Source: Bacteroidota bacterium
GTDB lineage: Bacteria; Bacteroidota; Bacteroidia; Chitinophagales; Chitinophagaceae
NCBI GenBank assembly: GCA_048498555.1
Contig: JBEHXT010000002.1
Coordinates: 139,075 to 203,074 of the forward strand
Direction of reading: 5' to 3'
Length of the DNA stretch: 64,000 nucleotides
In this document: positions 1-64,000 of the stretch, in pieces
Layout: every line of letters begins with the position of its first letter
Position numbering within the stretch: position 1 is the first letter of the stretch
The notes under the pieces: generated by a model
Told to the model about the DNA's origin: nothing
Seen by the model: only the letters and a program-made list of their open reading frames with translations
Database searches by the model: none
Position numbers and translations under genes: made by a program

Positions 1-2997
1 ATCAAAATCATATTTGCTTAATGGTGTAGAACCGCCCATTACATTTAAAGGAGATCCGGACAAAGGCTCCAATGTAGTTGTATTAATCAGCACAGTGGAA
101 GCCGTATCGCTTGCATACTGAACAGAGTTAGGTCCTTCAAGCCCGAGAGCGACGCCGCTGGCCATGTCCTTATATGAAACGTTATCAATATTGCCATACT
201 TGATCTTATTCCGCGCGCCATCCTGTAGCATGTAATAGTTCCTGTCGGCAATCAATGCTTTCTCCCCTGTAGCAATATCAACAGTACTGATTTTGTAGAT
301 ATATGAATCAGAGTTAACAACCTGGTTAGAGTCGCGGATATAGAACAGGTTGTTGTTTACTTTAACGTTAGATGTGCCACCTGTAATATTGAATACTCGC
401 AATCCGCCGTTTCCTGCCCTATCCTCATACATGGTGTTATTCTGGATAGTAATGTCATAGCAGGTAGTAAAGTCGAACGCAGCGACTGATCCGCGATTGG
501 CTGTTACCATTGAGTTTTTGAACAGGTTATTCCGGATGATAACACGCTCGGCATTATACTGGCCAGCGGGACCGTTGATGAAATAAAATAGCTGTTGTTT
601 GAAATTTTGGAAAGTACAGCCATCAAATAACAGGTCTTTTAACTGGTTGCCCTTAATAAAACATTCCCAATTTCCTGCGCCGTCGAGATTGCAATTTAAG
701 AACCGGATGTTCGTACAATTTCCAATAGTTAGATGCTGTTTAGTACCTGTATTTAAACTTTCTGTTCCTGTGCCTGAGTAATTCAGGTTACATCTGACAA
801 AAGTGATATTGCTGCAGGTGTTCAGGTACATCTTGCTTATTGTCACGTCCTGGAACTTGCACTCATAAAACAGGTAGCCGTCTGCACCGGTCATGTAAAC
901 GCCGTATTGTGAATTCATAAACTCACAACCCCAGAATATATTTGAGCGGCCATTGGTACATCTCACGCCGCCTAAGCCGGACGCAGATGTGAATTTGCAG
1001 TCTTTCCAAAGGATATTGGACCGCGCCTGGACCCAAACACCGTTTTCGCTTGTTTGCGATCTGATCCAGCATTTCTGATTGCTTGTAAAAGCCATGTCAG
1101 TGGCGATCGTCAACCTATAGTTACCTGTATCACCGTTATTGAAGTAAAAGAAGTCCTGCGTTACGGTCGTCTTGATGTTGATGGCAACGTCACTATTTAA
1201 AGGCGTCAATGCGCCCGTTGGTGTCAATTTGAATACCCTTGTTACGGCACTGTTGAGCGCAGCACTCCCACTGTACACCTCTCCGTTTGCGTAGCCTCCA
1301 ACAATTTCAACACCATCATTATAAACCGAAAGCGTCAGATTTTTTGTGTCTGTCTGGCCATTGCTGTCTGTCGCGGTACACGTAACAGTAAATGTGTTGC
1401 CAGATGATGGCAACGATGTGTATTTTTTTGTTGGATTCTGAAGGGTGGAAGTCGTTCCGTCACCAAAGTTCCACAGCCAGCCCGTTACAGATGCACCGGA
1501 GTCAACATAATTGACTGTGCCAGTAAATGAAAAGGTAGTGTCACTTTTTATTCCGGAAGGCCTGTTGGATGAAATGGATATTTGTGGTGGATTGTGGGCC
1601 GCTGCAGGATCCGTTGCACTATAGTCGTATGCCCCTATATCTGGTGTTGATCCCTGCAGGTTCCAGCCGCGAACGTCCGCTGTCCCGCCTTTTGTATTGT
1701 CCGCTTTCTGATAAACAGAAGATGCAGTTGGCAAAACGCAGAAATCGGGCTTAGTTGAATAAGTTCCTTTATTGAATATCTCTGCCTTATCAGCTGTGGC
1801 TGAGTTGGAAACCACGAAGAAGCTGTGATTCTCATAGCCATTGCCACGATAAGTGGTAAGCGTTGCATCAGAATTCCCTTTTATCGTCACAGTGGTAGCA
1901 CCAACTTTTATTTGTAGCGCCTGGGTACTTCCATCAACGCGATAGTAGTTATAATCGGCTACCTTGAATTCAGTTGCATAGTCAAGGCCGGCAGTTGTAT
2001 TTGTAAGCTGTATATAGGATCCACGTGTCCAGAAGATGTTGTTGCAAAGCTCTCTCCAATCAAGGAAGTTAGTAGCTGAAATAGGCTGGCCGTTGTCGCA
2101 ATCAACTGTGTTGTTGTTTACATACAGCGTTTTGCAATTATTCAACTGTAAACAGTTCGTTGTCGCATTGTTTCTAAATAATGCGTTTCGCTGAACCCTG
2201 ACATTTAAACTATTGTTGACCAGCATAATGTTGGTAGAGGTATTGCTCCATGCTGCGTTGGTCGCAATATTTCTTTGTACCAAAACATTTTGGCAGTGTT
2301 CGATATCAATCGCTTTTGCTGTCGTTGTATCGACGATGTTATCCTGTACAGTTACATTGTAGGCTTTAAAAATCTTCAATGTAACGTCTGTGTTATATGT
2401 TGTTGACGGGATAACAGCCTTGTTGTTTACATCTTTAAGCAAGCTATTCTTAACAGTTACGTTCGTGTAGTTGTAGGCAGAAGAAGCTTGCGAGTAATCT
2501 CCATTTGTAAAGGTGCCAGCTCCGATATCAACCGCTCCGGCCGCACAGTTTTGAAAACTACAACCGTCCAAGGTCAATGAAACCACAATACCTGCAAAGG
2601 TGGTACTGTTGGCAACCGCTTTTCTGCAGTTATCAAACTTGACATTTTTAAACAGGATCGAATTGCATGAACCATTTATATAACATGCAAATGAGCTCGT
2701 GTTAATGTAGCTCGGACAGCTAATAGTACAGGTATCAAGTACGAAGTTGTTGACGCCGCCCAAGATCAGTGTCGAATTTTGGGTGCCGTCAGTATAAATC
2801 TTCCTGGTCTGTACGTCGCACTTTATAGTCAACTTGTAAGTTCCGGTTGTCTTTGCTGGAATCGTTAATGCAGAAGACAGGTTAATATCCTCTGTGCTGT
2901 ATATAGTATAGTCCTTATCGAACGTTGCCGGAAGTGCTGTAAGAGCATCCGACAACGTTGCATAAGTGACATTGGTTTCTTGAATTTTAATTGACAT
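1..2997 (-). CDS. Large right-handed parallel beta-helix protein with a central PKD domain (putative tail-associated adhesin/depolymerase); 3'-truncated by the window edge and absent from the ORF track
   Basis: Translated by hand from the ATG at 2997 (MSIKIQETNVTYATLSDALTALPATF...), open to base 1 (>=999 aa). Asn/Cys-rich beta-helix repeats on both sides of a PKD signature (WLWNFGDGTTSTLQNPTKKY). No signal peptide. Confidence 0.8.
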   Translation of the reverse strand, partial: MSIKIQETNVTYATLSDALTALPATFDKDYTIYSTEDINLSSALTIPAKTTGTYKLTIKCDVQTRKIYTDGTQNSTLILGGVNNFVLDTCTISCPSYINTSSFACYINGSCNSILFKNVKFDNCRKAVANSTTFAGIVVSLTLDGCSFQNCAAGAVDIGAGTFTNGDYSQASSAYNYTNVTVKNSLLKDVNNKAVIPSTTYNTDVTLKIFKAYNVTVQDNIVDTTTAKAIDIEHCQNVLVQRNIATNAAWSNTSTNIMLVNNSLNVRVQRNALFRNNATTNCLQLNNCKTLYVNNNTVDCDNGQPISATNFLDWRELCNNIFWTRGSYIQLTNTTAGLDYATEFKVADYNYYRVDGSTQALQIKVGATTVTIKGNSDATLTTYRGNGYENHSFFVVSNSATADKAEIFNKGTYSTKPDFCVLPTASSVYQKADNTKGGTADVRGWNLQGSTPDIGAYDYSATDPAAAHNPPQISISSNRPSGIKSDTTFSFTGTVNYVDSGASVTGWLWNFGDGTTSTLQNPTKKYTSLPSSGNTFTVTCTATDSNGQTDTKNLTLSVYNDGVEIVGGYANGEVYSGSAALNSAVTRVFKLTPTGALTPLNSDVAINIKTTVTQDFFYFNNGDTGNYRLTIATDMAFTSNQKCWIRSQTSENGVWVQARSNILWKDCKFTSASGLGGVRCTNGRSNIFWGCEFMNSQYGVYMTGADGYLFYECKFQDVTISKMYLNTCSNITFVRCNLNYSGTGTESLNTGTKQHLTIGNCTNIRFLNCNLDGAGNWECFIKGNQLKDLLFDGCTFQNFKQQLFYFINGPAGQYNAERVIIRNNLFKNSMVTANRGSVAAFDFTTCYDITIQNNTMYEDRAGNGGLRVFNITGGTSNVKVNNNLFYIRDSNQVVNSDSYIYKISTVDIATGEKALIADRNYYMLQDGARNKIKYGNIDNVSYKDMASGVALGLEGPNSVQYASDTASTVLINTTTLEPLSGSPLNVMGGSTPLSKYDFD

Positions 2998-2999
2998 CG

Positions 3000-3326
3000 C
3001 TAAATGTTTTCATCTGAGTCATCAAGCCAATTGTAGTCGATTGTGGGAGTATCGCCTCCGGTGCCACCGCCGAGCGGTACCGGTGGAGCGAACCATTGAG
3101 AGAGATCAAGCGGTTCTTTAGCTATGATTATATATCCGACACCCTTTTCAAGTTTATCGAAGCTATTAACCGGCCTGCCTGGCACCCATGATCTATAACT
3201 GCCAAGTGTTCTGAAAACAGCAACGCAGTTTGATTCTGTAAGCCCCAAAGCACTCATGCTCACATTGTCCGCTGTATCTAACGCGACTACGCTGTTAGGC
3301 CCCGCTATGATATTAGTCGCCATCAC
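3000..3326 (-). CDS. Small hypothetical protein (108 aa), coupled to the beta-helix gene
   Basis: ORF track; stop lies 2 nt before the beta-helix ATG; ends in a Gly/Thr linker-like tail. Confidence 0.7.
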   Translation of the reverse strand: MMATNIIAGPNSVVALDTADNVSMSALGLTESNCVAVFRTLGSYRSWVPGRPVNSFDKLEKGVGYIIIAKEPLDLSQWFAPPVPLGGGTGGDTPTIDYNWLDDSDENI

Positions 3327-3342
3327 ATGAAGTTTGAATAGT

Positions 3343-3366
3343 AAACAAAAGCCCGGTTGCCCGGGC
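3343..3366 (-). terminator. Intrinsic terminator after the major tail gene
   Basis: Minus strand reads GCCCGG-GCAA-CCGGGC followed by TTTTGTTT. Confidence 0.75.
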
Positions 3367-3373
3367 CATTATC

Positions 3374-4180
3374 TTAGCTCAGGATAAAATCGCCGTTGAC
3401 GAAGTTTCCTGTATACTTCACGCCGGCACTGTTCGTAAATCTGAACGGCTGGCCGTTATAATCGGACGGAAAGTCAACGACTGCAACAAGGGTACCTCCT
3501 GACTTGATGTTCATATTCATCGGTGTGCCTGCAGGTGTGGCTACTTTATTGAACTCCATTTTAATGGTCGCATTAATTGCAGACAATGTGGTTGTAATAC
3601 CAAAGTCTGTTTTAGTTGCAGCTGATGCGAATGTTTGAGCAGTATCAAATGTCAATGGAGTATCAGTTGTGCCACCTGTGAATGACCAAGAAGGAACGCC
3701 TGCTTTTTCAGGAGCCAGGATGGTGATTGTTAAATCAAGCTGACCCAATCCATTCTTTTGGAATTTGAATTGGCTGGTCGTAACAACTTTACCTCTTGCT
3801 ATTTTGATAACACCACCAAGCCTGTGCTTAATTTCAACGCTCTGCTCAATTTGAGGTTGGCTTGCAGGAGCTTGCCATGTAGGAGGATCCGTCTGAGTTG
3901 CTCCAGGGATAACTGTGCCGCCCCATAATTTCTGCAGGATATATGCATCGATGTCATACACCGATAGCTTCAATGTCTTCTTACCCGGTACGGTAACGCT
4001 GTAATAAGGCTCATCAGAATCTTCAATATTGAAGTCTGTCGTAGTACCTTCAGGAACTTCAAGTACAGGAGAACCTTCTACAATACCGCCAAGAAGCGTG
4101 AGAGATGTCCCCATGCCGCCGTCTGGTGCGACATTGCCCATCTTAATATATTCTAAACCGTAAAAAGCTTTCTTTGCCAT
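3374..4180 (-). CDS. Major tail (tube) protein with a C-terminal extension domain
   Basis: Position after the tail-completion genes. N-terminal ~170 aa resembles Bacteroidota siphophage tail tube proteins; followed by ~95 aa of beta-rich extension. Confidence 0.7.
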   Translation of the reverse strand: MAKKAFYGLEYIKMGNVAPDGGMGTSLTLLGGIVEGSPVLEVPEGTTTDFNIEDSDEPYYSVTVPGKKTLKLSVYDIDAYILQKLWGGTVIPGATQTDPPTWQAPASQPQIEQSVEIKHRLGGVIKIARGKVVTTSQFKFQKNGLGQLDLTITILAPEKAGVPSWSFTGGTTDTPLTFDTAQTFASAATKTDFGITTTLSAINATIKMEFNKVATPAGTPMNMNIKSGGTLVAVVDFPSDYNGQPFRFTNSAGVKYTGNFVNGDFILS

Positions 4181-4181
4181 T

Positions 4182-4583
4182 TTAGTTGTAGTTAATGTGA
4201 AAGAATTCGATTCTTATGTTTACATAATGCTGATCACCTTCTGAGAATAACACTTGCTGATGAACTTCGTAGTTGTAATCTTCTCCCCATGCATTCAGAA
4301 GGTCAACGGCAATACGTGTAAGGTCTTTTAAACGTTCTATGTTGGGTTGTGAGTCTTGTATATTTTCAACCTTGATCTTAAGGTTAGGAACATGAATATT
4401 TACATTAGCAACAGCCTCTTGCAGTTGTTCATTATTTACCGGAAGACAGTTGATTACGACATCTTCAACATTGCTGTTTACCGGCCTGGCTTCTTTGTAA
4501 ACATCTCCGGTGATGATTGTTTTCAGTTCAGAGTTGTTTATCTTGTTCCAGATGATGTCAACTATGTCGAAAGTGGTTATCAT
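4182..4583 (-). CDS. Tail terminator/completion protein
   Basis: Size and synteny between the HK97 gp10-like gene and the tail tube gene. Confidence 0.6.
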   Translation of the reverse strand: MITTFDIVDIIWNKINNSELKTIITGDVYKEARPVNSNVEDVVINCLPVNNEQLQEAVANVNIHVPNLKIKVENIQDSQPNIERLKDLTRIAVDLLNAWGEDYNYEVHQQVLFSEGDQHYVNIRIEFFHINYN

Positions 4584-5044
4584 GATCGCGCTAAACTTTT
4601 CTTTATTGCATCAATTGCTTTTGCCAGGTCATTCTTTGCTGTGATGCTGCTTGCTGTGATTACATCTTTACCTCTACTTTCGACTGCGGCTGCGTAATTC
4701 ATACCCGCGACAACTATCAGAACATAACCACGAGGAAAATTTGAAGCGACTTCCAGTGCAACTCTTTCTCCAGTATTTACGCCTGAAGTGTCCGATCTAA
4801 CTCGCGCTGCCTTTTTGAAATTTTGAAAGAGCTGTTCACCGTCACGCAAAATCACATATCCTATCGAGTTTCTGAGGTTGCCTGTAACATCAGTATAGTT
4901 TCCGTTTTCACGAGCATTTTTCACGAATGTTTCGCCAATGCGCTTTAACCTGGTGAGGATTGCATTGTCTAATGCCTTCATTTTGTCTTCAATAAACTTT
5001 TGAATTTCAGCTCTTGTAAATCGTGGCTCCAATTTCATAACCAA
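4580..5044 (-). CDS. HK97 gp10-like tail completion protein
   Basis: Y-T-D-V-T-G-N-L-R-N-S-I-G-Y and AGMNYAAAVESRGKDV motifs typical of this family. Confidence 0.7.
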   Translation of the reverse strand: MVMKLEPRFTRAEIQKFIEDKMKALDNAILTRLKRIGETFVKNARENGNYTDVTGNLRNSIGYVILRDGEQLFQNFKKAARVRSDTSGVNTGERVALEVASNFPRGYVLIVVAGMNYAAAVESRGKDVITASSITAKNDLAKAIDAIKKSLARS

Positions 5045-5352
5045 GCCCTCGCATTTAATTGACCAATGTTGAAGCGTTTAAGTTTGGATTTGCAGATCTT
5101 ATCTGCGCCGCTAAAGACTTCAACATCACAACCAGCAGGAACATCCTGAGCCGGCAAGGGCATGTATAAAGTCCAGCTATATTCCAATCGCTTACCGTCT
5201 TCATCTGTCAGGAAACCACCACTACTGTTTGCTTCAACTCTTCCAGGATATTCAATGATGCTTGGTGTTCCTTCAACCCAATTCCCTTGCCCATTACGAT
5301 AGCTGTTGCCCGTGATAGTAAAAACTATTCTATGAGGATACTGCCTTACCAT
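5035..5352 (-). CDS. Head closure/head-tail joining protein
   Basis: Size and synteny. Confidence 0.55.
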   Translation of the reverse strand: MVRQYPHRIVFTITGNSYRNGQGNWVEGTPSIIEYPGRVEANSSGGFLTDEDGKRLEYSWTLYMPLPAQDVPAGCDVEVFSGADKICKSKLKRFNIGQLNARAWL

Positions 5353-5657
5353 ACCGACTTGCTCGTAATCTTTGGTTTTGGAAATAACTTATTGTCAAGA
5401 CCCAATTCAGCAGCTAAAGCGGAATACCAGGCTTTCACGCCTTCCATATTCCATTTAACAGAATATCCTCCTTCGGAAACCTCTTGCAGCCCGGCCATCA
5501 TTAAAGGAAGCTGATTGTACATCGCCACCTTTAATGATCTTGTCTCCGTTATCGGATCATCCGGAATGATTGATTGCTCCAACAGGAGGATATCTATTTC
5601 AGCGGCTGACACACCGAATTTTCCAAGGATAGTTGATATGTATTCCTTATTGGTCAC
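5346..5657 (-). CDS. Head-tail connector protein
   Basis: Directly after the capsid gene; SEGGYSVKWN motif seen in Bacteroidota prophage connectors. Confidence 0.6.
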   Translation of the reverse strand: MTNKEYISTILGKFGVSAAEIDILLLEQSIIPDDPITETRSLKVAMYNQLPLMMAGLQEVSEGGYSVKWNMEGVKAWYSALAAELGLDNKLFPKPKITSKSVW

Positions 5658-6748
5658 TATGCAGCTACATCTGTTGTTAACAAGAATATGCCGTCGATAG
5701 CTTCCAATGCAGGGAAAGCGTTCAATTCAACCTGTGTGAATTCCTGCCAAGGGTTGTTGTCTCTCCACTTAGAAAGCAGAGTACGATCATATTTCGCGTA
5801 GGTAACGCCCTGGATAGGCTCGATATCTTCAATTGCAATTGCATTGTGAACAATACCAAGCTTTCCGGTAGGAACAAAAACAACGTTCTCTTTTTTGAAA
5901 GGATTGATTGTTTGGATAATGCCATCCTGTTCGATGCCTCTGCGCTCATTGATCACCTTAATTGTTGGCAACTGATTAGCTGCGAGGTATTCATTGATAA
6001 CGGTGAGGGTTACAACAAAATTCTTGTTGCTGCCAGGATTCTGATAACCGGAGATCGCAGACTTAACAGAAGCCAAATTCTTCATTGCCAACCAGGTCTC
6101 CATATCAATCCATATTTCAGAAAACGAACGACCGGTTTTAGCAGCATAAAGCACGACATCATTGATATCCTTGAAAGGATCAGCAGTTGAATCTGACCAA
6201 ACTTTTGATACATTTCTTGTCTGATCAGACGAAGCCAATAGGTCTACTGATCCAAGAGCCGATCCGTCAGGGTTGTTCAAAACGTCAATGTTGATTTTAA
6301 ATGTTGATACAGCCTGCAAGAACATGATATCCAGTCTGCGGTCTGTTGATGAAGCCGCATTTGTCACATCTTTCCAAAGCTTTTCAATAAGCTGTTGCTT
6401 CTTTTGACTGTCTGCGATAGGAAGATTTTCTAAACCCTTAAGCGCTCTGTAGTCCTTTTGATTAAGAGCAAAAGACTGCTTCATTGTTGGGATTTTGCCT
6501 TCCAACATTTCCAGCTTGCTTCTGCTTCTGCGTGGTGCCGGTGAATCCGGATCCACTATAGAAGCGGCTGCTTCGATACGGGAACGGCCAATCGCGGTTG
6601 CGAATGTCAATTCCATTTGAGGTAGACCCCAGTCGAGATACTGCCTCCAAATTGACGTTGTATAAAGAGTATCAAGAGAGCTGTCTATCAAGGCCTGCAG
6701 ATTCTGCTGCTTTGCCAGGTCTCCAAATACTGATGGTACTATTGCCAT
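5657..6748 (-). CDS. Major capsid protein (lambda gpE-like)
   Basis: 363 aa; synteny after the scaffold and decoration genes; resembles major capsid E-type proteins. Confidence 0.8.
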   Translation of the reverse strand: MAIVPSVFGDLAKQQNLQALIDSSLDTLYTTSIWRQYLDWGLPQMELTFATAIGRSRIEAAASIVDPDSPAPRRSRSKLEMLEGKIPTMKQSFALNQKDYRALKGLENLPIADSQKKQQLIEKLWKDVTNAASSTDRRLDIMFLQAVSTFKINIDVLNNPDGSALGSVDLLASSDQTRNVSKVWSDSTADPFKDINDVVLYAAKTGRSFSEIWIDMETWLAMKNLASVKSAISGYQNPGSNKNFVVTLTVINEYLAANQLPTIKVINERRGIEQDGIIQTINPFKKENVVFVPTGKLGIVHNAIAIEDIEPIQGVTYAKYDRTLLSKWRDNNPWQEFTQVELNAFPALEAIDGIFLLTTDVAA

Positions 6749-6798
6749 TGGAAAAATTGTTGAGAGTTAAAAAATTGGTTTTTCTCAGGTATCGGGTT

Positions 6799-7386
6799 TT
6801 ACATCGATTGAGAATAGATTATGCCTGGCAAAGCGGCTGCAATGTCTGCTGAGTATGGAACTCTGCGAGCGTACACAGTAGCACGAATTGCAACTGAAAC
6901 ACTTTCGCCAGAGTCAACAACAGCATCAGCGTATAACAACCCTTTGATAGCAGGCAGGGCCGCAGATGTTGCACCTGTTGCAGTTGAAGCAAACAAAAGA
7001 TCGCCAGCTGTAGCAGCTCCGATTGTTGTGCCTACTGTCAGCAAATCATAATCTGCATTTGTGTTATCAATTGCAGTGATTGCATATGCAGCACCACCTT
7101 TGCTTTTCGCCAGATTGTCTGCAACTTTAATGATGCTGCCTTTTTTGACTTTATATTGAGTCGCTGAACCGCCAGCATTTTCATAAACTACCGCTGTAGC
7201 CATTGGTTTTGCTTTGCGGGTTGACTCGTCAAATGTCATTGGAATGCCTGCTTTGAGTACAGTGCCGAGCACTAAGCTCGTTACATCAAGCAGGAAGCCG
7301 CCTTGGGCAAGCTGTATATCCTTGCCGTAGCCCTGGAACACAGGAATGTCACTGGTTCCATATTTTCTTTTGAAGCCTACGCCCAT
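6799..7386 (-). CDS. Head decoration protein
   Basis: Between scaffold and capsid; Ala/Gly/Thr-rich, 195 aa. Confidence 0.6.
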   Translation of the reverse strand: MGVGFKRKYGTSDIPVFQGYGKDIQLAQGGFLLDVTSLVLGTVLKAGIPMTFDESTRKAKPMATAVVYENAGGSATQYKVKKGSIIKVADNLAKSKGGAAYAITAIDNTNADYDLLTVGTTIGAATAGDLLFASTATGATSAALPAIKGLLYADAVVDSGESVSVAIRATVYARRVPYSADIAAALPGIIYSQSM

Positions 7387-7390
7387 TTTG

Positions 7391-8011
7391 TTAAGATTTT
7401 GCTTTTACTGATTCGTTTTGTTTTTTACCAAATGCAACGATATCAGGATCGACTGTTGTTGCACTGGCTCCGCTCTTACCACCTGCAGGAGGAGTGTTGT
7501 TCATGAGCCCACCGTCGATCATTTCCTGCCTGAATGCGCTGTAGTCATCCTGAACCTCTTGAACAAATGCAGCGAGATCCTCTTCCTTTTCAGGTAAGGC
7601 TCTTTTTGCATAGTAAGAAGCTGGAATTCCTTTAAGTTGCTCCGCAGCTTTTGTTTTCATACTGCTTTGAACTTTGTCAGCTTTTAACGTCTGCACCTCT
7701 TGCAAAAGAGTTTTGAGCAACGTTGCTGTATCATCCGGCTTTGGATCTGGTTTGGGATCATCAGTTTTACCTGGATCAGGCTTTGGAGGATTTTCCTTTT
7801 TAGCCTCGGTAACCCTGCGGTCGCCTTCGCTTTGATATTCTGCTGCTAAATCTGTGATAGACACTGGAAGGTTCTCTAGTTCGTCAACGACGCCCTGTAT
7901 CTGACTTTCCTCTGTTACTTTGGGTAGGAGTTTGTCGGCCCAAAATCCCAGAAATTTCTTTGACACCCCTGGATATTTGGTTATCAGTTGTGCCAGCAGT
8001 TTTTGTTTCAT
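7391..8011 (-). CDS. Capsid scaffolding protein
   Basis: Helical, with a PKPDP linker and a low-complexity C-terminus; first gene of the head operon. Confidence 0.65.
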   Translation of the reverse strand: MKQKLLAQLITKYPGVSKKFLGFWADKLLPKVTEESQIQGVVDELENLPVSITDLAAEYQSEGDRRVTEAKKENPPKPDPGKTDDPKPDPKPDDTATLLKTLLQEVQTLKADKVQSSMKTKAAEQLKGIPASYYAKRALPEKEEDLAAFVQEVQDDYSAFRQEMIDGGLMNNTPPAGGKSGASATTVDPDIVAFGKKQNESVKAKS

Positions 8012-8078
8012 GTGTAAGAACTTTCTTTTTTGAATTGTGATTCAAAAATGTTCAAAGTATCGGGGACGTTAAAATATG

Positions 8079-8109
8079 ATATAGCAACACAGCGGTTTTG
8101 TTGCTATAT
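8079..8109. promoter_or_regulatory. Inverted repeat between the divergent head operon and DUF262 cassette (putative operator)
   Basis: ATATAGCAACA-N9-TGTTGCTATAT, perfect 11-bp arms. Confidence 0.5.
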
Positions 8110-8215
8110 TTTTCTACTTTAGCGTACCTCGCTTGCTCGAATACCACGCCAATGTTCGTAAGCTGGCTGGGTTTTACCCACCCGGGCAAATCGTTTTAAT
8201 TAAATATAAGAGGCA

Positions 8216-9325
8216 ATGAATATTAAAATAGACCTTGAATCACTGCAGACTAAGGCTAAGGAAAGAACTGTAAAAACACAAACTATTGAATATGATCTTG
8301 AAACGTTAGTCAAAAAGGTTCAAAAAAATGTAATTAAGCTCGATCCTGATTATCAAAGAAGACATCGGTGGGATAATGAAACATCTTCTAGACTGATTGA
8401 AAGTTTAATACTAAACATTCCAATTCCGATAGTTTATCTTTCGTACGACATCGACGTGGATACAAATGAAGAGGGGGCTCGCTTTTCGGTAATCGATGGA
8501 CAGCAGCGCCTCACAGCAATCGTCAACTTCTTTGAAGACAAGTTTGCCTTGGAGGAGCTGGATATATTGACAGATCTGGATGGCTTTAAATATTCGGATT
8601 TGCCGCCATTCTTACTAAGGCGACTTGAGGAAAGGACAATCAAATGTTTGCGCATAGATTCTACGGTCGATCCTCAAGTTAAATTCGACATTTTCGAACG
8701 ACTTAACTCCGGTTCAGTAAAGCTTGAATCACATGAATTACGAAATGCAGTACTTAGAGGCCCGTTCAATGACATGTGTAAAAAATTATCAGGCGATGTT
8801 GATTTTCGAAAACTTGTTCAAATAGGCAGTGAAGAACCTTCTAAAAATGCGAAAGTTCAAAAGATGGAAGATGTCGAACTTGTTTTGAGATTCTTTGCAT
8901 TGATTGAGGATCGTTATAAAACATATAAAAAGACCAAAGAAAACCAATTCAAGGATTTTCTATCAGATTACTTGGTTGACGCGAATAAGCTTAGCGCTGA
9001 TCAAATCGAAAAAAAGGCTAGGCTTTTTCGAGAAACAATGAAATTTATTATCACCCACTTCGGTGAAGCAGCTTTTGCGAAATATAAATATGTTAACAAG
9101 CAAATGAAGAAACAATCAAGCTTCAACGCTGCCGTCTACGACGCTTTAACCGTAGCTATAGCATCTGATGTAAATCTTAGAAATCCCAAAAACATCAAGA
9201 AGAAGGCTGCTGACTTTTTAAGTCTCTTTAAGAATCCAGACTTCCATGAAAAGCTCAGTGGGTCTATACTTGATACCACAAAATTGATAGGTCGGATTGA
9301 TTCAGCAAGAAAGGCATTTAAATGA
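8216..9325 (+). CDS. DUF262 (GmrSD-N/ParB-like) domain protein, putative anti-phage component
   Basis: PDYQRRHRW, IDGQQRLTAI and FERLNSG..L...ELRN motifs. No C-terminal HNH (DUF1524) motif seen. Confidence 0.9.
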   Translation: MNIKIDLESLQTKAKERTVKTQTIEYDLETLVKKVQKNVIKLDPDYQRRHRWDNETSSRLIESLILNIPIPIVYLSYDIDVDTNEEGARFSVIDGQQRLTAIVNFFEDKFALEELDILTDLDGFKYSDLPPFLLRRLEERTIKCLRIDSTVDPQVKFDIFERLNSGSVKLESHELRNAVLRGPFNDMCKKLSGDVDFRKLVQIGSEEPSKNAKVQKMEDVELVLRFFALIEDRYKTYKKTKENQFKDFLSDYLVDANKLSADQIEKKARLFRETMKFIITHFGEAAFAKYKYVNKQMKKQSSFNAAVYDALTVAIASDVNLRNPKNIKKKAADFLSLFKNPDFHEKLSGSILDTTKLIGRIDSARKAFK

Positions 9326-10125
9326 TGAGTACGTTTGTTAACGATGGCATAAATGCCCTTCGCGCAAGATTTGATGAAGTCGATTTAATCTTATCCGAAG
9401 CCGCTTTGAGTTCAGATACACGCCCGTCTTTATATAAAGCACTTTGCCGTTCGGCACAAGTGATGCTCTTCGCTCATTTTGAAGGTTATTTAAAGGAGTT
9501 AGTTAGGAATTCGGTGGAAGACATTAATCAATTTTCAAGCTTCAATAAATCCAAAAAGTGTTTAAAACAAAGACTTTGTGAATATTTTGTACTACCGAAT
9601 GCAGATGGCAAACAACGTCAGGATAAGATAGTAGAGCTTATGTCAACGTTCAACAACTTAGATACAAAATTTAAAAAAGAATACTTTTTATCCGGGGAAA
9701 ACAAAAATCCAAAAGTATCAGTAATAAATCATATTGGTCAGCAATTCGGCATTAAGTCATTTTTTGATCAATTGAAAAAGACTAATCTGGATCTGGTGTT
9801 TTCTAATACCAAACGCCAAAATGATGAGCTTCGAGATGACCTTTTGAAATACCTACAGGAGTCGACCACGACTTACCCATATAGACTAAGTTTTAGCAGG
9901 CTGGCGCTTGACAATACCCGATCTACGGCGGATAATTTGTGGGAGGTGTTTATAAGTCAAGTACTCAAAAGAAGACACGATATTGCGCACGGGACGGAGG
10001 TGGAGAATTCTGCGGATCATTCGAGTATTCAATCCGATAAAACAAAGATTGAAATATTGCTATACGCGTTTACAATTTTTGTTTGCCTTCAATGTAATCC
10101 CGACGAACCTAAAGAAAATGCATAA
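9322..10125 (+). CDS. HEPN-domain RNase (MAE_28990/RiboL-PSP-like)
   Basis: N-terminal LFAHFEGYLK and C-terminal R-x4-H motif (RHDIAH); 4-nt overlap with the DUF262 gene. Confidence 0.8.
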   Translation: MMSTFVNDGINALRARFDEVDLILSEAALSSDTRPSLYKALCRSAQVMLFAHFEGYLKELVRNSVEDINQFSSFNKSKKCLKQRLCEYFVLPNADGKQRQDKIVELMSTFNNLDTKFKKEYFLSGENKNPKVSVINHIGQQFGIKSFFDQLKKTNLDLVFSNTKRQNDELRDDLLKYLQESTTTYPYRLSFSRLALDNTRSTADNLWEVFISQVLKRRHDIAHGTEVENSADHSSIQSDKTKIEILLYAFTIFVCLQCNPDEPKENA

Positions 10126-10522
10126 CAAAACAAATACGCCGATGAATTTGCAAGCAGTCAAAAATATTCAAGAAATCGAACTTGCAGGTTGCTTGGACAT
10201 TACCAACAGCAAAGGCAATTTCGGAACAATCGTTCATCGACTGGAATTACTACTTTCCTTGCGTTATACGAAACTCAAGAGTGCTGCAATTGTTAGTCAG
10301 ATCGAAGCAGAAGCTGAAGAATGCTTCCTGCCTTATCATGAATATGTTGTTAACGAACTTCAATACGAATACAGGTTTTCCAGTAAGTTGAAATTCAGCG
10401 AGAAGTATGAAAACCAAGTGCTTTCAAAGTGGATTAAGATGATTGTCTTGAGGTATAACGTAGCGATAGCAGATGAATTCCTGGGAGTTATTAAAATAAA
10501 CAGGGATAGTAGAAAGCGATAA
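10118..10522 (+). CDS. Hypothetical protein (134 aa), third gene of the cassette
   Basis: ATG at 10118 overlaps the HEPN stop codon (ATGCATAA); same frame as track ORF 9983..10522. Confidence 0.6.
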   Translation: MHNKTNTPMNLQAVKNIQEIELAGCLDITNSKGNFGTIVHRLELLLSLRYTKLKSAAIVSQIEAEAEECFLPYHEYVVNELQYEYRFSSKLKFSEKYENQVLSKWIKMIVLRYNVAIADEFLGVIKINRDSRKR

Positions 10523-10541
10523 ACTTTTATAATTTTACATC

Positions 10542-10715
10542 ATGGAATTTTCCGTAGAAGAAATAATGGCCAAAGTCAATGCAGGCATTGAACTGTCCAA
10601 AGAGGAAGAAATATTCTATTTGGTGAAAATCATGCGTGCCGCAAAAGATCGTGATGATGCGATCCGGATCATTGCTATAGCGGACAATCAAGACCCTAAT
10701 CTTATTATCGATTAG
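10542..10715 (+). CDS. Small hypothetical protein (57 aa), below the ORF-track cutoff
   Basis: Hand translation MEFSVEEIMAKVNAGIELSKEEEIFYLVKIMRAAKDRDDAIRIIAIADNQDPNLIID; AT-rich leader; convergent 11-nt overlap with the MuF gene. Confidence 0.6.
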   Translation: MEFSVEEIMAKVNAGIELSKEEEIFYLVKIMRAAKDRDDAIRIIAIADNQDPNLIID

Positions 10716-12501
10716 TCATCCATCCTAATTTCAACATCATTTCTGTAATGGAACTTTCAATGTTATTAAAGTCTTCTTTAAGCCATTGTGAACGAAAACC
10801 CAACGGTTCTTCATTTGAGATTATATTGTCAAGATACTTTGTAAGCTTTGCGTTATTAGCGTTATTAGCGATGTATTGAGCATAACTCCGCGCCCATATT
10901 TCCTTAGGGCTATTCAGATAACGCAAATGCTTTCTTAGCCTGTCATCCAAAGCGTAGTCTTTGTCATCAAAAGTCATGTATCCATTATCAAGAATGGATT
11001 GTATGTTTTTAATGGCATCAGATTGCTGAGCAGCCTCTATAACTTTCGCCATTGGCAGATCAGAAGACAAGCTCGCCCATGTTCTTTCGCCTCCAATAGC
11101 ATGCAGATCGAAATAATGTCCCATCTCGTGAATAATGCTCAATTCTGGATGTGAAGAATTGGAGAGCAGTATTTCAAGTGGCCTTCCACCAATTGACGCA
11201 AACGCGGCGGCAAATTCCTTGCTTTTGCTTGGCTTAAATGGGATATCGTTCAACATACCGTCACCATGTACGCTATCAATGGCAATAAGAGCGTTGTCTA
11301 CCTTGTCGGCTATCTTTTTGTCAATCCTTGTGAATTGGCTGCGAATGTTTTTGCCAGATGGTGTAGTCTGGCCGGTATTTGTGTTAAACTTTTCCTTTTC
11401 GTCTCCAGCAGCTTTAAAATAATCTGGATTGTCCTTTACCCAATACGGCTTACTTTTCCATTTGGCAATCCTGTCTTTGTTGGTAAGTACATATTCTTTA
11501 AATGCGGCGGGCGTGTCCTCAACTTCATTCCTGCTTTTGATAATGAGATTCTCGCCTCGCAACATTGCCTCTTCGATCTTGTCGTACTCTTCGTCAGACA
11601 TCATTTCCGGCACCTGGTAGCAGATGCATTGCGGATGCCACCCTGTCCAATGAAAGTCTTTTGGATATCTTCCGGCCAGCTTGTCACAGATATCATAAGT
11701 CGGATGTGCATTAGACAACTTAATGACGATACCAACGACGAATGGCATAGTTTGCCAACGTTCGTGATCTGCGTTTCGATATGCAGTATTTGTCTCAGTT
11801 CGTGCAATACGCATGGCATTCTTGTAGGAAGATCTGTATATACCTTGCCCAGGGTTATATTCTTCAGCGGCTTTAGAGAGCTTAAAAGATCCTGTATCGT
11901 CCTTTGTTTTCGTATCGCCGAGTATTCTGTTCACAATGGTACTGTCAGCTGTCCTAACACGCCTGTAAAGCTTGTCTGGGTCATTTAGGTACTGTTTCAT
12001 GTCCCGAGCCATCTCTGCTGCAGATTGACCTTTGCTTATACCAAGTCCTAAGGATTGCTCTATTTCGTGACGATAAGGATCGACGAGATTCCAGACACGT
12101 TTGCTTAAATCGATGCCTTTCTCTTTGCGATTGATAAATGCTTCCAATCCGTTCGCGTTGGGATCGTATAAGATTGCCTTAGTCTTTTTAGACAGCTTTT
12201 TGCCGGCCAGACGAACATCAAGAAGAGCATTGTTCTTTTCATTGGACAATCCCCAGGATGATTCAATTCCATTGACAACGGTTGAATAGATGCTTCCATG
12301 CATCTTTTTGATGGCGCGATCAATACGATTCTGCAGTGCTGGATAGTCCTTTAACTCAAAGGCACGCCCTGAGATATCTATCTTACTGGCTACAAGAGAT
12401 ATCTCCTGGATGGTATCATCATAGACGGAACGGATCCGTTTGGCAGCTTCAATAAGCTGACGTAAGTGCCTCTTCTCGTACTGATCGTTTATTTTTTGCA
12501 A
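10705..12501 (-). CDS. MuF/SPP1 gp7-like head morphogenesis protein with a C-terminal zincin metallopeptidase domain
   Basis: MuF motifs RIARTETN and C...WHPQCIC, after the portal gene; C-terminal HEMGH (11116-11130) and E-x-WARSYAQY. Confidence 0.85.
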   Translation of the reverse strand: MQKINDQYEKRHLRQLIEAAKRIRSVYDDTIQEISLVASKIDISGRAFELKDYPALQNRIDRAIKKMHGSIYSTVVNGIESSWGLSNEKNNALLDVRLAGKKLSKKTKAILYDPNANGLEAFINRKEKGIDLSKRVWNLVDPYRHEIEQSLGLGISKGQSAAEMARDMKQYLNDPDKLYRRVRTADSTIVNRILGDTKTKDDTGSFKLSKAAEEYNPGQGIYRSSYKNAMRIARTETNTAYRNADHERWQTMPFVVGIVIKLSNAHPTYDICDKLAGRYPKDFHWTGWHPQCICYQVPEMMSDEEYDKIEEAMLRGENLIIKSRNEVEDTPAAFKEYVLTNKDRIAKWKSKPYWVKDNPDYFKAAGDEKEKFNTNTGQTTPSGKNIRSQFTRIDKKIADKVDNALIAIDSVHGDGMLNDIPFKPSKSKEFAAAFASIGGRPLEILLSNSSHPELSIIHEMGHYFDLHAIGGERTWASLSSDLPMAKVIEAAQQSDAIKNIQSILDNGYMTFDDKDYALDDRLRKHLRYLNSPKEIWARSYAQYIANNANNAKLTKYLDNIISNEEPLGFRSQWLKEDFNNIESSITEMMLKLGWMTNR

Positions 12502-12574
12502 TTTTTACCAATTTTAAAGACTGGTGTATTCTTTGTTGACTTGCGCCCATCGGGGTACATGTTGATATAAAGCG

Positions 12575-12598
12575 GGGTTTGCTTTTTTAAGCAAACCC
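12575..12598. repeat. 10-bp hairpin between the portal and MuF genes
   Basis: GGGTTTGCTT-TTTT-AAGCAAACCC. Confidence 0.5.
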
Positions 12599-12616
12599 TA
12601 GTTATTTGTGCCAACT

Positions 12617-14008
12617 CTATTGCATCAAATCATTTAATCCTTCCTGAGCGTCTTTCTTCTCCTGGTCAATCTGCTTTTGTTCATCATCCGCATTCTGTAC
12701 AAGAGGGTTAAGTCCGACAGCTGTCTTTTGGCTTAAAATGGGCTTTCCTGTACCAACCGCAGAGGTTAACAGATCAATCATTTCTTTCTCATTTGACGGC
12801 AGGTAATATGTGAATTTTGGTTTAACAGAGAGCGTCAAGGCCGGCTCAAGCTTCAGGTTGATCTTTGCATTCGCAGCTTTAAGGAAGTTAATCCGACGCT
12901 GAATGCCTTTACCAAATATCTCCTCCTTATCTGCCGCTTTAAGGTGTGCGCCAATGAATAGCATCTTTAGAGCAATGCCGGAAAAAGTTCCGAGAGATTG
13001 CATTTTCTCGATTGATATGTCAGGAGTGTCGCTAAAGTCAAGAATAAGAGACCTCAGATTGGTCTGCTCCAGCTTGACACTTTCCGGAGACTGATCCCAA
13101 GTAAGATATGAAGCCTTTGCGCCATCTTTCCCTTGCAAAACTTTTCCTTGTTCCCCTTTGGAAGCAAAGCCGGTAACATCGCCATCAAGAAATACAATTG
13201 GGCTTCCAAAGTAGTCGTTTGTATCTCCATGATTGGATAAAGATGTTTCGTACCGCTCAATAAGCTGTTGCACGTCAGCCCATTCAACAGCATCCTGACT
13301 GTAATAGATAATTGGTATTTTGGTAATTATGTTGGATTCTGTTGCTGTCTCCCAGCCAGCATCAGTCTTATGCCCTTTAATGGTCTCTTTGTTCGTGTAC
13401 AGGTCGAAATGCTCTACTTTCTTATCGCCATCTGGCAAGAAGTAGCCACGCCCAAACGCGATCATGTCCCCAGCATTGTTGTAGACAGGATAGAGCTGAT
13501 CACCGAGCGAATTCGCAAGTATTTTCATTCTTAGCCTGAACTTACTTCCCTGGTTAGATGTTCCTTTCCAATATTGATCATCGACAGGCTCGGTGTACCA
13601 CAGCTCTGCAACTTCTGTTTCCTTCATCATTAACTTTAGAATGCCTTTGCTGTCGTAATCGAGTTTATTATCCTCCCATGTCTTCTTTAGGATGGCAACC
13701 AGCGACTTTTCTACATCAGCCGTGGGATCAGCTACTAACTGAATGGGGTTTCCACAGAGGAAAGCAGCAGCTAACTGCACTATCTTCTTTTGAAACGGGA
13801 CTGGTAAGCGGGCCACGTCAACAAATGAAACTCCATCATTTGTCTCAACCTTCTTTTTGGGCCGGAGCGTTTCATTCATTACTACATGCCCAGAGACTTC
13901 ATACTGCTTATGGATCTTATCAAAGTCGAAAGCTGGCTTTGTAGCAACGACTTTCTTTTTAAGTTCTTCGAAATTGGATATTAGGTTTTGTAATTCTTGT
14001 TGTTCCAT
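12617..14008 (-). CDS. Portal protein (SPP1-type)
   Basis: 463 aa after terminase; typical SPP1-portal features such as SGIALK..F and acidic C-terminal segments. Confidence 0.9.
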   Translation of the reverse strand: MEQQELQNLISNFEELKKKVVATKPAFDFDKIHKQYEVSGHVVMNETLRPKKKVETNDGVSFVDVARLPVPFQKKIVQLAAAFLCGNPIQLVADPTADVEKSLVAILKKTWEDNKLDYDSKGILKLMMKETEVAELWYTEPVDDQYWKGTSNQGSKFRLRMKILANSLGDQLYPVYNNAGDMIAFGRGYFLPDGDKKVEHFDLYTNKETIKGHKTDAGWETATESNIITKIPIIYYSQDAVEWADVQQLIERYETSLSNHGDTNDYFGSPIVFLDGDVTGFASKGEQGKVLQGKDGAKASYLTWDQSPESVKLEQTNLRSLILDFSDTPDISIEKMQSLGTFSGIALKMLFIGAHLKAADKEEIFGKGIQRRINFLKAANAKINLKLEPALTLSVKPKFTYYLPSNEKEMIDLLTSAVGTGKPILSQKTAVGLNPLVQNADDEQKQIDQEKKDAQEGLNDLMQ

Positions 14009-14022
14009 TTTGTATTGATTTA

Positions 14023-15237
14023 TCAGTGAAAGAACCCGCCGAGGTTCTTTTTCTTATAGTTTTTGCCGAGCAGTTCCATTAAGACTACATACCTGGCGCC
14101 GTCGATAATGTGGTTAAAATTGTCTATTGGCTCATTCAACCATTTGCCTGTCTTGTCTTGCTGGTATGTGTAGTTCTTAAACTCTTTGATAGCATTAACA
14201 GACCGGGATGTGACGTAGATCTTCATGGTCTTCATCTTGTCGATGCCAGCCTTTACGCTGCCCTGACCTTTCTCAACTGGATGGATATTAAAGCCTGCAT
14301 TGTATATCTCATCCACCAGGCGAGGATCCGCGCTTTCGCTCCAAATCTTCCGACTGTTGTTATGCTCCTTTAATACTTTGATGATATCACTTGACAGCAT
14401 CTTAGTCTGATAACAGAACTCATCGATATAAAGGCCATTGTCGTGAATAGCTACTTCGCTGCCGGCGGTTACATCATTTGAATAACCAAAGTCCAATCCG
14501 GTGAACCGCTTCGTTATCCAGTTGGGTATTTCCTCAATCAGTTCAATGCTTTCAAATACCAAACCTTCAATAGTGGCTCTCTTTCCTAACCCGTAAATTG
14601 TCCATTTGCGTTTATCAGCGGTACCAGCTGCATAGTTGGCTTCTGTTGGCTCATATGACAGTATCTGCTCCTTTGCATTCTTCGGTATGAGTTTATTATC
14701 AAGCATCGTACTATGCGAATAGAACGTCTTTGCCCTTTTGCACAGCTTATCATAGATCCAATGCTCTTCCTCAGATGGGTTATAGTCAATAAGCGCAAAG
14801 CCACTACAGCGTTGCATGAGCTGCGCGTAATCGTCGAAACTGGATTCTATCGCCTCATTGATCCAGAAAGCATCGGATTTCATACCATGGATTCTTTGCT
14901 CATCATCCAGCCCCATAAACCAGAACTCTGTATCGAAAAGCCGGTAAATGCCTGATCCCTCAGACTTGTTATGATTCTTCCGGTCGTAGAGCTTATAAGA
15001 TTTCAGGATATCGATGAAGTCTTTTAAAACTGTCGCCTTCAACCATGTACCTTTCAACCTCGAAACAATTACCCTTCGTTCCGCGCCTCGGTTATCATAT
15101 GCCCATTTGATCCAGAATTGAATAATGGAATGCGTTTTGCTGCTGCGACTACCGCCTTCCAGCACATACACATTATACTTTGCAGACTGATAAGCCTTCT
15201 GTAGCGTGTCAAATACTTTCGTCGTTAGTCCTAGCAT
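14023..15237 (-). CDS. Terminase large subunit (PBSX family)
   Basis: Walker A-like GGSRSSKT, Walker B-like WINEA, nuclease GLDFGY and NHIIDGARY motifs. Confidence 0.92.
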   Translation of the reverse strand: MLGLTTKVFDTLQKAYQSAKYNVYVLEGGSRSSKTHSIIQFWIKWAYDNRGAERRVIVSRLKGTWLKATVLKDFIDILKSYKLYDRKNHNKSEGSGIYRLFDTEFWFMGLDDEQRIHGMKSDAFWINEAIESSFDDYAQLMQRCSGFALIDYNPSEEEHWIYDKLCKRAKTFYSHSTMLDNKLIPKNAKEQILSYEPTEANYAAGTADKRKWTIYGLGKRATIEGLVFESIELIEEIPNWITKRFTGLDFGYSNDVTAGSEVAIHDNGLYIDEFCYQTKMLSSDIIKVLKEHNNSRKIWSESADPRLVDEIYNAGFNIHPVEKGQGSVKAGIDKMKTMKIYVTSRSVNAIKEFKNYTYQQDKTGKWLNEPIDNFNHIIDGARYVVLMELLGKNYKKKNLGGFFH

Positions 15238-15751
15238 TCTTATTCAAGTATTTTTCAATCTGGTCTTCGGTCATATTCTCCGTGGACATGAAGACAATAG
15301 GAGGTGGCGCGGTTATATCCTTCCCGTTTGTTTTATGGTCAACATCTTTCTTTTCAACCAATCCGAGATCACGGGCAATTATGCTTTGATTAAAAGCACC
15401 TACAGCAGCTCCCTCGAACTTCTGCGTCCAGATGATTTGCCTTACGCGCGATATGACTCCGAAAAAATCTTTGTACTTTTTCTTCGTTCCGTAGTTATTG
15501 AAAGTATCCTCATCTATGTCCAGAAATATGCAAAGTCCAGATATTGTGTATGGTCTGGAGGTTTTAAGCTCTACCTTGGTTCCAGCTTTTGGTCCACTTC
15601 CCACGAAGTCTTGCTTATACCAAGGATGGGCATCACACCAGTCAAAGTATTCAGATGCTGCCTCAAATAGCAATTCAGGCGAACTAAATATCTTATCTCG
15701 CCCATGTTTTGACCTTTGTCTCCAAAACTGGTTTTTCTTCGGTGCAGCCAT
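15209..15751 (-). CDS. Terminase small subunit (P22/Sf6 gp3-like DNA-packaging protein)
   Basis: MAAPKKNQFW...GRDKIF, RPYTISGLCIFL and GAAVGAFNQSIIARDLGL motifs. Confidence 0.88.
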   Translation of the reverse strand: MAAPKKNQFWRQRSKHGRDKIFSSPELLFEAASEYFDWCDAHPWYKQDFVGSGPKAGTKVELKTSRPYTISGLCIFLDIDEDTFNNYGTKKKYKDFFGVISRVRQIIWTQKFEGAAVGAFNQSIIARDLGLVEKKDVDHKTNGKDITAPPPIVFMSTENMTEDQIEKYLNKNARTNDESI

Positions 15752-16197
15752 TAGTCCTTCATTTTGGTTAATAGTTCTTCTACTCTCTCGTTAAAATCGT
15801 CGTACACTTTTACCATGGTTACAACTTCTCTTATCATTCTGCTTACTCTGCTTTTATCTTGGGTGGTTACATCGCTTAAATGACGAACAAGTCCGGGCCG
15901 GATATCCAGGCACTCTATCGGCTGATTGTAAAGCTGTGGATCGTAAATGTGCAGGATGATTGCTATGAACTCTTTTCTGATTTCAACCTTTTCTGATTTA
16001 TGGAGTGGTCCGGAATATAATAGCGGATCTATATTCTTAATCTCGCAGAAATTGTGGTACAGTTCGGGGATCTTCGAGAAGTCGTTTTCTCTTTCTTCGT
16101 GCATTGTAAGAAGAGATGACGCTATTGAAGGCATTTTACTGGCTAACAAATATCCCAATAGAGCATACTTTTTCTTGCTTAACACCATATAAAACAA
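15751..16197 (-). CDS. Hypothetical protein, possible late-gene regulator (C-terminal HTH-like)
   Basis: Directly upstream of terS; helical C-terminus. Confidence 0.45.
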   Translation of the reverse strand: MFYMVLSKKKYALLGYLLASKMPSIASSLLTMHEERENDFSKIPELYHNFCEIKNIDPLLYSGPLHKSEKVEIRKEFIAIILHIYDPQLYNQPIECLDIRPGLVRHLSDVTTQDKSRVSRMIREVVTMVKVYDDFNERVEELLTKMKD

Positions 16198-16238
16198 AAA
16201 TACTCATAAAAGTTATTTAATAACTAATATGAGTATTT
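16198..16238. promoter_or_regulatory. 41-bp imperfect palindrome at the head of the packaging operon
   Basis: AAATACTCATA-AA-AGTTATT-T-AATAACT-AA-TATGAGTATTT. Confidence 0.5.
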
Positions 16239-16292
16239 CACATTTGTGGATAACATTTGCAAAAGTTTCATACTTTGCAAAAAAAAAGTCAA

Positions 16293-17051
16293 ATGTCAAT
16301 GCCAAACCCTAAGAGCCATATTATTTGCTTTCTCATATGCATTTTCGTTCCATATTATAACTTCAGTCAAGAGTTTGTAGACTTTGAGAGTTTGGCCAAG
16401 CCTAGAAACAAGCCAAATGCAGATTCGATTGGGTTTTATAAATTAGCTTATCAAATTGAATCAAATGTATTAGATCCAGGAGATACCTTGAAGGTTAATT
16501 TGTTTTTTACTGGATATGGTCAGATAAAGAATTCTAAGATTTACTTCCTTCCATCAAAACATATTTTTGATACTTCGTCAATAACCACACATTCACTCGG
16601 TGGATATCCAAATTATCCAAGATGGGGTGACTCTACAAACGCATTCAATGACTACTACACTTCTACTGGTCCATTTGACCTGACATTTAATGGAGGCATG
16701 ACAAAACGGGAATGGAAGGACACCACTCCATATGTCGATTACAACAACAATCCTCACTCGCTGGATATATTAACTGAACAAATCCTAGATAAACCTCCAA
16801 TAACGTACCTGCTCAAAACAAAAAGAAACATAAGGCCCGGGCAATACTTCATTAATATTTATTTTACTTATTTCAACGGATCCACATGGCAAGGAGATAA
16901 TGTTGTTATACCATACACAATCACCACTTGGATACAAAGAAATGAAGATTGGGCATGGTGGTTTGGTATCGGCGCAGCTGGATTTTCAATTATAGCGTCC
17001 ATGTACCAATTTTGGCGCTGGATTAAAAAAAAAGTAACTAAAACTCCGTGA
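16293..17051 (+). CDS. Accessory membrane protein (N-terminal signal/TM, C-terminal TM)
   Basis: Hydrophobic IICFLICIFV near the N-terminus and WAWWFGIGAAGFSIIASMY near the C-terminus; antisense to the phage operons. Start taken at ATG 16293. Confidence 0.7.
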   Translation: MSMPNPKSHIICFLICIFVPYYNFSQEFVDFESLAKPRNKPNADSIGFYKLAYQIESNVLDPGDTLKVNLFFTGYGQIKNSKIYFLPSKHIFDTSSITTHSLGGYPNYPRWGDSTNAFNDYYTSTGPFDLTFNGGMTKREWKDTTPYVDYNNNPHSLDILTEQILDKPPITYLLKTKRNIRPGQYFINIYFTYFNGSTWQGDNVVIPYTITTWIQRNEDWAWWFGIGAAGFSIIASMYQFWRWIKKKVTKTP

Positions 17052-17691
17052 TTGGCTTAATTTGTTTACATCCTTCTGCTAAACGCTTATCGTAATTTGG
17101 ATCATCGTTTGAGAAACAATCTCTGTATCCAGTAGCTAAGACTAATGTACACCGACTGCCGATGAAATAACCCTGCAAAAACATGATATTAGCTTTAATC
17201 TGCAAACTGAAGGCAATTCTATTTTGGCTGTCAAGAGCTTCAAAATATGTAATATTATCTCCATGTGTCATTTTAATTTCAGGTGACTTTCTAACAAGCT
17301 TATTCTCATGTATCTCTAGAATAATGTGATGTGTTTTATTAACGATCAAGGTTGAAACCAAAAGTCGAGCATCTTCAAATTTAAACGTAAAAATTAGTGG
17401 AAAATCATATTTACTGCATGAGGTATCTCGGAGGTAATATGTCCAACCTATATTGTCTTTTAGAATCAAAATCGCAGTGTCCTTGCTACCAAGTTTAGCG
17501 CCCATAACCTTATTATTCTTGAACAAATCTGATGAAACATTAAATAGCAAATCTGACTTAGTCGCGAGATATTCTTTTTTGTTCCGAGAAAGAAAGAGGA
17601 ATGGGGCGCCGAAAAATAAGATCAAAATTGTTAGTGCAATTAGTTTACGATAGGAAACATTCTTTTTGGGCAAGGACTTAGGCTTTGTCAT
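17038..17691 (-). CDS. Accessory membrane-anchored protein
   Basis: Basic N-terminus, then the TM segment LIALTILILFFGAPFLFL; AT-rich. Confidence 0.7.
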   Translation of the reverse strand: MTKPKSLPKKNVSYRKLIALTILILFFGAPFLFLSRNKKEYLATKSDLLFNVSSDLFKNNKVMGAKLGSKDTAILILKDNIGWTYYLRDTSCSKYDFPLIFTFKFEDARLLVSTLIVNKTHHIILEIHENKLVRKSPEIKMTHGDNITYFEALDSQNRIAFSLQIKANIMFLQGYFIGSRCTLVLATGYRDCFSNDDPNYDKRLAEGCKQIKPITEF

Positions 17692-17721
17692 CTATTTAAG
17701 GTTTTTACAAAATAAAAATAC

Positions 17722-18126
17722 TTAAATCTCTAATATCTGTATGCCATAGATTTGATTGAGCAGTTTTCTTTTCTTCTTATACTCCTTTGTCAAATGTCCC
17801 TTGCAATCCTCTACTACCTGTTTTCCGGTCGTCATATCTCGGTAAACAAAGTCAGCTATGTAAATAAGCGAATGGGATCCGGTTGGATTGAGTTCAAATT
17901 GTACTTGCCTTGCCAACATGCCGATCTTCCCGGCTTTGAGTAACAGTCGCAGCTCCTTGTATCTTTTCGCCTCCTTTTGTGAATCGAAATTGATTCCATC
18001 CACTTCAGCTTTCTTGGCACCGTATTTTGATCGCTTTTTCTCTGGCTCCTGTGCAGGTACAAGGTGTTGGTTTAATCCTGCACAGGGAGAGTTCATTATA
18101 TCTGCTATTGTGAAATTCCGTTTCAA
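17722..18126 (-). CDS. DUF1064 family phage endonuclease-like protein
   Basis: SKYGAKK..VDGINFDSQKEA and YIADFVY....VVEDCKG motifs. Confidence 0.88.
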   Translation of the reverse strand: MKRNFTIADIMNSPCAGLNQHLVPAQEPEKKRSKYGAKKAEVDGINFDSQKEAKRYKELRLLLKAGKIGMLARQVQFELNPTGSHSLIYIADFVYRDMTTGKQVVEDCKGHLTKEYKKKRKLLNQIYGIQILEI

Positions 18127-18161
18127 TCGAAAAATTCTTATATTAAAGTTTTAAAACCTAA

Positions 18162-18329
18162 ATGCTTAATATGACAAAGAGTACTAAACCCGGTTCTTCC
18201 GGCAAGTCACCAAAAGGCTATTGGAAATATGTTTACAAATCGGCTAAAACAGGAGAGTTTGTAACGGAAGCCTATGCCAAGGCACATCCGGCAACTACGG
18301 TTCGAGAAAAGATTTGGGTACCAGGCTAG
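18162..18329 (+). CDS. Small basic protein (52-55 aa), antisense to the operon
   Basis: Hand translation ...YKSAKTGEFVTEAYAKAHPATTVREK...; the SAxTGxFVTxxYAxxHPxTTV pattern resembles a family of small proteins I recall. Confidence 0.55.
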   Translation: MLNMTKSTKPGSSGKSPKGYWKYVYKSAKTGEFVTEAYAKAHPATTVREKIWVPG

Positions 18330-19287
18330 GAAATTCATTCCATTCCCGGCCGTCCAACAAACGGCCGGCTTTTTTCTTTCCTACTTTTTTCATGCATGCA
18401 AGGTCTCCTGCTCTTATGAAGCCATCGTTATATTCAGATCCATCAAGTAAAATGTTTCTAACAGACTTGACTTCTATCCCGGCTATAAAATTTGAATGCT
18501 GATTATCTGGGACCCATTCTCCCCATTGCTTAAAGAAGAAAGACACATTTGCAGCGTTGCATTGATCACGCAATGACCTCACCCATTCTGGATGTATTGG
18601 CCTTGCTCCGTGTCCGCTTTCGCCACCTACAATTACCCAATCAATACCCCTTTCAACTGGACGGAAATACTCGTCAAGTTTGCCCATTAAAGTTGCTTGA
18701 AGTATTTCCTTTGAGTCTTGTGCCTGCCTTCTCAGAATGATAGGGCCTAACAAAGGTTCGATTGAAAGGAATCTAACCGTAGCCGGCACGCACAATAAGT
18801 GAGGGATTCTTTCATCCGCCGCCTGCTGATTCTCTACGCTGGTTCCTATCCAAATATTTTCAGGCAATCCATCCGGAAAATCAAAAGCGATTAATGTCTT
18901 GATATTCTCTGGCCGTTTAGTCAATAACTGCCAAATAAGATTGGGGGTTTGTTTTATCAGACTGAAAAGCCTTTTAAGATGTGGCAATGTATCGGGATGC
19001 CCTTCAAATACGTCAGCCATCGATGCGCAAAATACTTTTGCTTTAATGCCTTTCGCTGCAGCTTCTTTGTTCCACTTCAAAGGCTGATTCCAGTATTTAT
19101 CTGACTGTGGTTTACGATTTGAATTAGGTCCCCAATGTGGATTTTCGTGATTGTATCTGTTATCAAGTGTTTCTGCATAACAGTTTTTACATCCTGGTGA
19201 TACTTTCATGCATCCCCACCAAGGATTGAAAGTGTGGTCGGTCCATTCTATTTTGCTATTGATCATTTTGATTGGTTTTGTTGTCAT
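18295..19287 (-). CDS. DUF5131 (phage Gp37/Gp68) radical-SAM-like protein
   Basis: SKIEWTDHTFNPWWGC.KVSPGCKNCYAE, FLSIEPLLG, WVIVGGESG and FFFKQWG motifs. Confidence 0.92.
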   Translation of the reverse strand: MTTKPIKMINSKIEWTDHTFNPWWGCMKVSPGCKNCYAETLDNRYNHENPHWGPNSNRKPQSDKYWNQPLKWNKEAAAKGIKAKVFCASMADVFEGHPDTLPHLKRLFSLIKQTPNLIWQLLTKRPENIKTLIAFDFPDGLPENIWIGTSVENQQAADERIPHLLCVPATVRFLSIEPLLGPIILRRQAQDSKEILQATLMGKLDEYFRPVERGIDWVIVGGESGHGARPIHPEWVRSLRDQCNAANVSFFFKQWGEWVPDNQHSNFIAGIEVKSVRNILLDGSEYNDGFIRAGDLACMKKVGKKKAGRLLDGREWNEFPSLVPKSFLEP

Positions 19288-19447
19288 CTTTTAAGTTATC
19301 GCCTCTGTTTACCGTTGTAAATCCAAGCATCAACACAAGTGGCCAATATGTTTCTGTTTTATAAATCAAGAAAGCAGTTGCTATAACTATAACACAATTG
19401 GTTATGTTGTACCATATTAATGCTTGCTGATAGTCTTTATCATCCAC
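19256..19447 (-). CDS. Small membrane protein
   Basis: Two hydrophobic stretches; in operon orientation. Confidence 0.5.
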   Translation of the reverse strand: MDDKDYQQALIWYNITNCVIVIATAFLIYKTETYWPLVLMLGFTTVNRGDNLKDDNKTNQNDQ

Positions 19448-19465
19448 TGGGAACCTCCTTTTGAT

Positions 19466-19774
19466 TTACTTGTATTTAGTATTGAGAATACGCTTGACCT
19501 GTTTAGCGAAAGCCAAATCTGATTCTTTAAATAACAGGGCTCTGCCTTTATATGCAACTATTATTCCTAACCATTCCTTTCTATTGACACGGCAGTGCAT
19601 ACTGATGTAATTGACGATTTCCCGCTTTTTTAAATCCAAACACGGAAGTAGCTTGGCTTTATGCACCATGACTTTATCGTCGCCAAAGAATGTCCCATCT
19701 TTCAGCTTGCCAATAAACTTATCTATCTGCTTTTGGCTTAATGGCCTTTTGGTAATTGTTGATTTCTTTTGCAT
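19466..19774 (-). CDS. Hypothetical phage protein
   Basis: ORF track; tight packing with neighbours. Confidence 0.55.
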   Translation of the reverse strand: MQKKSTITKRPLSQKQIDKFIGKLKDGTFFGDDKVMVHKAKLLPCLDLKKREIVNYISMHCRVNRKEWLGIIVAYKGRALLFKESDLAFAKQVKRILNTKYK

Positions 19775-20022
19775 TATTTTGATTTTGTAGATTGTGCTAA
19801 TTCATTACTCCACGTCTTCTGCTCTTCCCATTTAGCGAGTGTTTTTTCAAAGTCGTGTTGTGTATGATCCAGTTCGTATTTTGCTTTTTTTATTCTTTTC
19901 CTTAATCCCCACCAGGAATGAACTTCAACTGTTACATTGTATACAACCGGTTCGTAGGTAAAGGCTAAGAATTCAGCGGGCTCGTATTTCAGAACCCGCC
20001 ATTTTTTAAAGGGTTGTTTCAT
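19774..20022 (-). CDS. Hypothetical phage protein
   Basis: ORF track; 1-nt stop/start overlap. Confidence 0.55.
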   Translation of the reverse strand: MKQPFKKWRVLKYEPAEFLAFTYEPVVYNVTVEVHSWWGLRKRIKKAKYELDHTQHDFEKTLAKWEEQKTWSNELAQSTKSK

Positions 20023-20025
20023 TGC

Positions 20026-20676
20026 TTATTCCCCCTCTTTTAATTTACTGGCCTCCGCCATTTCAAAGACTGGAAATATTAGAGCGCCTTTCAATACAGA
20101 CACTTTATTTATTTGAAGCAGTCCACCAAGCGTCCAATCACAACCAATGCCTTTTACGTAACGCCCAATGCAACTGAAATAAACTTTGTCTTGGGGATTT
20201 TCTACTTTATGTTCAATAAAGTCATAACCGCTTTGGATGTTACCACAAGACGGACACTTGAAAGCCCATTTTTTTGAATCGTCGCCAAACCTGTTTTTCA
20301 GTTCTTTGATCCAACCTTCATAGAGGATAACGCTTTCTGAATTTAGTAGTGGTTGATTGCTTTCCTGATAGTAATTCATATACCAGTATGATCTATCAGT
20401 CTCCCATATTTCCATTATCTCCTCTACTGTCTTGCCGGTCTTTTCTGCATAGTGTTTTGCCCGCTCAATAACCCACTTGTATTTATCACAATATTTGTGA
20501 GTGCACTTTGAAACAGATACACACTTAGTCGTCATTCCGAAGGCGATCATACTTGGATTTGTTTCTGGCACCATCCTCGTAAATTCATGGTCACAGCCAT
20601 TTTCATTAAAGCAGTTATTGTATTGCCTTGTGTCTTTCAGAACTGCTTCCCTAAAGCTTTCTATTCCTTTTTTCAT
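20026..20676 (-). CDS. VVA0879-like Cys-rich phage protein
   Basis: WAFKCPSCGNIQS..DF, CIGR and GCDWTLGGL motifs. Start moved to ATG 20676. Confidence 0.7.
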   Translation of the reverse strand: MKKGIESFREAVLKDTRQYNNCFNENGCDHEFTRMVPETNPSMIAFGMTTKCVSVSKCTHKYCDKYKWVIERAKHYAEKTGKTVEEIMEIWETDRSYWYMNYYQESNQPLLNSESVILYEGWIKELKNRFGDDSKKWAFKCPSCGNIQSGYDFIEHKVENPQDKVYFSCIGRYVKGIGCDWTLGGLLQINKVSVLKGALIFPVFEMAEASKLKEGE

Positions 20677-20677
20677 G

Positions 20678-20860
20678 CTATTCCTCCTTTTGCTTTTTAA
20701 TGTGATCTTCCAGTTTTTTAATTCTATCCTCCAGCGCTTTCTTTTCTGTATTCCGCTGAATACAAGCTTTACACCTTGCTTGAGGGTAAGGGAAAGAATA
20801 TCCGGTTGGAGTGAGCTTGCCGCCACAGTGCGGGCATTTTGGGCTGCTAAACCATCCCAT
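20678..20860 (-). CDS. Small zinc-ribbon protein
   Basis: CPHC...CKAC followed by a coiled coil. Start moved to ATG 20860. Confidence 0.55.
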   Translation of the reverse strand: MGWFSSPKCPHCGGKLTPTGYSFPYPQARCKACIQRNTEKKALEDRIKKLEDHIKKQKEE

Positions 20861-20861
20861 G

Positions 20862-21530
20862 CTATACCTCCTTTGGTTTATCGATCCGTTCAAAACTTAT
20901 TACCCATACCCATGGATTTGCATTCCAGCTTTCAGGGCCGTTAATGGATTCCCAGAGTGTTCCAAAAGACTTTTTAGCAGTTGTTACGCCCCAATCATCC
21001 CCATACACATCATTATAGGTGTAGTCTTTATAGTCTCCACTTTCATCACCATAATACAGTACACCTTCAGCCTTAGCATCTTCTTCGCTGATATCCTGCA
21101 GGCGTTCAACTCTTATATCTGTTATTTGCAGATAGATGCGGCATGCTGATTTCGGCATGTGGATTGATGGAATCCAAGGAACCATTTTCTCACTTCCATC
21201 CTTATTGAATATATGGAAGCCGTCACCATCACACAATGGCAATTGTTCAGCGGCACCATCAGCGGCATACTCTACAATTCGCTTTTCACTTTCTAATTCC
21301 ATGTAATGTCGATATGTTTCCCTCACCCAAAGAACATCGCCTGGTTTGCCGTAAGGGCATTTGATATACGCATGCTTAAGGTTGTCGGGGAACTCTGACC
21401 AATAACCCATATTTACATCATGTAAGGCGCCGTTGGGTTGAGGCTTAATTAACCTCCTTGTTTGTGTTTTCCTCCCGTCCAGAATAGCCTGAACCATAGG
21501 AGTGCTAAATAGTATTGGTATTTGTTTCAT
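20862..21530 (-). CDS. ASCH/PUA-like phage protein
   Basis: PILFSTPMVQAILDGRKTQTRR, CPYGKPGDVLWVRET and WIPSIHMPK motifs. Confidence 0.8.
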   Translation of the reverse strand: MKQIPILFSTPMVQAILDGRKTQTRRLIKPQPNGALHDVNMGYWSEFPDNLKHAYIKCPYGKPGDVLWVRETYRHYMELESEKRIVEYAADGAAEQLPLCDGDGFHIFNKDGSEKMVPWIPSIHMPKSACRIYLQITDIRVERLQDISEEDAKAEGVLYYGDESGDYKDYTYNDVYGDDWGVTTAKKSFGTLWESINGPESWNANPWVWVISFERIDKPKEV

Positions 21531-21835
21531 TTGTCAGTGATTTTTATTCCGTCGTGAACTTTGATAAAGCCACCTTTTTTCTCTTTCTTTCTGGGAATCA
21601 GATAGGCAATCCAGCCGAACCAGCGATTAATCCGGTTTACCGTTCGCATAATTGCCTTGAACTGCCGATCATCTTCCTCAGTTAGTAAGTTTTGACCACA
21701 TTGAGGGCAAGGCATGTTTATGTACATGTCTGTATATGCATTTGGATCGCCCGTTGGATTCGGAATTGTAAAATCACATTTTGGGTTATCACACTCAATG
21801 AGATTGTCCATTTTCATTTCAATCAGCTTTTTCAT
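21527..21835 (-). CDS. Hypothetical Cys-containing phage protein
   Basis: CDNPKC...CPQC; overlaps its neighbours by 4 nt. Confidence 0.6.
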   Translation of the reverse strand: MKKLIEMKMDNLIECDNPKCDFTIPNPTGDPNAYTDMYINMPCPQCGQNLLTEEDDRQFKAIMRTVNRINRWFGWIAYLIPRKKEKKGGFIKVHDGIKITDK

Positions 21836-22110
21836 ATCCTGGCCGGTTTTAATTTTTTGAAATTTGCATCGCCCTTATAGCCTTTCGGCTTCACAGCGCC
21901 TTTCTTTACTCCGAACATTTCGTCATATTTAGCGGCAATGAATGTTCTGCCTCCTGTGCACTCGTAGTAGTCTACGCCGTCTTTTTTAAACTTTCGAACT
22001 ACTTCCGGCCTTGTGATCGTTGGCCTGCTTATTACAAAGGCGTGTTCGCCGCTATTTTTTACCATTTTCATTTCTGATGAATTTTGTGTTTCGTTTTGTC
22101 CTGAATCCAT
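21832..22110 (-). CDS. Hypothetical phage protein
   Basis: ORF track; the real start may be ~37 nt downstream (MKMVKN). Confidence 0.5.
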   Translation of the reverse strand: MDSGQNETQNSSEMKMVKNSGEHAFVISRPTITRPEVVRKFKKDGVDYYECTGGRTFIAAKYDEMFGVKKGAVKPKGYKGDANFKKLKPARI

Positions 22111-22429
22111 TTCTTACCGCCCAATCATGATGTTTCTCACAATACCCGTTGCATGCATTACATGAAGCCTGGCCATTCGCTATGTCCAGCAGCTTTTCTT
22201 TTGTCTCTTTGCCGGCCGCATGATTAAAACCTTCTGCATGTTTTGTGCACACTGGTGATCTTATCTGGCAGGGCTTACCTTTCCAAACTGGACGGCTGAC
22301 TTTTGCATATTCCCGGTTAATTGGCTTACGCTTTTCCGATACTTTGGCGATCGGCTTCATTTCTTTTTTGTTGTCTACAGATCGGCCAAAGCATTTTTTT
22401 GCCTGTAGTGATTGTATGAATGGTGTCAT
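22052..22429 (-). CDS. HNH-like/NinG-like zinc-binding protein
   Basis: CQIRSPVC...HAAG...CNACN..CE.H pattern. Start moved to ATG 22429. Confidence 0.55.
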   Translation of the reverse strand: MTPFIQSLQAKKCFGRSVDNKKEMKPIAKVSEKRKPINREYAKVSRPVWKGKPCQIRSPVCTKHAEGFNHAAGKETKEKLLDIANGQASCNACNGYCEKHHDWAVRNGFRTKRNTKFIRNENGKK

Positions 22430-22439
22430 GATTTTGTTT

Positions 22440-23285
22440 TTAAGCGATTTCGCAATAACCGTCATCGCAACCCTCAAAGTCCGAAAACAATATTCCTTGC
22501 TTTGCCATTTTTATTATGTCTGAGTATTTTACATCCGCTTTCCAATAGCCGTTTTCACCACCTTCCTGACTGGCTGCCCATCGTATCTTACGAGGATCTT
22601 GCTCATACATATATCTTAAGAAGTAAGCGTTACGATTAAAACAAAAGTGACAGTTATTGTAATCTGCAAACCTCACAGGCTTGCCTTTCCAGAATCGAGC
22701 AATGTCTTGTTTGTAAATTCCTTCTTCAATCAATGGAAAACTAGGTTTCCTCCAGGGAATGGTTGCCCATTTAAAGCGACGGCTTTTTATCATCTGCGCA
22801 ACGGTTCCCTCGAATTCGCTTAAACCGTCCGCGTTACATGCCGATAACATGTCATTTGCGCGTGAAACTTCATGAGCCCGGTAGCCTATTTGCATTATCA
22901 CAGGATCCATTGAGAATCTTATTTTCCACCAATTGAATATTGGCACCATCTTGAGTTCTGTTGTACAGTAACGGTTCATTTTGTTAGGCAACCAACCACC
23001 TTTCAATTTGATTGCCTCTTCAAATGTTATCCCTGTTACCCAAGTAACCTGCTGTCCTAAGTACTGTTCGAGGTCCAGCATCGTGTAAATAATTGTATCA
23101 TCTTCTGCGGTTGCGATGAAAGGGGCTTCAATTCTATCCTCAACTAGCTGTCTTACTTTTTCGTCCTTAAATCTGCAGCTTTCATCTTCTATCCGAACCA
23201 ATGAAAACACAAGGTCATCTGATGGATAGTTTGCTGCCAGGTATGCGCTTGTTCTGCCTCCACTTACTGATGTTACTGTCTTCAT
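22440..23285 (-). CDS. PAPS-reductase-like PP-loop protein
   Basis: N-terminal SVSGGRTSAYL PP-loop; RYCT, NNCHFCF and terminal CDDGYC cysteine motifs. Confidence 0.8.
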   Translation of the reverse strand: MKTVTSVSGGRTSAYLAANYPSDDLVFSLVRIEDESCRFKDEKVRQLVEDRIEAPFIATAEDDTIIYTMLDLEQYLGQQVTWVTGITFEEAIKLKGGWLPNKMNRYCTTELKMVPIFNWWKIRFSMDPVIMQIGYRAHEVSRANDMLSACNADGLSEFEGTVAQMIKSRRFKWATIPWRKPSFPLIEEGIYKQDIARFWKGKPVRFADYNNCHFCFNRNAYFLRYMYEQDPRKIRWAASQEGGENGYWKADVKYSDIIKMAKQGILFSDFEGCDDGYCEIA

Positions 23286-25258
23286 TAGGCTGCTTTGACT
23301 TTTGATTCAATAAGTTTACCTGCCAACTCTTCTGCCCATGCCTTAACCACATGAGGCACTACACTGTTACCGATGAACTTCTTTTGATCGGATTGATTGC
23401 CGGCAAGAACATAGTTGTCCGGAAATCCTTGGATCTTTAAAAGCTCATTCACCCGGAGCATTCGCATTTTGATATCAACCAAACCAAAAGCAGCCATGAA
23501 TTGCTTTATCTTGATCATGCAGGGCGTATCACCTTCATAAATCGCAACCTTTACAGGCCCTTGTTCAACCTGAACGAAATACAATGGCGCCTTGTCTTGT
23601 CTGGCAACAACTACGCAGCATGGCTCTTCAACACTACCAGGATTCCCGCCCCATGAAGGATTTACGATGTAGTGATGCTTCCTTCCCGCTAACACAGTTG
23701 GACATGGTTCTTCTATCGACTTCGGTGTGTTGTCGTAGTTGGTAGGCATGATAAAAGGAGTAGCTTCTACCAGATTCAATTTCGGATTGGCCAGCAATGC
23801 GCCTGCAGGCTGATCAACCGACTGATGATTTCTTTCTCCTGAATACTGCTTATCCAAAAAGAATTGTGGTTTAACAAAGCCTAGCTTATCTTTCGTTACC
23901 AACGTGGGAGCCGGATCGTTAAGATCATTGTGATCACTGCTGTGATTGTAGTTCAACAGAAATTCCGGCTGCACTAAATTGAATCTGTCTTTTGTGGGCA
24001 CGGTCGGGCACGGACTATTTACGGATGAACAGTTGTCGCCATTGCCATAATATGCCGAAAGAAACTTTGTTTGAACCAGAGATTGATTGCCGAACGTTGT
24101 CACTGTAGAAGCCGGATCATTCACACTATTTACTTTTCCCGCAGGCCTGCCAGAGAAATACTTGCTTATAAAAGACCTGTCACCCTTGGCCACGTATTTA
24201 ACGAGGCCTGCATATATCCTTTCCAGCGTCTTTTCTGATAGTGGCTTTTGCCTGGCAAAAATGCTCTCGCCCTCATCTGTAAAATCAAGAACATCCTTTA
24301 CTGGTTTCCATTTGTGTAATGCAGCGCCAAACAAGCTGCCAGTTGATGGCTTTTTAGAGTGTGTTGCTTCCGGCCAACAGATAGGAAACTCAGGTTTTGC
24401 AAAACAGCCAAACAATCTATTGCGAGAAGTGTAAGCACCGAAATCCGCGCTGTTCAATTCTTTCCATTCATCCCGGTAACCATATGAGCACATTTCCCTG
24501 CACCACCTCATATAATCTTGGCCATTCTTCCTCGACTCTGGGACACCTTGCCAAAGAACTTTTATGCCACCTGTTTTGCGCTTAATAGGCTCATCATCCA
24601 AACACTCCCCGTCAGAATACACAGCTTCCATTATAAGCTCGCCTTCATCATTGTAAACGTATTCCCAATCTTCAATGAACTGAACATTACAGCACGGATA
24701 ACCGTCGGTTGACTTTACAACCTTAGCAATTAGCGGTCCCCAGCTCATGAACTCAACCACATTTTCAATTTGCACATAGTCCGGATTAATAGCCTCAACA
24801 TATCGGAAGAGATGATCCGCAAGGGTGCGACTATCAGCGTCGCGCGGCAAACCGCCTTTTGCTTTGCTGAAGTTTGTGCACTCCAACGATGCCCATAGTA
24901 TCAATACTGCATTTGGGTAAAGCTGCCTGTAATGATTTACAATTCGGATGAGTGGCATCAGATTCAAGGTCCTTATGTCTTCCAGAAAGTGCAGAACCCA
25001 TGGATGATTAAACCAGTGACTTTCTATTGCTTTCGAATCATGGTTAACACAAGCAATAACTTTTGCTACCTTTCTTCCGAGTATTTCGGCGAGTTCAAAT
25101 CCGGTCGTCGTTCCACCAGCTCCGCAAAACAAATCCACAATTAAAAAAGCTGGATCTTCTTTATCCTTAGTTATCCTCTTAAGAACATCATCGACATTAT
25201 GCGGTCCGATCTTTATTTTGCTTAGCTCCGCATCCTTGATACTTTTTGTCTTTACCAT
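23285..25258 (-). CDS. C5 cytosine DNA methyltransferase with an expanded, repeated target-recognition region
   Basis: Motif I DLFCGAGG, motif IV variant ASLECTNFS, motif VI IENVVEF, motif VIII YTSRNRLF and motif X IGNSV. Start moved to ATG 25258. Confidence 0.92.
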   Translation of the reverse strand: MVKTKSIKDAELSKIKIGPHNVDDVLKRITKDKEDPAFLIVDLFCGAGGTTTGFELAEILGRKVAKVIACVNHDSKAIESHWFNHPWVLHFLEDIRTLNLMPLIRIVNHYRQLYPNAVLILWASLECTNFSKAKGGLPRDADSRTLADHLFRYVEAINPDYVQIENVVEFMSWGPLIAKVVKSTDGYPCCNVQFIEDWEYVYNDEGELIMEAVYSDGECLDDEPIKRKTGGIKVLWQGVPESRKNGQDYMRWCREMCSYGYRDEWKELNSADFGAYTSRNRLFGCFAKPEFPICWPEATHSKKPSTGSLFGAALHKWKPVKDVLDFTDEGESIFARQKPLSEKTLERIYAGLVKYVAKGDRSFISKYFSGRPAGKVNSVNDPASTVTTFGNQSLVQTKFLSAYYGNGDNCSSVNSPCPTVPTKDRFNLVQPEFLLNYNHSSDHNDLNDPAPTLVTKDKLGFVKPQFFLDKQYSGERNHQSVDQPAGALLANPKLNLVEATPFIMPTNYDNTPKSIEEPCPTVLAGRKHHYIVNPSWGGNPGSVEEPCCVVVARQDKAPLYFVQVEQGPVKVAIYEGDTPCMIKIKQFMAAFGLVDIKMRMLRVNELLKIQGFPDNYVLAGNQSDQKKFIGNSVVPHVVKAWAEELAGKLIESKVKAA

Positions 25259-25259
25259 G

Positions 25260-26123
25260 CTACTTGTCTTGAATAAATAAGTTTTTAATTCCTTTCTGTT
25301 TTGCCTCACTATACAGATACTTCACCGACAGCTTTTTTGCCAAGGCAATCACCAAATAATTATCATCACCTGCCAGATCTGCGATTTTGTTTTGCATAGC
25401 GGCCACACTGCGTTTGTCGCCCCTCATATTCGCTTCCACGATTTCTTCCTGGTATTTTAGGAAAAGCGCCCTTTCGGCTTTGTCCATGAAGTCGCGGAAG
25501 ACATCCTTATCCATCATCTGGCAATTCACGAATTCGTCGTACAGTTGTTCTGGCCAAAGCAATAGGTTGTATGTGCCGGAGAGATAACGCTGGTAGTATA
25601 GCTCACACAGTTCTTTCCAGTCTGTGGGAGATGGCGGCAATGCACTCAGTTCGTGATGTCGTTGCTTATCGGTAAACTCTCTTACTTGCGCTCTCTTTTG
25701 CAAGTAAGGTTGCAACACTTTGTCAAGCATGTTAAGATTAAAGACCTTACCCCAATCTTCTATACCGGTACCGTTTTGACGGAAAGCATATTCGACTTCT
25801 TCCATGTTAAGGCTGCTATAATCCTCCATCAATTTCTTTTCAAGCTGATTATATAACACTTGTTTATGAGCTTCATTGTCAGGCATCAGCCAGCCAGTAA
25901 TTACATGAATGTTGAATAACATCAGTTTTATGTTCTTACTGATATCTATACCTGGCATTTTACCAAATGGCCTACTGACATATTGGAGCTGGTTGACTTT
26001 GTTTTCATCCGCCGTTAATGCCCCATTCTTCTGCGAGGTCGTTAAGGATCCCGTAAGCTCCTTGTGATTTTGCACCTGCAGATTTGCCGTTTGTGTGCTG
26101 AGATGTTTTGAAAGACTCTCCAT
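25260..26123 (-). CDS. Hypothetical protein following the replication initiator (possible helicase loader/accessory)
   Basis: Synteny only. Start moved to ATG 26123. Confidence 0.45.
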   Translation of the reverse strand: MESLSKHLSTQTANLQVQNHKELTGSLTTSQKNGALTADENKVNQLQYVSRPFGKMPGIDISKNIKLMLFNIHVITGWLMPDNEAHKQVLYNQLEKKLMEDYSSLNMEEVEYAFRQNGTGIEDWGKVFNLNMLDKVLQPYLQKRAQVREFTDKQRHHELSALPPSPTDWKELCELYYQRYLSGTYNLLLWPEQLYDEFVNCQMMDKDVFRDFMDKAERALFLKYQEEIVEANMRGDKRSVAAMQNKIADLAGDDNYLVIALAKKLSVKYLYSEAKQKGIKNLFIQDK

Positions 26124-26784
26124 CTTTTTCTTTTTTAATTTTTTGCTCCGCTTTGTAGAAATTTGGCATCCAGAAAAGAAAATGTTTACGTGCTTTCGGT
26201 AGGTCCAAGTATTTTTCACCGACGTTTTGCCAATACCAAAGTTTTATGCCGAGGCTAAATTTTTCGGCGACCAACCCTTTTTGTTTCCAGTTCATTTGTA
26301 GCCCTACATCAACTTCGAACAGCGCACAAATTTTTTCTTCTGAAAATTTTTCATTTCCAATTTGAATTGCCGATGCAGTATCATCATCTACTATTATTTG
26401 TTTTTGTTTTATGTTGTCTGGCGGTTTTTCGCCCGAAAGGCTACCTGATTCACTACCCACTTGGCTACCCGAAAGGCTACCCGATTCACTGTATTTTTTA
26501 CAGGTGTTTGGGAAGTGTATCCTGTATTCTGTATTATTACCTTTTGTTCCGGACTTGAAATCTATAAGCCCCACCTGCTTTAGTTTGTTCCGATATTTAA
26601 TAAGGCTCTTTTCTTGTATGCCCAAATACCCACAACAAAGCTGATTCGATAGATTGAACGGATTCTTCCAGGCAAGGCGATTACATTTGTGTAATAGAAA
26701 CAAATAGTATTCGCCTTCAGAACCCAGTAAAATGCCTTGTTCCCTCAAGTCCCAGTATTGGTTAATTAGCTCTAAATAATTCAT
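26005..26784 (-). CDS. Phage replication initiator (DnaD-like winged HTH N-terminus)
   Basis: MNYLELINQYW...YYLFLLHKCNRLAWKNPF...RNKLKQVGLIDF pattern plus internal repeats. Start moved to ATG 26784. Confidence 0.78.
   Translation of the reverse strand: MNYLELINQYWDLREQGILLGSEGEYYLFLLHKCNRLAWKNPFNLSNQLCCGYLGIQEKSLIKYRNKLKQVGLIDFKSGTKGNNTEYRIHFPNTCKKYSESGSLSGSQVGSESGSLSGEKPPDNIKQKQIIVDDDTASAIQIGNEKFSEEKICALFEVDVGLQMNWKQKGLVAEKFSLGIKLWYWQNVGEKYLDLPKARKHFLFWMPNFYKAEQKIKKEKDGESFKTSQHTNGKSAGAKSQGAYGILNDLAEEWGINGG
26432..26490. repeat. Iteron-like direct repeats (putative phage origin) inside the initiator gene
   Basis: CCCGAAAGGCTACC(T/C)GATTCACT at 26432-26454 and 26468-26490; CTACC recurs with a 12-bp period. 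Confidence 0.6.
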
Positions 26785-26812
26785 TGGATACTGCTGACTT
26801 AAATACACATTC

Positions 26813-27067
26813 TTAAATCGTAACACCTTCGCCGATCGCCTTTCTTACCGCATACTTCTTACCCGTTTCTTTATGATAAGCGTACTCTTTGGTAGCGACC
26901 TTTGTAAATAATCGTCGTGGAACGATACCTAAGAAATTTGCTGCTGCTGTTGCTGTTCTGAAATACTGGCGCTGTTTTCTTCTTTCTTCGACATTCTCGA
27001 TACTCATGTCATATAGCCATACAGGGTATGATTCGAATGAGCATTGAAGTCCTGGCATTGCTCTCAT
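26813..27067 (-). CDS. Hypothetical phage protein
   Basis: ORF track; operon packing. Confidence 0.55.
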   Translation of the reverse strand: MRAMPGLQCSFESYPVWLYDMSIENVEERRKQRQYFRTATAAANFLGIVPRRLFTKVATKEYAYHKETGKKYAVRKAIGEGVTI

Positions 27068-27294
27068 TGGTTATCTTTTTTGCTGTTTACAGTTGCATGC
27101 ATCCTGTCCATATCTTGAAGCCCTTTGTCATATGCCCGATTCCATAATATTTCCAATGCTTTTTCAACCTTTTCTATTCCCTTAGTTCCTTCTCGATACT
27201 GGAGCTGTTGCAGTGCTATTCCTATTGCTTTTTCTTTTTCCGTTGGTGCTGCGTCTTTGAGCAGTGGCCACGGAGGTGAGTTAACTCGTATCAT
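27064..27294 (-). CDS. Hypothetical phage protein
   Basis: ORF track; operon packing. Confidence 0.55.
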   Translation of the reverse strand: MIRVNSPPWPLLKDAAPTEKEKAIGIALQQLQYREGTKGIEKVEKALEILWNRAYDKGLQDMDRMHATVNSKKDNQ

Positions 27295-27298
27295 ACTT

Positions 27299-28348
27299 TC
27301 AGTTTATAACAGTCACATTATTAAAAACACCTAGCTCATTACCTAGTCTCCGTTTTGCTATTTCGACATACTCCGGATTTAGTTCTATTCCAATAAAATT
27401 TCTTCCAAGCTTACTTGCTACCAGACCAGTAGTGCCGGCACCGAAAAATGGATCAAGAACAACTCCGCCTTGTGGACATCCGGCTTTAATACAATAAGCT
27501 GGTAACGCTTCTGGGAATGTTGCAAAATGAGCTTCCGAGAATGGACGGGTTGCTATTTCCCATACTGATCGTTTATTAGCTGTCAATTGTGGCTGATATT
27601 CACGATTCGTAGACTTACGAAACATCGGATCGAAATCATTCATTTCGCTGAAATCTCTTTTACGGCCGCCAACTACAGCTTTCATTGTCCCATTTGTTTT
27701 GCCAGGCACTCTGCCCGACCCACTTTGCAGTTCGATATTCTGAGCAAGGCGTAGCTCAGATGACTTTTTCATCGGCATTCGAATCGCATCCTGGTCGAAA
27801 TAATATGTCTTACTTTTTGATAAAAGGAAAATGTACTCGTGAGATTTGGTGCACCTGTCCTTCACTGATTCCGGCATTGGGTTAGGTTTGCTCCAAATAA
27901 TATCCTGTCTTAAATACCATCCGGCGTTTCTTAAAGCAAATGCCAACATCCACGGTATGCCTATCAAATCTTTTGGCTTTAATCCATCGATAGGTCTATC
28001 ATTCGGGCGTATAGTCCCTGGCGCTGTTGCGACCAAGGCCTTGGAGTTTAAAACATTCTCAGCACCGGCATAGGCAACACTCGCTCCATTCACTCCTTTT
28101 CCTCCATAATACGTATCGCCCATATTCAGCCATAGAGTGCCTTCATCCTTAAGTATTCGTCTCCCTTCTTCAAAAACGTCAACCATAATCTTAATAAACA
28201 AATCAGGCGTTTCTTCCATTCCAATTTGCTCATCCATTCCATAGTTTCTAAGCGCCCAATATGGAGGTGATGTCACTATACAATCGACTGATCCATCAGC
28301 AATAGCCTTTAGTTTATCCAGAGCATTTCCTATGTATATTGTATTCAT
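27299..28348 (-). CDS. N4-cytosine/N6-adenine DNA methyltransferase (beta class)
   Basis: Catalytic TSPPY near the N-terminus; HFATFP and SAM-binding VLDPFFGAGTT near the C-terminus. Confidence 0.93.
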   Translation of the reverse strand: MNTIYIGNALDKLKAIADGSVDCIVTSPPYWALRNYGMDEQIGMEETPDLFIKIMVDVFEEGRRILKDEGTLWLNMGDTYYGGKGVNGASVAYAGAENVLNSKALVATAPGTIRPNDRPIDGLKPKDLIGIPWMLAFALRNAGWYLRQDIIWSKPNPMPESVKDRCTKSHEYIFLLSKSKTYYFDQDAIRMPMKKSSELRLAQNIELQSGSGRVPGKTNGTMKAVVGGRKRDFSEMNDFDPMFRKSTNREYQPQLTANKRSVWEIATRPFSEAHFATFPEALPAYCIKAGCPQGGVVLDPFFGAGTTGLVASKLGRNFIGIELNPEYVEIAKRRLGNELGVFNNVTVIN

Positions 28349-28353
28349 CTTTC

Positions 28354-28626
28354 CTAACCTATTTTGAAATTTTCCAAGAATCTAATTGCCATCGCCGCAG
28401 TCTTTACAGCTTTATCATAAATTGCTTGCACTTGTACTTCCTGAACTAACTCACTTCCGGATCTTTCATATTTCCATTCTAAGCTTGCATTCATCAGCTC
28501 ACCAGCTTCTTTTGAAACAATGCCAGCCTGTGCAGCAACATGATCCGGCCAATTCGGTTGTTTCTTTTTTGCTTTCTTTAGTTCTGCGGATATGTCCTGC
28601 ATTATTTTGTTGGCTGGCATTGTCAT
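28354..28626 (-). CDS. MazG-like/all-helical NTP pyrophosphatase-like small protein
   Basis: KEAGEL...AVKTAAMAIRFL resembles this fold, but some acidic residues are missing. Confidence 0.4.
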   Translation of the reverse strand: MTMPANKIMQDISAELKKAKKKQPNWPDHVAAQAGIVSKEAGELMNASLEWKYERSGSELVQEVQVQAIYDKAVKTAAMAIRFLENFKIG

Positions 28627-28649
28627 TTGAAGCAGCTTGTTGTTGAGTG

Positions 28650-29396
28650 TTATTTTTCTATGATTGCTATTTCCGGAGCCAATACCGCAATCCTTAATAT
28701 CTCTTTATCAATTACACTGTCCCTTAAGTCTTCGAGAAGTTGATTTGCTCCGGGGCTAAACAATTGAAGTGTGACTGTTCGTCCGTTTACCGAGGCGTAG
28801 AATTCGATCTCCAGATCGTCGGCCGGAACACCTTTAAATACTGGCAATTTCAGTTTGAAAGCACCAGGCAGTTTGCTTTGCACAACGCCGCTGTAGTTGT
28901 CTTTAAAGTCACCCGTTTCACTTTTCTGCTTTTCAATGCTTGAATTAACTGTCGCCTCGAAGTTTTTGAGCAGCGTAACCAGAGTCATGTTTTCAGATTT
29001 ATCCGGAAAAAAGGCGCGATTCATTTTAAAGAATTGCCCCAGTTCTACTGGATCCCAACTCTTTTTCGAGTTAATGCCAAACTCAATAAACTTAGGGTGC
29101 AGGTCGAGCGTTCCCTTGATCTCCCCACGGAGACGCTTATCATCTTCACTTACAACCAGAGTAATACTGATGTTACTTCTGTCAATGATGACGTGACATC
29201 TTTTTTGATTGATCTGATCCGGTTCAGATATGCGTTTTGCCAGATACTCCGCAGGCACTCCAATTACACCAGAGATACTCGGCGCGATTGGAGGCAAAGG
29301 GTCAAGAACCTTTGGCGCGTCGCCTTCCCGAATAACTATCTCAGCAACGTTTGAATTTTCGGGAACGTTGATGACGATTTTTTTGTCTTCTGTCAT
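28650..29396 (-). CDS. Conserved Bacteroidota phage protein (DUF2303-like)
   Basis: FFKMNRAFF and FKLKLPVFKG motifs. Confidence 0.5.
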   Translation of the reverse strand: MTEDKKIVINVPENSNVAEIVIREGDAPKVLDPLPPIAPSISGVIGVPAEYLAKRISEPDQINQKRCHVIIDRSNISITLVVSEDDKRLRGEIKGTLDLHPKFIEFGINSKKSWDPVELGQFFKMNRAFFPDKSENMTLVTLLKNFEATVNSSIEKQKSETGDFKDNYSGVVQSKLPGAFKLKLPVFKGVPADDLEIEFYASVNGRTVTLQLFSPGANQLLEDLRDSVIDKEILRIAVLAPEIAIIEK

Positions 29397-29420
29397 TGTA
29401 TTTATTTAAGGATGAAAAAA

Positions 29421-29840
29421 TTAGTTGGTAGCAGTCCTAAGGAATGGGATAGAGCGCTGCCTTTCTTCTGCCATCAACGGCCTGCTGCTTATCAATTCGC
29501 CAAGAGAGTTGTAGAAGCCGACCATGCCTTCTTTCTCATTTATGAACTTGAAGCATGGCTCTTTGACGAACTCGGTTTTGTTTTTCAGTTGACGCAGCAG
29601 ATTAACTTTTTCAGTTTCCAAAGGCTTCAACCGGCCCTTAAATTCATCCATCACCTCTTTCTTTTCCTGGTCGATATCATTTAGATCGATCGCGACAGAA
29701 GACAGACGTTCTTTCTTTTCTGAAAGTTCTTCGGGAGTGAACCTGCGCATGTATCCAATATCTTCAACTGCATCGCAGTTGTCTTTAAGGAAACTGACAC
29801 GCTGTTCCTCTGAATAATTCTGGAACAATTGTTTTTCCAT
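29421..29840 (-). CDS. Conserved hypothetical phage protein
   Basis: LKDNCDAVEDIGY.RRFT and VGFYNSLGELISSRP; coiled-coil middle. Confidence 0.6.
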   Translation of the reverse strand: MEKQLFQNYSEEQRVSFLKDNCDAVEDIGYMRRFTPEELSEKKERLSSVAIDLNDIDQEKKEVMDEFKGRLKPLETEKVNLLRQLKNKTEFVKEPCFKFINEKEGMVGFYNSLGELISSRPLMAEERQRSIPFLRTATN

Positions 29841-29847
29841 TTGAGTG

Positions 29848-30138
29848 TTATTTGTAATTTTTAAAAAGCGTGGTTTGCTGAGGGATCGGGGTTGATATTG
29901 GCTTCGATCTAACTGACTTAATTTGTCTTGCTGATTCTTGCACCTTTATTGGCTCTTCTTTACTTTCTTGGATTGTTGTTTCTTGCTTATCTAGAGCCAC
30001 TAAATCCCTCTTCACTGAAAACCTATTCCCATCCTGGGCCTCAATAATCAATACCTCACCGTGCTCTGCTATTAGTTTTACTTCTTGTCCTGCAGGAGCT
30101 GAGCCCCATGCCTTTACTATGGATTCTTTTAAGTACAC
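29848..30138 (-). CDS. Hypothetical phage protein (SH3-like N-terminus)
   Basis: ORF track; operon packing. Confidence 0.5.
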   Translation of the reverse strand: MYLKESIVKAWGSAPAGQEVKLIAEHGEVLIIEAQDGNRFSVKRDLVALDKQETTIQESKEEPIKVQESARQIKSVRSKPISTPIPQQTTLFKNYK

Positions 30139-30596
30139 TACTCGATTATTGTTGCGTTTACTTCGTTATCGTAGCTGGCTAAAACAACAGGATCCTTCAT
30201 TGGCGGCGGGATTACAACCCCTAAATACTCTGCGGCCCATTGAATGATCTCTTCGACATAGCCATTGAATTGAAGAGTGCTTAACGTGGTAGTGGTGAGC
30301 TTTTTCTCTTCCAGTTTTGCAAGCATGTCCAACGAGATGTCTTTTTCAGCCAGGAACATCGCCTTCATAAACTCGTGAGCTTGCTTATCATTCTTTATCT
30401 CACTATAACCAAGGTCCTTCAAAGCTGACCTTACGGCCGGCACCACAACGCCCCAGTAGTAATCATTTTGGTTTAAGCTGCGAACCCTGTAAGGTTCAAT
30501 GGTCATCTTCCAGTCTCCGTCTGCCAGTTTAAATGCCTGCTTTACATCCGACTTATTATAGATTTGTCCGTTCTTTATTATCACCATCAATTCCAT
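30138..30596 (-). CDS. NinB/YbcN-like recombination protein
   Basis: RSLNQNDYYW and TTTLST..F..YVEEI..WA motifs. Confidence 0.65.
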   Translation of the reverse strand: MELMVIIKNGQIYNKSDVKQAFKLADGDWKMTIEPYRVRSLNQNDYYWGVVVPAVRSALKDLGYSEIKNDKQAHEFMKAMFLAEKDISLDMLAKLEEKKLTTTTLSTLQFNGYVEEIIQWAAEYLGVVIPPPMKDPVVLASYDNEVNATIIE

Positions 30597-30597
30597 A

Positions 30598-31338
30598 TCA
30601 AAAAGGCGTTTTATTAAAGTTTTCGATTACGATACCTGCATCTGCGATATGAACCGTCTTACCAGTTGCGCGTGATATCTTTTGATGAAATTCCGTGGCG
30701 TTACTGTTGCTATCTGACAGGTGTATCAAAACAATGTTGTTTACTTTGCTCAGGTCGTTTGCAAGAAGTGTATTCCTACATGTGTCAATGCTCATGTGCG
30801 ACTGGATAACACGGTCCTTTAGAAAGTCTTTCAACCTACCCTCATCAACTTTCCTGCGGATGATATCCAGGCAATAGTTCGCCTCGATCAGGATGTTGTG
30901 AATGTTTTTGAACTTGTTACTTACATAGTATGTGTCCGTCAAAAACAACACATTTCCAGTTTCCTCATGGTTGATAATAAAACCGACTGGCTGCCTTACG
31001 TCGTGATTAACATCGAAGGCAATCACTTTGAAGCCACCCACAACGAACACCTGTCCGACACTGATCTTTTTAGCTCTATGGTTCTCTATTTTCAGCGCTT
31101 CAAACGTTCCTGGTGCGGAGTAAACATCTATCCCTGCAGCCATAACCTCGTTCACACCCTTTGCATGGTCTCCATGTTCGTGAGTAAGCAGACAGCCGGC
31201 GACTTTTGACAATTGGAAATTCAAAGCCTTTTTAATCTTTTCGAACCTTACACCTGCCTCAATGATCAAAGCCTCTTTGTCATTTTCCAGTATGTAACAG
31301 TTACCGGCTGAGCTGCTGCCTATGATTTTTAATTTCAT
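30598..31338 (-). CDS. Metallo-beta-lactamase-fold nuclease
   Basis: GSSSAGNCY, THEHGDH, HD, TDT, EANY, SHMS and IHLS motifs. Confidence 0.9.
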   Translation of the reverse strand: MKLKIIGSSSAGNCYILENDKEALIIEAGVRFEKIKKALNFQLSKVAGCLLTHEHGDHAKGVNEVMAAGIDVYSAPGTFEALKIENHRAKKISVGQVFVVGGFKVIAFDVNHDVRQPVGFIINHEETGNVLFLTDTYYVSNKFKNIHNILIEANYCLDIIRRKVDEGRLKDFLKDRVIQSHMSIDTCRNTLLANDLSKVNNIVLIHLSDSNSNATEFHQKISRATGKTVHIADAGIVIENFNKTPF

Positions 31339-31898
31339 TAGAAGTCTGGCGTTGCTTTAACAGTTGTTTTAACTACTTCTGCCGCGGGAGTTTCATCAAA
31401 GCCTATCTCGTCGCCAACGTTTGCCTTTGCGGTGATCTGATCAGCAACATGATTTTCTATCAATAGTCCTTTAGGGATGAGAGGCTTGATGCTCCAGGAA
31501 TCACTTTGGAATTGATTGGTGGCATTCTTACGTTTGCCCTTGTATGTAATGATCAGCGGAGTGCCACGTTTAACAAAGCTGCCTTCAATTGCCGCCACCA
31601 GCCTTTTGCTCGCATTGCAGATGGCCATCATTTCACCATCAACTTTTTCATAAAAATGAGCACAGGGTAAAATCTGTGGTTCCTCTCCCTCTTTAATCGC
31701 TGGCATTTCCCTGAACTTAATGCAGTCGAAATACACACGTTTTGTTTCATCGGCCTTCTCAGGCGTCCAATAGAAAGTTGTTAACTCCATTGGTAGTACA
31801 TCTGCATCAGAAAGATCCGGAAGGTCTACATCGTTCATATCTACAACCACCATTCTTGGTGCGGCGGCTTCATTTTGCTTTACTAATTCTGCGTTCAT
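31338..31898 (-). CDS. Conserved Bacteroidota phage protein, possible OB-fold ssDNA-binding/annealing factor
   Basis: YWTPE and GTPLIITYKGKRKN.TN.FQSD.WSIKPL; sits where RecT usually lies, between the ATPase and the MBL nuclease. Confidence 0.45.
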   Translation of the reverse strand: MNAELVKQNEAAAPRMVVVDMNDVDLPDLSDADVLPMELTTFYWTPEKADETKRVYFDCIKFREMPAIKEGEEPQILPCAHFYEKVDGEMMAICNASKRLVAAIEGSFVKRGTPLIITYKGKRKNATNQFQSDSWSIKPLIPKGLLIENHVADQITAKANVGDEIGFDETPAAEVVKTTVKATPDF

Positions 31899-31960
31899 GT
31901 TATCGTATTAAAAGAATGATTAAATCGTTTGATTAATTTGTTACACGTTAGAGGTTTCGA

Positions 31961-33976
31961 CTATGCTACTCTCAATTTTTTGTCCTGTGGTGAAACAAAT
32001 AGGTTAATGATTTGAGCTGTTGTTTCAGGAATTTGGCAAACGCTTTCCCTGTTGTCCAGGAAGACCGGTCCATCCGCATTGAAGTGCTCGCGCAAAGTGT
32101 TTATGATATCCAAACCAACCCATATTTGAGAGGCGGTGTTTAAATCAGAGAACGGAACACCGTTGTATGTAGTTTCGCAGCATTCAACCTCACCCCCATT
32201 TACCTGGCGTTCGAAGAGTTTGAACTTTGCATATTTGAATTTTCCGTTGATACGGCTTTCAACCATGTCAAGTTTGGCCCTGTTGAATTCGTCCAGAGTA
32301 AACTCGATATTTTCAAGGTCTGCAAGTTCCTGGGCCAGCGTCTTTTGTTGCTGCTCCAGCTCTGCTTGCCGGACGTTGGCATTTTCAATCAACTCTTCGT
32401 TCATTAAAGTCCTTTGCAATCCTTGTATTTCGCTTTGGATAGTTGCTTTTGCTTCCTGCAGCGATGACAGATCTACTTTTTCTTCTTTTACTGGATTAGC
32501 TTCTGCCAGCTCCAGATCGGTTTTAAGCTTTGTATATTCAGGATTGGCAAGCAAAGCATTGGCAATAACTTCCTCAATATTTATTACTGGTGCTGAATCG
32601 GACTCTAATGAAGGCAGCTTGCTTTCCAAGACCTTCAACTCATCTTCAAGGATTACCAAAGCAGCTTTAGCCTTTTCTACGCGCTCAGCCAGGATTTCGC
32701 CATTCTTCTTTTCGGCAACACCCTTAGCATTTAGTTCAGCCAGCTTCGTTGCTTTCCTATCATTGAATGATGTCTCATACTTGGACTGTGCCTCGTTATG
32801 ATTGGTAAGGAGCTGACCTTTTTTTGTAGCGATGTCGCCATCAGGCAAGTGCTGTTTACAAGTTGGGCAAAAGCATGATGATTCGTCAAAGATGAATGCG
32901 GGATAAGGATCCATTACCTTTTCATTTTCGTCCACCCATTCTTTCCGGATCATATCTCTTGCACTGTTCGAATTCAAAAGCTGCTGTTCAAGCGTGTTAA
33001 GCTCATGTGCCTTTGATTTGATGACACCTTTTTTGTCGGATATTTCCCTTGTAAGGTTATTTACCTGGGCAACTTTCTGCGATGTTGATGCTGTCGCTTT
33101 TTGCCTTTCCTCAAACTCAATATTGCGCATAGCATTTTTCAGAGAGTGGATGTTGTTTTGCCAAGCCACTACCCTATTGTGATACTCTGAATTTGCTTTC
33201 GAACGATCAAGCAAATAATTGTCTTGATTTTCGAGTTCGGTTTGTTTTCTCAGCAATTGAGTTCGGATAGCATTGAAGTCCAACATTTCAGGCCTGCTTC
33301 TAACAAGCTCATCAATGCGTGTTGGAATAGAATCGAGCTCAGTTTTGATTTTTGATTTTTTCGCTCCGATTTCACGCTTGTATTCAATGAGCGTCTTGTT
33401 AGACAGCGCATCCAAAACTGAACGGAATTTTTCATTGCTCGCGGCAATCTCTGAGTTGCTGATATTGCCGGCAAGTTCCATAAGTACATTGCGACGGTCC
33501 TGCCATTTGAGATTCCTGTTGAAGTACAGCGGGTTTGTGATAAGCTTAAACAAGCCTTCATCCAGAATGTCGGACACCTTCTTATCAAACTCTGCTTGCT
33601 TAACAGGCACATCGTTCCAAAAGTAGACGTTTTCGTTACCGGTGAACTCTGTTTTTGAGCTCCCTTTTTTCGTCGTCCATTTTTCACGCATTACCTTTTT
33701 AGGCGAAACGATTTTGCCATCAACCTCGAGCTCGGCAGAAACTTGAATCTCCGTTTGATCTGTTGTCTTACCATCTTTGTCAAGGTTCTTGATGCCGAAC
33801 TTCGTGTTGTTGTTACAGTCCTTGTCAAACAGTAACCAGGTAAAGCCATCGAATACAGTCGTCTTGCCAGTTCCATTGTCACCGAAAATGTCTGTGATGT
33901 GTTTGAAGTGAATGACGAGGTTCTTGATACCCTTAAAATTGATCAGGGTTAAACTTTTTAATTGTACTTTTGCCAT
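31961..33976 (-). CDS. SbcC/Rad50-like AAA ATPase
   Basis: NFKG, Walker A GDNGTGKTT, long coiled coil with a CPTC zinc hook, LNTA signature-like motif and Walker B FLDNRE. Confidence 0.88.
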   Translation of the reverse strand: MAKVQLKSLTLINFKGIKNLVIHFKHITDIFGDNGTGKTTVFDGFTWLLFDKDCNNNTKFGIKNLDKDGKTTDQTEIQVSAELEVDGKIVSPKKVMREKWTTKKGSSKTEFTGNENVYFWNDVPVKQAEFDKKVSDILDEGLFKLITNPLYFNRNLKWQDRRNVLMELAGNISNSEIAASNEKFRSVLDALSNKTLIEYKREIGAKKSKIKTELDSIPTRIDELVRSRPEMLDFNAIRTQLLRKQTELENQDNYLLDRSKANSEYHNRVVAWQNNIHSLKNAMRNIEFEERQKATASTSQKVAQVNNLTREISDKKGVIKSKAHELNTLEQQLLNSNSARDMIRKEWVDENEKVMDPYPAFIFDESSCFCPTCKQHLPDGDIATKKGQLLTNHNEAQSKYETSFNDRKATKLAELNAKGVAEKKNGEILAERVEKAKAALVILEDELKVLESKLPSLESDSAPVINIEEVIANALLANPEYTKLKTDLELAEANPVKEEKVDLSSLQEAKATIQSEIQGLQRTLMNEELIENANVRQAELEQQQKTLAQELADLENIEFTLDEFNRAKLDMVESRINGKFKYAKFKLFERQVNGGEVECCETTYNGVPFSDLNTASQIWVGLDIINTLREHFNADGPVFLDNRESVCQIPETTAQIINLFVSPQDKKLRVA

Positions 33977-34801
33977 GATTTGAATTCTAGTTTTCGTTTA
34001 AGAATGAGCCTTGTTAACAGCAAGGCTTTTTTATTTGTCTAAAATTTTGGTTTGAGGATTATAAGTATTTGCCTGCGCGAATACCCTTGTATGTAAAGCC
34101 TCATAGCTTCCAGTGCTCTATTACTTACCATTTGCTTTAATTGAATTTTTTCTAAAAGGTGCCGGCACTTACCCGACCGGCTTAGACCATGTGACCCACA
34201 TGGAGCGTACGATCCGAACGTGGGCGCCTTGTACAAGCTTCATCTTACGCCCTTGATTCATCGTTGACCATTTGTCCGTCTTGATGTTGCTCCAGGATAG
34301 TGATCACTCACACACCTGGAATACCATTGCCGTGGGCTTTCTGTTACTTTGCTTGAATTTGCTGCTTTCATCCTTCAAGCAATAATGTTTCTGGTGGCCT
34401 GTCTCCATCCTTTTTCTTGCGCCCTGCAGCGGACAGAATCATCTAAGGAAACTTAATTAACGGTTGGATTTTTAGCTCCCGGATAGCCGTCTCTTGCACA
34501 CCGGGAATTTTTTGTCTCATGATTTACTTCCTACAATCTGTTCTTTATACAACAGAAGGGAGACACATTGCATCGGCACCTCGTTAGCAGTTGCCCGCTA
34601 TGCGGTTGAGGTGTTGTTCCTGTTTCTAAGCCGGTTTCTTTTAATCCTACTTTCCCTGAAAGCACCGCCAACAAACCGGTTCGTTTTATTATTTGATTCA
34701 AAGAACTTCTTAACTAAAGCGCTTACCTGACATTTAACCACCTGTAACTTGTAAACAGCGGTTACTCGGTATTCAGAGCGGAATTGCTGCGCTTATTAAA
34801 A

Positions 34802-34823
34802 GCCCTGCCAAGACTAGCCGGGC
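34802..34823 (-). repeat. Conserved hairpin copy A (loop region TAGTCTTGGC), followed by TTTT
   Basis: Minus strand GCCCGGCTAGTCTTGGCAGGGC-TTTTAA. Confidence 0.6.
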
Positions 34824-34856
34824 CTAAACCCTTAAAACAACCAACATGTAAATACT

Positions 34857-34959
34857 GAACCGGAGACAGGATTTGAACCTGCATTCATTTCATAACTCTG
34901 ATTACGTGAACCATAAAGAACATTTGCTTTATGTGCGGTTACTATTTCGCCACTCCGGA
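34857..34959 (-). ncRNA. tRNA-like element 1 (no canonical anticodon loop, long variable arm)
   Basis: Acceptor CCGGAG/CTCCGG; D-stem GCG/CGC; 7-bp stem CATAAAG/CTTTATG with an 8-nt loop; 29-nt variable hairpin; T-arm GCAGG-TTCAAAT-CCTGT. Confidence 0.7.
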
Positions 34960-35024
34960 TACGCTGCGTTTTTCAGTTTTTGGCACCTTAGGTAGCAGCA
35001 ACCCACAGCCAAAAGATTTTAATT

Positions 35025-35046
35025 ACCCGGCCAAGACTAACCAGGT
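35025..35046 (-). repeat. Conserved hairpin copy B (loop region TAGTCTTGGC)
   Basis: Minus strand ACCTGGTTAGTCTTGGCCGGGT; all stem positions pair by WC or GU. Confidence 0.6.
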
Positions 35047-35071
35047 TTATTGCTTGCCATATGAAAAACTG

Positions 35072-35184
35072 TAGAGAGGACAGGGTTCGAACCTGCAAGT
35101 GCTTTTCTAAGATGTGCGCGTTGTCGCACATTCACTAAACTTACCGATATCTATAAGTGCGTCTACCTGTTCCGCCACCTCTCT
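35072..35184 (-). ncRNA. tRNA-like element 2 (Leu/Ser-type D arm, 8-nt non-canonical anticodon loop, ~43-nt variable arm)
   Basis: Perfect acceptor AGAGAGG/CCTCTCT; TGGCGGAACAGGTAGACGCA D-arm; CTTAT-AGATATCG-GTAAG; internal ATGTGCG/CGCACAT hairpin; T-arm GCAGG-TTCGAAC-CCTGT; no encoded CCA. Confidence 0.8.
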
Positions 35185-35313
35185 GTTTGCCCTGCTGCTC
35201 TAAAGCAGGGCTCCTATGACCTCGTTCAAGGAAGGTCAATTCCATTGAAAAGAACTGCACGGGCAATCAAGTGGCCGCATCCACTGTCTATCGAAGGAGT
35301 TTTCCTTCAAGAA

Positions 35314-35508
35314 CTATTTTGTTTCGTAGAATAAGTCTGCGTTGTCATTCAGCATGAACAACCTTTGGCTGCAGCTGCTCAGGTAGTGCTGATCTTCTTT
35401 CTCTTTTTCGGAAGGATCATACTTACTTGTAGCGAGTAAAATCATGTAGAATATTATTGCTACTATAACGAGTATGGCTATTGCGAATATGATAATTGGA
35501 GTTGTCAT
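35314..35508 (-). CDS. Small single-pass membrane protein
   Basis: N-terminal hydrophobic helix IIIFAIAILVIVAIIFYMILL. Confidence 0.6.
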   Translation of the reverse strand: MTTPIIIFAIAILVIVAIIFYMILLATSKYDPSEKEKEDQHYLSSCSQRLFMLNDNADLFYETK

Positions 35509-35540
35509 CTTTAAAAGTGTTTCAGGTTAATTGTGATTGT

Positions 35541-35801
35541 TTATGCGTAAGCTTGTTCAGCTAATTGTACTACATGCATCTCACCATTTGCATTTACCCG
35601 CACATCGGATACTGCTGCAGAAGCGTCTTCGATACCAAGTGCTTTATGAACAAATGGCTTTGCCATTGATGCCATCAAGTCTACATACCCTTTGATAAAT
35701 GTGTCCCGTTGATCAGGAGTATTCAAGTCTGAATCGATCAGTGTAAGAAAGGCCTGGGCTCTTTCGTGTTTCTTTTTAAGATCAGTTACTACTTGTGACA
35801 T
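35541..35801 (-). CDS. Hypothetical early protein
   Basis: ORF track; downstream of the cro-like gene. Confidence 0.6.
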   Translation of the reverse strand: MSQVVTDLKKKHERAQAFLTLIDSDLNTPDQRDTFIKGYVDLMASMAKPFVHKALGIEDASAAVSDVRVNANGEMHVVQLAEQAYA

Positions 35802-35813
35802 GGCGGTAAGTTT

Positions 35814-35924
35814 TTATTGATTGCTTGGTTGTGGTTTTGGATTCAATATTTCCTCCAGCATTCCTTCCAATAGGAAGAGGTGAAACGGCGTCAGTTCATC
35901 ATCATCTTCTATTTCCTCGTTCAT
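35814..35924 (-). CDS. Possible small acidic peptide (36 aa)
   Basis: Hand translation MNEEIEDDDELTPFHLFLLEGMLEEILNPKPQPSNQ; fills the gap between cro and the next gene. Confidence 0.35.
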   Translation of the reverse strand: MNEEIEDDDELTPFHLFLLEGMLEEILNPKPQPSNQ

Positions 35925-35961
35925 CTTTACTCAGTTAAGGGTGCTATCAAATATTTTAATG

Positions 35962-35992
35962 TTGCGGATTGAAAAATTGCATTATACATTTG
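35962..35992 (+). promoter_or_regulatory. Bacteroidota sigma-70 promoter pointing antisense through cro toward cI (P_RE-like)
   Basis: TTG at 35962, 20-nt spacer, TACATTTG at 35985-35992; matches the TTTG / TAnnTTTG consensus. Confidence 0.5.
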
Positions 35993-35999
35993 TAGTCGG

Positions 36000-36233
36000 T
36001 CAACCCACGAATTCTTTATCCTTAATGATCTGTACCAAGTCGTTTTCCTTTATCCGCAAGTGTCTAGCAATCGCCCGCAATGAAGCTTTTTGAGTAAGCT
36101 GAGGGTCGTTTCTGCGAAGAAGTGCAGGAAGAGTGTATATAGATTTTTTCAAAGCCTTACTCACTGCTGTAAATAAATCAGCATCATCTTTTATTTTATC
36201 CAGAATATCCTGTTTTAAAACAACTTGTTCCAT
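36000..36233 (-). CDS. Cro-like regulator
   Basis: 77-aa helical protein divergent from the repressor, at the head of the early operon. Confidence 0.6.
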   Translation of the reverse strand: MEQVVLKQDILDKIKDDADLFTAVSKALKKSIYTLPALLRRNDPQLTQKASLRAIARHLRIKENDLVQIIKDKEFVG

Positions 36234-36305
36234 TGCTGAATGTTTTTGTTATTTTGTTTGCGATTTTGCTTTGTGAAAGCGCTGTGTGATTCAGTGATGT
36301 AAAAT

Positions 36306-36353
36306 TGATAAACTTTTTAATCAAAAACAAATTTTTGATAAACTTTTTTATCA
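36306..36353. promoter_or_regulatory. Two 18-bp operator palindromes between cro and cI
   Basis: TGATAAA-CTTT-TTAATCA (36306-36323) and TGATAAA-CTTT-TTTATCA (36336-36353), 30 bp apart. Confidence 0.75.
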
Positions 36354-36368
36354 TTTACCTTATTATTA

Positions 36369-36962
36369 ATGAATATCAAAGAGTTACGTACTAAAATTAA
36401 TTTAAGCCAGCAGGATCTTTCTGACAAAACAGGAATTCCGAAAGGAAGAATAGCCCAGTGGGAGGTCGGCAAGGCCAAGCCCAAAGTAGAAGACCAGGAA
36501 ACTTTGATAAACTTCTTTATCGAGAACGGGGTTATGGAAAGGACCGGCACATTAAATGATGCTGAATTGTATCGAGCGACAATTCAAAATTTATCAGAAA
36601 GTAACAGGCTTGTAGCGGAAGCTATTAAGCTACAAAGTGAGGCCGTAAAAATACAGGCTGAGTCTAGTCGCTTATTGGCCATATCAAACAGTCAACTCCT
36701 GGAAAGTAACCGAGAGCTGACTGCTTTGTCAAAAATGACTACTGGGTCGAGTGGTCCAGAAATTCCTGCAGCCGTCGCCGCCAAGTTCGAGGATCTTCTG
36801 GCAGCAGTTGCAGAGATTGTTGGTGGTCAACATAATTACAAGTCCCGAAATGAGGCTTTCGCAGAAATACACAGACTTTTCTACGATACGGGAAAGGGTA
36901 CCCAACATGAGGGCACACGGGTCGGTGGGGGCACGAGGCGCATTGAGAAATCAAATTCATGA
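36369..36962 (+). CDS. CI-like XRE HTH repressor (no S24 peptidase domain seen)
   Basis: IKELRTKINLSQQDLSDKTGIPKGRIAQWEVGKAKP HTH; coiled-coil C-terminal half. Confidence 0.82.
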   Translation: MNIKELRTKINLSQQDLSDKTGIPKGRIAQWEVGKAKPKVEDQETLINFFIENGVMERTGTLNDAELYRATIQNLSESNRLVAEAIKLQSEAVKIQAESSRLLAISNSQLLESNRELTALSKMTTGSSGPEIPAAVAAKFEDLLAAVAEIVGGQHNYKSRNEAFAEIHRLFYDTGKGTQHEGTRVGGGTRRIEKSNS

Positions 36963-37104
36963 CGTCTTTATAGGTCCAGTTAAAAAATGGAGGCACGAAA
37001 ATACTAAAATCGTTAGTTAAACTTTTTTGCAGCAGTATTTTTCATAAACCCTTTACTGTCGCAATATATATGAAATCGCATAAACAACATAAATAATTTT
37101 TTTA

Positions 37105-37134
37105 TAATTACTTATTTAATTAAATAAGTAATTA
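37105..37134. repeat. Perfect 30-bp AT-rich palindrome upstream of the accessory genes
   Basis: TAATTACTTATTTAATTAAATAAGTAATTA equals its own reverse complement. Confidence 0.7.
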
Positions 37135-37166
37135 AGTAAACAATCAATTTTTAAACTCGAAAAACT

Positions 37167-37844
37167 ATGGCAGTGACCATCCCCGATTCGAATTGCCCGA
37201 ATTGCGATACAAAACTAAAAGATAGCCTTTTTAAACCTGTATTGCCAATACCAGAAAAGCAAACGCGAATACTGAATAAATACCTTGGCAATAACCATTC
37301 ATTTTATTGTTCCGCATGCGGGACCGATTTATTAAGCGGTCTTCGTGAGAAATTTGCAGCCCAACTAAAATCGTCCGCAGAATATATACAGCAGCATAAG
37401 AACGCGATGCCATTGGCGACAATTCAGAACCCAATAAATTGGGACTATGATATCATCGGCATAGTCACTGGCCAATCCACAACAGGAACAGGTTTATTCA
37501 GTGAGGTTACGGCAAGTGTATCAGATTTTTTTGGCTCCCAATCTACCGCGTATAATAGCAAACTTGCCGAGGGCGAGATCATTGCTGTTTCACAAGTTCG
37601 AACAAAGGCATTGAGGATTGGAGCAAATGCGATTCTCGGAGTTGACATAGACTACGCTGAAATGGGTGGCGGCAGAGGAATGGTAATGGTTTGCGTTACC
37701 GGCACAGCCGTGCGGTTGAAAAACCTAGATATTTTTGATATAGACCAGGTAAATAAATTGAATAGACTTATCGAAGAAGCGAGGTGTTTGATTACAAATG
37801 AAACGGCCTATAACGAACTGTCCCAAGGGTATCAACTTAATTAG
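37167..37844 (+). CDS. YbjQ/UPF0145-family protein with an N-terminal zinc finger
   Basis: CPNC...CSAC, followed by TGTGLFSE...SDFFG..S..Y..KL and GANAILGVDIDY motifs. Confidence 0.85.
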   Translation: MAVTIPDSNCPNCDTKLKDSLFKPVLPIPEKQTRILNKYLGNNHSFYCSACGTDLLSGLREKFAAQLKSSAEYIQQHKNAMPLATIQNPINWDYDIIGIVTGQSTTGTGLFSEVTASVSDFFGSQSTAYNSKLAEGEIIAVSQVRTKALRIGANAILGVDIDYAEMGGGRGMVMVCVTGTAVRLKNLDIFDIDQVNKLNRLIEEARCLITNETAYNELSQGYQLN

Positions 37845-37854
37845 TCGAAAAACA

Positions 37855-37891
37855 ATATACACTCAATAAAGTAATTAGGTAATCAAAATGA
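37855..37891 (+). repeat. 37-bp direct repeat, copy 1
   Basis: ATATACACTCAATAAAGTAATTAGGTAATCAAAATGA; 33/37 identical to 38169-38205. Confidence 0.8.
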
Positions 37892-38157
37892 ATATTGAAG
37901 ATTACAAACCCAATAGCGAAGAACAAAGATTTTTTATTAGAGAACACAGTGAGCTGTCTGAAATGACATCAAAAATCATAAGAGCCGTGCATTCTGAAAA
38001 AAGATTGATGGCATTGAGAGAAATTAATCCTACTGATACTAGCTTATTGGCCCTCTATTTATATGCTATCCAAGAAAAAGATTATGAAACGTGCGAAGTT
38101 GCAAAAATATTGATAGAAGAAAGGGGCATAGATGTAGCAAAGTGGCCCAGTCCGTGA
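37888..38157 (+). CDS. Accessory hypothetical protein
   Basis: ORF track; its ATG lies inside repeat copy 1. Confidence 0.65.
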   Translation: MNIEDYKPNSEEQRFFIREHSELSEMTSKIIRAVHSEKRLMALREINPTDTSLLALYLYAIQEKDYETCEVAKILIEERGIDVAKWPSP

Positions 38158-38168
38158 TTTGAGATCAC

Positions 38169-38205
38169 ATATAAACTCAATAAAGTAATTAAGTACTCAA
38201 ATTGA
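38169..38205 (+). repeat. 37-bp direct repeat, copy 2
   Basis: ATATAAACTCAATAAAGTAATTAAGTACTCAAATTGA. Confidence 0.8.
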
Positions 38206-38219
38206 TTAAATAAATAAGC

Positions 38220-38516
38220 ATGAAGACTGAAGAATATATTAATGAATTCAAATCAGCTTGTGATAAAGCATTCAGCTCCTTCCTGTTTTCATCAAATTCA
38301 ACAGATAAAAGCGAAAGGGTAAAAGCGCATTCTCAATATTTAACCGAATTTATCGCTAGGGCAAGTAAGGAATTGACAGATGAAATAAATAGGATTCGTG
38401 AAGAGGCGGACGAGCAAGGAGATATAGACGTTGAGTCCTTGACGAAGGAGCTGAAGAACCAATTTACGTCAGCTCATAATGCGTTTATTCTTAGCGAAAA
38501 AGATGACCAAACCTAG
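38220..38516 (+). CDS. Accessory hypothetical protein (helical)
   Basis: ORF track; AT-rich leader. Confidence 0.65.
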   Translation: MKTEEYINEFKSACDKAFSSFLFSSNSTDKSERVKAHSQYLTEFIARASKELTDEINRIREEADEQGDIDVESLTKELKNQFTSAHNAFILSEKDDQT

Positions 38517-38541
38517 CATTCAAGGCATCAATTAGCATTGG

Positions 38542-38724
38542 CTATTGTGTAGGATCATCTGTTTTTTTTGTTTGAGGGAAAGAATTAAAGTCAATATAAC
38601 CTTGAACTTCAATTAAGACTTCACCACAATAGTCATTCGGAGACATTGGGGCATGTTCTATTGAATCTTCAAGTCTTTCCAACAGTTTTTTATTAATTGT
38701 ATCAAAACTTAGATAAGTATTCAT
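38542..38724 (-). CDS. Small hypothetical protein
   Basis: ORF track. Confidence 0.45.
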   Translation of the reverse strand: MNTYLSFDTINKKLLERLEDSIEHAPMSPNDYCGEVLIEVQGYIDFNSFPQTKKTDDPTQ

Positions 38725-38758
38725 AACAGTAATTTATTAATCATAATAATAATTACAA

Positions 38759-38971
38759 ATGCCTACTACAAAAGAAATTGAACAGATCATTCTGAGCCTG
38801 CCAAAAACTGGACTTGGAATGCTGGATGACGATGTCAACGAAAGCCATTACTTCTATTTGCGTGACAAGGGACTAATAGTTGTACATGACACCGAAGACG
38901 GAGGCATTTACGCCGCCAAACTTACCGCTGCTGGCCAACGGTATCAGAAAGATTTGTTGAGTCGTAGTTAA
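38759..38971 (+). CDS. Small winged-helix-like hypothetical protein
   Basis: YLRDKGLI...KLTAAGQRY pattern typical of small wHTH domains. Confidence 0.5.
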   Translation: MPTTKEIEQIILSLPKTGLGMLDDDVNESHYFYLRDKGLIVVHDTEDGGIYAAKLTAAGQRYQKDLLSRS

Positions 38972-39209
38972 ATTTTTCCGGGTTGGTTTCGCGAAACATT
39001 TCCGAATCACCCATAACTGGGTAGGATATTGAAAAATTGCAAATATCTGTTTGTACGCCAAATTCACGCTTTATTTTGATGTCTACAGATAAATGCGGTG
39101 GAGCTGTCTGAAGGAAATTGTACAAAGGCATGAATAAGCTAAATGCTTCCTTTGAAAACTTTAGGTACTCCTCCTTATTAAGTTCGAGCTTGGGATTTTT
39201 GAAGGCCAT
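38922..39209 (-). CDS. Hypothetical protein
   Basis: ORF track; ATG with an A-rich leader. Confidence 0.5.
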   Translation of the reverse strand: MAFKNPKLELNKEEYLKFSKEAFSLFMPLYNFLQTAPPHLSVDIKIKREFGVQTDICNFSISYPVMGDSEMFRETNPEKFNYDSTNLSDTVGQQR

Positions 39210-39248
39210 AATTCAATTTTTACGCATAAAAGTAATAAAATATTCAGA

Positions 39249-39587
39249 TTGAGTACAGGATTAAAAATATGGAACACGCGCATGCTGCAATTGATGAAAG
39301 AATCAGTTGGAAGTGAACTGGCCGCAACTAAGAAAGAATGGTGCGAGCTAATCGGCATCCGCCAGAGCAACCTTATCGAAGTTGAAAGCGGCAAGCGCGG
39401 GTTTACTATCGAACAGATTGTAAAAGCTGCAGAGATAACTGGCGTTTCTACTGATTGGATCCTGGGGCTTTCTAAAACTAGAAAAGGCTCAACCGATGCT
39501 TCCGGAATCGAACTAATAAAGGAAGGTTTGCGACTTATTGAACAAGAGGGGAAAACAAAATCAACAAGAAAAACAAAAAATAGGTAG
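39249..39587 (+). CDS. XRE-family HTH regulator upstream of the integrase
   Basis: KKEWCELIGIRQSNLIEVESGKRGFT...GVSTDWILG; 5 nt before the integrase start. Confidence 0.78.
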   Translation: MSTGLKIWNTRMLQLMKESVGSELAATKKEWCELIGIRQSNLIEVESGKRGFTIEQIVKAAEITGVSTDWILGLSKTRKGSTDASGIELIKEGLRLIEQEGKTKSTRKTKNR

Positions 39588-39592
39588 TAAAC

Positions 39593-41143
39593 ATGCAAGC
39601 GGTAGGGTATGCAAGGCTTTCAGATAAGGATAGTAGCAGCAACAGCATTAAAAGCCAATGTCGCAGGATAGAGGAATATTGCGCTTTCAACAAACTCGAA
39701 CTACTTAAAATTTTTATAGATGATGGCAAATCCGGATGGACATTTGACCGGCCGGGATTTGTTGAACTCGAAAAGTTCTGTAAACAAAATCGATCTGTTC
39801 AATTCCTGGTTATTCCTCACTTCGATAGATTCTCCAGAACGGATCCTGTTGACGCCATGGTAAAAGAACGATACTTCAGGGATAAACTGAATGTGAAAGT
39901 GCTGCAAGTATCCGAACCTATGGACATGGATACAAATAACCCAACATATTTGATTGTTCGGTTTATGCAGGCATTCGCTGCAAACGAGGAACGCAATCGA
40001 ATAGTGGACCGTGTTATTACTGGTCAGAGATACAGCCTTTCTCAAGGCCGGTATTGCAGCAACGCTCCTATTGGCTATAAAAATAGCAGAGATGAAAACG
40101 GGAAACCGCTATTGAAAATTGATGACGAGAAAGCACCAATCATAAAATTCATTTTCAAGTCATTTCTCCGCGGTGTTAGCATTGAAGAGACACGACGCCA
40201 GGCTAAGTTGAAAGGCTTTACTCAGGGTGGTAAAATGGCCATGCATCGCATTCTTTCCAATCCCGTTTATGCAGGGCTTGTAAATGTTCCAGCTTATAAG
40301 AATCAGCCGGCAAAAGTGGTAAAGGGAGTTCACGCCCCTATTATTTCAGAAAACGATTATTGGACAGTGCAAGAAAAGCTAAATGCAAAAACATATAAGG
40401 CGCAAGTTAGAGAAGAGGTGCCTTTGCGAGGTGTGCTAAAGTGCGAATGTGGCAGAAGATTGACCGCCGCGCCATCAAGAAGCAAGACAGGCAAATACTA
40501 TTGGTATTACTTCTGTGAAGTTCACAAAAAGAATTTCTCAGCTGTAAAACTCCATAAGCTGTGGGATGATATTTTAGTAGCGCTCAGTATGTCAGAAAAA
40601 GATGCAGCCAAGCTTAAGACATGGTTGACCGACGAAATACAAAAATTTATCAATGAAAAGACAAAGGAATTGATGAAAGTCGGCTTAGCTGTTCAAAAGG
40701 CTGAACGAGCAATTGAAGCGATTGAGGAAAAGTTCCTACTACAACCGGATATCAGCCAGGCAACTTACAACAAAGTTATCAAGGAAAAGAGATTCCAATT
40801 GAACGAGCTGCAGGCTCAGCAAGCAGCATTGAATGTTGATGCTCATGTCTACATGGAGCGCCTGAATACTATAATGAGCAAGATCACCGACCTGAAAGCC
40901 AGATGGGATAGTTATGACCTTCCCAGTAAACATAACTTCATTTTACAGGGGTTCGGGCCAAACCTCATCTATGCCGAAGGGGAATATCGAACTCCGTTTT
41001 TGCACCCTCTTTTGAAGGCAAACAAGTTGAAACTTAAAGAATTAGGGTTAGTGATAGAAACAAAAAAACCTTCCGAAGAAGGTTCAATTTTAGAAGGTGG
41101 AGCTGAGGGGGATCGAACCCCTGTCCAAACATATTTACCATAA
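39593..41143 (+). CDS. Large serine recombinase (prophage integrase)
   Basis: Resolvase domain GYARLS...DDGKSG...DRPGF...FDRFSR, recombinase domain APIGY/NPVYAG, zinc ribbon KCECG...YFC and a coiled coil. The last 16 codons lie antisense within tmRNA. Confidence 0.93.
   Translation: MQAVGYARLSDKDSSSNSIKSQCRRIEEYCAFNKLELLKIFIDDGKSGWTFDRPGFVELEKFCKQNRSVQFLVIPHFDRFSRTDPVDAMVKERYFRDKLNVKVLQVSEPMDMDTNNPTYLIVRFMQAFAANEERNRIVDRVITGQRYSLSQGRYCSNAPIGYKNSRDENGKPLLKIDDEKAPIIKFIFKSFLRGVSIEETRRQAKLKGFTQGGKMAMHRILSNPVYAGLVNVPAYKNQPAKVVKGVHAPIISENDYWTVQEKLNAKTYKAQVREEVPLRGVLKCECGRRLTAAPSRSKTGKYYWYYFCEVHKKNFSAVKLHKLWDDILVALSMSEKDAAKLKTWLTDEIQKFINEKTKELMKVGLAVQKAERAIEAIEEKFLLQPDISQATYNKVIKEKRFQLNELQAQQAALNVDAHVYMERLNTIMSKITDLKARWDSYDLPSKHNFILQGFGPNLIYAEGEYRTPFLHPLLKANKLKLKELGLVIETKKPSEEGSILEGGAEGDRTPVQTYLP
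41062..41084 (-). terminator. Intrinsic terminator for tmRNA, embedded in the integrase CDS
   Basis: Minus strand AACCTTC-TTCG-GAAGGTT followed by TTTTTG. Confidence 0.8.
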
Positions 41144-41470
41144 GCTTTCTACATGCTTATTCCATTATTAATTGTCGTCGATAAACAGGAAACGGACAAA
41201 CCGATCTATCGCTTAGCTGGATGGTCTTAAGTAACGGTCACAGCCTTCCGTTACAGCATTCTGTGTTTAGTTTTGAGTCGGCGGCGGAGCTTGGTAACAG
41301 AACAACCTGCTCAACGCGGCCCTAATGACTATCTAATCACTGATTAGGCAGCCATGGCATACTGTGTATTGCCATTTGAAGTTTGAATATTCAGATTAAA
41401 GTGCTAATTATACAACGCACTGCATGCTTACACCTACCGTAACCTACGCTGTCAAAACCAGTACAGCCCC
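41096..41470 (-). ncRNA. ssrA: tmRNA
   Basis: 5' GGGGCTGTACTGGTTTTGACAG; 3' GGTTCGATCCCCCTCAGCTCCACC with the G3-U70 pair; tag ORF at 41373-41344 encoding GNTQYAMAA-stop. Confidence 0.96.
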
Positions 41471-41481
41471 GGGTTATGTAC

Positions 41482-41595
41482 GATGTTAGATGTGTGATGT
41501 CAGATGTGAGTTAGCCAGGCCTTAAGTATTTTCAGACAACCTTCTTTTCAGATATTGGTGTCTAAAACCTTACGCCTAATTCCTCACTCCTCTTC
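41482..41595. repeat. Two blocks of degenerate heptamer tandem repeats upstream of ssrA
   Basis: GATGTNN x4 (41482-41509) and CCTNNNN x4 (41568-41595). Confidence 0.6.
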
Positions 41596-41777
41596 ACTTT
41601 TCTATCAAAGAACTTTTATGGGAGGACAAATTTACGAAAGTTTTCCGTTTTTTTACTGCAATTCAACAAACCGTCCGTTAAAGGATAATAAACGCCTTAA
41701 AATTTCGGGCACAGCTTTGCGCTTTAAGCTTTCGGCTTCGCGCTTTTTAAGCTTCCTTATCGCTTATCTTCACAGCT

Positions 41778-43577
41778 ATGAACGAAAATACGCCCTTAAA
41801 GGCATACCGGGAAAATATAACCATACTTAAGTCGCAATTGGAGATGATTACTTCCAGGAGAAGACGTGCCGCATGGATGCGTTTTTTCATTGTTGTGGCG
41901 GCAATTTTGCTGGTGAGATTTACCTGGCAGTTTTCCACCTGGATCATTATTTTGTCTGCAATCGTGGGTATAGCTGTTTTTTTGATCGCTGTTTCTTTTG
42001 ACACCGATCTGAAAAATAAACTGCTTAACCTTGAGCGCCTTTTAAAAATCAATGAAGATGAGGTAGCGCTGCTTAACGGCAATTATCATAGTCGATTTGA
42101 TGGAAAAAATTACGAGCCCGAACAACATGTATACGCGCATGATCTTGATATCTTCGGCAAAGCATCTATCTATCAATATCTCAATCGGGCAACAAGTGAG
42201 CAAGGGAAGCAATTGCTGGCAGATCGGTTATTAAACTATCAACCCAAAGAAGAAATCCTGCTTACACAGCAAGCAGTGAAAGAAGTCGCGCAGGACACAG
42301 CATGGCGGCAACAATTTCAATCATTCGGAACGGCTGAGCCTCTGTCACTCCGCACTGAAAAAAGAATTGAAAACTGGATGCAGCTTCCAACATTATACAA
42401 TCACAAAGCCTGGAGATTGCTGGCCTATGGTTTTCCGGTGGTGACAATTACCATAACTGTTCTTCATCTTGCAGATATTATCACAGCGCCTTTGTTTTAC
42501 GCACTTGTTTTTGCGTTCATGATTTTTGCTTTTTCCATTAGTAAAAAGTTGCACGAAACGTACAACTTACTTTCAAGAATTGTAACGGAGGTAAACACGT
42601 TGCACAAACAATTGGAACATATCGAGAAGAATAATTTTTCTTCTGCGTTGATTCAATCTATCAAAAAAAGCATACAGGTAAATGGTTCATCAAAAGCCTC
42701 TTCTGAAATTCTCGGCCTAAAAAACATCCTTGGCCGTTTTGATGTACGCCTGAATGTTTTTGCATTCTATATACTGAATACGTTTTTACTGTGGGACCTT
42801 CACCAGATCCTCGCATTGAACAAGTGGAAAAAAAACAATCACCAGACAACGTTCAAATGGTTTAACGCTATTGCCCAAATGGAAGTAATATCGGGATTGG
42901 CCACGCTGCATTTTAATCAGCCTGCGTGGAACTTTCCATCTATTTCAACTTCGCATTTTACATTGAATGGGCATAATATCGGGCATCCGTTAATTGCGGA
43001 AGCAAAAAGAGTTGATAACAGTTTTGGATTGGAAGGCACCGGAAAGGTCAGCATTATTACCGGCTCTAACATGGGCGGCAAAAGCACATTTCTTCGCAGC
43101 GTAGGCGTTAATGCGGTGCTTGCATTGATGGGCGCGCCCGTTTGTGCCGCATCATTTAGCATATCGCCAGTTAAGCTGATGTCGAGTATGCGGATTGCGG
43201 ATAACCTGGCGGATAATACCTCAACTTTTTATGCTGAATTGAAAAAGCTTCGCATCATTATTGAAGCAGTGAATAACAAAGAACAGGTTTTTATTTTGCT
43301 GGATGAAATACTTCGCGGCACAAACTCACTCGATCGTCATACAGGTTCAAAGGCTTTGATCAAGCAACTCATCCATCAACAAGCCGTGGCCGTTATCGCA
43401 ACACACGATGTGGAACTGGCGCAACTGGAAAAGAGTTTTCCGGAAGCCATCCACAACTATCACTTCGATGTACAGGTTGCCCACGACGAATTGTTCTTCG
43501 ACTACAAACTAAAGAAAGGCATTTGTCAAAGCCTGAATGCCTCAATATTGATGAAGAAGATTGGAATTGAAGTTTAA
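41778..43577 (+). CDS. MutS domain V (ATPase-only) MutS-related membrane protein
   Basis: TM segments, HPLI, Walker A GSNMGGKS, FYAEL, LDEILRGT and ATHD; no mismatch-binding domain. Confidence 0.9.
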   Translation: MNENTPLKAYRENITILKSQLEMITSRRRRAAWMRFFIVVAAILLVRFTWQFSTWIIILSAIVGIAVFLIAVSFDTDLKNKLLNLERLLKINEDEVALLNGNYHSRFDGKNYEPEQHVYAHDLDIFGKASIYQYLNRATSEQGKQLLADRLLNYQPKEEILLTQQAVKEVAQDTAWRQQFQSFGTAEPLSLRTEKRIENWMQLPTLYNHKAWRLLAYGFPVVTITITVLHLADIITAPLFYALVFAFMIFAFSISKKLHETYNLLSRIVTEVNTLHKQLEHIEKNNFSSALIQSIKKSIQVNGSSKASSEILGLKNILGRFDVRLNVFAFYILNTFLLWDLHQILALNKWKKNNHQTTFKWFNAIAQMEVISGLATLHFNQPAWNFPSISTSHFTLNGHNIGHPLIAEAKRVDNSFGLEGTGKVSIITGSNMGGKSTFLRSVGVNAVLALMGAPVCAASFSISPVKLMSSMRIADNLADNTSTFYAELKKLRIIIEAVNNKEQVFILLDEILRGTNSLDRHTGSKALIKQLIHQQAVAVIATHDVELAQLEKSFPEAIHNYHFDVQVAHDELFFDYKLKKGICQSLNASILMKKIGIEV

Positions 43578-43845
43578 TATGCGAATGCGGGAATGTGCGA
43601 ATGCGTAAATATGCGAATGGGAGGATGTGTAAATGTGCGCGTAAAAGATGGGCGAATGAGCAAGTATGTAAATAAGGAACGATCTAACCCTCTCTCTTGC
43701 AAAATTGCCGAAGGGTGTTTCCAATAAATAAAATAGGCTCGATTAAATCGAGCCCATTTTATTTAAAACTTATCGAGAAGAATTATGTGCCATGCTAGTT
43801 TGCCATTCGCACATTAGCATATTTACTCATTCGCACATTTACTTA
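43578..43845. repeat. Inverted pair of degenerate octamer arrays plus a central hairpin between convergent genes
   Basis: TRTGCGAA/TRNGTAAA-type units from 43578 (+) and their reverse complement at ~43800-43845; hairpin GGCTCGAT-TAA-ATCGAGCC near 43736-43754. Confidence 0.6.
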
Positions 43846-45188
43846 AAGAGTCGCCAGAAGTCCAATCCCAGCGCATACGCCATCAATCCTAACAACAATA
43901 CCATGCCCGCCATTTGCGCATATTCCATGAATTTATCGCTTGGCTTGCGGCCAGTGATAATCTCTATAATACAGAACAATGCGTGGCCACCATCCAATGC
44001 TGGAATGGGCAATATATTCATGAACGCGAGTACTATGGAGAAGAAGGCTGTAAGGCTCCAGAAGTTCTGCCAATCCCATTGAGACGAGAACATGTTGCCG
44101 ATACTGATAAGGCTTCCTACAGATTCACTTGCTTTTACCTTGCCGCTGAAAATGAGTTTCAACTGCAACCAGTAGGAGCGCAATGTTTCAATGCTTTTAT
44201 GGAAGCCCGCAGGGAACGATTCAAGGAAAGAATACTTAATCTCTTTAACCTTGATCAATTTGGAAGGATCTGCATTGAACAATCCAATGGCGCCTGCCTG
44301 AGGCACGGTTAGAGAAGTCGTTAAAGTATCATTGCCACGCAGGTAAGTCAATGCAATCTGTTTGCCTTTGTTAGCTGCAATTTGCCTTTTAAAATCATTG
44401 AAAAATTCAACCCTGGTTTCATTTAGTTTAATGATCTTGTCGCCTTTCATCAAACCTGCCTTCCTTGCGACTGAAGTATCAATTACACTGTCAATAGCTG
44501 TAAAGGGAATACGCACATCAATAAAATTCAGGTCCTTATAACGAATCAAAGTACCCGCAAATTTATCCGGAATGCTGATGTCTAATTTCTCTCCATTCCT
44601 ATCAACCTGTAAAGACTTTGCATCATCAAGAATTACATTGAAAGGGATCGCTTTGAACTTCTCAACATACTTACCGTCAACGCTCAAAATTTTATCGCCA
44701 TCTTTCAAGCCGATTGTCTGCGCCAGTGAATCAGCAGCAATACCATAAGTCATTTGATTGGCAGGTACATATTCTTCGCCCCACGACCAAAGCATCATGG
44801 CATAAATAAAGAACCCCAGCAGCAGGTTTACCACAACACCACCAATCATAATAATTAAACGTTGCCAGGCCGGTTTACTTCTGAATTCATATGGTTGAGG
44901 TGGCAATTTCATTTGTTCTTTATCCATGCTCTCATCCACCATCCCGGATATTTTTACATACCCGCCAAATGGAACCCAGCCAATACCGTATTCAGTTTCG
45001 CCAATTTTTTTCTTCCAAAGGCTGAACCATGGGTTAAAGAAGAGATAGAATTTTTCAACGCGGCAACCGAACCATTTTGCCGTAACAAAGTGCCCAAGTT
45101 CATGTAAGGTAACGAGAATGGAAAAAGAGAGGATAAATTGCAACGCCTTAATTCCAACACTACTCCAGTCTATAGCTAATAATATCAT
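43839..45188 (-). CDS. rseP: RIP metalloprotease RseP
   Basis: HELGH, two PDZ domains and the NILPIPALDGGH motif. Confidence 0.95.
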   Translation of the reverse strand: MILLAIDWSSVGIKALQFILSFSILVTLHELGHFVTAKWFGCRVEKFYLFFNPWFSLWKKKIGETEYGIGWVPFGGYVKISGMVDESMDKEQMKLPPQPYEFRSKPAWQRLIIMIGGVVVNLLLGFFIYAMMLWSWGEEYVPANQMTYGIAADSLAQTIGLKDGDKILSVDGKYVEKFKAIPFNVILDDAKSLQVDRNGEKLDISIPDKFAGTLIRYKDLNFIDVRIPFTAIDSVIDTSVARKAGLMKGDKIIKLNETRVEFFNDFKRQIAANKGKQIALTYLRGNDTLTTSLTVPQAGAIGLFNADPSKLIKVKEIKYSFLESFPAGFHKSIETLRSYWLQLKLIFSGKVKASESVGSLISIGNMFSSQWDWQNFWSLTAFFSIVLAFMNILPIPALDGGHALFCIIEIITGRKPSDKFMEYAQMAGMVLLLGLMAYALGLDFWRLFK

Positions 45189-45322
45189 TGCTAGTTTGTT
45201 ATGCCCCGCAGGGGATATTTTTATTAATTAATGTTGAGCTTTAACGGTCTCAAATATATTTACAGTATTCTAAATGTTATCTTATAAATGCCAGTTTTAC
45301 ACAAATGGCAAAAAACAACGTT

Positions 45323-46477
45323 TTACAGCTGAATTAGCGATGCCGCGAAATTACGCGCCTCTGCATCGCTTTCAAAGTACTCTTCCAGCGTTGGTTTTTC
45401 AATGAAAGGTATTTTATCAATGGTTCTTTCTACCATTTCTGTAATATCCAAAAACCCAATACGGTTACGCAAAAAGGCAAAAACTGCAATTTCATTGGCT
45501 GCATTTAATACACATGGCACATTTCCGCCTTTAAACAATGCATCTGTTGCCAGTACAAGATTCCGGAACGTCCGTGTATCAGGCTCTTCAAACGTTAATG
45601 TACCTGGTTTTCTGAAATCATATCGTGGAAATTTATTGGGGATGCGCTGCGGAAACGCCATTGCATATTGAATTGGCAGCTTCATATCGGGCAACCCCAT
45701 CTGCGCTTTTATACTTCCATCTTCAAACTGCACCATACTGTGAATGATGCTTTGCGGATGAATAACTACCTGTATCTGTTCTGGCGCAAGATTGAACAAC
45801 CACCTCGCCTCTATCATCTCAAGCCCTTTATTCATCAGTGTTGCAGAGTCGATCGATATTTTAGCGCCCATGCTCCAGTTGGGATGCTGTAGCGCATGGT
45901 CACGCTTCACATTCACTAAAAAGTTTGGCTTCTTTCCAAGAAAAGGCCCACCGCTGGCGGTAAGGATTACCTTTTCAATTTTGTTGCGCCCTTCTCCTAT
46001 CAGGCACTGGAAAATTGCGGAATGCTCGCTATCCACAGGAATTACCGGCACTTTCTTTTCCATGGCTTTTTGCATCACCAGGTCTCCCGCTACCACCAGT
46101 GTTTCCTTGTTAGCCAGGCCCACAGGCTTGCCATTATCCAATGCCTGCAGCGTTGGCTTTAAACCTGCATACCCTACAATAGCAGCCAACATAAAGTCAT
46201 AGCAATCCATTGCTGCTACTTCATCTAATGATTGTTCGCCGGCAAAAACTTTTATGTGTGTTTTGGATAATGCCTCTTTAACCTTTTGGTATTTTCTTTC
46301 ATCACCGATCACTACTATGTTAGGTTGAAACTCAAGCGCCTGGCGAATCAGCAGTTCATCATTGGTATGCGCAGTAAGAATCTCAGCAGTGAACCTATCA
46401 GGATTCGTCCTGATAACATCCAATGCCTGCGTGCCAATTGAACCTGTAGAACCAAATATTGCAATACGCTTTGTCAT
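45323..46477 (-). CDS. dxr: 1-deoxy-D-xylulose-5-phosphate reductoisomerase
   Basis: GSTGSIG, LANKETLV, PVDSEHSA, LTASGGPF, HPNWSMG.KI..DSAT and MNKGLE. Start moved to ATG 46477. Confidence 0.97.
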   Translation of the reverse strand: MTKRIAIFGSTGSIGTQALDVIRTNPDRFTAEILTAHTNDELLIRQALEFQPNIVVIGDERKYQKVKEALSKTHIKVFAGEQSLDEVAAMDCYDFMLAAIVGYAGLKPTLQALDNGKPVGLANKETLVVAGDLVMQKAMEKKVPVIPVDSEHSAIFQCLIGEGRNKIEKVILTASGGPFLGKKPNFLVNVKRDHALQHPNWSMGAKISIDSATLMNKGLEMIEARWLFNLAPEQIQVVIHPQSIIHSMVQFEDGSIKAQMGLPDMKLPIQYAMAFPQRIPNKFPRYDFRKPGTLTFEEPDTRTFRNLVLATDALFKGGNVPCVLNAANEIAVFAFLRNRIGFLDITEMVERTIDKIPFIEKPTLEEYFESDAEARNFAASLIQL

Positions 46478-46580
46478 AGTAACTTTTTCTATAATAAGAC
46501 TGGTAAAGATAATAGAATCTATTACGAAGGAATAGATGATTTGTCTGATTACCAAATTTGATGCCTCAAACAAAAGAAAA

Positions 46581-46601
46581 ACCGCCTTATTTGGTAAGGC
46601 G
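46581..46601 (-). terminator. Intrinsic terminator after the M16 pair
   Basis: Minus strand CCGCCTTA-CCAAA-TAAGGCGG followed by TTTTCTTTT. Confidence 0.7.
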
Positions 46602-46626
46602 GCATTCATTATCAGCTCATTAGTTG

Positions 46627-48708
46627 TTATTTAAACTCAGTATCAGCCACTTCGGTGTTTAATTTCATATCAGTCACATTCATTTCCATGTTCTGCTGTT
46701 GTTCGCCGACTTTTATTGTAAGATTAATCTTATAAGGCATCATCACATCATTTACCTTGCGATAATCTGATATTTCAATGATTTGTAAAAGGTTCATCCC
46801 GTTCGCTTCAATTGCCTGTTCTACTTTAACCAACAGATGCGTGTTTACGTCATAATACTCTGTTCTTGTTTTGCCAGCCGGCGTTGTTACGGTTACTACA
46901 TAAGCATCTTTACCATCCACTTTTTCTGTTTTACCACTTGCCAGTTTGTAATTGCCGCCGGTTACATAGTCAACCTGTTCAACAATATTCTGCTGTACTT
47001 TCTTTTCTTTTAATTCATCATCCGTATAAGGCATTTGGTTGGGCCCCTGGGCTCTATAACCCGTATTTCCGTCAAAAACTTCTTTGCTTACCACATTTCC
47101 GCCCATGCTTATTGTTCTCAGCGTTTTGTTGGGCGCTTTCTTCCATTCATCAACAGCAAGGTTCATACCCTGCATGCTCATGGTTGCTTTTGTTACTGTA
47201 GACTTGATGCTTTTAAGATTGTCGATTCCGCCAATTGCCACCAAAAAGTCATTCACAATTTTCTTTCCATCAGGAACTGCAATGTTTGCTGCCGCACCTG
47301 CTGCTACTGGTTTTGCGTACTTATCATAGTTGTTAACGGTATATCCCATTTTTTTCAGCCCGTCTTCAACCTGTGCAGCCTTACCTGTTACAATAATGCG
47401 CGCATTATTGATGGTGAAATATTTTTGAGCAGCTTTCTGTACATCAGCCGCAGTAACCGCATTTATTTTCTGTAAATAAGTCCTGTAAAAATCCTTCGGA
47501 AGATTGTTCAGCAGAATGTTTGTAGCAAACGTTGCAATGCGTGAAGCATTTTCCATGCCGAGCGCAAAGTTACCAGTGTACCATGTTTTCACCGCACTTA
47601 ACTCTTCTGCAGAAACGGGTGTTGTTCTGATGCGTTTAATTTCTTTTACAAATTCAGCTACGGCACTATCCGTTTTCTCATTACGTACGGAAGATGTAGC
47701 GGTGAATACTGTTTGAAAGCGGCCACCACTTATACCTGACCTCGCACCATAAGTAAAACCATGTTTCTCGCGAAGGTTCATATTAAGATAGCTGTTAAAA
47801 TCACCACCAAGGATCTGGTTTGCAATCAGTGTAGCAAAATAGTCAGGGCTGCTCATTGGCATGTTCACCAAATTGGCAACATTTATCTCAGACTGAACAG
47901 CATTGGGCACATCAACAAGATCAATTTCAGTAGCCGTAACATTCTTAACATTTGCAAGCTGAGGCAAGGTTAAAGCAGCACCACTCCATCCATTCAATGC
48001 TTTTTCTGCCAGGGCTTTTGCAGCTTCCGGCTTAATATCGCCTACAAAAGTGAGGAAGCCTCTTGAGGGTGTAATGTACTTGCCGTAGTATTGTTTTGCA
48101 TCATCCAATGTTAACTTTTGCACGCCATCTTCTGTGGCAAACTCACCAGCCGGATGATCAATGCCATACAGCAATGCATTGCCTGCACGTGCGGAAATAG
48201 CTTTTACGTTGCGCTCGTTAGATTTAAGGCTTGTGATGTATTGGGATTTAAGTTTATCAAAAGACTCGTCTTTAAACGCAGGATGCTGTAACGCATCAGT
48301 CATTAATAAAAATGCCTGGTCGAAATAACGGGTTAAAGCAGAAGCTGAACCGCCAGATGAATTCAGGTTTACATCTGCACCGATTTGATCTACTGCTTCA
48401 TCAAACTGGGCTTTGGTTTTAGAGGTCGTTCCCTCATTCAGCATCTGCCCCATCAGGTTCATAATACCGGCCTTGCTGCCTTCTTTTATCGGGCCGGCAT
48501 CAACAGTATATGTGGCTGTTACTTTAGGTAATTTATGATTCTCTACAACTAAAACCGTTATGCCATTAGCTAGTTTATAGGTAACAGGATCGGCTATTGT
48601 TATAACTGGTGCCGGCCCTGCCTTTGGCGGTTTAGAGCGATCGATTGTCTGCGCCTGAACAGACTGAATGAGAAAGGCTGCGGCTATATATAAAGTTATT
48701 TTTCGCAT
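46627..48708 (-). CDS. M16 family peptidase, non-catalytic subunit with a C-terminal extra domain
   Basis: Signal peptide; LREKHGFTYG motif; no HxxEH. Confidence 0.88.
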   Translation of the reverse strand: MRKITLYIAAAFLIQSVQAQTIDRSKPPKAGPAPVITIADPVTYKLANGITVLVVENHKLPKVTATYTVDAGPIKEGSKAGIMNLMGQMLNEGTTSKTKAQFDEAVDQIGADVNLNSSGGSASALTRYFDQAFLLMTDALQHPAFKDESFDKLKSQYITSLKSNERNVKAISARAGNALLYGIDHPAGEFATEDGVQKLTLDDAKQYYGKYITPSRGFLTFVGDIKPEAAKALAEKALNGWSGAALTLPQLANVKNVTATEIDLVDVPNAVQSEINVANLVNMPMSSPDYFATLIANQILGGDFNSYLNMNLREKHGFTYGARSGISGGRFQTVFTATSSVRNEKTDSAVAEFVKEIKRIRTTPVSAEELSAVKTWYTGNFALGMENASRIATFATNILLNNLPKDFYRTYLQKINAVTAADVQKAAQKYFTINNARIIVTGKAAQVEDGLKKMGYTVNNYDKYAKPVAAGAAANIAVPDGKKIVNDFLVAIGGIDNLKSIKSTVTKATMSMQGMNLAVDEWKKAPNKTLRTISMGGNVVSKEVFDGNTGYRAQGPNQMPYTDDELKEKKVQQNIVEQVDYVTGGNYKLASGKTEKVDGKDAYVVTVTTPAGKTRTEYYDVNTHLLVKVEQAIEANGMNLLQIIEISDYRKVNDVMMPYKINLTIKVGEQQQNMEMNVTDMKLNTEVADTEFK

Positions 48709-48740
48709 AATAATAAATAGTTTAAAGGTTACGATTGGAA

Positions 48741-50060
48741 TTACTGTTTAGCAGGTAAGTAATACAATACAACGCGCTGATTTTTGTTGAGATATTTCTT
48801 TGCAACATCCCTTATTTCTTCGCGTGTTATTTTGTGCACCTGGTCCAGCTCTTCGTTGATCTGGTTGGTATTCTTATTGTAAAATGTATAACCTTCTGCC
48901 AGATTTTCAGCAACACCAATTACCCTGCTGTTGGCGCTTACATAACCATTTTCAAACTGGTTCATTATTTTCTGATAGTCTGATTCACTGATGAGGTTCG
49001 TTTGCAGCGAGGCAACTTCCTCATCAATATCCTGCAATAACTGTGTTAATGGCGCATTGTTGTTTGGTAGTGCATAAGTAATATAAGCTCCGTAATCTTC
49101 CAGTGCGTAATTCAACGCGCCTACTTCCAAAGCATCTTTTTTATCATCCACCATTTTCTTATACAACTTTGAACTCGCGCCGCTGGATAAAATAGAAGAG
49201 ATTAAGCCAAGCACTTTTGAATCGTGCGTACTCATTCCAGGTGTACGATATGCAGCCATTATCGCAGGGATCTGGATGTTTGAATCGTAAACAGAGTCCA
49301 CGATTTCGTGTGCCAATGGCGGCTCCTGAATATGCGGTTGCTGTATATCAGCACCGCGCGGCACTGCATTAAAATATTGCTTAGCCAATGCTGTTGCTTT
49401 CTCTACATCAATATCTCCTGCAATACTTAGTACCGCGTTGTTAGGCACATAATATTTTTTGAAGAACGCTTTAAACTCATCAAGCTTAGCGGCATCCAGG
49501 TGTTCCATTGATCCGATTGTTTGCCAGCGATAGGGATGCTCGTTAAATAATCGCCTAAAGATTTCATATGCAAATTTGCCGTAAGGCTGGTTATCCAGTC
49601 GTTGCCTTTTTTCTTCCTTCACCACTTCATTTTGTGTCTTTACACCAACTTCATTTATAACCGGATGCAGCATTCGCTCACTTTCCAGCCAAAGGCCAAG
49701 TTCGAGTTGATTAGATGGGAATACTTCGTAATAAAAGGTTCTGTCCTGTGTTGTGTTTGCATTGTTTTGACCGCCGTTTGATGAAACAATTTTCATAAAC
49801 GTGCCTCTCTTTATGTTGTCTGTCCCTTCAAAAAGTAAGTGTTCAAAGAAGTGCGCAAAACCGGTACGTGCCGAGTCTTCATTTTTTGAACCTACGTGAT
49901 ACATAACGGAAACAGCCACAACGGGAGCTGTTTTATCCTGGTGTAGTATTACATGCAGGCCGTTATCCAGGTCAAACTCTTTGTATTGCACTTTCTGTGC
50001 ATTTACAAAAGCCGCTGTAAACAGAAGCGCTGCAGTAAGTTTAAAACTTTTTTTTCTCAT
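48741..50060 (-). CDS. M16 family zinc peptidase, catalytic subunit
   Basis: LDNGLHV, GFAHFFEHL (HxxEH) and NANTTQDRT. Confidence 0.93.
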   Translation of the reverse strand: MRKKSFKLTAALLFTAAFVNAQKVQYKEFDLDNGLHVILHQDKTAPVVAVSVMYHVGSKNEDSARTGFAHFFEHLLFEGTDNIKRGTFMKIVSSNGGQNNANTTQDRTFYYEVFPSNQLELGLWLESERMLHPVINEVGVKTQNEVVKEEKRQRLDNQPYGKFAYEIFRRLFNEHPYRWQTIGSMEHLDAAKLDEFKAFFKKYYVPNNAVLSIAGDIDVEKATALAKQYFNAVPRGADIQQPHIQEPPLAHEIVDSVYDSNIQIPAIMAAYRTPGMSTHDSKVLGLISSILSSGASSKLYKKMVDDKKDALEVGALNYALEDYGAYITYALPNNNAPLTQLLQDIDEEVASLQTNLISESDYQKIMNQFENGYVSANSRVIGVAENLAEGYTFYNKNTNQINEELDQVHKITREEIRDVAKKYLNKNQRVVLYYLPAKQ

Positions 50061-50201
50061 TCATTATTCGTTTTTATTGTTAGAGTATAGAGCATAAGAA
50101 TTTCCAACTCCATGAAAATAAGCTTTTTGCAATTTCCGCATAAAAAAACACCGAAGCCTTTACAGCCCGGTGTTTTTCATAAAAAATTATACAGAATACA
50201 A

Positions 50202-51704
50202 TTATTGATTGACGAACGGCTGCAATGCTTCGGCAATTTTTCTGTCATTGCTCAGCCGTGGCAGCTTGTTTTGCCCACCCAGCTTACCGATGGATTTCAT
50301 ATAATCAATAAATCCATTTTTTACTATCGGTGTAATCTTCAGTTTTTGCAATATGTTTCCGCTTATTAAATCGTCGTAGTAAACGTTTTTTTGCCTGAGG
50401 TTATTATCAACTTTTTCAATAAAGCCCTGCATATCAGCCGGCGCATGCTCAAATTCAATAAACCACTCGTGGTAACTTTTTCCCTCACCCTGCTCAACCA
50501 TTGGCGCTACAGTAAACTCAATGATTTTTACGTTCTCTTCATTAGCGGCTTTCATCAGGGCCTGTTCTACTTCCTCACCAATAACATGCTCGCCAAAAGC
50601 GGATATATAATGTTTTGTTCTGCCCGTAACTACGAGACGGTAGGGTTTTGTGCTGACAAACTTAACAGTATCACCTATGTTGTAAGCCCAAAGCCCGGCG
50701 TTATTATTAATAATAAGCGCATAATTTTCTCCCACCTTCACGTCTTTTAGCGACAGACGGGTAGGGTTTTCATTAAAGATCTCTCCTGCCGGAACAAATT
50801 CAAAAAAGATTCCGGAGTCGGTATTCAATAATAATCCTTCTGCATTTTGTGAATCCTGGAAAGCAAAGAATCCTTCACTAGCCGGGAACGTTTCAATAGA
50901 GTCTATCTTCTTTCCAATTGTATCAAACAACTTGGCTCTGTAAGGTTCAAAATTTACGCCACCGTAAACCATTACTGAAAAGTTGGGGAACAGGTCCGCA
51001 ATTTTCTTTCCGCTGATTTGCGTAAGCCTGTCGAAGTACATTTGCATCCATGGTGGAATACCGCTAATCAAAGCCATATCCTCATTAATGGTCTGCTGAA
51101 CAATTTTATCCAGTTTGGTCTCCCAATCCTCAATACAATTGGTTTCGTAATCCGGAAGTTGATTACTTCTTAAATATTTTGGTACATGATGGTTTACAAT
51201 ACCACTTAAGCGGCCTGTAGGAACTCCACCAACTCTATCTAGCTCAGGCGAACCGCTCAAAAAAATCATTTTCCCTTCGGTAAATTCAGCGTTGCCACTT
51301 TCTGCGATATAGCATAGTAAGGCATTTCGGGCCGAATCAATATGGTTGGAGATTGATTCTTTACTGATCGGAATGTATTTTACACCACTTGTTGTGCCGC
51401 TGGTTTTAGCAAAATAGATGGGCTTTCCTTTCCATAAAATATTCGCCTGCCCTTGTTTTACTTTACTGATGTAACTTTTAATCTGCTCGTAATCACGTAT
51501 TGGAACCTGCTTTTTATAGTCATCGTAGGTTTTAATATTTTCAAACCCGTGGTCTTTTCCAAACTCGGTGTCTTTCGCTGTTTTAATAAGATCTTTAAAG
51601 ATCGCCTCCTGATCTGCCACTGCGGTCTCCATCCCCTTCTTAATCCTGTTATATATATATCCGGCAAACGGCTTCGCTAGTAAAGATTTTAAATTCATAG
51701 TCAA
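50202..51704 (-). CDS. GH3 auxin-responsive-family acyl-adenylate protein
   Basis: FAKTSGTTSG, FPASEG and YNIGD motifs. Confidence 0.92.
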   Translation of the reverse strand: MTMNLKSLLAKPFAGYIYNRIKKGMETAVADQEAIFKDLIKTAKDTEFGKDHGFENIKTYDDYKKQVPIRDYEQIKSYISKVKQGQANILWKGKPIYFAKTSGTTSGVKYIPISKESISNHIDSARNALLCYIAESGNAEFTEGKMIFLSGSPELDRVGGVPTGRLSGIVNHHVPKYLRSNQLPDYETNCIEDWETKLDKIVQQTINEDMALISGIPPWMQMYFDRLTQISGKKIADLFPNFSVMVYGGVNFEPYRAKLFDTIGKKIDSIETFPASEGFFAFQDSQNAEGLLLNTDSGIFFEFVPAGEIFNENPTRLSLKDVKVGENYALIINNNAGLWAYNIGDTVKFVSTKPYRLVVTGRTKHYISAFGEHVIGEEVEQALMKAANEENVKIIEFTVAPMVEQGEGKSYHEWFIEFEHAPADMQGFIEKVDNNLRQKNVYYDDLISGNILQKLKITPIVKNGFIDYMKSIGKLGGQNKLPRLSNDRKIAEALQPFVNQ

Positions 51705-51980
51705 GTATTGATTGGGGATAACAAAAATAGGCGCATAAAAGGGAAAAAAGTCAATTGAGATAAGCCAAAAATCAAAAGTAAAAAGTCAAAACGCTGAAAA
51801 CCTGAATTACGTTAGCTTTTGAGAATTTAGCCATGCTATTTATCTTTGATATAAGCATGTTTTAGACATTGGAGATTGAGAATAAACTCATCTGGCCATT
51901 CGAAAAAACGTTCAATTTCAAGAAGATAGGGATTAGAATCAGGTAATTTTGTGCCGGGAAGTAAATTTTTTTAAAAATCC

Positions 51981-52012
51981 TTGCCTTATTCCATTGTAAA
52001 ACCTTACCTTTG
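51981..52012 (+). promoter_or_regulatory. Bacteroidota sigma-70 promoter of rplU-rpmA
   Basis: TTG at 51981, 21-nt spacer, TACCTTTG at 52005-52012. Confidence 0.7.
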
Positions 52013-52034
52013 CCGTCCTAATTTTGGATAAGCC

Positions 52035-52340
52035 ATGTTCGCAGTCGTAAAAATCGCAGGTCAGCAATTTAGAGTACAGGAAGGTCAAAGCCTGTATGTT
52101 CCTCACCTGCAAGCAAAAAGTGGAGATAAAGTTGAGTTCAGCGAAGTATTGTTAGTTGATAATAACGGCAATCTTTCTGTTGGAGCTGACGTTAAAGCTG
52201 TAGTAAAAGCTGAAGTTTTGAATGAATTTGTGCAGGATGATAAAGTGATCGCATTCAAAATGAAAAGAAGAAAAGGCTTCCGTAAAAAACACGGGCACAG
52301 AACTCAATTCACTCAAATTAAAATTGAAAGCATCGCTTAG
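52035..52340 (+). CDS. rplU: 50S ribosomal protein L21
   Basis: MFAVVKIAGQQFRV...KRRKGFRKKHGHRTQFT. Confidence 0.98.
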   Translation: MFAVVKIAGQQFRVQEGQSLYVPHLQAKSGDKVEFSEVLLVDNNGNLSVGADVKAVVKAEVLNEFVQDDKVIAFKMKRRKGFRKKHGHRTQFTQIKIESIA

Positions 52341-52382
52341 TAAGAGCGAAGCAACAAGTAATTAACATCAAACTCATTTACT

Positions 52383-52649
52383 ATGGCTCACAAAAAAGGT
52401 GAAGGTAGTGTAAAAAACGGCCGTGATTCACAAAGTAAACGTTTAGGAGTAAAGATATACGGTGGCCAGCCTGCTATTGCTGGTAACATCATCGTTCGCC
52501 AGCGCGGAACGGTTTATCATCCTGGTAAAAACATTGGCGTAGGAAGAGACTACACACTGTTTGCACTTACAGATGGTATCGTTGAATTCAGAAAAACTAC
52601 TGCCAATAAAACTGTAGTTTCTGTTACGCCTGCGGAAGCAACAGCTTAA
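52383..52649 (+). CDS. rpmA: 50S ribosomal protein L27
   Basis: [24 protein letters not shown]. Confidence 0.98.
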
Positions 52650-52719
52650 TTCCTAAAAAAATTTGGCAGTTCCCATAAAACATTTAATTTTATGCAATAT
52701 TTACTAACCATTAAATTAA

Positions 52720-52953
52720 ATGAACATGGCAACTGCAAAAAAAGCTGCTCCTAAAAAAGCTGCTGCAAAGAAAGCTGCTCCTAAAAAAGCTGCTGCAAAG
52801 AAAGCCGCTCCTAAAAAAGCTGCTGTAAAAAAAGCTGCTCCTAAAAAAGCTGCTGTAAAGAAAGCTGCTCCTAAAAAAGCTGCCGTAAAGAAAGCTGCTC
52901 CTAAAAAGGCTGCTGCTAAAAAAGCTGCTCCTAAAAAAGCCGCTAAAAAGTAA
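52720..52953 (+). CDS. Histone H1-like Lys/Ala/Pro repeat protein
   Basis: (KKAAPKKAAx) repeats encoded by a 30-bp tandem repeat; followed by a hairpin and T-tract at ~52982-53010. Confidence 0.85.
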   Translation: MNMATAKKAAPKKAAAKKAAPKKAAAKKAAPKKAAVKKAAPKKAAVKKAAPKKAAVKKAAPKKAAAKKAAPKKAAKK

Positions 52954-53272
52954 GCTTATAACAAGCTCAAATACTTAAAGGTCCCGGGATAATATCCTGG
53001 GATTTTTTTTGCTTAAACCACGGAGACACAACGCCACAAAGAAACACGGAAGAATCGACATTCGGAATTCGCGTCTGAAATACTGTATTCGCCTAAGCTG
53101 CTTTATACTGCTAAGCAACCCCTTCTTGCCAATCTCAGTTCTATATTCTCTTTTCCTTTCAACAACAACTTTCCTATTTTTGGGACTAACATTTAGTACC
53201 AACAATTACCAACAAGAAACATTAGCTTATTTCTGAGAGCTAATAGCTAATACCTTTCTTAACTCTATAACA

Positions 53273-54949
53273 ATGGACAACTACGCAATTGCCGATAACT
53301 TCTCCATGCTTTCCAAACTAATGGATATACATGGCGAAAACAGTTTTAAATCGAAGTCTTATTCAGTGGCTGCATTTACCATTGAAAAATTACCGATGCA
53401 ACTGGCGGAAATACCGCAGGACAAAATCTTTTCTATAAAAGGCATCGGAGAAAGTGTTGGCCAGAAAATTATTGAACAGCTGCAAAAAGGCACATTGCCC
53501 TTACTGGATGAATATGTAACCCGCACTCCGGCCGGCATAATAGAAATGCTGAACATAAAGGGCATTGGCCCTAAAAAGATCTCAACAATATGGAAGGAGT
53601 TGGAAGTTGAGAGCCTGGGTGAGCTTTTGTACGCATGCAATGAAAACAGGCTTACTTTATACAAAGGCTTTGGCGAGAAGACGCAGAAAAACATTAAAGA
53701 ATCTATTGAGTTTTACATGGGTAATAAGGGAAGTTACCTGTACGCTCAAATTGAGTCTTATGCCACAGCGGTAGAAAATAAAATGCATGATGCATTTGCC
53801 GGAAGTTTATTCTTGCCTACCGGCGATATGAGAAGGCACATTGAAATTATTACCAAATTAGAATGGGTTACAGATCGGCCTTTAGCTGGGCTTCAGGATT
53901 ATTTTGAAAAGAATAATTTTTCAACTGTTACGCAATCTGACGAACAAATATCTTTCACAGGTGAAGAGCATGTTGAGTTGGTTTTCTATTACTCTGCTAA
54001 AGAAGAAGTTTACTTAAAACAATTTATTACAAGCTGTAGTGAAAGCTTTCTTACCGAATGGGCAGAACAAGGTTTGTTTGATAAAACTAAAACCTATGGC
54101 TCCGAAGAAGAAATATTCACAACTGCGGGCATTGATTATATTCAGCCCAATTTAAGAGAAACCGCAACAATAATACACAAGGCGCAGCAACATGCCTTGC
54201 CTGTAGTTATTGAGCCTGGTGATATTACAGCTATTATACACAGCCATAGCAAATGGAGCGACGGTGTAAACAGCGTTGAAGAAATGGCTAACGAAGCGAT
54301 AAGGCTGGGCTTGCAATATCTTGTTATAAGCGACCACTCCAAAACCGCTTTCTACGCAAATGGCTTAACTGAAGAACGCCTTATTGCACAACACGGAGAG
54401 GTTGATGAATTGAATAAAAAACTGACGCCTTTTAAAATTTTCAAAAGCATTGAGTCTGACATATTAAATGATGGCAGCCTCGACTATGCGAACGAAGTGC
54501 TTAATACATTTGACATTGTGATTGCATCGGTTCACTCAAACTTAAAAATGACCGAAGAAAAGGCTATGATGCGCCTTCTAAAGGCGATCGAAAATCCTTA
54601 CACCAGTATTCTTGGCCACATGACCGGCAGGCTCCTGCTTAGCCGCAATGGCTATCCCGTTGATCATAAAAAAATCATTGAAGCATGCGCAGCCAACAAT
54701 GTAGTAATTGAATTAAATGCGCACCCAAGAAGGCTTGACATGGATTGGAGATGGATTGACTACGCGCTTGAAAAAAATGTACTCATTTCAATTGATCCGG
54801 ACGCACACAGCATAGAAGGATTTGCAGATACCAAGTATGGTGTACTTGCTGCACAAAAAGCCGGACTTACAAAAACCAAAAACCTGAGTAGTTTTTCACT
54901 AGCCGAATTTGAAAAATTTGTTGAAGAACAAAAAAAGAAAAGGCCGTAA
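53273..54949 (+). CDS. polX: DNA polymerase X/PHP family protein
   Basis: N-terminal HhH motifs (GIGESVG, GIGPKK, GFGEKT); PHP motifs HSHS, SDHS, ESD, GHMTGR and IDPDAH. Confidence 0.9.
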   Translation: MDNYAIADNFSMLSKLMDIHGENSFKSKSYSVAAFTIEKLPMQLAEIPQDKIFSIKGIGESVGQKIIEQLQKGTLPLLDEYVTRTPAGIIEMLNIKGIGPKKISTIWKELEVESLGELLYACNENRLTLYKGFGEKTQKNIKESIEFYMGNKGSYLYAQIESYATAVENKMHDAFAGSLFLPTGDMRRHIEIITKLEWVTDRPLAGLQDYFEKNNFSTVTQSDEQISFTGEEHVELVFYYSAKEEVYLKQFITSCSESFLTEWAEQGLFDKTKTYGSEEEIFTTAGIDYIQPNLRETATIIHKAQQHALPVVIEPGDITAIIHSHSKWSDGVNSVEEMANEAIRLGLQYLVISDHSKTAFYANGLTEERLIAQHGEVDELNKKLTPFKIFKSIESDILNDGSLDYANEVLNTFDIVIASVHSNLKMTEEKAMMRLLKAIENPYTSILGHMTGRLLLSRNGYPVDHKKIIEACAANNVVIELNAHPRRLDMDWRWIDYALEKNVLISIDPDAHSIEGFADTKYGVLAAQKAGLTKTKNLSSFSLAEFEKFVEEQKKKRP

Positions 54950-54986
54950 GATTTGTAACTCCAGTAATAAAATAAGATAACAAGAA

Positions 54987-55031
54987 AAGGCCGTTGTATG
55001 AATCATAATTCATGATTCATACAACGGCCTT
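54987..55031. terminator. 20-bp perfect inverted repeat between convergent genes (probable bidirectional terminator)
   Basis: AAGGCCGTTGTATGAATCAT-AATTC-ATGATTCATACAACGGCCTT. Confidence 0.7.
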
Positions 55032-55067
55032 CTTCAAGAAGAATATCTAAACATATAAGCCTCATTA

Positions 55068-55137
55068 CACCTGATACCTCACACCTGATACCTCACACCT
55101 TACACCTTACACCTCTTACCTCGCATGTCACACCTCC
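55068..55137. repeat. Heptamer tandem array (YACCTNN, ~10 units)
   Basis: CACCTGA TACCTCA CACCTGA TACCTCA CACCTTA CACCTTA CACCTCT TACCTCG... Confidence 0.8.
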
Positions 55138-58100
55138 ACCAGTTCATCACTCAACGGGATAGATACATAAAACGTAGTACCGATGCTTTCCTGTGTTTCG
55201 AACCAGATATGCCCGTTTGCTTTTTCTACAATGGCTTTACAGATTGCAAGGCCCAGGCCCGTTCCTGAAGATTTTGTAGTAAAATTAGGCACAAAGATTT
55301 TGGGTTGCATATCTGGAGGGATACCTACGCCATAATCTTGTATGGCGATGATGGCAAACCCATCGCTGGCATACTGGCGGATCATAATCCTTACAGGATT
55401 ATTTTCCATTGATGCTTCTATTGCATTTTTAATCAGGTTGGTAAAAAGCCTGTTGAGTTGAACTTTATCCGCATTGATAAAATATTCAGCATCTTCCCTA
55501 TCCCACAAAATATAAAGACGGCTATCGGTTTTATACAGGCTAATTACAGACTGTAACACATCCGTAATATCAAAACGCTCAACTAACATGTTGCTGCCAA
55601 TGTTAGCGAATTGAGAGAAGTCGCCCGCGATTTTGGTCAACTGTTCAATCTGCTCAATCAACGTATCTGCTACGCGCTTCGACAATTCTTTTACGTTTGC
55701 AGCATTGTTATCAATCGCCTTTTGCAGGTATTGAATGCTCAGCTTCATGGGCGTAAGCGGGTTCTTAATTTCATGCGCAACCTGCCTTGCCATCTCACGC
55801 CATGCATCCTCTCTTTCGCTTTGTGCAAGCGCGTGGGCACTCTCTTCCAGCTTATGCACCATTTTATTATACTCCTTAACCAATACACCTATCTCATCAT
55901 TTCTGTTCCATACAATCTCTTCATTAAGTTTACGCAGATTAATTTCTTTCATCCTGTTTGAAATAAACAAGAATGAAGCAGTAATCCTGTTCGTCAATAA
56001 CATCGCGATCGCTCCTGCCAGCAGGAAGATGAATGCATTGAGGCTTATTAGCGTTACAAGGAAATTTGAGATTTCCTGGTTCAACTCACTTTCAGTATTG
56101 AGGTAAGGAATATTCAGATATGCGATAACATCACCATTTGTTTCCCGAATCGGAATATAAGCACTGAGATAGGTAAAGTTGCCGATGGCTTCATCCTGTA
56201 CGTACACCAATCGTCTATCGTACCGCAGATTGTAAAATGCAGCGGGTTGCATTTTATTACTCATAATCTGCTTGCTATAAATCATCGGTTGAGTAGACGC
56301 CCTTAAATTCCCTGACTTATCATAAATATTTACTTCAGCATTGTGCTCTTCAGAAATACTAATTACAGTTTTCTCCAGTGCACCATTCGGGCTGTTCAAG
56401 GCATTATCGGTTGCTTCAACAACATCTTCAAACATCAAAGGATTCTTAATCCGCTTTTCAACTTCATTCGCAATAACCTGTATGTTTTTTGACAGCCGTT
56501 CGCGGTTATTCCTGTCATATCTCGATATAAAAAAAGATATGGTAACAATACCAATTACTATAAATGAAAACAGGCTGATGAAAATAATGGTCGATTGTAT
56601 TTGTGTGCGAATATTAAAGTTGAAGATCGACCGGATATTTTTCCATTGAAATTGCGACCTGAAAACAATTACGCAAAAATGAAAAAGCACTACTGCCACA
56701 ATAAATGTTGTAAACACGTAGGCAAAAAATGTAAGTGACTCCGCAAACCAGTTGTTCTTTTTAACCAGCACAACAATTTTAGCCTTCCCTGCATCGTACC
56801 ACAATTCGCTGTTATCGCCTCTCTTCCTTAACTCAAATTCCAGGCTGGGCAACTGCTTTTTGGTGAGTGTATCAGACAGGCTATAGTCGTTATAGTTCGC
56901 TATTAATTTTTGCTTGCTGTATAGTGCGTAAGAGTACCCGCTGGCAATCTCTGTACTTATGTTATTTTCCTGCCTGAACAGTTCGGGAAAAAGAGATTCA
57001 CTTCGATACAGCTTGGGACGGGCTACAATAAACAAATAGCCTATGGATGTATCAAACCTGTTTTTTATTTCATGCTCATATATATAGGTGAATTTCTCAG
57101 CCATATTTTCATAGTAATACAGGTCAGGTATCCGTGTTTCTTTTCCTCTGTTATGCAAAATTGAAGACAGTGCATAGTAAGAAACTGAATCATCATTATA
57201 CAAAGGGTTCGCGCTACTGTCGAATGTGTAAATGCGCGTATCATACTTGCTGAGGTATCCTGAAAAATTCTCTTTTAATAAACTGTCTTTAAAACGGCGG
57301 TTGACAGCTTCATTGTTTAATGAGCTAAAATCGGAACTGTCAAATGCTTTTGAAAAGTCCGTGGTAGCAAAGCTGAACAGGTTTTCACCCTGCGGATCGG
57401 TTTGCAACGCCAGGCGCTCTGCGGTGGCACGCCGTTTTTTCATTTCTACCTGGGAATTCTGGGTAATTACCAGCAATGTTATAGATGCTGAAAAGAATAT
57501 AACCCAAAATAAAAAGAACGAGGACCTGATAATCCTTATGGTGTAATCATTGCTTCTTACTTCCATCAACATAAGAAATACTGCCAGCCAAAGCAGCGTA
57601 ATAATCTTCAGATCAATAGAGCCGGCATGGATATTCATCATAATATACAGCAGGCCAAACACAGTTATCACGCATAACCTTACAAACAGGGAATACTTCA
57701 TGCGGATGGCAGGAAGTAGCAGAAGATGAGAAAGATTATAATAGCAAAGAATGATAAGGCACAGCACCAGGAAACTGATCACCGTATAAATATTCAAACT
57801 GAAAAAGTTGGTAACATCAAACGAAATGGTTGAGTCAACAACAAGTGTCCTGATCAGTTCAACAAATTCATAAGTAGTTACGGGAAGCAAACACAGGCAT
57901 GTTATTGACAGCACATGCGTCCATTTTTTGTTCCCGGAAAAAGGCGTTTTCCAGAGTTTGAGATTATTGTATTTTATGAATGCGATGATCCAGAAAAGCA
58001 AAGTAATGTTGATCAATAAATCCCCCAACGATTTATTGATACTATTGGATGCGTAAATACCCGAAAAGAACAAAGAATAATTCCTGAAGTGGAATGGAAA

Positions 58101-58901
58101 TGGAAATAGATAACTGCAGAGGCGGACGACAAAAATGATTACCACAAAAAACGCCAGGCCTCCTATAAAGCTTCGCTTGTCTGCAATATCTTTTGCGATT
58201 GCATGTACAAAGACAAATGAAAGTATAATTGCAATTACACGCAATGCTATCGACAAGCCAGTTGGCTGATCGGTATCCACATCCTGGATCTGGTTGATAT
58301 GAAAGAGTATCTGGCCTGCCGAGTTTTTTATAGGCACGCCTGTTCCATCCTTGCTCACTTTATAGTATTCATCCAGCCACGGCAGGCCTTCGAATTTCTT
58401 CTGCAGGTAATTATTTTGGATAAAGTAACTCCAGTGAAAAGGTATAAGGCCGGTAATAATATACGTTGAACCTTTATATTCACGAGTTGTTTTTATAAGC
58501 TCAAAGGTTCCGTTGGGATAATCAACCGCATAAGAACCATCCTCTCTTTGGAGATCCTTAGCGTTAACGGCCATCGCATTTGTATTCCAGTAAACCTGTA
58601 TCGGATTACCCAGATCATTGAGTGCGTAAGCAAAAACACCGATTTTTTTGCTTCCTACGACCACTTTGTTGGCGTTGCTTCCATCTTGCAGCAGGTCCTC
58701 GACAACGGCATCGTTATCCAGTATATCATTGAATTCTTTTTCGTACGCCGTTATTGTGCCCTCGAGCCTTTTCTTTACACTTCCGGGAGACGCATTAAAC
58801 GATATATAATTGGTGAGAACAAATGAAATAGTGTACAGCCAGGCTGCTGTAATAAACAGGTACCCATGTTTCAATATTCCATCCTTAAGTGTCCTGATCA
58901 A
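55128..58901 (-). CDS. Large multi-TM sensor histidine kinase (NtrY-like)
   Basis: Many TM segments, HAMP, H-box EMARQVAHEIKNPLTP, N-box NLIKNA and G-box GTGLGLAI. Confidence 0.93.
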   Translation of the reverse strand: MIRTLKDGILKHGYLFITAAWLYTISFVLTNYISFNASPGSVKKRLEGTITAYEKEFNDILDNDAVVEDLLQDGSNANKVVVGSKKIGVFAYALNDLGNPIQVYWNTNAMAVNAKDLQREDGSYAVDYPNGTFELIKTTREYKGSTYIITGLIPFHWSYFIQNNYLQKKFEGLPWLDEYYKVSKDGTGVPIKNSAGQILFHINQIQDVDTDQPTGLSIALRVIAIILSFVFVHAIAKDIADKRSFIGGLAFFVVIIFVVRLCSYLFPFPFHFRNYSLFFSGIYASNSINKSLGDLLINITLLFWIIAFIKYNNLKLWKTPFSGNKKWTHVLSITCLCLLPVTTYEFVELIRTLVVDSTISFDVTNFFSLNIYTVISFLVLCLIILCYYNLSHLLLLPAIRMKYSLFVRLCVITVFGLLYIMMNIHAGSIDLKIITLLWLAVFLMLMEVRSNDYTIRIIRSSFFLFWVIFFSASITLLVITQNSQVEMKKRRATAERLALQTDPQGENLFSFATTDFSKAFDSSDFSSLNNEAVNRRFKDSLLKENFSGYLSKYDTRIYTFDSSANPLYNDDSVSYYALSSILHNRGKETRIPDLYYYENMAEKFTYIYEHEIKNRFDTSIGYLFIVARPKLYRSESLFPELFRQENNISTEIASGYSYALYSKQKLIANYNDYSLSDTLTKKQLPSLEFELRKRGDNSELWYDAGKAKIVVLVKKNNWFAESLTFFAYVFTTFIVAVVLFHFCVIVFRSQFQWKNIRSIFNFNIRTQIQSTIIFISLFSFIVIGIVTISFFISRYDRNNRERLSKNIQVIANEVEKRIKNPLMFEDVVEATDNALNSPNGALEKTVISISEEHNAEVNIYDKSGNLRASTQPMIYSKQIMSNKMQPAAFYNLRYDRRLVYVQDEAIGNFTYLSAYIPIRETNGDVIAYLNIPYLNTESELNQEISNFLVTLISLNAFIFLLAGAIAMLLTNRITASFLFISNRMKEINLRKLNEEIVWNRNDEIGVLVKEYNKMVHKLEESAHALAQSEREDAWREMARQVAHEIKNPLTPMKLSIQYLQKAIDNNAANVKELSKRVADTLIEQIEQLTKIAGDFSQFANIGSNMLVERFDITDVLQSVISLYKTDSRLYILWDREDAEYFINADKVQLNRLFTNLIKNAIEASMENNPVRIMIRQYASDGFAIIAIQDYGVGIPPDMQPKIFVPNFTTKSSGTGLGLAICKAIVEKANGHIWFETQESIGTTFYVSIPLSDELVEV

Positions 58902-59674
58902 GGTGTATTGTTTGTTTTTTTAACCTGGTTCCAGATAGCATCCATTTCTTCCAGGCTCATTTTTCGTAGGTCCTTTCCTTCAGAATCGGCAATCTGCTCC
59001 ATTATTGTAAATCGGGATATAAATTTCTTATTAGTTCTTTCGAGTACAGCCTCTGCATCAACTTGCAAAAACCGTGCATAGTTTATCAAACTAAACAACA
59101 AATCGCCGAACTCTTCTTCAATATTGGCCTGGTTTTGCTCGTTTTCAGCATCTTTTAACTCCTGCATCTCCTCTTCTACCTTTTTCCACACATCCTCCTT
59201 ATTGCTCCACTCAAAGCCAACCTGTTTTGCCTTTTCCTGTATGCGCATTGCTTTTACCACCGCTGGCAGCGAGACCGGCACGCCACTTAACACGCTTTTC
59301 TTGCCTTCTTCTTTTTTCTTAATTGCTTCCCAATTGCGTTTTACATCTTCCTCATCATTCACTTTAACATCCCCGTAAATATGCGGATGGCGTATTATTA
59401 GCTTGTTACAGATGGCATCTATCACTTCTGTAAGCGTAAATTCCTGCTGCTCAGCCCCTATTTTAGAATAAAAAAGTATGTGCAGCAGAATATCTCCCAG
59501 TTCTTCTTTTATGCCCTGCCAGTTATTGTCTGATATAGAGTCGGCGAGCTCATAGGTTTCTTCAATGGTCATGCTCCTTAAGGAGTGGATGGTTTGCTTT
59601 TTATCCCATGGGCACTTTTCACGCAGTTCATCCATTATCCGGACCAGCCTCAAAAAAGATATATCTACAGACAT
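58898..59674 (-). CDS. mazG: Nucleoside triphosphate pyrophosphohydrolase MazG
   Basis: LREKCPWDKKQT, EETYEL, EELGD, RHPHIYG and EEFGDLLFS. Confidence 0.96.
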   Translation of the reverse strand: MSVDISFLRLVRIMDELREKCPWDKKQTIHSLRSMTIEETYELADSISDNNWQGIKEELGDILLHILFYSKIGAEQQEFTLTEVIDAICNKLIIRHPHIYGDVKVNDEEDVKRNWEAIKKKEEGKKSVLSGVPVSLPAVVKAMRIQEKAKQVGFEWSNKEDVWKKVEEEMQELKDAENEQNQANIEEEFGDLLFSLINYARFLQVDAEAVLERTNKKFISRFTIMEQIADSEGKDLRKMSLEEMDAIWNQVKKTNNTP

Positions 59675-59685
59675 AACATTAAATT

Positions 59686-60795
59686 TTAAATTGACAATAC
59701 AGAGTTCACAACAAGAACGACGGCAAGTACAACAAATACAACAAAAACCATCATATTAAACAATACGAATTTCATCACAGTCTTGCCACGTCCCTGCTGA
59801 TAAAAATTTCGCATGGCCTTATAGAGATAATAGAACATCCCTATGATGGTGAAACCCGATAGCCAGTTAAACAGCGACCAGCTTGAAACATCTTTTAACC
59901 ATCCAAAAAGGTAAGTAACCAGTATTAAAATAAAGATTGCGATGTAAACATGAATGATAAATATGCCATGGCTTACATAAAAAAAATCCTTTCGTCTTAT
60001 ATACAATAGCTGTAACAACAGCGCCACCAATGGTAACGAAATAAACATCACTTTGGGAACAGAATGAATCATATTTTCTTTAAGCTTGTCCATAAATTCG
60101 TCGCCGTTGTATGCAACCTTTTTATTAATCTCCATCCCGCGTTTGGCAACCTGCCGCATAAACCACCCATCGCGTTCCTCTGCGGGAAGTTGTTTCTGTA
60201 TCGAATCATATTCTTTCATATTCCTGTAATCCCTGTCATTAACCGTAAATGCAGCATCCGTATTTTTAGATCTCGCAAAGCCGGTTGTATCTATGCCATC
60301 ATAAGTTTTTATTTGTTCAATTTCCCGCATTTTGATAATACCTCTATTCACGCGATCCAGCTTTCGCAATATTTTCTCGTGCCTGGCGCTGTCTGTCTCT
60401 GCTTTTAGCTCAGCCAGCAAACTGTCTTTTTCCTGAACATATTCAGCCTTCATCTCCTGTGGATCTTGCACTTCGTGATGGCCGGCGTTGAGAAACACGA
60501 TCAGGAAAAAAACAAACGAGGTAAACACATACATGCGGATCGGGTGGAGATACGACGCCCTCCGGCCCTTCAGATATTCTGAAGAAAGGAAACCCGGCTT
60601 TAAAATGAGGTATTTAAGCGAACTGAAAAATTTACCATCAAAGTGCGTAACATCATTAAAAAAATGGGTAATCAAATGCCAGGCTGATTCTTTAGGTTCA
60701 ATGTTTTCCTGTCCGCAGACGTGACAATATTTTCCAACAACCTCCGTATTGCAGTTTAAACAGATCTTTTCTTTACGCTCTTTAAAATGGCTCAT
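59686..60795 (-). CDS. DUF3667 membrane protein
   Basis: CLNC...YCHVCGQEN and GRRASYLHPIRMY motifs; TM segments. Confidence 0.9.
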   Translation of the reverse strand: MSHFKERKEKICLNCNTEVVGKYCHVCGQENIEPKESAWHLITHFFNDVTHFDGKFFSSLKYLILKPGFLSSEYLKGRRASYLHPIRMYVFTSFVFFLIVFLNAGHHEVQDPQEMKAEYVQEKDSLLAELKAETDSARHEKILRKLDRVNRGIIKMREIEQIKTYDGIDTTGFARSKNTDAAFTVNDRDYRNMKEYDSIQKQLPAEERDGWFMRQVAKRGMEINKKVAYNGDEFMDKLKENMIHSVPKVMFISLPLVALLLQLLYIRRKDFFYVSHGIFIIHVYIAIFILILVTYLFGWLKDVSSWSLFNWLSGFTIIGMFYYLYKAMRNFYQQGRGKTVMKFVLFNMMVFVVFVVLAVVLVVNSVLSI

Positions 60796-60910
60796 TCGTG
60801 TTAAAATTTAACTAAAAGTAATTAACAACTTTAAACACACAATATTCTTCAATCTTTTACATTTTTTCTTGGAGGCAAGCAAGTATTTTTGAAGTTAAAT
60901 CGTTTTTTTA

Positions 60911-61735
60911 ATGAAGTGGTTATTGTTAGTTAGTTTATTAGTTACGGGAAGCACAGGTTTTGGCCAGTATTATTACTATGATGTAATTGCAGCCAGGCAA
61001 ACAGAAATTCAAAATGAGTTATTAAAAACAAACAAAATAAAAAAGATTTCCGCCCTTAGTTACGAAAGTGATAACTCGGTGAACGAAACTTTTAAGGTAG
61101 AGCAATCAATTACACAGGATGGCGATGTGATCACTACAAATAGCACAGACGGCGCCGGCGTTAATACTTATTCTGAAAGCAACTTTATTAACAGCCGGGT
61201 TGTAAAGAATATTGACAGCAGCCGCAACATAAAAACAACTTCTGTTTACCGATATGATAGCAGGGGAAAGCTGTTATCCATTACATCTGAATCTAAAGAT
61301 GCCTTTATGGGCGGCCAATCACAGGAACAACATTTGTGGACGTATAATGCCGACAAGCCCCAGCAGATGTTGCGTATTAAAGACAAAAAAGATACAACTG
61401 TAATTTCCTTTGTATATGATGACCAGGGCAATGTAGCTGAAGAACTTTGGAAAAAGAAAAACATGCAACTGGAACATTGGTATTACTACTACGATGCAAA
61501 CCACAGGCTCACGGATATTGTGCGTTACAATACGAAAGCAAAAAGAATGCTGCCGGATTATTTGTTTGGATATGATGAAAAAGGAAAGCTTATTAAAATG
61601 ACCCAGATTCCGGCAGGCAGCAGCAATTACCTTGTGTGGTCCTATCAATTTGATGATAAAGGTTTAAAAACCGCGGAAGTCTGCACCAATAAACAAAATC
61701 AGCCAGTGGGTAAAATTGTTTACCGTTATCAATAA
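60911..61735 (+). CDS. Secreted hypothetical protein with YD-like repeats
   Basis: Signal peptide; recurring YxYD.xGxL units. Confidence 0.65.
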   Translation: MKWLLLVSLLVTGSTGFGQYYYYDVIAARQTEIQNELLKTNKIKKISALSYESDNSVNETFKVEQSITQDGDVITTNSTDGAGVNTYSESNFINSRVVKNIDSSRNIKTTSVYRYDSRGKLLSITSESKDAFMGGQSQEQHLWTYNADKPQQMLRIKDKKDTTVISFVYDDQGNVAEELWKKKNMQLEHWYYYYDANHRLTDIVRYNTKAKRMLPDYLFGYDEKGKLIKMTQIPAGSSNYLVWSYQFDDKGLKTAEVCTNKQNQPVGKIVYRYQ

Positions 61736-61782
61736 ATTACTCCTTATCTGAACAATACAGGCGAGCAATTGTAAAAATAACT

Positions 61783-62655
61783 GTGCAGCAAATTTTCAAT
61801 AATATAATAGAGCAGCTAACCACAAAATGTGGCATTGCTATAACATCTTTTGACACAAGTAGAATATATGGCGGCGACATCAATGAAACATACCATTTAA
61901 CTACAAACGCTGGAGACTTTTTTGTTAAGCTGAATGATTCTGTTCATGGTGATATGTTTGAAAAGGAACTGAATGGCCTACAACTATTGAAGAAAGCATC
62001 GCATAACTTATTTCCTGAAGCCTATCTGTCAGGTTATACATCAGAGAAGATTTTTCTTGTTCTTGAATTTTTACAAAAAGGAAAAATAACGCCTGTAAGC
62101 TGGATGGATTTTGCAGAACAGCTTGCAGGCATGCATACACAAACGCATGCCGGGTATGGCCTGGCATTTGACAACTACATTGGAAGCCTGCCGCAATACA
62201 ACGCACCTGAAACTACATGGCATGAGTTTTATGCCCATCGCCGTATTTTATGCCTGGTAAGTATGGCGATCGATCAGGCGATACTTGATGATAAAGATGG
62301 AACGCTTGCGGAGAAATTATGCGCACGCTTACCAGACATCTTTCCTGAAGAAAAACCTGCATTATTGCATGGAGATTTGTGGGCTGGCAATTTTATGATA
62401 ACAAGTACTGGACAAATCAAAATATTTGATCCCGCTGTGTATTACGGCCACAGGGAAATGGACATTGCCATGACAATGTTGTTTGGAGGATTCGATCGAT
62501 CATTCTACAATCACTACAATGATTTTTATCCGCTGGAGAAAAACTGGCAGCAAAGAGTAGATCTCTGCCAGCTATATCCATTGCTCGTTCATTCCATCTT
62601 GTTTGGCGGGCATTATGTTAGTGCGGTAAAATCAATCATCCGCAAATATGCTTGA
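61783..62655 (+). CDS. Fructosamine kinase family protein
   Basis: GGDINE, FFVKLN, LLHGDLWAGN, FDPAVYYGHREMDIAM. Confidence 0.93.
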   Translation: MQQIFNNIIEQLTTKCGIAITSFDTSRIYGGDINETYHLTTNAGDFFVKLNDSVHGDMFEKELNGLQLLKKASHNLFPEAYLSGYTSEKIFLVLEFLQKGKITPVSWMDFAEQLAGMHTQTHAGYGLAFDNYIGSLPQYNAPETTWHEFYAHRRILCLVSMAIDQAILDDKDGTLAEKLCARLPDIFPEEKPALLHGDLWAGNFMITSTGQIKIFDPAVYYGHREMDIAMTMLFGGFDRSFYNHYNDFYPLEKNWQQRVDLCQLYPLLVHSILFGGHYVSAVKSIIRKYA

Positions 62656-62824
62656 CGTCATTAAAACGACTATTCAGAAACTAATTCCATCACAACTATT
62701 AAATGATTTTTATCAAGTGCTGCGCATTGATGTTCCGCGTACCTATTATATTTAAAATTATATAGGCAGGATATTTTAGATGGAGTAAATCTGTTGTATC
62801 TTATTTACCTATTCCGCCGGAACT

Positions 62825-63646
62825 ATGCAAATCAAAATCCTGAGTCCATTGTGGGGATATGAACATCTGGACCTTAAACTGTTTATTGAGAAAATAAAGC
62901 ATGCAGGCTATGATGGAATCGAAACGTCTATTCCTGAAGACCCTTTAAAAAAACAAGCGCTACTCAACTTAATTAGCAAGCACCATCTTTTATTGATAAG
63001 CCATCAGCATCAGGCCCACGGAAAGCATTTCGGTGAGTTCAGAGATTCTTTCATTCACTATTTAAACATGAGTAAAGAAGGTGATCCTGTAATGATCAAC
63101 TCGCACACAGGCCGTGATTATTTCACATTCGAAGAAAACCTGGAATTGATAGACATTGCCTCTGAGTTTTCCTACAAGCATAATATCAACATTGCACATG
63201 AAACGCATAGGGGCCGTTTTGCTTATGGCCCATCAGCTACTGAAAAATATTTTAAAGCGAGGAGTGATTTTTTTATTACCGCAGATTTATCTCATTGGGT
63301 TTGTGTAACAGAAAGCTATCTCGAAAATTTCTCACAGATAATTATGGAAACCATTGAACGAACGCGGCATATTCATGCAAGAGTTGGATATGAAGAAGGC
63401 CCGCAGGTGCCCGATCCAAGAGCGTTGGAATGGTCTGGTGCACTCGGCCGTTTTCTCAATTGGTGGGACCTTATTATCGAAAGCCAAAAACAAAAAGAAG
63501 CTTCAATGTTTACTATTACCACAGAGTTTGGGCCACCGCCATACATGCCTGTTTTGCCATTCAGCAATAAGCCCGTGGCTGATCAATTTGAAATCAACTG
63601 TTACATGAAAGAATTACTCACCAACAGGTATTTGTTAGAGCAATAA
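62825..63646 (+). CDS. Sugar phosphate isomerase/epimerase (xylose-isomerase-like TIM barrel)
   Basis: NSHTGRD, HETHRGR, TADLSHW and HIHARVG. Confidence 0.85.
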   Translation: MQIKILSPLWGYEHLDLKLFIEKIKHAGYDGIETSIPEDPLKKQALLNLISKHHLLLISHQHQAHGKHFGEFRDSFIHYLNMSKEGDPVMINSHTGRDYFTFEENLELIDIASEFSYKHNINIAHETHRGRFAYGPSATEKYFKARSDFFITADLSHWVCVTESYLENFSQIIMETIERTRHIHARVGYEEGPQVPDPRALEWSGALGRFLNWWDLIIESQKQKEASMFTITTEFGPPPYMPVLPFSNKPVADQFEINCYMKELLTNRYLLEQ

Positions 63647-63674
63647 ATGAGGTGCTTTGTGGGATGAATGCTAA

Positions 63675-64000
63675 TTAATACAATCTTTTATTTTCCCGTG
63701 CCTTCCATTCAACAAACATCTTTTTTGAACTGGATGCGCCTAAAGGGATCATCGGAATTTTGCGGGCGCCTGTTTCTTTAGCAATCTCATCGTAAATAAA
63801 CGAATCATCAAATCCTGCATCAGCCGCATCCCGGCGGGAGCACGCATAATAAATTTTTTGAGGCCGTGCCCAGTAAATGGCGCCAAGGCACATCGGGCAA
63901 GGTTCGCAGGAAGTGTAAAGCTCGCATCCCTCTAACTGAAAATCGTTTAATGTGCGGCACGCATCGCGGATAGCCACTATTTCAGCATGTGAAGTAGGAT
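63675..64000 (-). CDS. Nucleoside/guanine deaminase (5' end outside the window)
   Basis: DPTSHAEIVAIRDAC and EPCPMC zinc-binding motifs. Confidence 0.9.
   Translation of the reverse strand, partial: PTSHAEIVAIRDACRTLNDFQLEGCELYTSCEPCPMCLGAIYWARPQKIYYACSRRDAADAGFDDSFIYDEIAKETGARKIPMIPLGASSSKKMFVEWKARENKRLY

What the first reader, a model, noticed from the sequence alone, without database searches (positions are those of the whole stretch)
8216..10715. Four-gene antisense DUF262 + HEPN cassette inserted inside the head module
Seen: between the MuF and scaffold genes, on the opposite strand, lie DUF262 (no HNH partner), a HEPN protein with an intact RHDIAH motif, a 134-aa ORF whose ATG overlaps the HEPN stop, and a 57-aa ORF. 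Established: DUF262/ParB-like NTPase domains and R-x4-H HEPN RNases are typical anti-phage parts, and prophages carry such cassettes. From memory, a DUF262+HEPN pair resembles the reported PD-T4-2 architecture; this needs checking. Inference: a prophage-borne abortive-infection system. The two coupled small ORFs may be additional subunits, an antitoxin, or protection for the carrier phage.
Basis: partly seen in the sequence, partly recalled or inferred. Interest (0 to 1): 0.62.

Follow-up and report, generated by a model that had tools for sequence, protein, structure and literature searches.

The report
Two-gene DUF262–HEPN defence pair in prophage
A prophage carries a two-gene DUF262 plus HEPN-RNase module of a known anti-phage type, dropped into a variable backward-facing slot of its head-gene operon; the two small genes after it belong to the phage, not to the module.

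Summary
The four + strand ORFs are real and lie between the scaffold and MuF genes of a tmRNA-integrated prophage. They are three separate evolutionary units, not one four-gene cassette.

(1) DUF262 (8216-9325) plus RiboL-PSP HEPN (9322-10125) is a self-contained pair. Eight loci elsewhere hold the same overlapping pair, each with different neighbours, and none has an ORF3 or ORF4 relative. Its two Pfam families are those reported for PD-T4-2, a validated E. coli defence system. The HEPN partner is about 100 aa longer and does not match PADLOC's PD-T4-2_B model. The DUF262 protein scores higher on Menshen NsnA than on PD-T4-2_A.

(2) ORF3 (most likely 10142-10522, 126 aa) is a phage-lineage gene. 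Nine related phages have it without the pair; one has a short-NACHT gene upstream instead.

(3) ORF4 (10542-10715) occurs only next to MuF proteins that carry the zincin-like C-terminal domain, so it is tied to MuF and may be its immunity partner.

The closest related prophage is 82-86% identical in DNA on both sides and lacks the pair. The MuF-scaffold gap ranges from 89 bp to 4 kb in relatives, so it is an accessory-gene hotspot.

Verdict: a divergent member of a known kind of system. Its mechanism is inferred, and interest is modest.

The parts
8216..9325 (+). DUF262 / ParB-like NTPase with a C-terminal NsnA-type (ParBDB-like) region and no DUF1524/HNH nuclease. Proposed sensor subunit.
   Evidence: Pfam GmrSD_N 1.4e-27, aa 29-180. 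PADLOC NsnA 9e-77 over aa 14-368 and PD-T4-2_A 8.5e-47 over aa 31-368. phrog_2598 5e-79. Motifs QRRHRW aa 47-52, DGQQR aa 94-98, FERLN aa 160-164. Single copy in its own genome.
9322..10125 (+). RiboL-PSP / MAE_28990-type HEPN protein (267 aa). Proposed RNase effector. Its start overlaps the DUF262 stop by 4 bp.
   Evidence: Pfam PF18735 8.2e-15 and PF18737 1.9e-08. RHDIAH at aa 218-223 (nt 9973-9990), with R218, H219, H223 and G224 invariant in 19 homologues; a second invariant block HFEG at aa 52-55. No PADLOC hit, including PD-T4-2_B. Always preceded by a 367-371 aa DUF262 gene in eight other loci.
8112..8215 (+). Upstream region of the pair. This is the left end of the segment that differs from the closest related prophage. 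The promoter was not identified.
   Evidence: blastn similarity to L100 stops at window 8111. There is no Bacteroidota-type TAnnTTTG motif, and sigma-70-like matches are no more frequent than in shuffled sequence.
10142..10522 (+). ORF3, 126 aa (134 aa if read from the ATG at 10118). A phage-lineage helical protein of unknown function that is not a subunit of the pair. It lies inside the segment swapped relative to L100.
   Evidence: Homologues lie antisense between MuF and scaffold in L001, L005, L009, L011, L014, L027, L095, L100 and L104, none of which has DUF262 or HEPN. It is absent next to eight DUF262-HEPN pairs. The AF2 model is a helical bundle with pLDDT 87.6 and no PDB or BFVD fold match. 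The L100 allele is 60% identical.
10542..10715 (+). ORF4, 57 aa, three helices, converging on MuF with an 11-bp overlap. It is linked to the zincin-like C-terminal domain of MuF and is a candidate cognate or immunity protein. It is not a subunit of the pair.
   Evidence: The ORF4 family occurs in L001, L005, L006, L009, L095, L100 and L104, always beside a MuF that carries the HEMGH C-terminal domain, and never beside the 74 other MuF loci. It is 95% identical in L100, which lacks the pair. AF2 pLDDT 88.4 with no fold match.
10705..12501 (-). MuF-like minor head protein with a C-terminal HEMGH (zincin-like) extension. It forms the right border of the antisense slot.
   Evidence: PHROG head-morphogenesis families. 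The C-terminal domain is shared with L001, L004, L005, L006, L009, L095, L100 and L104.
7391..8011 (-). Head scaffold gene. It forms the left border of the antisense slot.
   Evidence: phrog_5824 4.6e-27 and phrog_172 (scaffold) 5.6e-05. It is syntenic with the scaffold genes of 31 related phages.
8077..8109 (.). Inverted repeat (predicted 12-pair stem, 9-nt loop) followed by a T-run. It lies immediately left of the point where the variable segment begins.
   Evidence: RNAfold gives -12.7 kcal/mol on the + strand and -11.7 on the - strand. The same hairpin is present in L100. Its function is not tested.

Best explanation
Window 8216-10125 encodes an autonomous two-gene module: a ParB-like DUF262 NTPase and a RiboL-PSP-type HEPN RNase. 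It has the same architecture as the validated E. coli defence system PD-T4-2.

The module sits in a variable, antisense accessory slot between the MuF and scaffold genes of a temperate Bacteroidota-type phage integrated at the tmRNA gene. ORF3 and ORF4 are resident genes of that slot. ORF3 is a lineage-specific helical protein of unknown function. ORF4 travels with the zincin-like C-terminal domain of MuF.

Inferred mechanism (not shown):
- In the lysogen the pair is transcribed against the silent late operon.
- The DUF262 protein acts as sensor. Its DGQQR nucleotide site and its C-terminal DNA-binding region recognise a feature of incoming phage DNA.
- It then licenses the HEPN dimer to cut RNA through R218/H223. 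This arrests the infected cell or the infecting phage.
- When the carrier prophage is induced, late transcription running head-on through the cassette would reduce its expression.
For: Domains and motifs.

The pair is a conserved unit:
- Eight other loci hold a DUF262 gene (367-371 aa) directly followed, with overlap, by a HEPN gene (255-269 aa), down to 38% HEPN identity.
- These loci come from Bacteroidota genomes and metagenomic contigs, plus one Syntrophobacteraceae MAG.
- The flanking genes differ in every case, for example RecA/rhodanese, AMP-binding and PemK clusters.

Same Pfam families as PD-T4-2 subunits A and B: and PMC10952713 Table 1. An operon of RiboL-PSP-HEPN with ParB was already noted in PMC3710099.

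Temperate phages of E. coli (P2-like P24B2), Klebsiella and Vibrio carry analogous pairs.

Insertion into a hotspot:
- The closest prophage, L100, is 86% and 82% identical in DNA on the two sides. In place of window 8112-10517 (2406 bp) it has 768 bp without the pair.
- None of the 80 related IMG/VR phage loci has DUF262 or HEPN.
- The MuF-scaffold gap ranges from 89 bp to 4 kb, mostly with antisense ORFs. The cargo includes PcfJ, an ADP-ribosylglycohydrolase, a glutamine-deamidase toxin domain, an antirepressor and a short-NACHT C-terminal domain.

ORF3 and ORF4 are independent of the pair.

The sensor role of DUF262 is by analogy with GmrSD, SspE and NsnA, as reviewed in PMC12065111.
Against: - There are no functional data. 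Protection, RNase activity and the trigger are all inferred.
- PADLOC's PD-T4-2_B model does not match the HEPN protein even at E<=10.
- The DUF262 protein scores higher on Menshen NsnA than on PD-T4-2_A, so family assignment below the architecture level is uncertain.
- The segment that differs from L100 includes ORF3, whose allele is only 60% identical. The ORF3 allele may therefore have arrived together with the pair.
- Low GC extends over ORF3 and ORF4 as well, so base composition does not separate the units.
Confidence: 0.72

Rival explanations
1. One reading: all four genes form one system, with ORF3 and/or ORF4 acting as extra subunits, an antitoxin, or self-protection for the carrier phage.
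For: All four genes are co-directional and closely spaced, with 16-19 nt gaps. ORF3 lies inside the segment that differs from L100. An in-frame ATG overlaps the HEPN stop.
Against: Eight DUF262-HEPN loci have no ORF3 or ORF4 relative at E<=10. Nine phages with ORF3 and seven with ORF4 lack the pair. ORF4 is 95% identical in L100, which has no pair. ORF3 homologues start at the second ATG.
Confidence: 0.07
2. The pair is mainly an addiction or toxin-antitoxin-like module that stabilises the prophage or the locus, rather than an anti-phage defence. HEPN would be the toxin and DUF262 its neutraliser.
For: HEPN RNases are common toxins of TA systems (PMC3710099; the DARNA preprint introduction). 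The pair occurs as an isolated two-gene unit among housekeeping genes. One locus lies among PemK and HEPN-NTase TA genes.
Against: The only tested system with this architecture, PD-T4-2, protects against T4 both in its native strain and in K-12 (PMC9519451). A 369-aa NTPase with intact catalytic motifs is atypical for an antitoxin.
Confidence: 0.12
3. The pair is a reduced Menshen-like system: an NsnA sensor whose NsnB ATPase and NsnC nuclease have been replaced by a HEPN effector.
For: The best PADLOC match of the DUF262 protein is NsnA, at 9e-77 over nearly the whole model. The same holds for all related pairs tested. NsnA is proposed to be the sensor, and Menshen effectors are highly polymorphic (PMC12065111).
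Against: No NsnB-like ATPase and no NsnC hit is present. Li et al. treat PD-T4-2 as a DUF262 system separate from Menshen. This rival concerns classification more than mechanism.
Confidence: 0.15
4. The pair serves the phage's own lytic cycle, for example host RNA shut-off or competition with co-infecting phages during replication, rather than protecting the lysogen.
For: It lies inside the late structural operon region.
Against: It is on the strand opposite to the late genes. The same pair occurs on chromosomes far from phage genes. The HEPN protein has no match in 50,697 deposited phage genomes.
Confidence: 0.04

Closest known systems
PD-T4-2 (E. coli ECOR65; Vassallo et al. 2022, PMC9519451)
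   Same: A two-gene, co-directional module. Subunit A is DUF262 (PF03235) without DUF1524. Subunit B is a HEPN of the RiboL-PSP/MAE_28990 type (PF18735/PF18737). The PADLOC PD-T4-2_A model matches the window protein over its full length at 8.5e-47.
   Different: The HEPN partner here has 267 aa. PD-T4-2 B has about 150-168 aa, judged from a PADLOC model of 168 positions and a total ORF span of 1540 bp. The PD-T4-2_B model gives no match. The A subunit scores higher on NsnA. The host phylum differs, and the module lies inside a prophage head operon. The mechanism of PD-T4-2 itself is unpublished in the library searched.
Menshen (NsnABC; Millman 2022; Li et al. 2025, PMC12065111)
   Same: The DUF262 protein has the NsnA layout, ParB-DUF262 plus a C-terminal region, and is the best PADLOC match at 9e-77. 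It probably has a sensor role.
   Different: There is no NsnB ATPase and no NsnC inPIN-nuclease. A HEPN RNase takes their place.
GmrSD / BrxU / SspE type IV restriction enzymes
   Same: The DUF262 NTPase domain with the DGxQR motif, which senses modified DNA in those enzymes.
   Different: They are single polypeptides with a DUF1524/His-Me DNA nuclease. Here there is no DUF1524, and the predicted effector is a separate RNase. PADLOC scores for SspE and HEC-05/06 are only 1e-4 to 1e-6, over the N-terminal motif region.
Defence-gene hotspots of P2-like phages, and moron loci of temperate phages
   Same: A fixed slot between conserved phage genes holds alternative cargo in different relatives. 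DUF262+HEPN pairs occupy such slots in the P2-like phages P24B2 and ST16-OXA48phi5.4.
   Different: Here the slot lies inside the head-morphogenesis operon, on the antisense strand, in a different phage lineage with an SPP1-like portal and MuF.
MuF polymorphic toxin plus small downstream immunity ORF (Jamet et al. 2017, PMC5576092). Relevant to ORF4 only.
   Same: MuF carries a variable C-terminal domain. [quoted passage not shown] ORF4 co-varies with the C-terminal domain.
   Different: ORF4 converges on and overlaps the 3' end of MuF instead of following it on the same strand. Neither toxicity nor neutralisation has been tested.

Membership tests
PD-T4-2 | Subunit A: a DUF262 (PF03235) protein without the DUF1524 nuclease | tested here: met
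   Pfam 1.4e-27. PADLOC PD-T4-2_A 8.5e-47, aa 31-368 on model positions 43-361 of 363. No DUF1524 hit.
PD-T4-2 | Subunit B: a HEPN of the RiboL-PSP/MAE_28990 type (Pfam level) | tested here: met
   PF18735 8.2e-15 and PF18737 1.9e-08. These are the two top HHpred families of PD-T4-2B in Vassallo's supplement.
PD-T4-2 | Subunit B matches the family's own profile (PADLOC PDLC04028, PD-T4-2_B) | tested here: not met
   No hit at E<=0.1 in hmmscan. No hit at E<=10 in a six-frame search of the whole genome. The B partners of the related pairs in L002, L092, L096, L097 and L098 are not hit either.
PD-T4-2 | Adjacent, co-directional two-gene operon | tested here: met
   4-bp overlap at 9322-9325. The same arrangement holds in eight other loci.
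PD-T4-2 | Protects cells against phage infection | not testable with these tools
   Shown only for the ECOR65 system.
Menshen (NsnABC) | NsnA: ParB-DUF262 plus the ParBDB C-terminal domain | tested here: met
   PADLOC NsnA 9e-77, aa 14-368 on model positions 39-379 of 385.
Menshen (NsnABC) | NsnB ATPase encoded immediately downstream | tested here: not met
   The downstream gene is a HEPN protein with no PADLOC hit and no ATPase domain.
Menshen (NsnABC) | NsnC effector (inPIN plus nuclease) as the third gene | tested here: not met
   ORF3 has no family hit in Pfam, PADLOC, PHROGs or NCBIfam and no fold match.
GmrSD / BrxU / SspE | DUF1524 (His-Me/HNH) nuclease domain fused to DUF262 | tested here: not met
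   The protein has 369 aa. Only GmrSD_N was found, and the C-terminus is covered by the NsnA model.
HEPN RNase superfamily | Conserved R-x4-6-H catalytic motif | tested here: met
   RHDIAH at aa 218-223. R218 and H223 are invariant in 19 sequences that go down to 30% identity.
MuF toxin-immunity pair (ORF4 only) | A small ORF next to the 3' end of muf that co-varies with the MuF C-terminal domain | tested here: met
   ORF4 is present in all 7 distinct related phages that can be evaluated and that have the zincin-like C-terminal domain. It is absent from the 74 MuF loci that lack this domain. These phages are related to one another, so the cases are not fully independent.
MuF toxin-immunity pair (ORF4 only) | The immunity gene follows the toxin on the same strand, and the protein neutralises the toxin | tested here: not met
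   ORF4 is convergent and overlaps MuF by 11 bp. Neutralisation cannot be tested with these tools.

The most novel reading that the evidence does not exclude
The antisense slot between MuF and scaffold, headed by ORF3, may be a dedicated defence-cargo landing site of this Bacteroidota phage lineage. Unrelated immune genes have been captured directly upstream of ORF3: DUF262-HEPN here and a short-NACHT NTPase in L001. Their expression would be switched off automatically by head-on late transcription when the carrier phage goes lytic. ORF3 would then be a shared regulator or safety factor for whatever cargo sits in front of it.
Probability: 0.15. Interest if true: 0.6.

Novelty: new member of a known kind. 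Interest (0 to 1): 0.3.

Why it matters
The result splits an apparent four-gene system into a known two-gene architecture plus resident phage genes, so nobody needs to chase a false new system.

It also shows that current defence finders would miss this pair, because the PD-T4-2_B model does not match the HEPN partner. The same holds for related pairs in Bacteroidota loci, a Syntrophobacteraceae MAG, and P2-like, Klebsiella and Vibrio phages. The DUF262 + RiboL-PSP-HEPN class is therefore broader than its PADLOC model suggests. A profile built from the roughly 265-aa HEPN subfamily would recover it; that subfamily has 339 representatives in 1.84 billion proteins.

Two side results may be useful. 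The MuF-scaffold gap is an accessory-gene hotspot in this phage lineage. A 57-aa convergent ORF tracks the metallopeptidase-like C-terminal domain of MuF.

Tried and rejected
- Megablast of 5000-14000 against deposited phages found no match.
- A pattern search of IMG/VR for close HEPN relatives found none. tblastn of the HEPN protein against 50,697 phage records found none.
- The genome-contig scan with the 19-sequence HEPN alignment failed because no stretch was conserved enough. The 10-sequence alignment returned only 3 loci.
- ORF3 and ORF4 have no hit in Pfam, PADLOC, PHROGs or NCBIfam. The ORF3 profile has no PDB sequence hit. Confident AF2 models gave no Foldseek match at E<=0.001 in PDB (ORF3 and ORF4) or in BFVD (ORF3 only). 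Their functions remain unknown.
- Neither the DUF262 protein nor the HEPN profile has a solved relative by sequence.
- The sigma-70 promoter and terminator scan gave no more matches than shuffled sequence, and no Bacteroidota -7 motif lies upstream of 8216. The promoter is unassigned.
- GC content does not mark the insert's borders, because low GC also covers ORF3 and ORF4.
- The 176-aa gene after the pair in L002 was considered as a possible ORF3 analogue. It shows no similarity and is not conserved in other loci.
Full report
**Observation**

The + strand between the scaffold gene (7391-8011, -) and the MuF gene (10705-12501, -) holds four ORFs:
- 8216-9325, 369 aa
- 9322-10125, 267 aa
- an ORF ending at 10522
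- 10542-10715, 57 aa

The first ORF is a DUF262/GmrSD_N protein (Pfam 1.4e-27). Its three DUF262 motifs are intact: QRRHRW at aa 47-52, DGQQR at aa 94-98 and FERLN at aa 160-164. It has no DUF1524/HNH domain.

The second ORF is a HEPN protein of the RiboL-PSP/MAE_28990 type (8.2e-15 and 1.9e-08). Its RHDIAH motif lies at aa 218-223. R218, H219, H223 and G224 are invariant across 19 homologues that go down to 30% identity.

The surrounding genes are portal, terminase, major capsid, an HTH repressor and a large serine recombinase that abuts a tmRNA gene. This is therefore a prophage in a 6.45-Mb genome.

The ATG that overlaps the HEPN stop (10118) is probably not the start of ORF3. All seven homologues aligned, and the gene call on record, begin at the position of the next ATG, 10142.

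**Is it one cassette? The DUF262-HEPN pair**

The HEPN protein has 68 relatives in the 5.8-billion-protein collection. A profile search found 339 cluster representatives among 1.84 billion proteins.

In every locus with enough flanking DNA, a 367-371 aa DUF262 gene directly precedes the HEPN gene with overlapping stop and start. These loci are L002, L003/L088, L086, L087, L089, L090, L091 and L092. They come from Bacteroidota genomes and metagenomic contigs, plus one Syntrophobacteraceae MAG.

The genes on either side differ in every case. Examples are RecA and a rhodanese, an AMP-binding enzyme, and PemK toxin clusters. hmmsearch with ORF3 and ORF4 profiles found nothing in these loci even at E<=10. 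The pair is thus a self-contained, mobile two-gene unit.

It is also rare. Only 1 of 401 sampled genomes of the phylum, the window's own genome, has it.

**Is it one cassette? ORF3 and ORF4**

Phages related through MuF were fetched from IMG/VR (80 loci). Further loci came from the protein collection and from a genome of the same bacterial family.

- None of the related phage loci has DUF262 or HEPN.
- ORF3 relatives lie antisense next to the scaffold gene in nine distinct phages: L001, L005, L009, L011, L014, L027, L095, L100 and L104.
- ORF4 relatives occur in seven: L001, L005, L006, L009, L095, L100 and L104.
- In L005, L095 and L104 the whole gap holds only ORF3 and ORF4.
- In L001, ORF3 is preceded by the C-terminal part of a short-NACHT NTPase (SNaCT5, 1.3e-22) instead of the HEPN gene.

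The closest relative is prophage L100. It is 86% identical in DNA over window 3000-8111 and 82% identical over 10518-14052. In place of window 8112-10517 (2406 bp) it has 768 bp, which hold an ORF3 allele (60% aa identity) and a tandem ORF4 paralogue.

Across relatives the MuF-scaffold gap ranges from 89 bp to about 4 kb, mostly filled with antisense ORFs. The cargo includes a PcfJ-like protein, an ADP-ribosylglycohydrolase, a glutamine-deamidase toxin domain and an antirepressor. The site is an accessory-gene (moron) hotspot, and the DUF262-HEPN pair is one of its cargos.

**ORF4**

I tested the link with ORF4.

- The ORF4 family occurs in exactly those loci whose MuF has that C-terminal domain: 7 of 7 distinct phages that can be evaluated, plus the window.
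- It occurs in none of the 74 MuF loci that lack this domain.
- ORF3, by contrast, also occurs with other MuF C-termini (L011, L014, L027).

MuF proteins with variable C-terminal toxin domains, usually followed by small immunity ORFs, are established (PMC5576092). ORF4 is therefore best read as a partner of MuF, possibly an immunity protein in an unusual convergent orientation. It is not part of the defence pair. This is a co-occurrence inference among related phages, not a functional result.

**ORF3**

ORF3 gives a confident AF2 model (pLDDT 87.6, pTM 0.84) of a helical bundle. It has no significant fold match in PDB or BFVD and no profile hit anywhere. Its function remains unknown.

ORF3 lies within the segment that differs from L100. 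I therefore cannot exclude that this particular allele arrived together with the pair.

**Comparison with known systems**

Vassallo et al. list PD-T4-2 as 'DUF262, HEPN'.

Anantharaman et al. (2013) had already noted RiboL-PSP-HEPN 'in operon with ParB'.

Membership below the architecture level is not clean:
- The PADLOC PD-T4-2_B model (168 positions) gives no match to the 267-aa HEPN protein.
- The DUF262 protein scores higher on Menshen NsnA (9e-77) than on PD-T4-2_A (8.5e-47).
- No NsnB or NsnC is present, so this is not Menshen.
- There is no DUF1524, so this is not GmrSD, BrxU or SspE.

The same pattern (NsnA > PD-T4-2_A for the first gene; PF18735 and/or PF18737 but no PD-T4-2_B hit for the second) holds for pairs in the P2-like coliphage P24B2, the Klebsiella phage ST16-OXA48phi5.4 and a Vibrio phage. 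The class is therefore wider than the current model, and prophage carriage is common for it. No mechanistic paper on PD-T4-2 is in the library searched.

**Mechanism (inferred)**

By analogy with GmrSD, SspE and the proposed role of NsnA, the DUF262 protein would sense a DNA feature of an invading phage through its NTPase site and its C-terminal DNA-binding region. It would then activate the HEPN dimer to cleave RNA, leading to growth arrest or abortive infection.

Placement on the strand opposite the late operon suggests two things. The pair would be expressed in the lysogen, and it would be dampened by head-on late transcription after induction.

**Verdict**

The genes are real and the domain calls are correct. 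The four-gene system is not supported. What remains is a divergent member of the known DUF262 + RiboL-PSP-HEPN (PD-T4-2-type) two-gene class, sitting in a head-module moron hotspot. Interest is modest.

Noticed in passing
window 10542-10715 (+) and 10705-12501 (-); L001, L005, L006, L009, L095, L100, L104: The 57-aa ORF4 converges on and overlaps the 3' end of MuF by 11 bp. It occurs only where MuF carries the HEMGH zincin-like C-terminal domain. This makes it a candidate immunity or cognate partner in an unusual convergent orientation.
   Followed up: partly
L100 5815-5991 and 6001-6174: The closest related prophage has two tandem ORF4-family genes, of 58 and 57 aa (hmmsearch 9e-14 and 1.5e-26).
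   Followed up: partly
L001 1-624: In a related phage fragment, the slot directly upstream of ORF3 holds the C-terminal part of a short-NACHT protein (Pfam SNaCT5, 1.3e-22). This is a different putative immune gene at the same position.
   Followed up: partly
window 8077-8109: An inverted repeat (12-pair stem, 9-nt loop, about -12.7 kcal/mol) followed by a T-run lies just upstream of the scaffold start. It is conserved in L100, and nucleotide similarity to L100 ends 2 bp after it.
   Followed up: partly
window 18295-19287 (-): A 330-aa prophage protein matches the PADLOC candidate-system components PDC-M30B and PDC-M41B at about 5e-64. No partner gene was examined.
   Followed up: no
window 23285-25309 (-) and 27299-28348 (-): The prophage encodes a C5 cytosine methyltransferase domain protein and an N6/N4 methyltransferase. 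This could matter if the DUF262 sensor reads DNA modification.
   Followed up: no
window 16257-17051 (+) and 17038-17691 (-): A second low-GC patch (0.33-0.38) holds an ORF antisense to the packaging genes. Neither of the two ORFs has a Pfam or PADLOC hit.
   Followed up: partly
L096 (Peduovirus P24B2 30104-31979), L098 (Klebsiella phage ST16-OXA48phi5.4 28611-30514), L097 (Vibrio phage PQ189364 4364-6636): Deposited temperate phages carry NsnA-like DUF262 plus PF18735/PF18737 HEPN pairs that are mostly annotated as hypothetical. None of the HEPN partners matches PADLOC PD-T4-2_B.
   Followed up: partly
window 39593-41143 (+) and 41096-41470 (-): The large serine recombinase ORF runs into the 3' end of the tmRNA gene. 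This is the likely attachment site of the prophage.
   Followed up: no
L011 5410-6969: A related MuF ends in a different C-terminal domain, which I judged ART-like by eye, and is followed by a same-strand 73-aa ORF. This fits the usual MuF toxin-immunity layout and contrasts with the convergent ORF4.
   Followed up: no

Follow-up and report, generated by a model that had tools for sequence, protein, structure and literature searches.

In the early region of a Danxiaibacter prophage, the DNA between the early-left genes and the ATPase gene appears, by comparison with other sequences, to be a string of separate small RNA modules and not one large RNA. Two of the modules, which we call T1 and T2, are shaped like tRNA-Leu and would be non-decoding members of the family of which the T5 RNA1 is the cultured example, and the segments that follow them (the trailers) look like copies of motifs conserved in the host. 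Comparison of sequences shows that the stretch is modular, that T1 and T2 belong to this family, that stems covary and that the trailers copy host motifs. What is new is the presence of host-motif trailers behind tRNA-Leu-like elements. We lean, by a small measure, towards reading the whole as a small-RNA array carried in the minus-strand early operon, the tRNA-shaped elements serving as handles that are cut and the trailers as mimics of host RNAs.

The window, that is the whole stretch of 64,000 nt analysed here, is filled up to about position 41143 by the prophage of Danxiaibacter (Chitinophagaceae), which is integrated at the tmRNA. A sister prophage, used for comparison throughout, is found in D. 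flavus (Danxiaibacter flavus, genome G001, Chitinophagaceae). The genes that frame the region of interest are the following.

41095-41470, minus strand: tmRNA.
39593-41143: serine integrase gene, abutting the tmRNA.
36233-36000, 35801-35541 and 35508-35314, minus strand: early-left genes, the last of them a small membrane-protein gene.
33976-31961, minus strand: gene of an SMC/AAA_23-type (SMC-like) ATPase.

Between the membrane-protein gene and the ATPase gene lies a gap of 1337 nt (35313-33977) without a convincing ORF. It exceeds the range of the original prediction, 34440-35310, which is its upper 871 nt and was correctly described as ORF-poor, the longest minus-strand ORFs there having 56, 47, 47, 41 and 40 codons. 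A coding reading of the gap was rejected, as the small minus-strand ORFs scanned in it have no match in Pfam or PHROG. The G-U pairs in the gap hairpins are compatible only with a minus-strand RNA. No Bacteroidota -7 promoter box was found on the minus strand of 33900-36400, and a BLAST search of the gap against GenBank phages gave no match. Within the gap, the two tRNA-like elements and their trailers are placed as follows.

35184-35072, minus strand: T1, a 113-nt anticodon-less tRNA-Leu-like RNA.
35071-35024, minus strand: T1 trailer, with a copy of motif C (35068-35049, 20 nt) and a 9-bp hairpin (35046-35025).
34959-34858, minus strand: T2, a 102-nt tRNA-Leu-like RNA.
34857-34792, minus strand: T2 trailer, with a copy of motif A (34852-34827), a hairpin (34825-34800) and a short U-rich tail.

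That two tRNA-like elements sit inside this stretch had been predicted, and is confirmed by ARAGORN in intron mode, by the Rfam tRNA model (34959-34858) and by an independent family model, R2, described below. T1 has a 7-bp acceptor stem (7/7 paired), a Leu-type D arm, a T arm and a discriminator A, with a middle part of about 62 nt standing in for the anticodon and variable arms. T2, when excised, folds to five arms (z = -2.84): an acceptor of 6 bp with U-U at 1-72, a D arm, a long extra arm, a T arm and, at the position of the anticodon arm, a 7-bp stem with an 8-nt loop instead; the discriminator is U both in T2 and in its ortholog. Over the acceptor, the Leu-type D arm and the T arm, both elements align with the five tRNA-Leu genes of the host, the distance from D arm to T stem being about 62 nt in T1, about 56 nt in T2 and 36 nt in the host tRNA-Leu. 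No CCA is encoded 3' of either element.

Neither element is a canonical tRNA, if by this is meant a score with RF00005 above gathering together with a usable anticodon loop. T1 is not reported by the Rfam tRNA model (RF00005) at E<=10, and T2 reaches 34.5 bits (gathering 29) only by way of a 33-nt insertion. ARAGORN in standard mode calls neither. In intron mode it finds both, and reads T2 as Leu(CAG) and its 89%-identical ortholog as His(ATG); as these parses disagree between orthologs, neither anticodon nor intron is conserved. An intron-containing tRNA was therefore rejected, both the insertion points and the anticodons differing between the two orthologs, and so was a group I intron, for which the inserts (12-51 nt) are too short.

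The same design is widespread among viruses. At least 115 IMG/VR contigs match a pattern consisting of a Leu-type D arm and a T loop 45-75 nt apart, and ARAGORN calls a tRNA in 6 of these 115; the interiors of these family members are mutually unrelated and variously structured. In an alignment of 71 sequences, 98.7% of the pair cells of the acceptor, D and T stems are paired, with 190 two-sided changes, a level reached by 0 of 500 shuffles; as most bases of the D and T arms were set by the search pattern, and sequences with fewer than 6 of the 7 acceptor pairs were discarded, real covariation is here limited to the acceptor and the outer T-stem pairs. The model R2 was built from 66 IMG/VR sequences (uncultured viral contigs), none of them from this prophage lineage. 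It gives T1 69.7 bits (E 1.4e-15) and T2 46.0 bits (E 1.8e-9), scores which test only the tRNA body because R2 scores true tRNA-Leu genes too. R2 also finds members in prophages of Myroides and Gaoshiqia that carry the same ATPase gene, and a weaker one in Agriterribacter (22.7 bits), and a scan of the host genome with the family model returned T1, T2 and genuine tRNA-Leu, tRNA-Tyr and tRNA-Ser genes only. Among cultured phages, T5 RNA1 obtains 44.2-44.8 bits with the family models (R2 44.2), compared with 29-31 for T5's own tRNA-Leu, and T4 rnaC is a weak match (25 bits). T1 and T2 have what defines the T5 RNA1 type, namely the acceptor/D/T body, a score with a model made from other members, and no 5-bp stem with a 7-nt anticodon loop, and we class them as probable non-decoding members of it. 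Two further features, an upstream hairpin and an ORF close behind the element, are not general in the family and are found only in part of it: a stable hairpin ending at most 6 nt before the 5' end is enriched, with 18 of 78 viral members (23%) having one and 4% of control positions, while an ORF follows closely in 47% of members (32% in controls).

Such elements might act by themselves, their neighbours being incidental, as substrates charged by LeuRS or as decoys for tRNA-binding enzymes or for tRNA-cleaving defence nucleases. T1 and most family members have kept a discriminator A and a D loop of the Leu type, LeuRS charges without reading the anticodon, and a HEPN RNase cassette is carried by the same prophage, all of which would suit an effector role. 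The U discriminator of T2 and its ortholog speaks against it, as do interiors that are too variable to mimic one particular anticodon loop. We hold this role to be rather unlikely, but it is compatible with the array reading that we prefer.

We return to that array and to the trailers, which appear to be copies of host-conserved motifs. In the T1 trailer, the hairpin has three G-U pairs, so that it pairs only in minus-strand RNA, and is followed by no U tract. The 20 nt before it (35068-35049) are matched exactly at 7 host loci. The 17-mer core of motif C, allowing at most 1 mismatch, is present in 109 of 151 Chitinophagaceae genomes with 1-9 copies each (0-1 for the reversed control), and in the loci inspected, 12 from across genera and the 7 host copies, it precedes a terminator hairpin with covarying arms. 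These loci are often the 3'UTR of a small lipoprotein gene, the start region of which is not complementary to the motif. The T2 trailer shares a 22-nt exact match with a host element downstream of lon. The 26-nt core of motif A is 92-100% identical in 57 of the 151 Chitinophagaceae genomes, mostly as a single copy, and there is a related host family with promoter-like boxes of its own. None of 14 host motif loci falls into an Rfam family at gathering score. A search of the gap against the host genome by BLAST for antisense targets gave same-sense motif paralogs and chance-level matches of 16-18 nt only, and thus no antisense target of at least 16 nt beyond chance.

The remainder of the gap holds further modules.

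35310-35291, 35286-35268, 35239-35216 and 35212-35188, minus strand: four leader hairpins, from excised folds.
35016-34975, minus strand: spacer hairpin between T1 and T2, from the fold of 35071-34960.
34796-34323, minus strand: lineage-specific block of about 475 nt, from comparison with the sister prophage.
34762-34736, 34682-34628, 34608-34588 and 34558-34534, minus strand: hairpins in the lineage-specific block.
34325-34287, minus strand: two-stem hairpin with invariant internal-loop bases, and a partial copy at 34510-34473.
34206-34143, minus strand: double hairpin with a U run behind it, almost unchanged in the sister prophage.
34131-34039, minus strand: 30-codon ORF, kept in the sister prophage and outside the range of the original prediction.
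34032-34000: hairpin immediately ahead of the ATPase gene; read on the plus strand it has the form of an intrinsic terminator, and on the minus strand its tail is weak.

The last of the leader hairpins (35212-35188, -15.3 kcal/mol) ends 4 nt before T1. The lineage-specific block (34796-34323) has no homolog in GenBank phages or in 60 relatives, and its small ORFs match no family. The pattern of the two-stem hairpin recurs in the D. flavus prophage and also in 34 IMG/VR contigs. Of its pair cells 98.8% are paired, and compensatory changes affect both the inner stem and the free position of the outer stem. In L240, the single contig that was examined closely, a tRNA-Leu-like gene flanks it on either side (47 and 68 bits). 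The double hairpin at 34206-34143 is likely the 3' end of an RNA that starts at the two-stem hairpin. The 30-codon ORF differs from its counterpart in the sister prophage by 7 replacement and 4 silent changes, and matches no Pfam or PHROG family. Hairpins equivalent to 34032-34000 occur in the same place in two of the syntenic loci (L027 and L051).

Such a series of hairpins between the early genes and the ATPase gene could also be expected of a cis-acting leader, in which pause or termination sites, or sites of the put or nut kind, gate the recombination and replication genes. In favour of this are the short U runs behind two hairpins (34799-34792 and after 34143) and the fact that several related phages have a terminator-like hairpin immediately ahead of the ATPase gene. 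Most of the gap hairpins lack a U tract, however, and none passes a simple scan for minus-strand terminators in the gap; the likely promoter region is some 1 kb or more away, which is not so for put sites, and the same slot holds ordinary tRNA genes in related phages. A gating leader is thus an improbable account of the gap.

The array reading is further informed by comparison with the sister prophage and with a set of 80 loci carrying the ATPase gene. In D. flavus, the ortholog of T1 has kept its tRNA body while its interior is wholly replaced and longer, and acceptor pair 3-70, A-U in T1, has become C-G, a compensatory change. The leader region of D. flavus is unrelated to the present one, yet a G+C-rich hairpin again stands directly before the tRNA-like element. 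The spacer hairpin 35016-34975 is kept, with a one-sided change that preserves pairing. At the lineage-specific block there are 66 nt in D. flavus against 475 nt here, the adjoining modules being 85-89% identical. The exact layout was found in two prophages of one genus; its modules recur singly and in other combinations in other genomes. Upstream of the ATPase gene, Ferruginibacter, Agriterribacter, Niastella and other Chitinophagaceae have ordinary tRNA genes (Met, Trp, Ser, Phe). At one of the loci (L047), a host-type motif with its hairpin lies directly between tRNA-Ser and tRNA-Met. This module has no visible promoter, and no U tract after the hairpin; standing promoterless between two tRNAs, it could be released only by tRNA processing. 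At L051, the module that comes after an odd tRNA (8-nt anticodon loop) is again of the motif-plus-hairpin kind.

Working tRNAs in the same slot of related prophages, the destroyed anticodon arms and the 8-nt anticodon loop of the L051 tRNA might be taken for stages in the decay of a tRNA cluster, T1 and T2 being dead tRNA-Leu genes and the remainder neutral spacer. Decay would hardly have left a compensatory acceptor change between two prophages although the interior was replaced, nor a design that more than 60 distinct sequences of uncultured viruses share, paired almost perfectly. T5 RNA1, the cultured example, carries the annotation of a stable RNA. We consider that there is little chance of T1 and T2 being relics of this sort.

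The original prediction had offered, besides a leader that controls read-through, one multi-domain RNA of the GOLLD/ROOL kind, on the strength of many local stems in an ORF-poor stretch. All of the stems then listed are present, and each folds as described when excised (z = -1.6 to -4.4), values which are biased because the pieces were picked. Over the whole stretch, structure does not go beyond chance: against dinucleotide shuffles the MFE has z = -1.63 on the minus strand, where one shuffle in 20 did equally well, and z = -0.97 for the plus strand. Windows of 120 nt sliding over 34440-35310 have z from about -1.8 to +1.0, no different from the coding DNA on the flanks. A fold no better than that of shuffled sequence was what the original prediction had itself named as grounds for refutation, and the large-RNA idea fails on thermodynamics. 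Rfam gives it no help: neither GOLLD nor ROOL is matched, be it across the window at gathering score or within 33900-35600 at E<=10, and tRNA and tmRNA were all that came back when window, region, sister locus, host motif loci and viral hairpin loci were scanned. Nor is a large architecture conserved at the syntenic locus of D. flavus, where blocks have been replaced. One large RNA spanning the whole stretch, suggested by its lack of ORFs, its local stems, its tRNA-like neighbours and its prophage setting, is almost certainly not what lies here, given a whole-stretch z of -1.6, the lack of any match in Rfam at E<=10, interiors swapped and blocks inserted or deleted in a relative 85-89% identical, and modules that recur separately elsewhere. 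What holds of the earlier view is that this DNA codes for RNA and not for protein, with the tRNA-like elements at its centre. Structure in this region seems to be supported by comparison with other sequences and not by thermodynamic stability.

How might such an array work? RNase P, RNase Z and the CCA-adding enzyme read the acceptor stem, the T arm and the elbow formed by the D and T loops. T1 and T2 keep exactly these parts, the anticodon arm having been lost. In the small-RNA array that we propose, the modules of the gap would be co-transcribed with the early operon on the minus strand, and the host RNase P and RNase Z would cut both ends of each tRNA-shaped handle. The cuts would yield an upstream mRNA with a protective terminal hairpin, stable tRNA-shaped RNAs and the pieces between them, two of which would begin with a single-stranded copy of a host motif and continue into a hairpin. 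Processing, stability and action in trans are what we infer; the first is suggested by the lack of a -7 promoter box, of a minus-strand terminator (simple scan) and of an encoded CCA, by the host RNase Z and by the hairpin 4 nt before T1. The host genome has a full-length RNase Z homolog (291 bits). A metallo-beta-lactamase-fold protein of the phage (30598-31338) was considered as an RNase Z and rejected, its matches being generic and weak only. T2, because of its U-U at 1-72 and its discriminator U, may be the poorer processing substrate. Since motif copy and hairpin match the host arrangement, the freed trailers would imitate small RNAs or 3'UTR elements of the host, whose targets they might pair with or whose binding factor they might titrate. 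One might speculate further that the phage handles carve out mimics of two family-wide elements and so hijack or titrate a host post-transcriptional circuit, and that T5 RNA1 and T4 rnaC are themselves processing handles; we put this forward as a possibility only, and a doubtful one.

Standard annotation leaves this region blank, or may call broken tRNAs in it, because Rfam 15 has no separate family for the tRNA-like elements, for the host motifs or for the two-stem hairpin. The two motifs would represent two Chitinophagaceae-wide RNA elements without an Rfam family, the 17-mer being present in more than 100 of 150 sampled genera (at most 1 mismatch).

Among known systems, GOLLD and ROOL, which lie near tRNA genes, and put, which lies in an early operon, share with the gap a prophage-borne setting and a presence at the RNA level. 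GOLLD and ROOL differ from it in that no Rfam model matches and no large architecture is conserved here. The put sites of HK022 are two stem-loops just downstream of the early promoter that act in cis on RNA polymerase, whereas the gap opens some 0.9 kb downstream of the first early gene.

The host elements have their nearest likeness in the small RNAs GibS/FopS of Bacteroides (PMC11697453), in which a conserved single-stranded 5' part is followed by a terminator, and which occur in many copies and also in a phage. The Chitinophagaceae elements are likewise multicopy and built of a conserved single-stranded 5' stretch and a terminator hairpin; the phage trailers keep motif and hairpin, but their U tracts are weak or absent. 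The two groups belong to different bacterial families, and there is no Rfam match here (host loci at gathering, window region at E<=10). Several of the Chitinophagaceae copies, unlike GibS/FopS, are 3'UTRs of a small lipoprotein gene.

A parallel to the proposed use of the handles is offered by the TMERs of murine gammaherpesvirus 68, in which a viral tRNA-like element is followed by small regulatory RNA hairpins that are freed by tRNase Z. In both cases a non-decoding viral tRNA shape would serve as the processing handle of downstream small RNAs. The TMERs are eukaryotic Pol III units that make microRNAs and are not homologous to T1 and T2, for which processing is only proposed.

The closest relatives are T5 RNA1 and RNA2 and T4 rnaC and rnaD (the species 1 and 2 RNAs), which, like T1 and T2, have a tRNA-Leu body, its acceptor, D and T arms closed, with an unrelated insert in place of the anticodon arm. 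Their surroundings are tRNA genes, and other small stable RNAs lie immediately next to them; T5 RNA1, annotated as a 'tRNA-like stable RNA with unknown functions', adjoins the small stable RNAs RNAI and RNAIII and tRNA-His end to end. T5 and T4 are virulent coliphages with large tRNA clusters, whereas T1 and T2 belong to the early operon of a temperate Bacteroidota prophage, upstream of recombination genes; the inserts of the T5 and T4 RNAs share no sequence with those of T1 and T2, and host-motif trailers are not annotated in T5 or T4. The tRNA-like stable RNAs of T4 and T5 have for decades been annotated with no function assigned to them, and the design described here suggests that they may be punctuation for small-RNA arrays. 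If this is true, the 50-year-old class of T5 RNA1 and T4 rnaC would gain its first function.

The 17-nt sequence that adjoins T1, the first tRNA-Leu-like element of the prophage, looks like a major small-RNA or 3'UTR element of Chitinophagaceae, so far uncatalogued. With at most one mismatch, it was found in 109 of the 151 Chitinophagaceae genomes sampled (108 of 150 genera), with 1-9 copies in each genome that has it. At all loci inspected, the 17-mer precedes a covarying terminator hairpin; it often belongs to the 3'UTR of a gene for a small lipoprotein. The element matched no Rfam family. The copies in the prophage and in the contigs (C) of the host genome are:

Window 35065-35049: 17-mer, prophage copy
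C1:422460-422476, C4:130673-130689, C22:5894-5910, C24:65080-65096: 17-mer, host copies
C9:194326-195216: 17-mer, three host copies

The 26-nt element beside the second tRNA-Leu-like element, T2, also has a host copy. At 92-100% identity it was present in 57 of 151 Chitinophagaceae genomes, mostly once in each, and it is followed by a terminator. Three host loci related to it (C2 ~122456, C15 ~36044 and C19 ~65534) have promoter-like boxes of their own.

Window 34852-34827: 26-nt element, prophage copy
C1:469719-469747: 26-nt element, host copy, downstream of lon

A two-stem hairpin, absent from Rfam, occurs in the window prophage and also in a set of uncultured phages, and the bases of its internal loop are invariant. 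In most of these phages a spacer of variable length follows, and then a second hairpin, terminator-like and similar in its loop. This second hairpin is also found behind the first in the viral contig L240, where tRNA-Leu-like genes flank the two-stem hairpin on both sides.

Window 34325-34287 and 34510-34473: two-stem hairpin, prophage
L240:2934-2965, L239:5870-5901 and 32 further IMG/VR loci: two-stem hairpin

Two related prophages carry unusual tRNA-type genes. In the first, the 5' half is followed by an interior of about 170 nt and two T-arm-like segments, and the gene may represent one very large tRNA-Leu-like family member, or two that have fused. The second, with a four-base anticodon according to ARAGORN, has a hairpin in front and a host-type motif module behind.

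L047:2561-2800: tRNA-Leu-type 5' half with enlarged interior, Agriterribacter prophage
L051:2791-2881: tRNA with 8-nt anticodon loop and long extra arm, same prophage slot

Around the SMC-like ATPase gene, three further features were identified:

Window 34131-34039: 30-codon ORF just upstream of the gene, kept in D. flavus
Window 34000-34032: hairpin directly before the gene, an intrinsic terminator when read on the plus strand
Window 30598-31338: metallo-beta-lactamase-fold protein, two genes downstream

The product of the ORF resembles the initial helices of a helix-turn-helix domain, and it may be a mini-protein or a gene remnant. The hairpin, whose terminator reading is opposite to the operon direction, has counterparts in the related prophages L027 and L051. 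The metallo-beta-lactamase-fold protein may be a nuclease partner of the ATPase; its matches are generic, to Lactamase_B_2 and, weakly, to RNase Z, RNase J and Apyc1.
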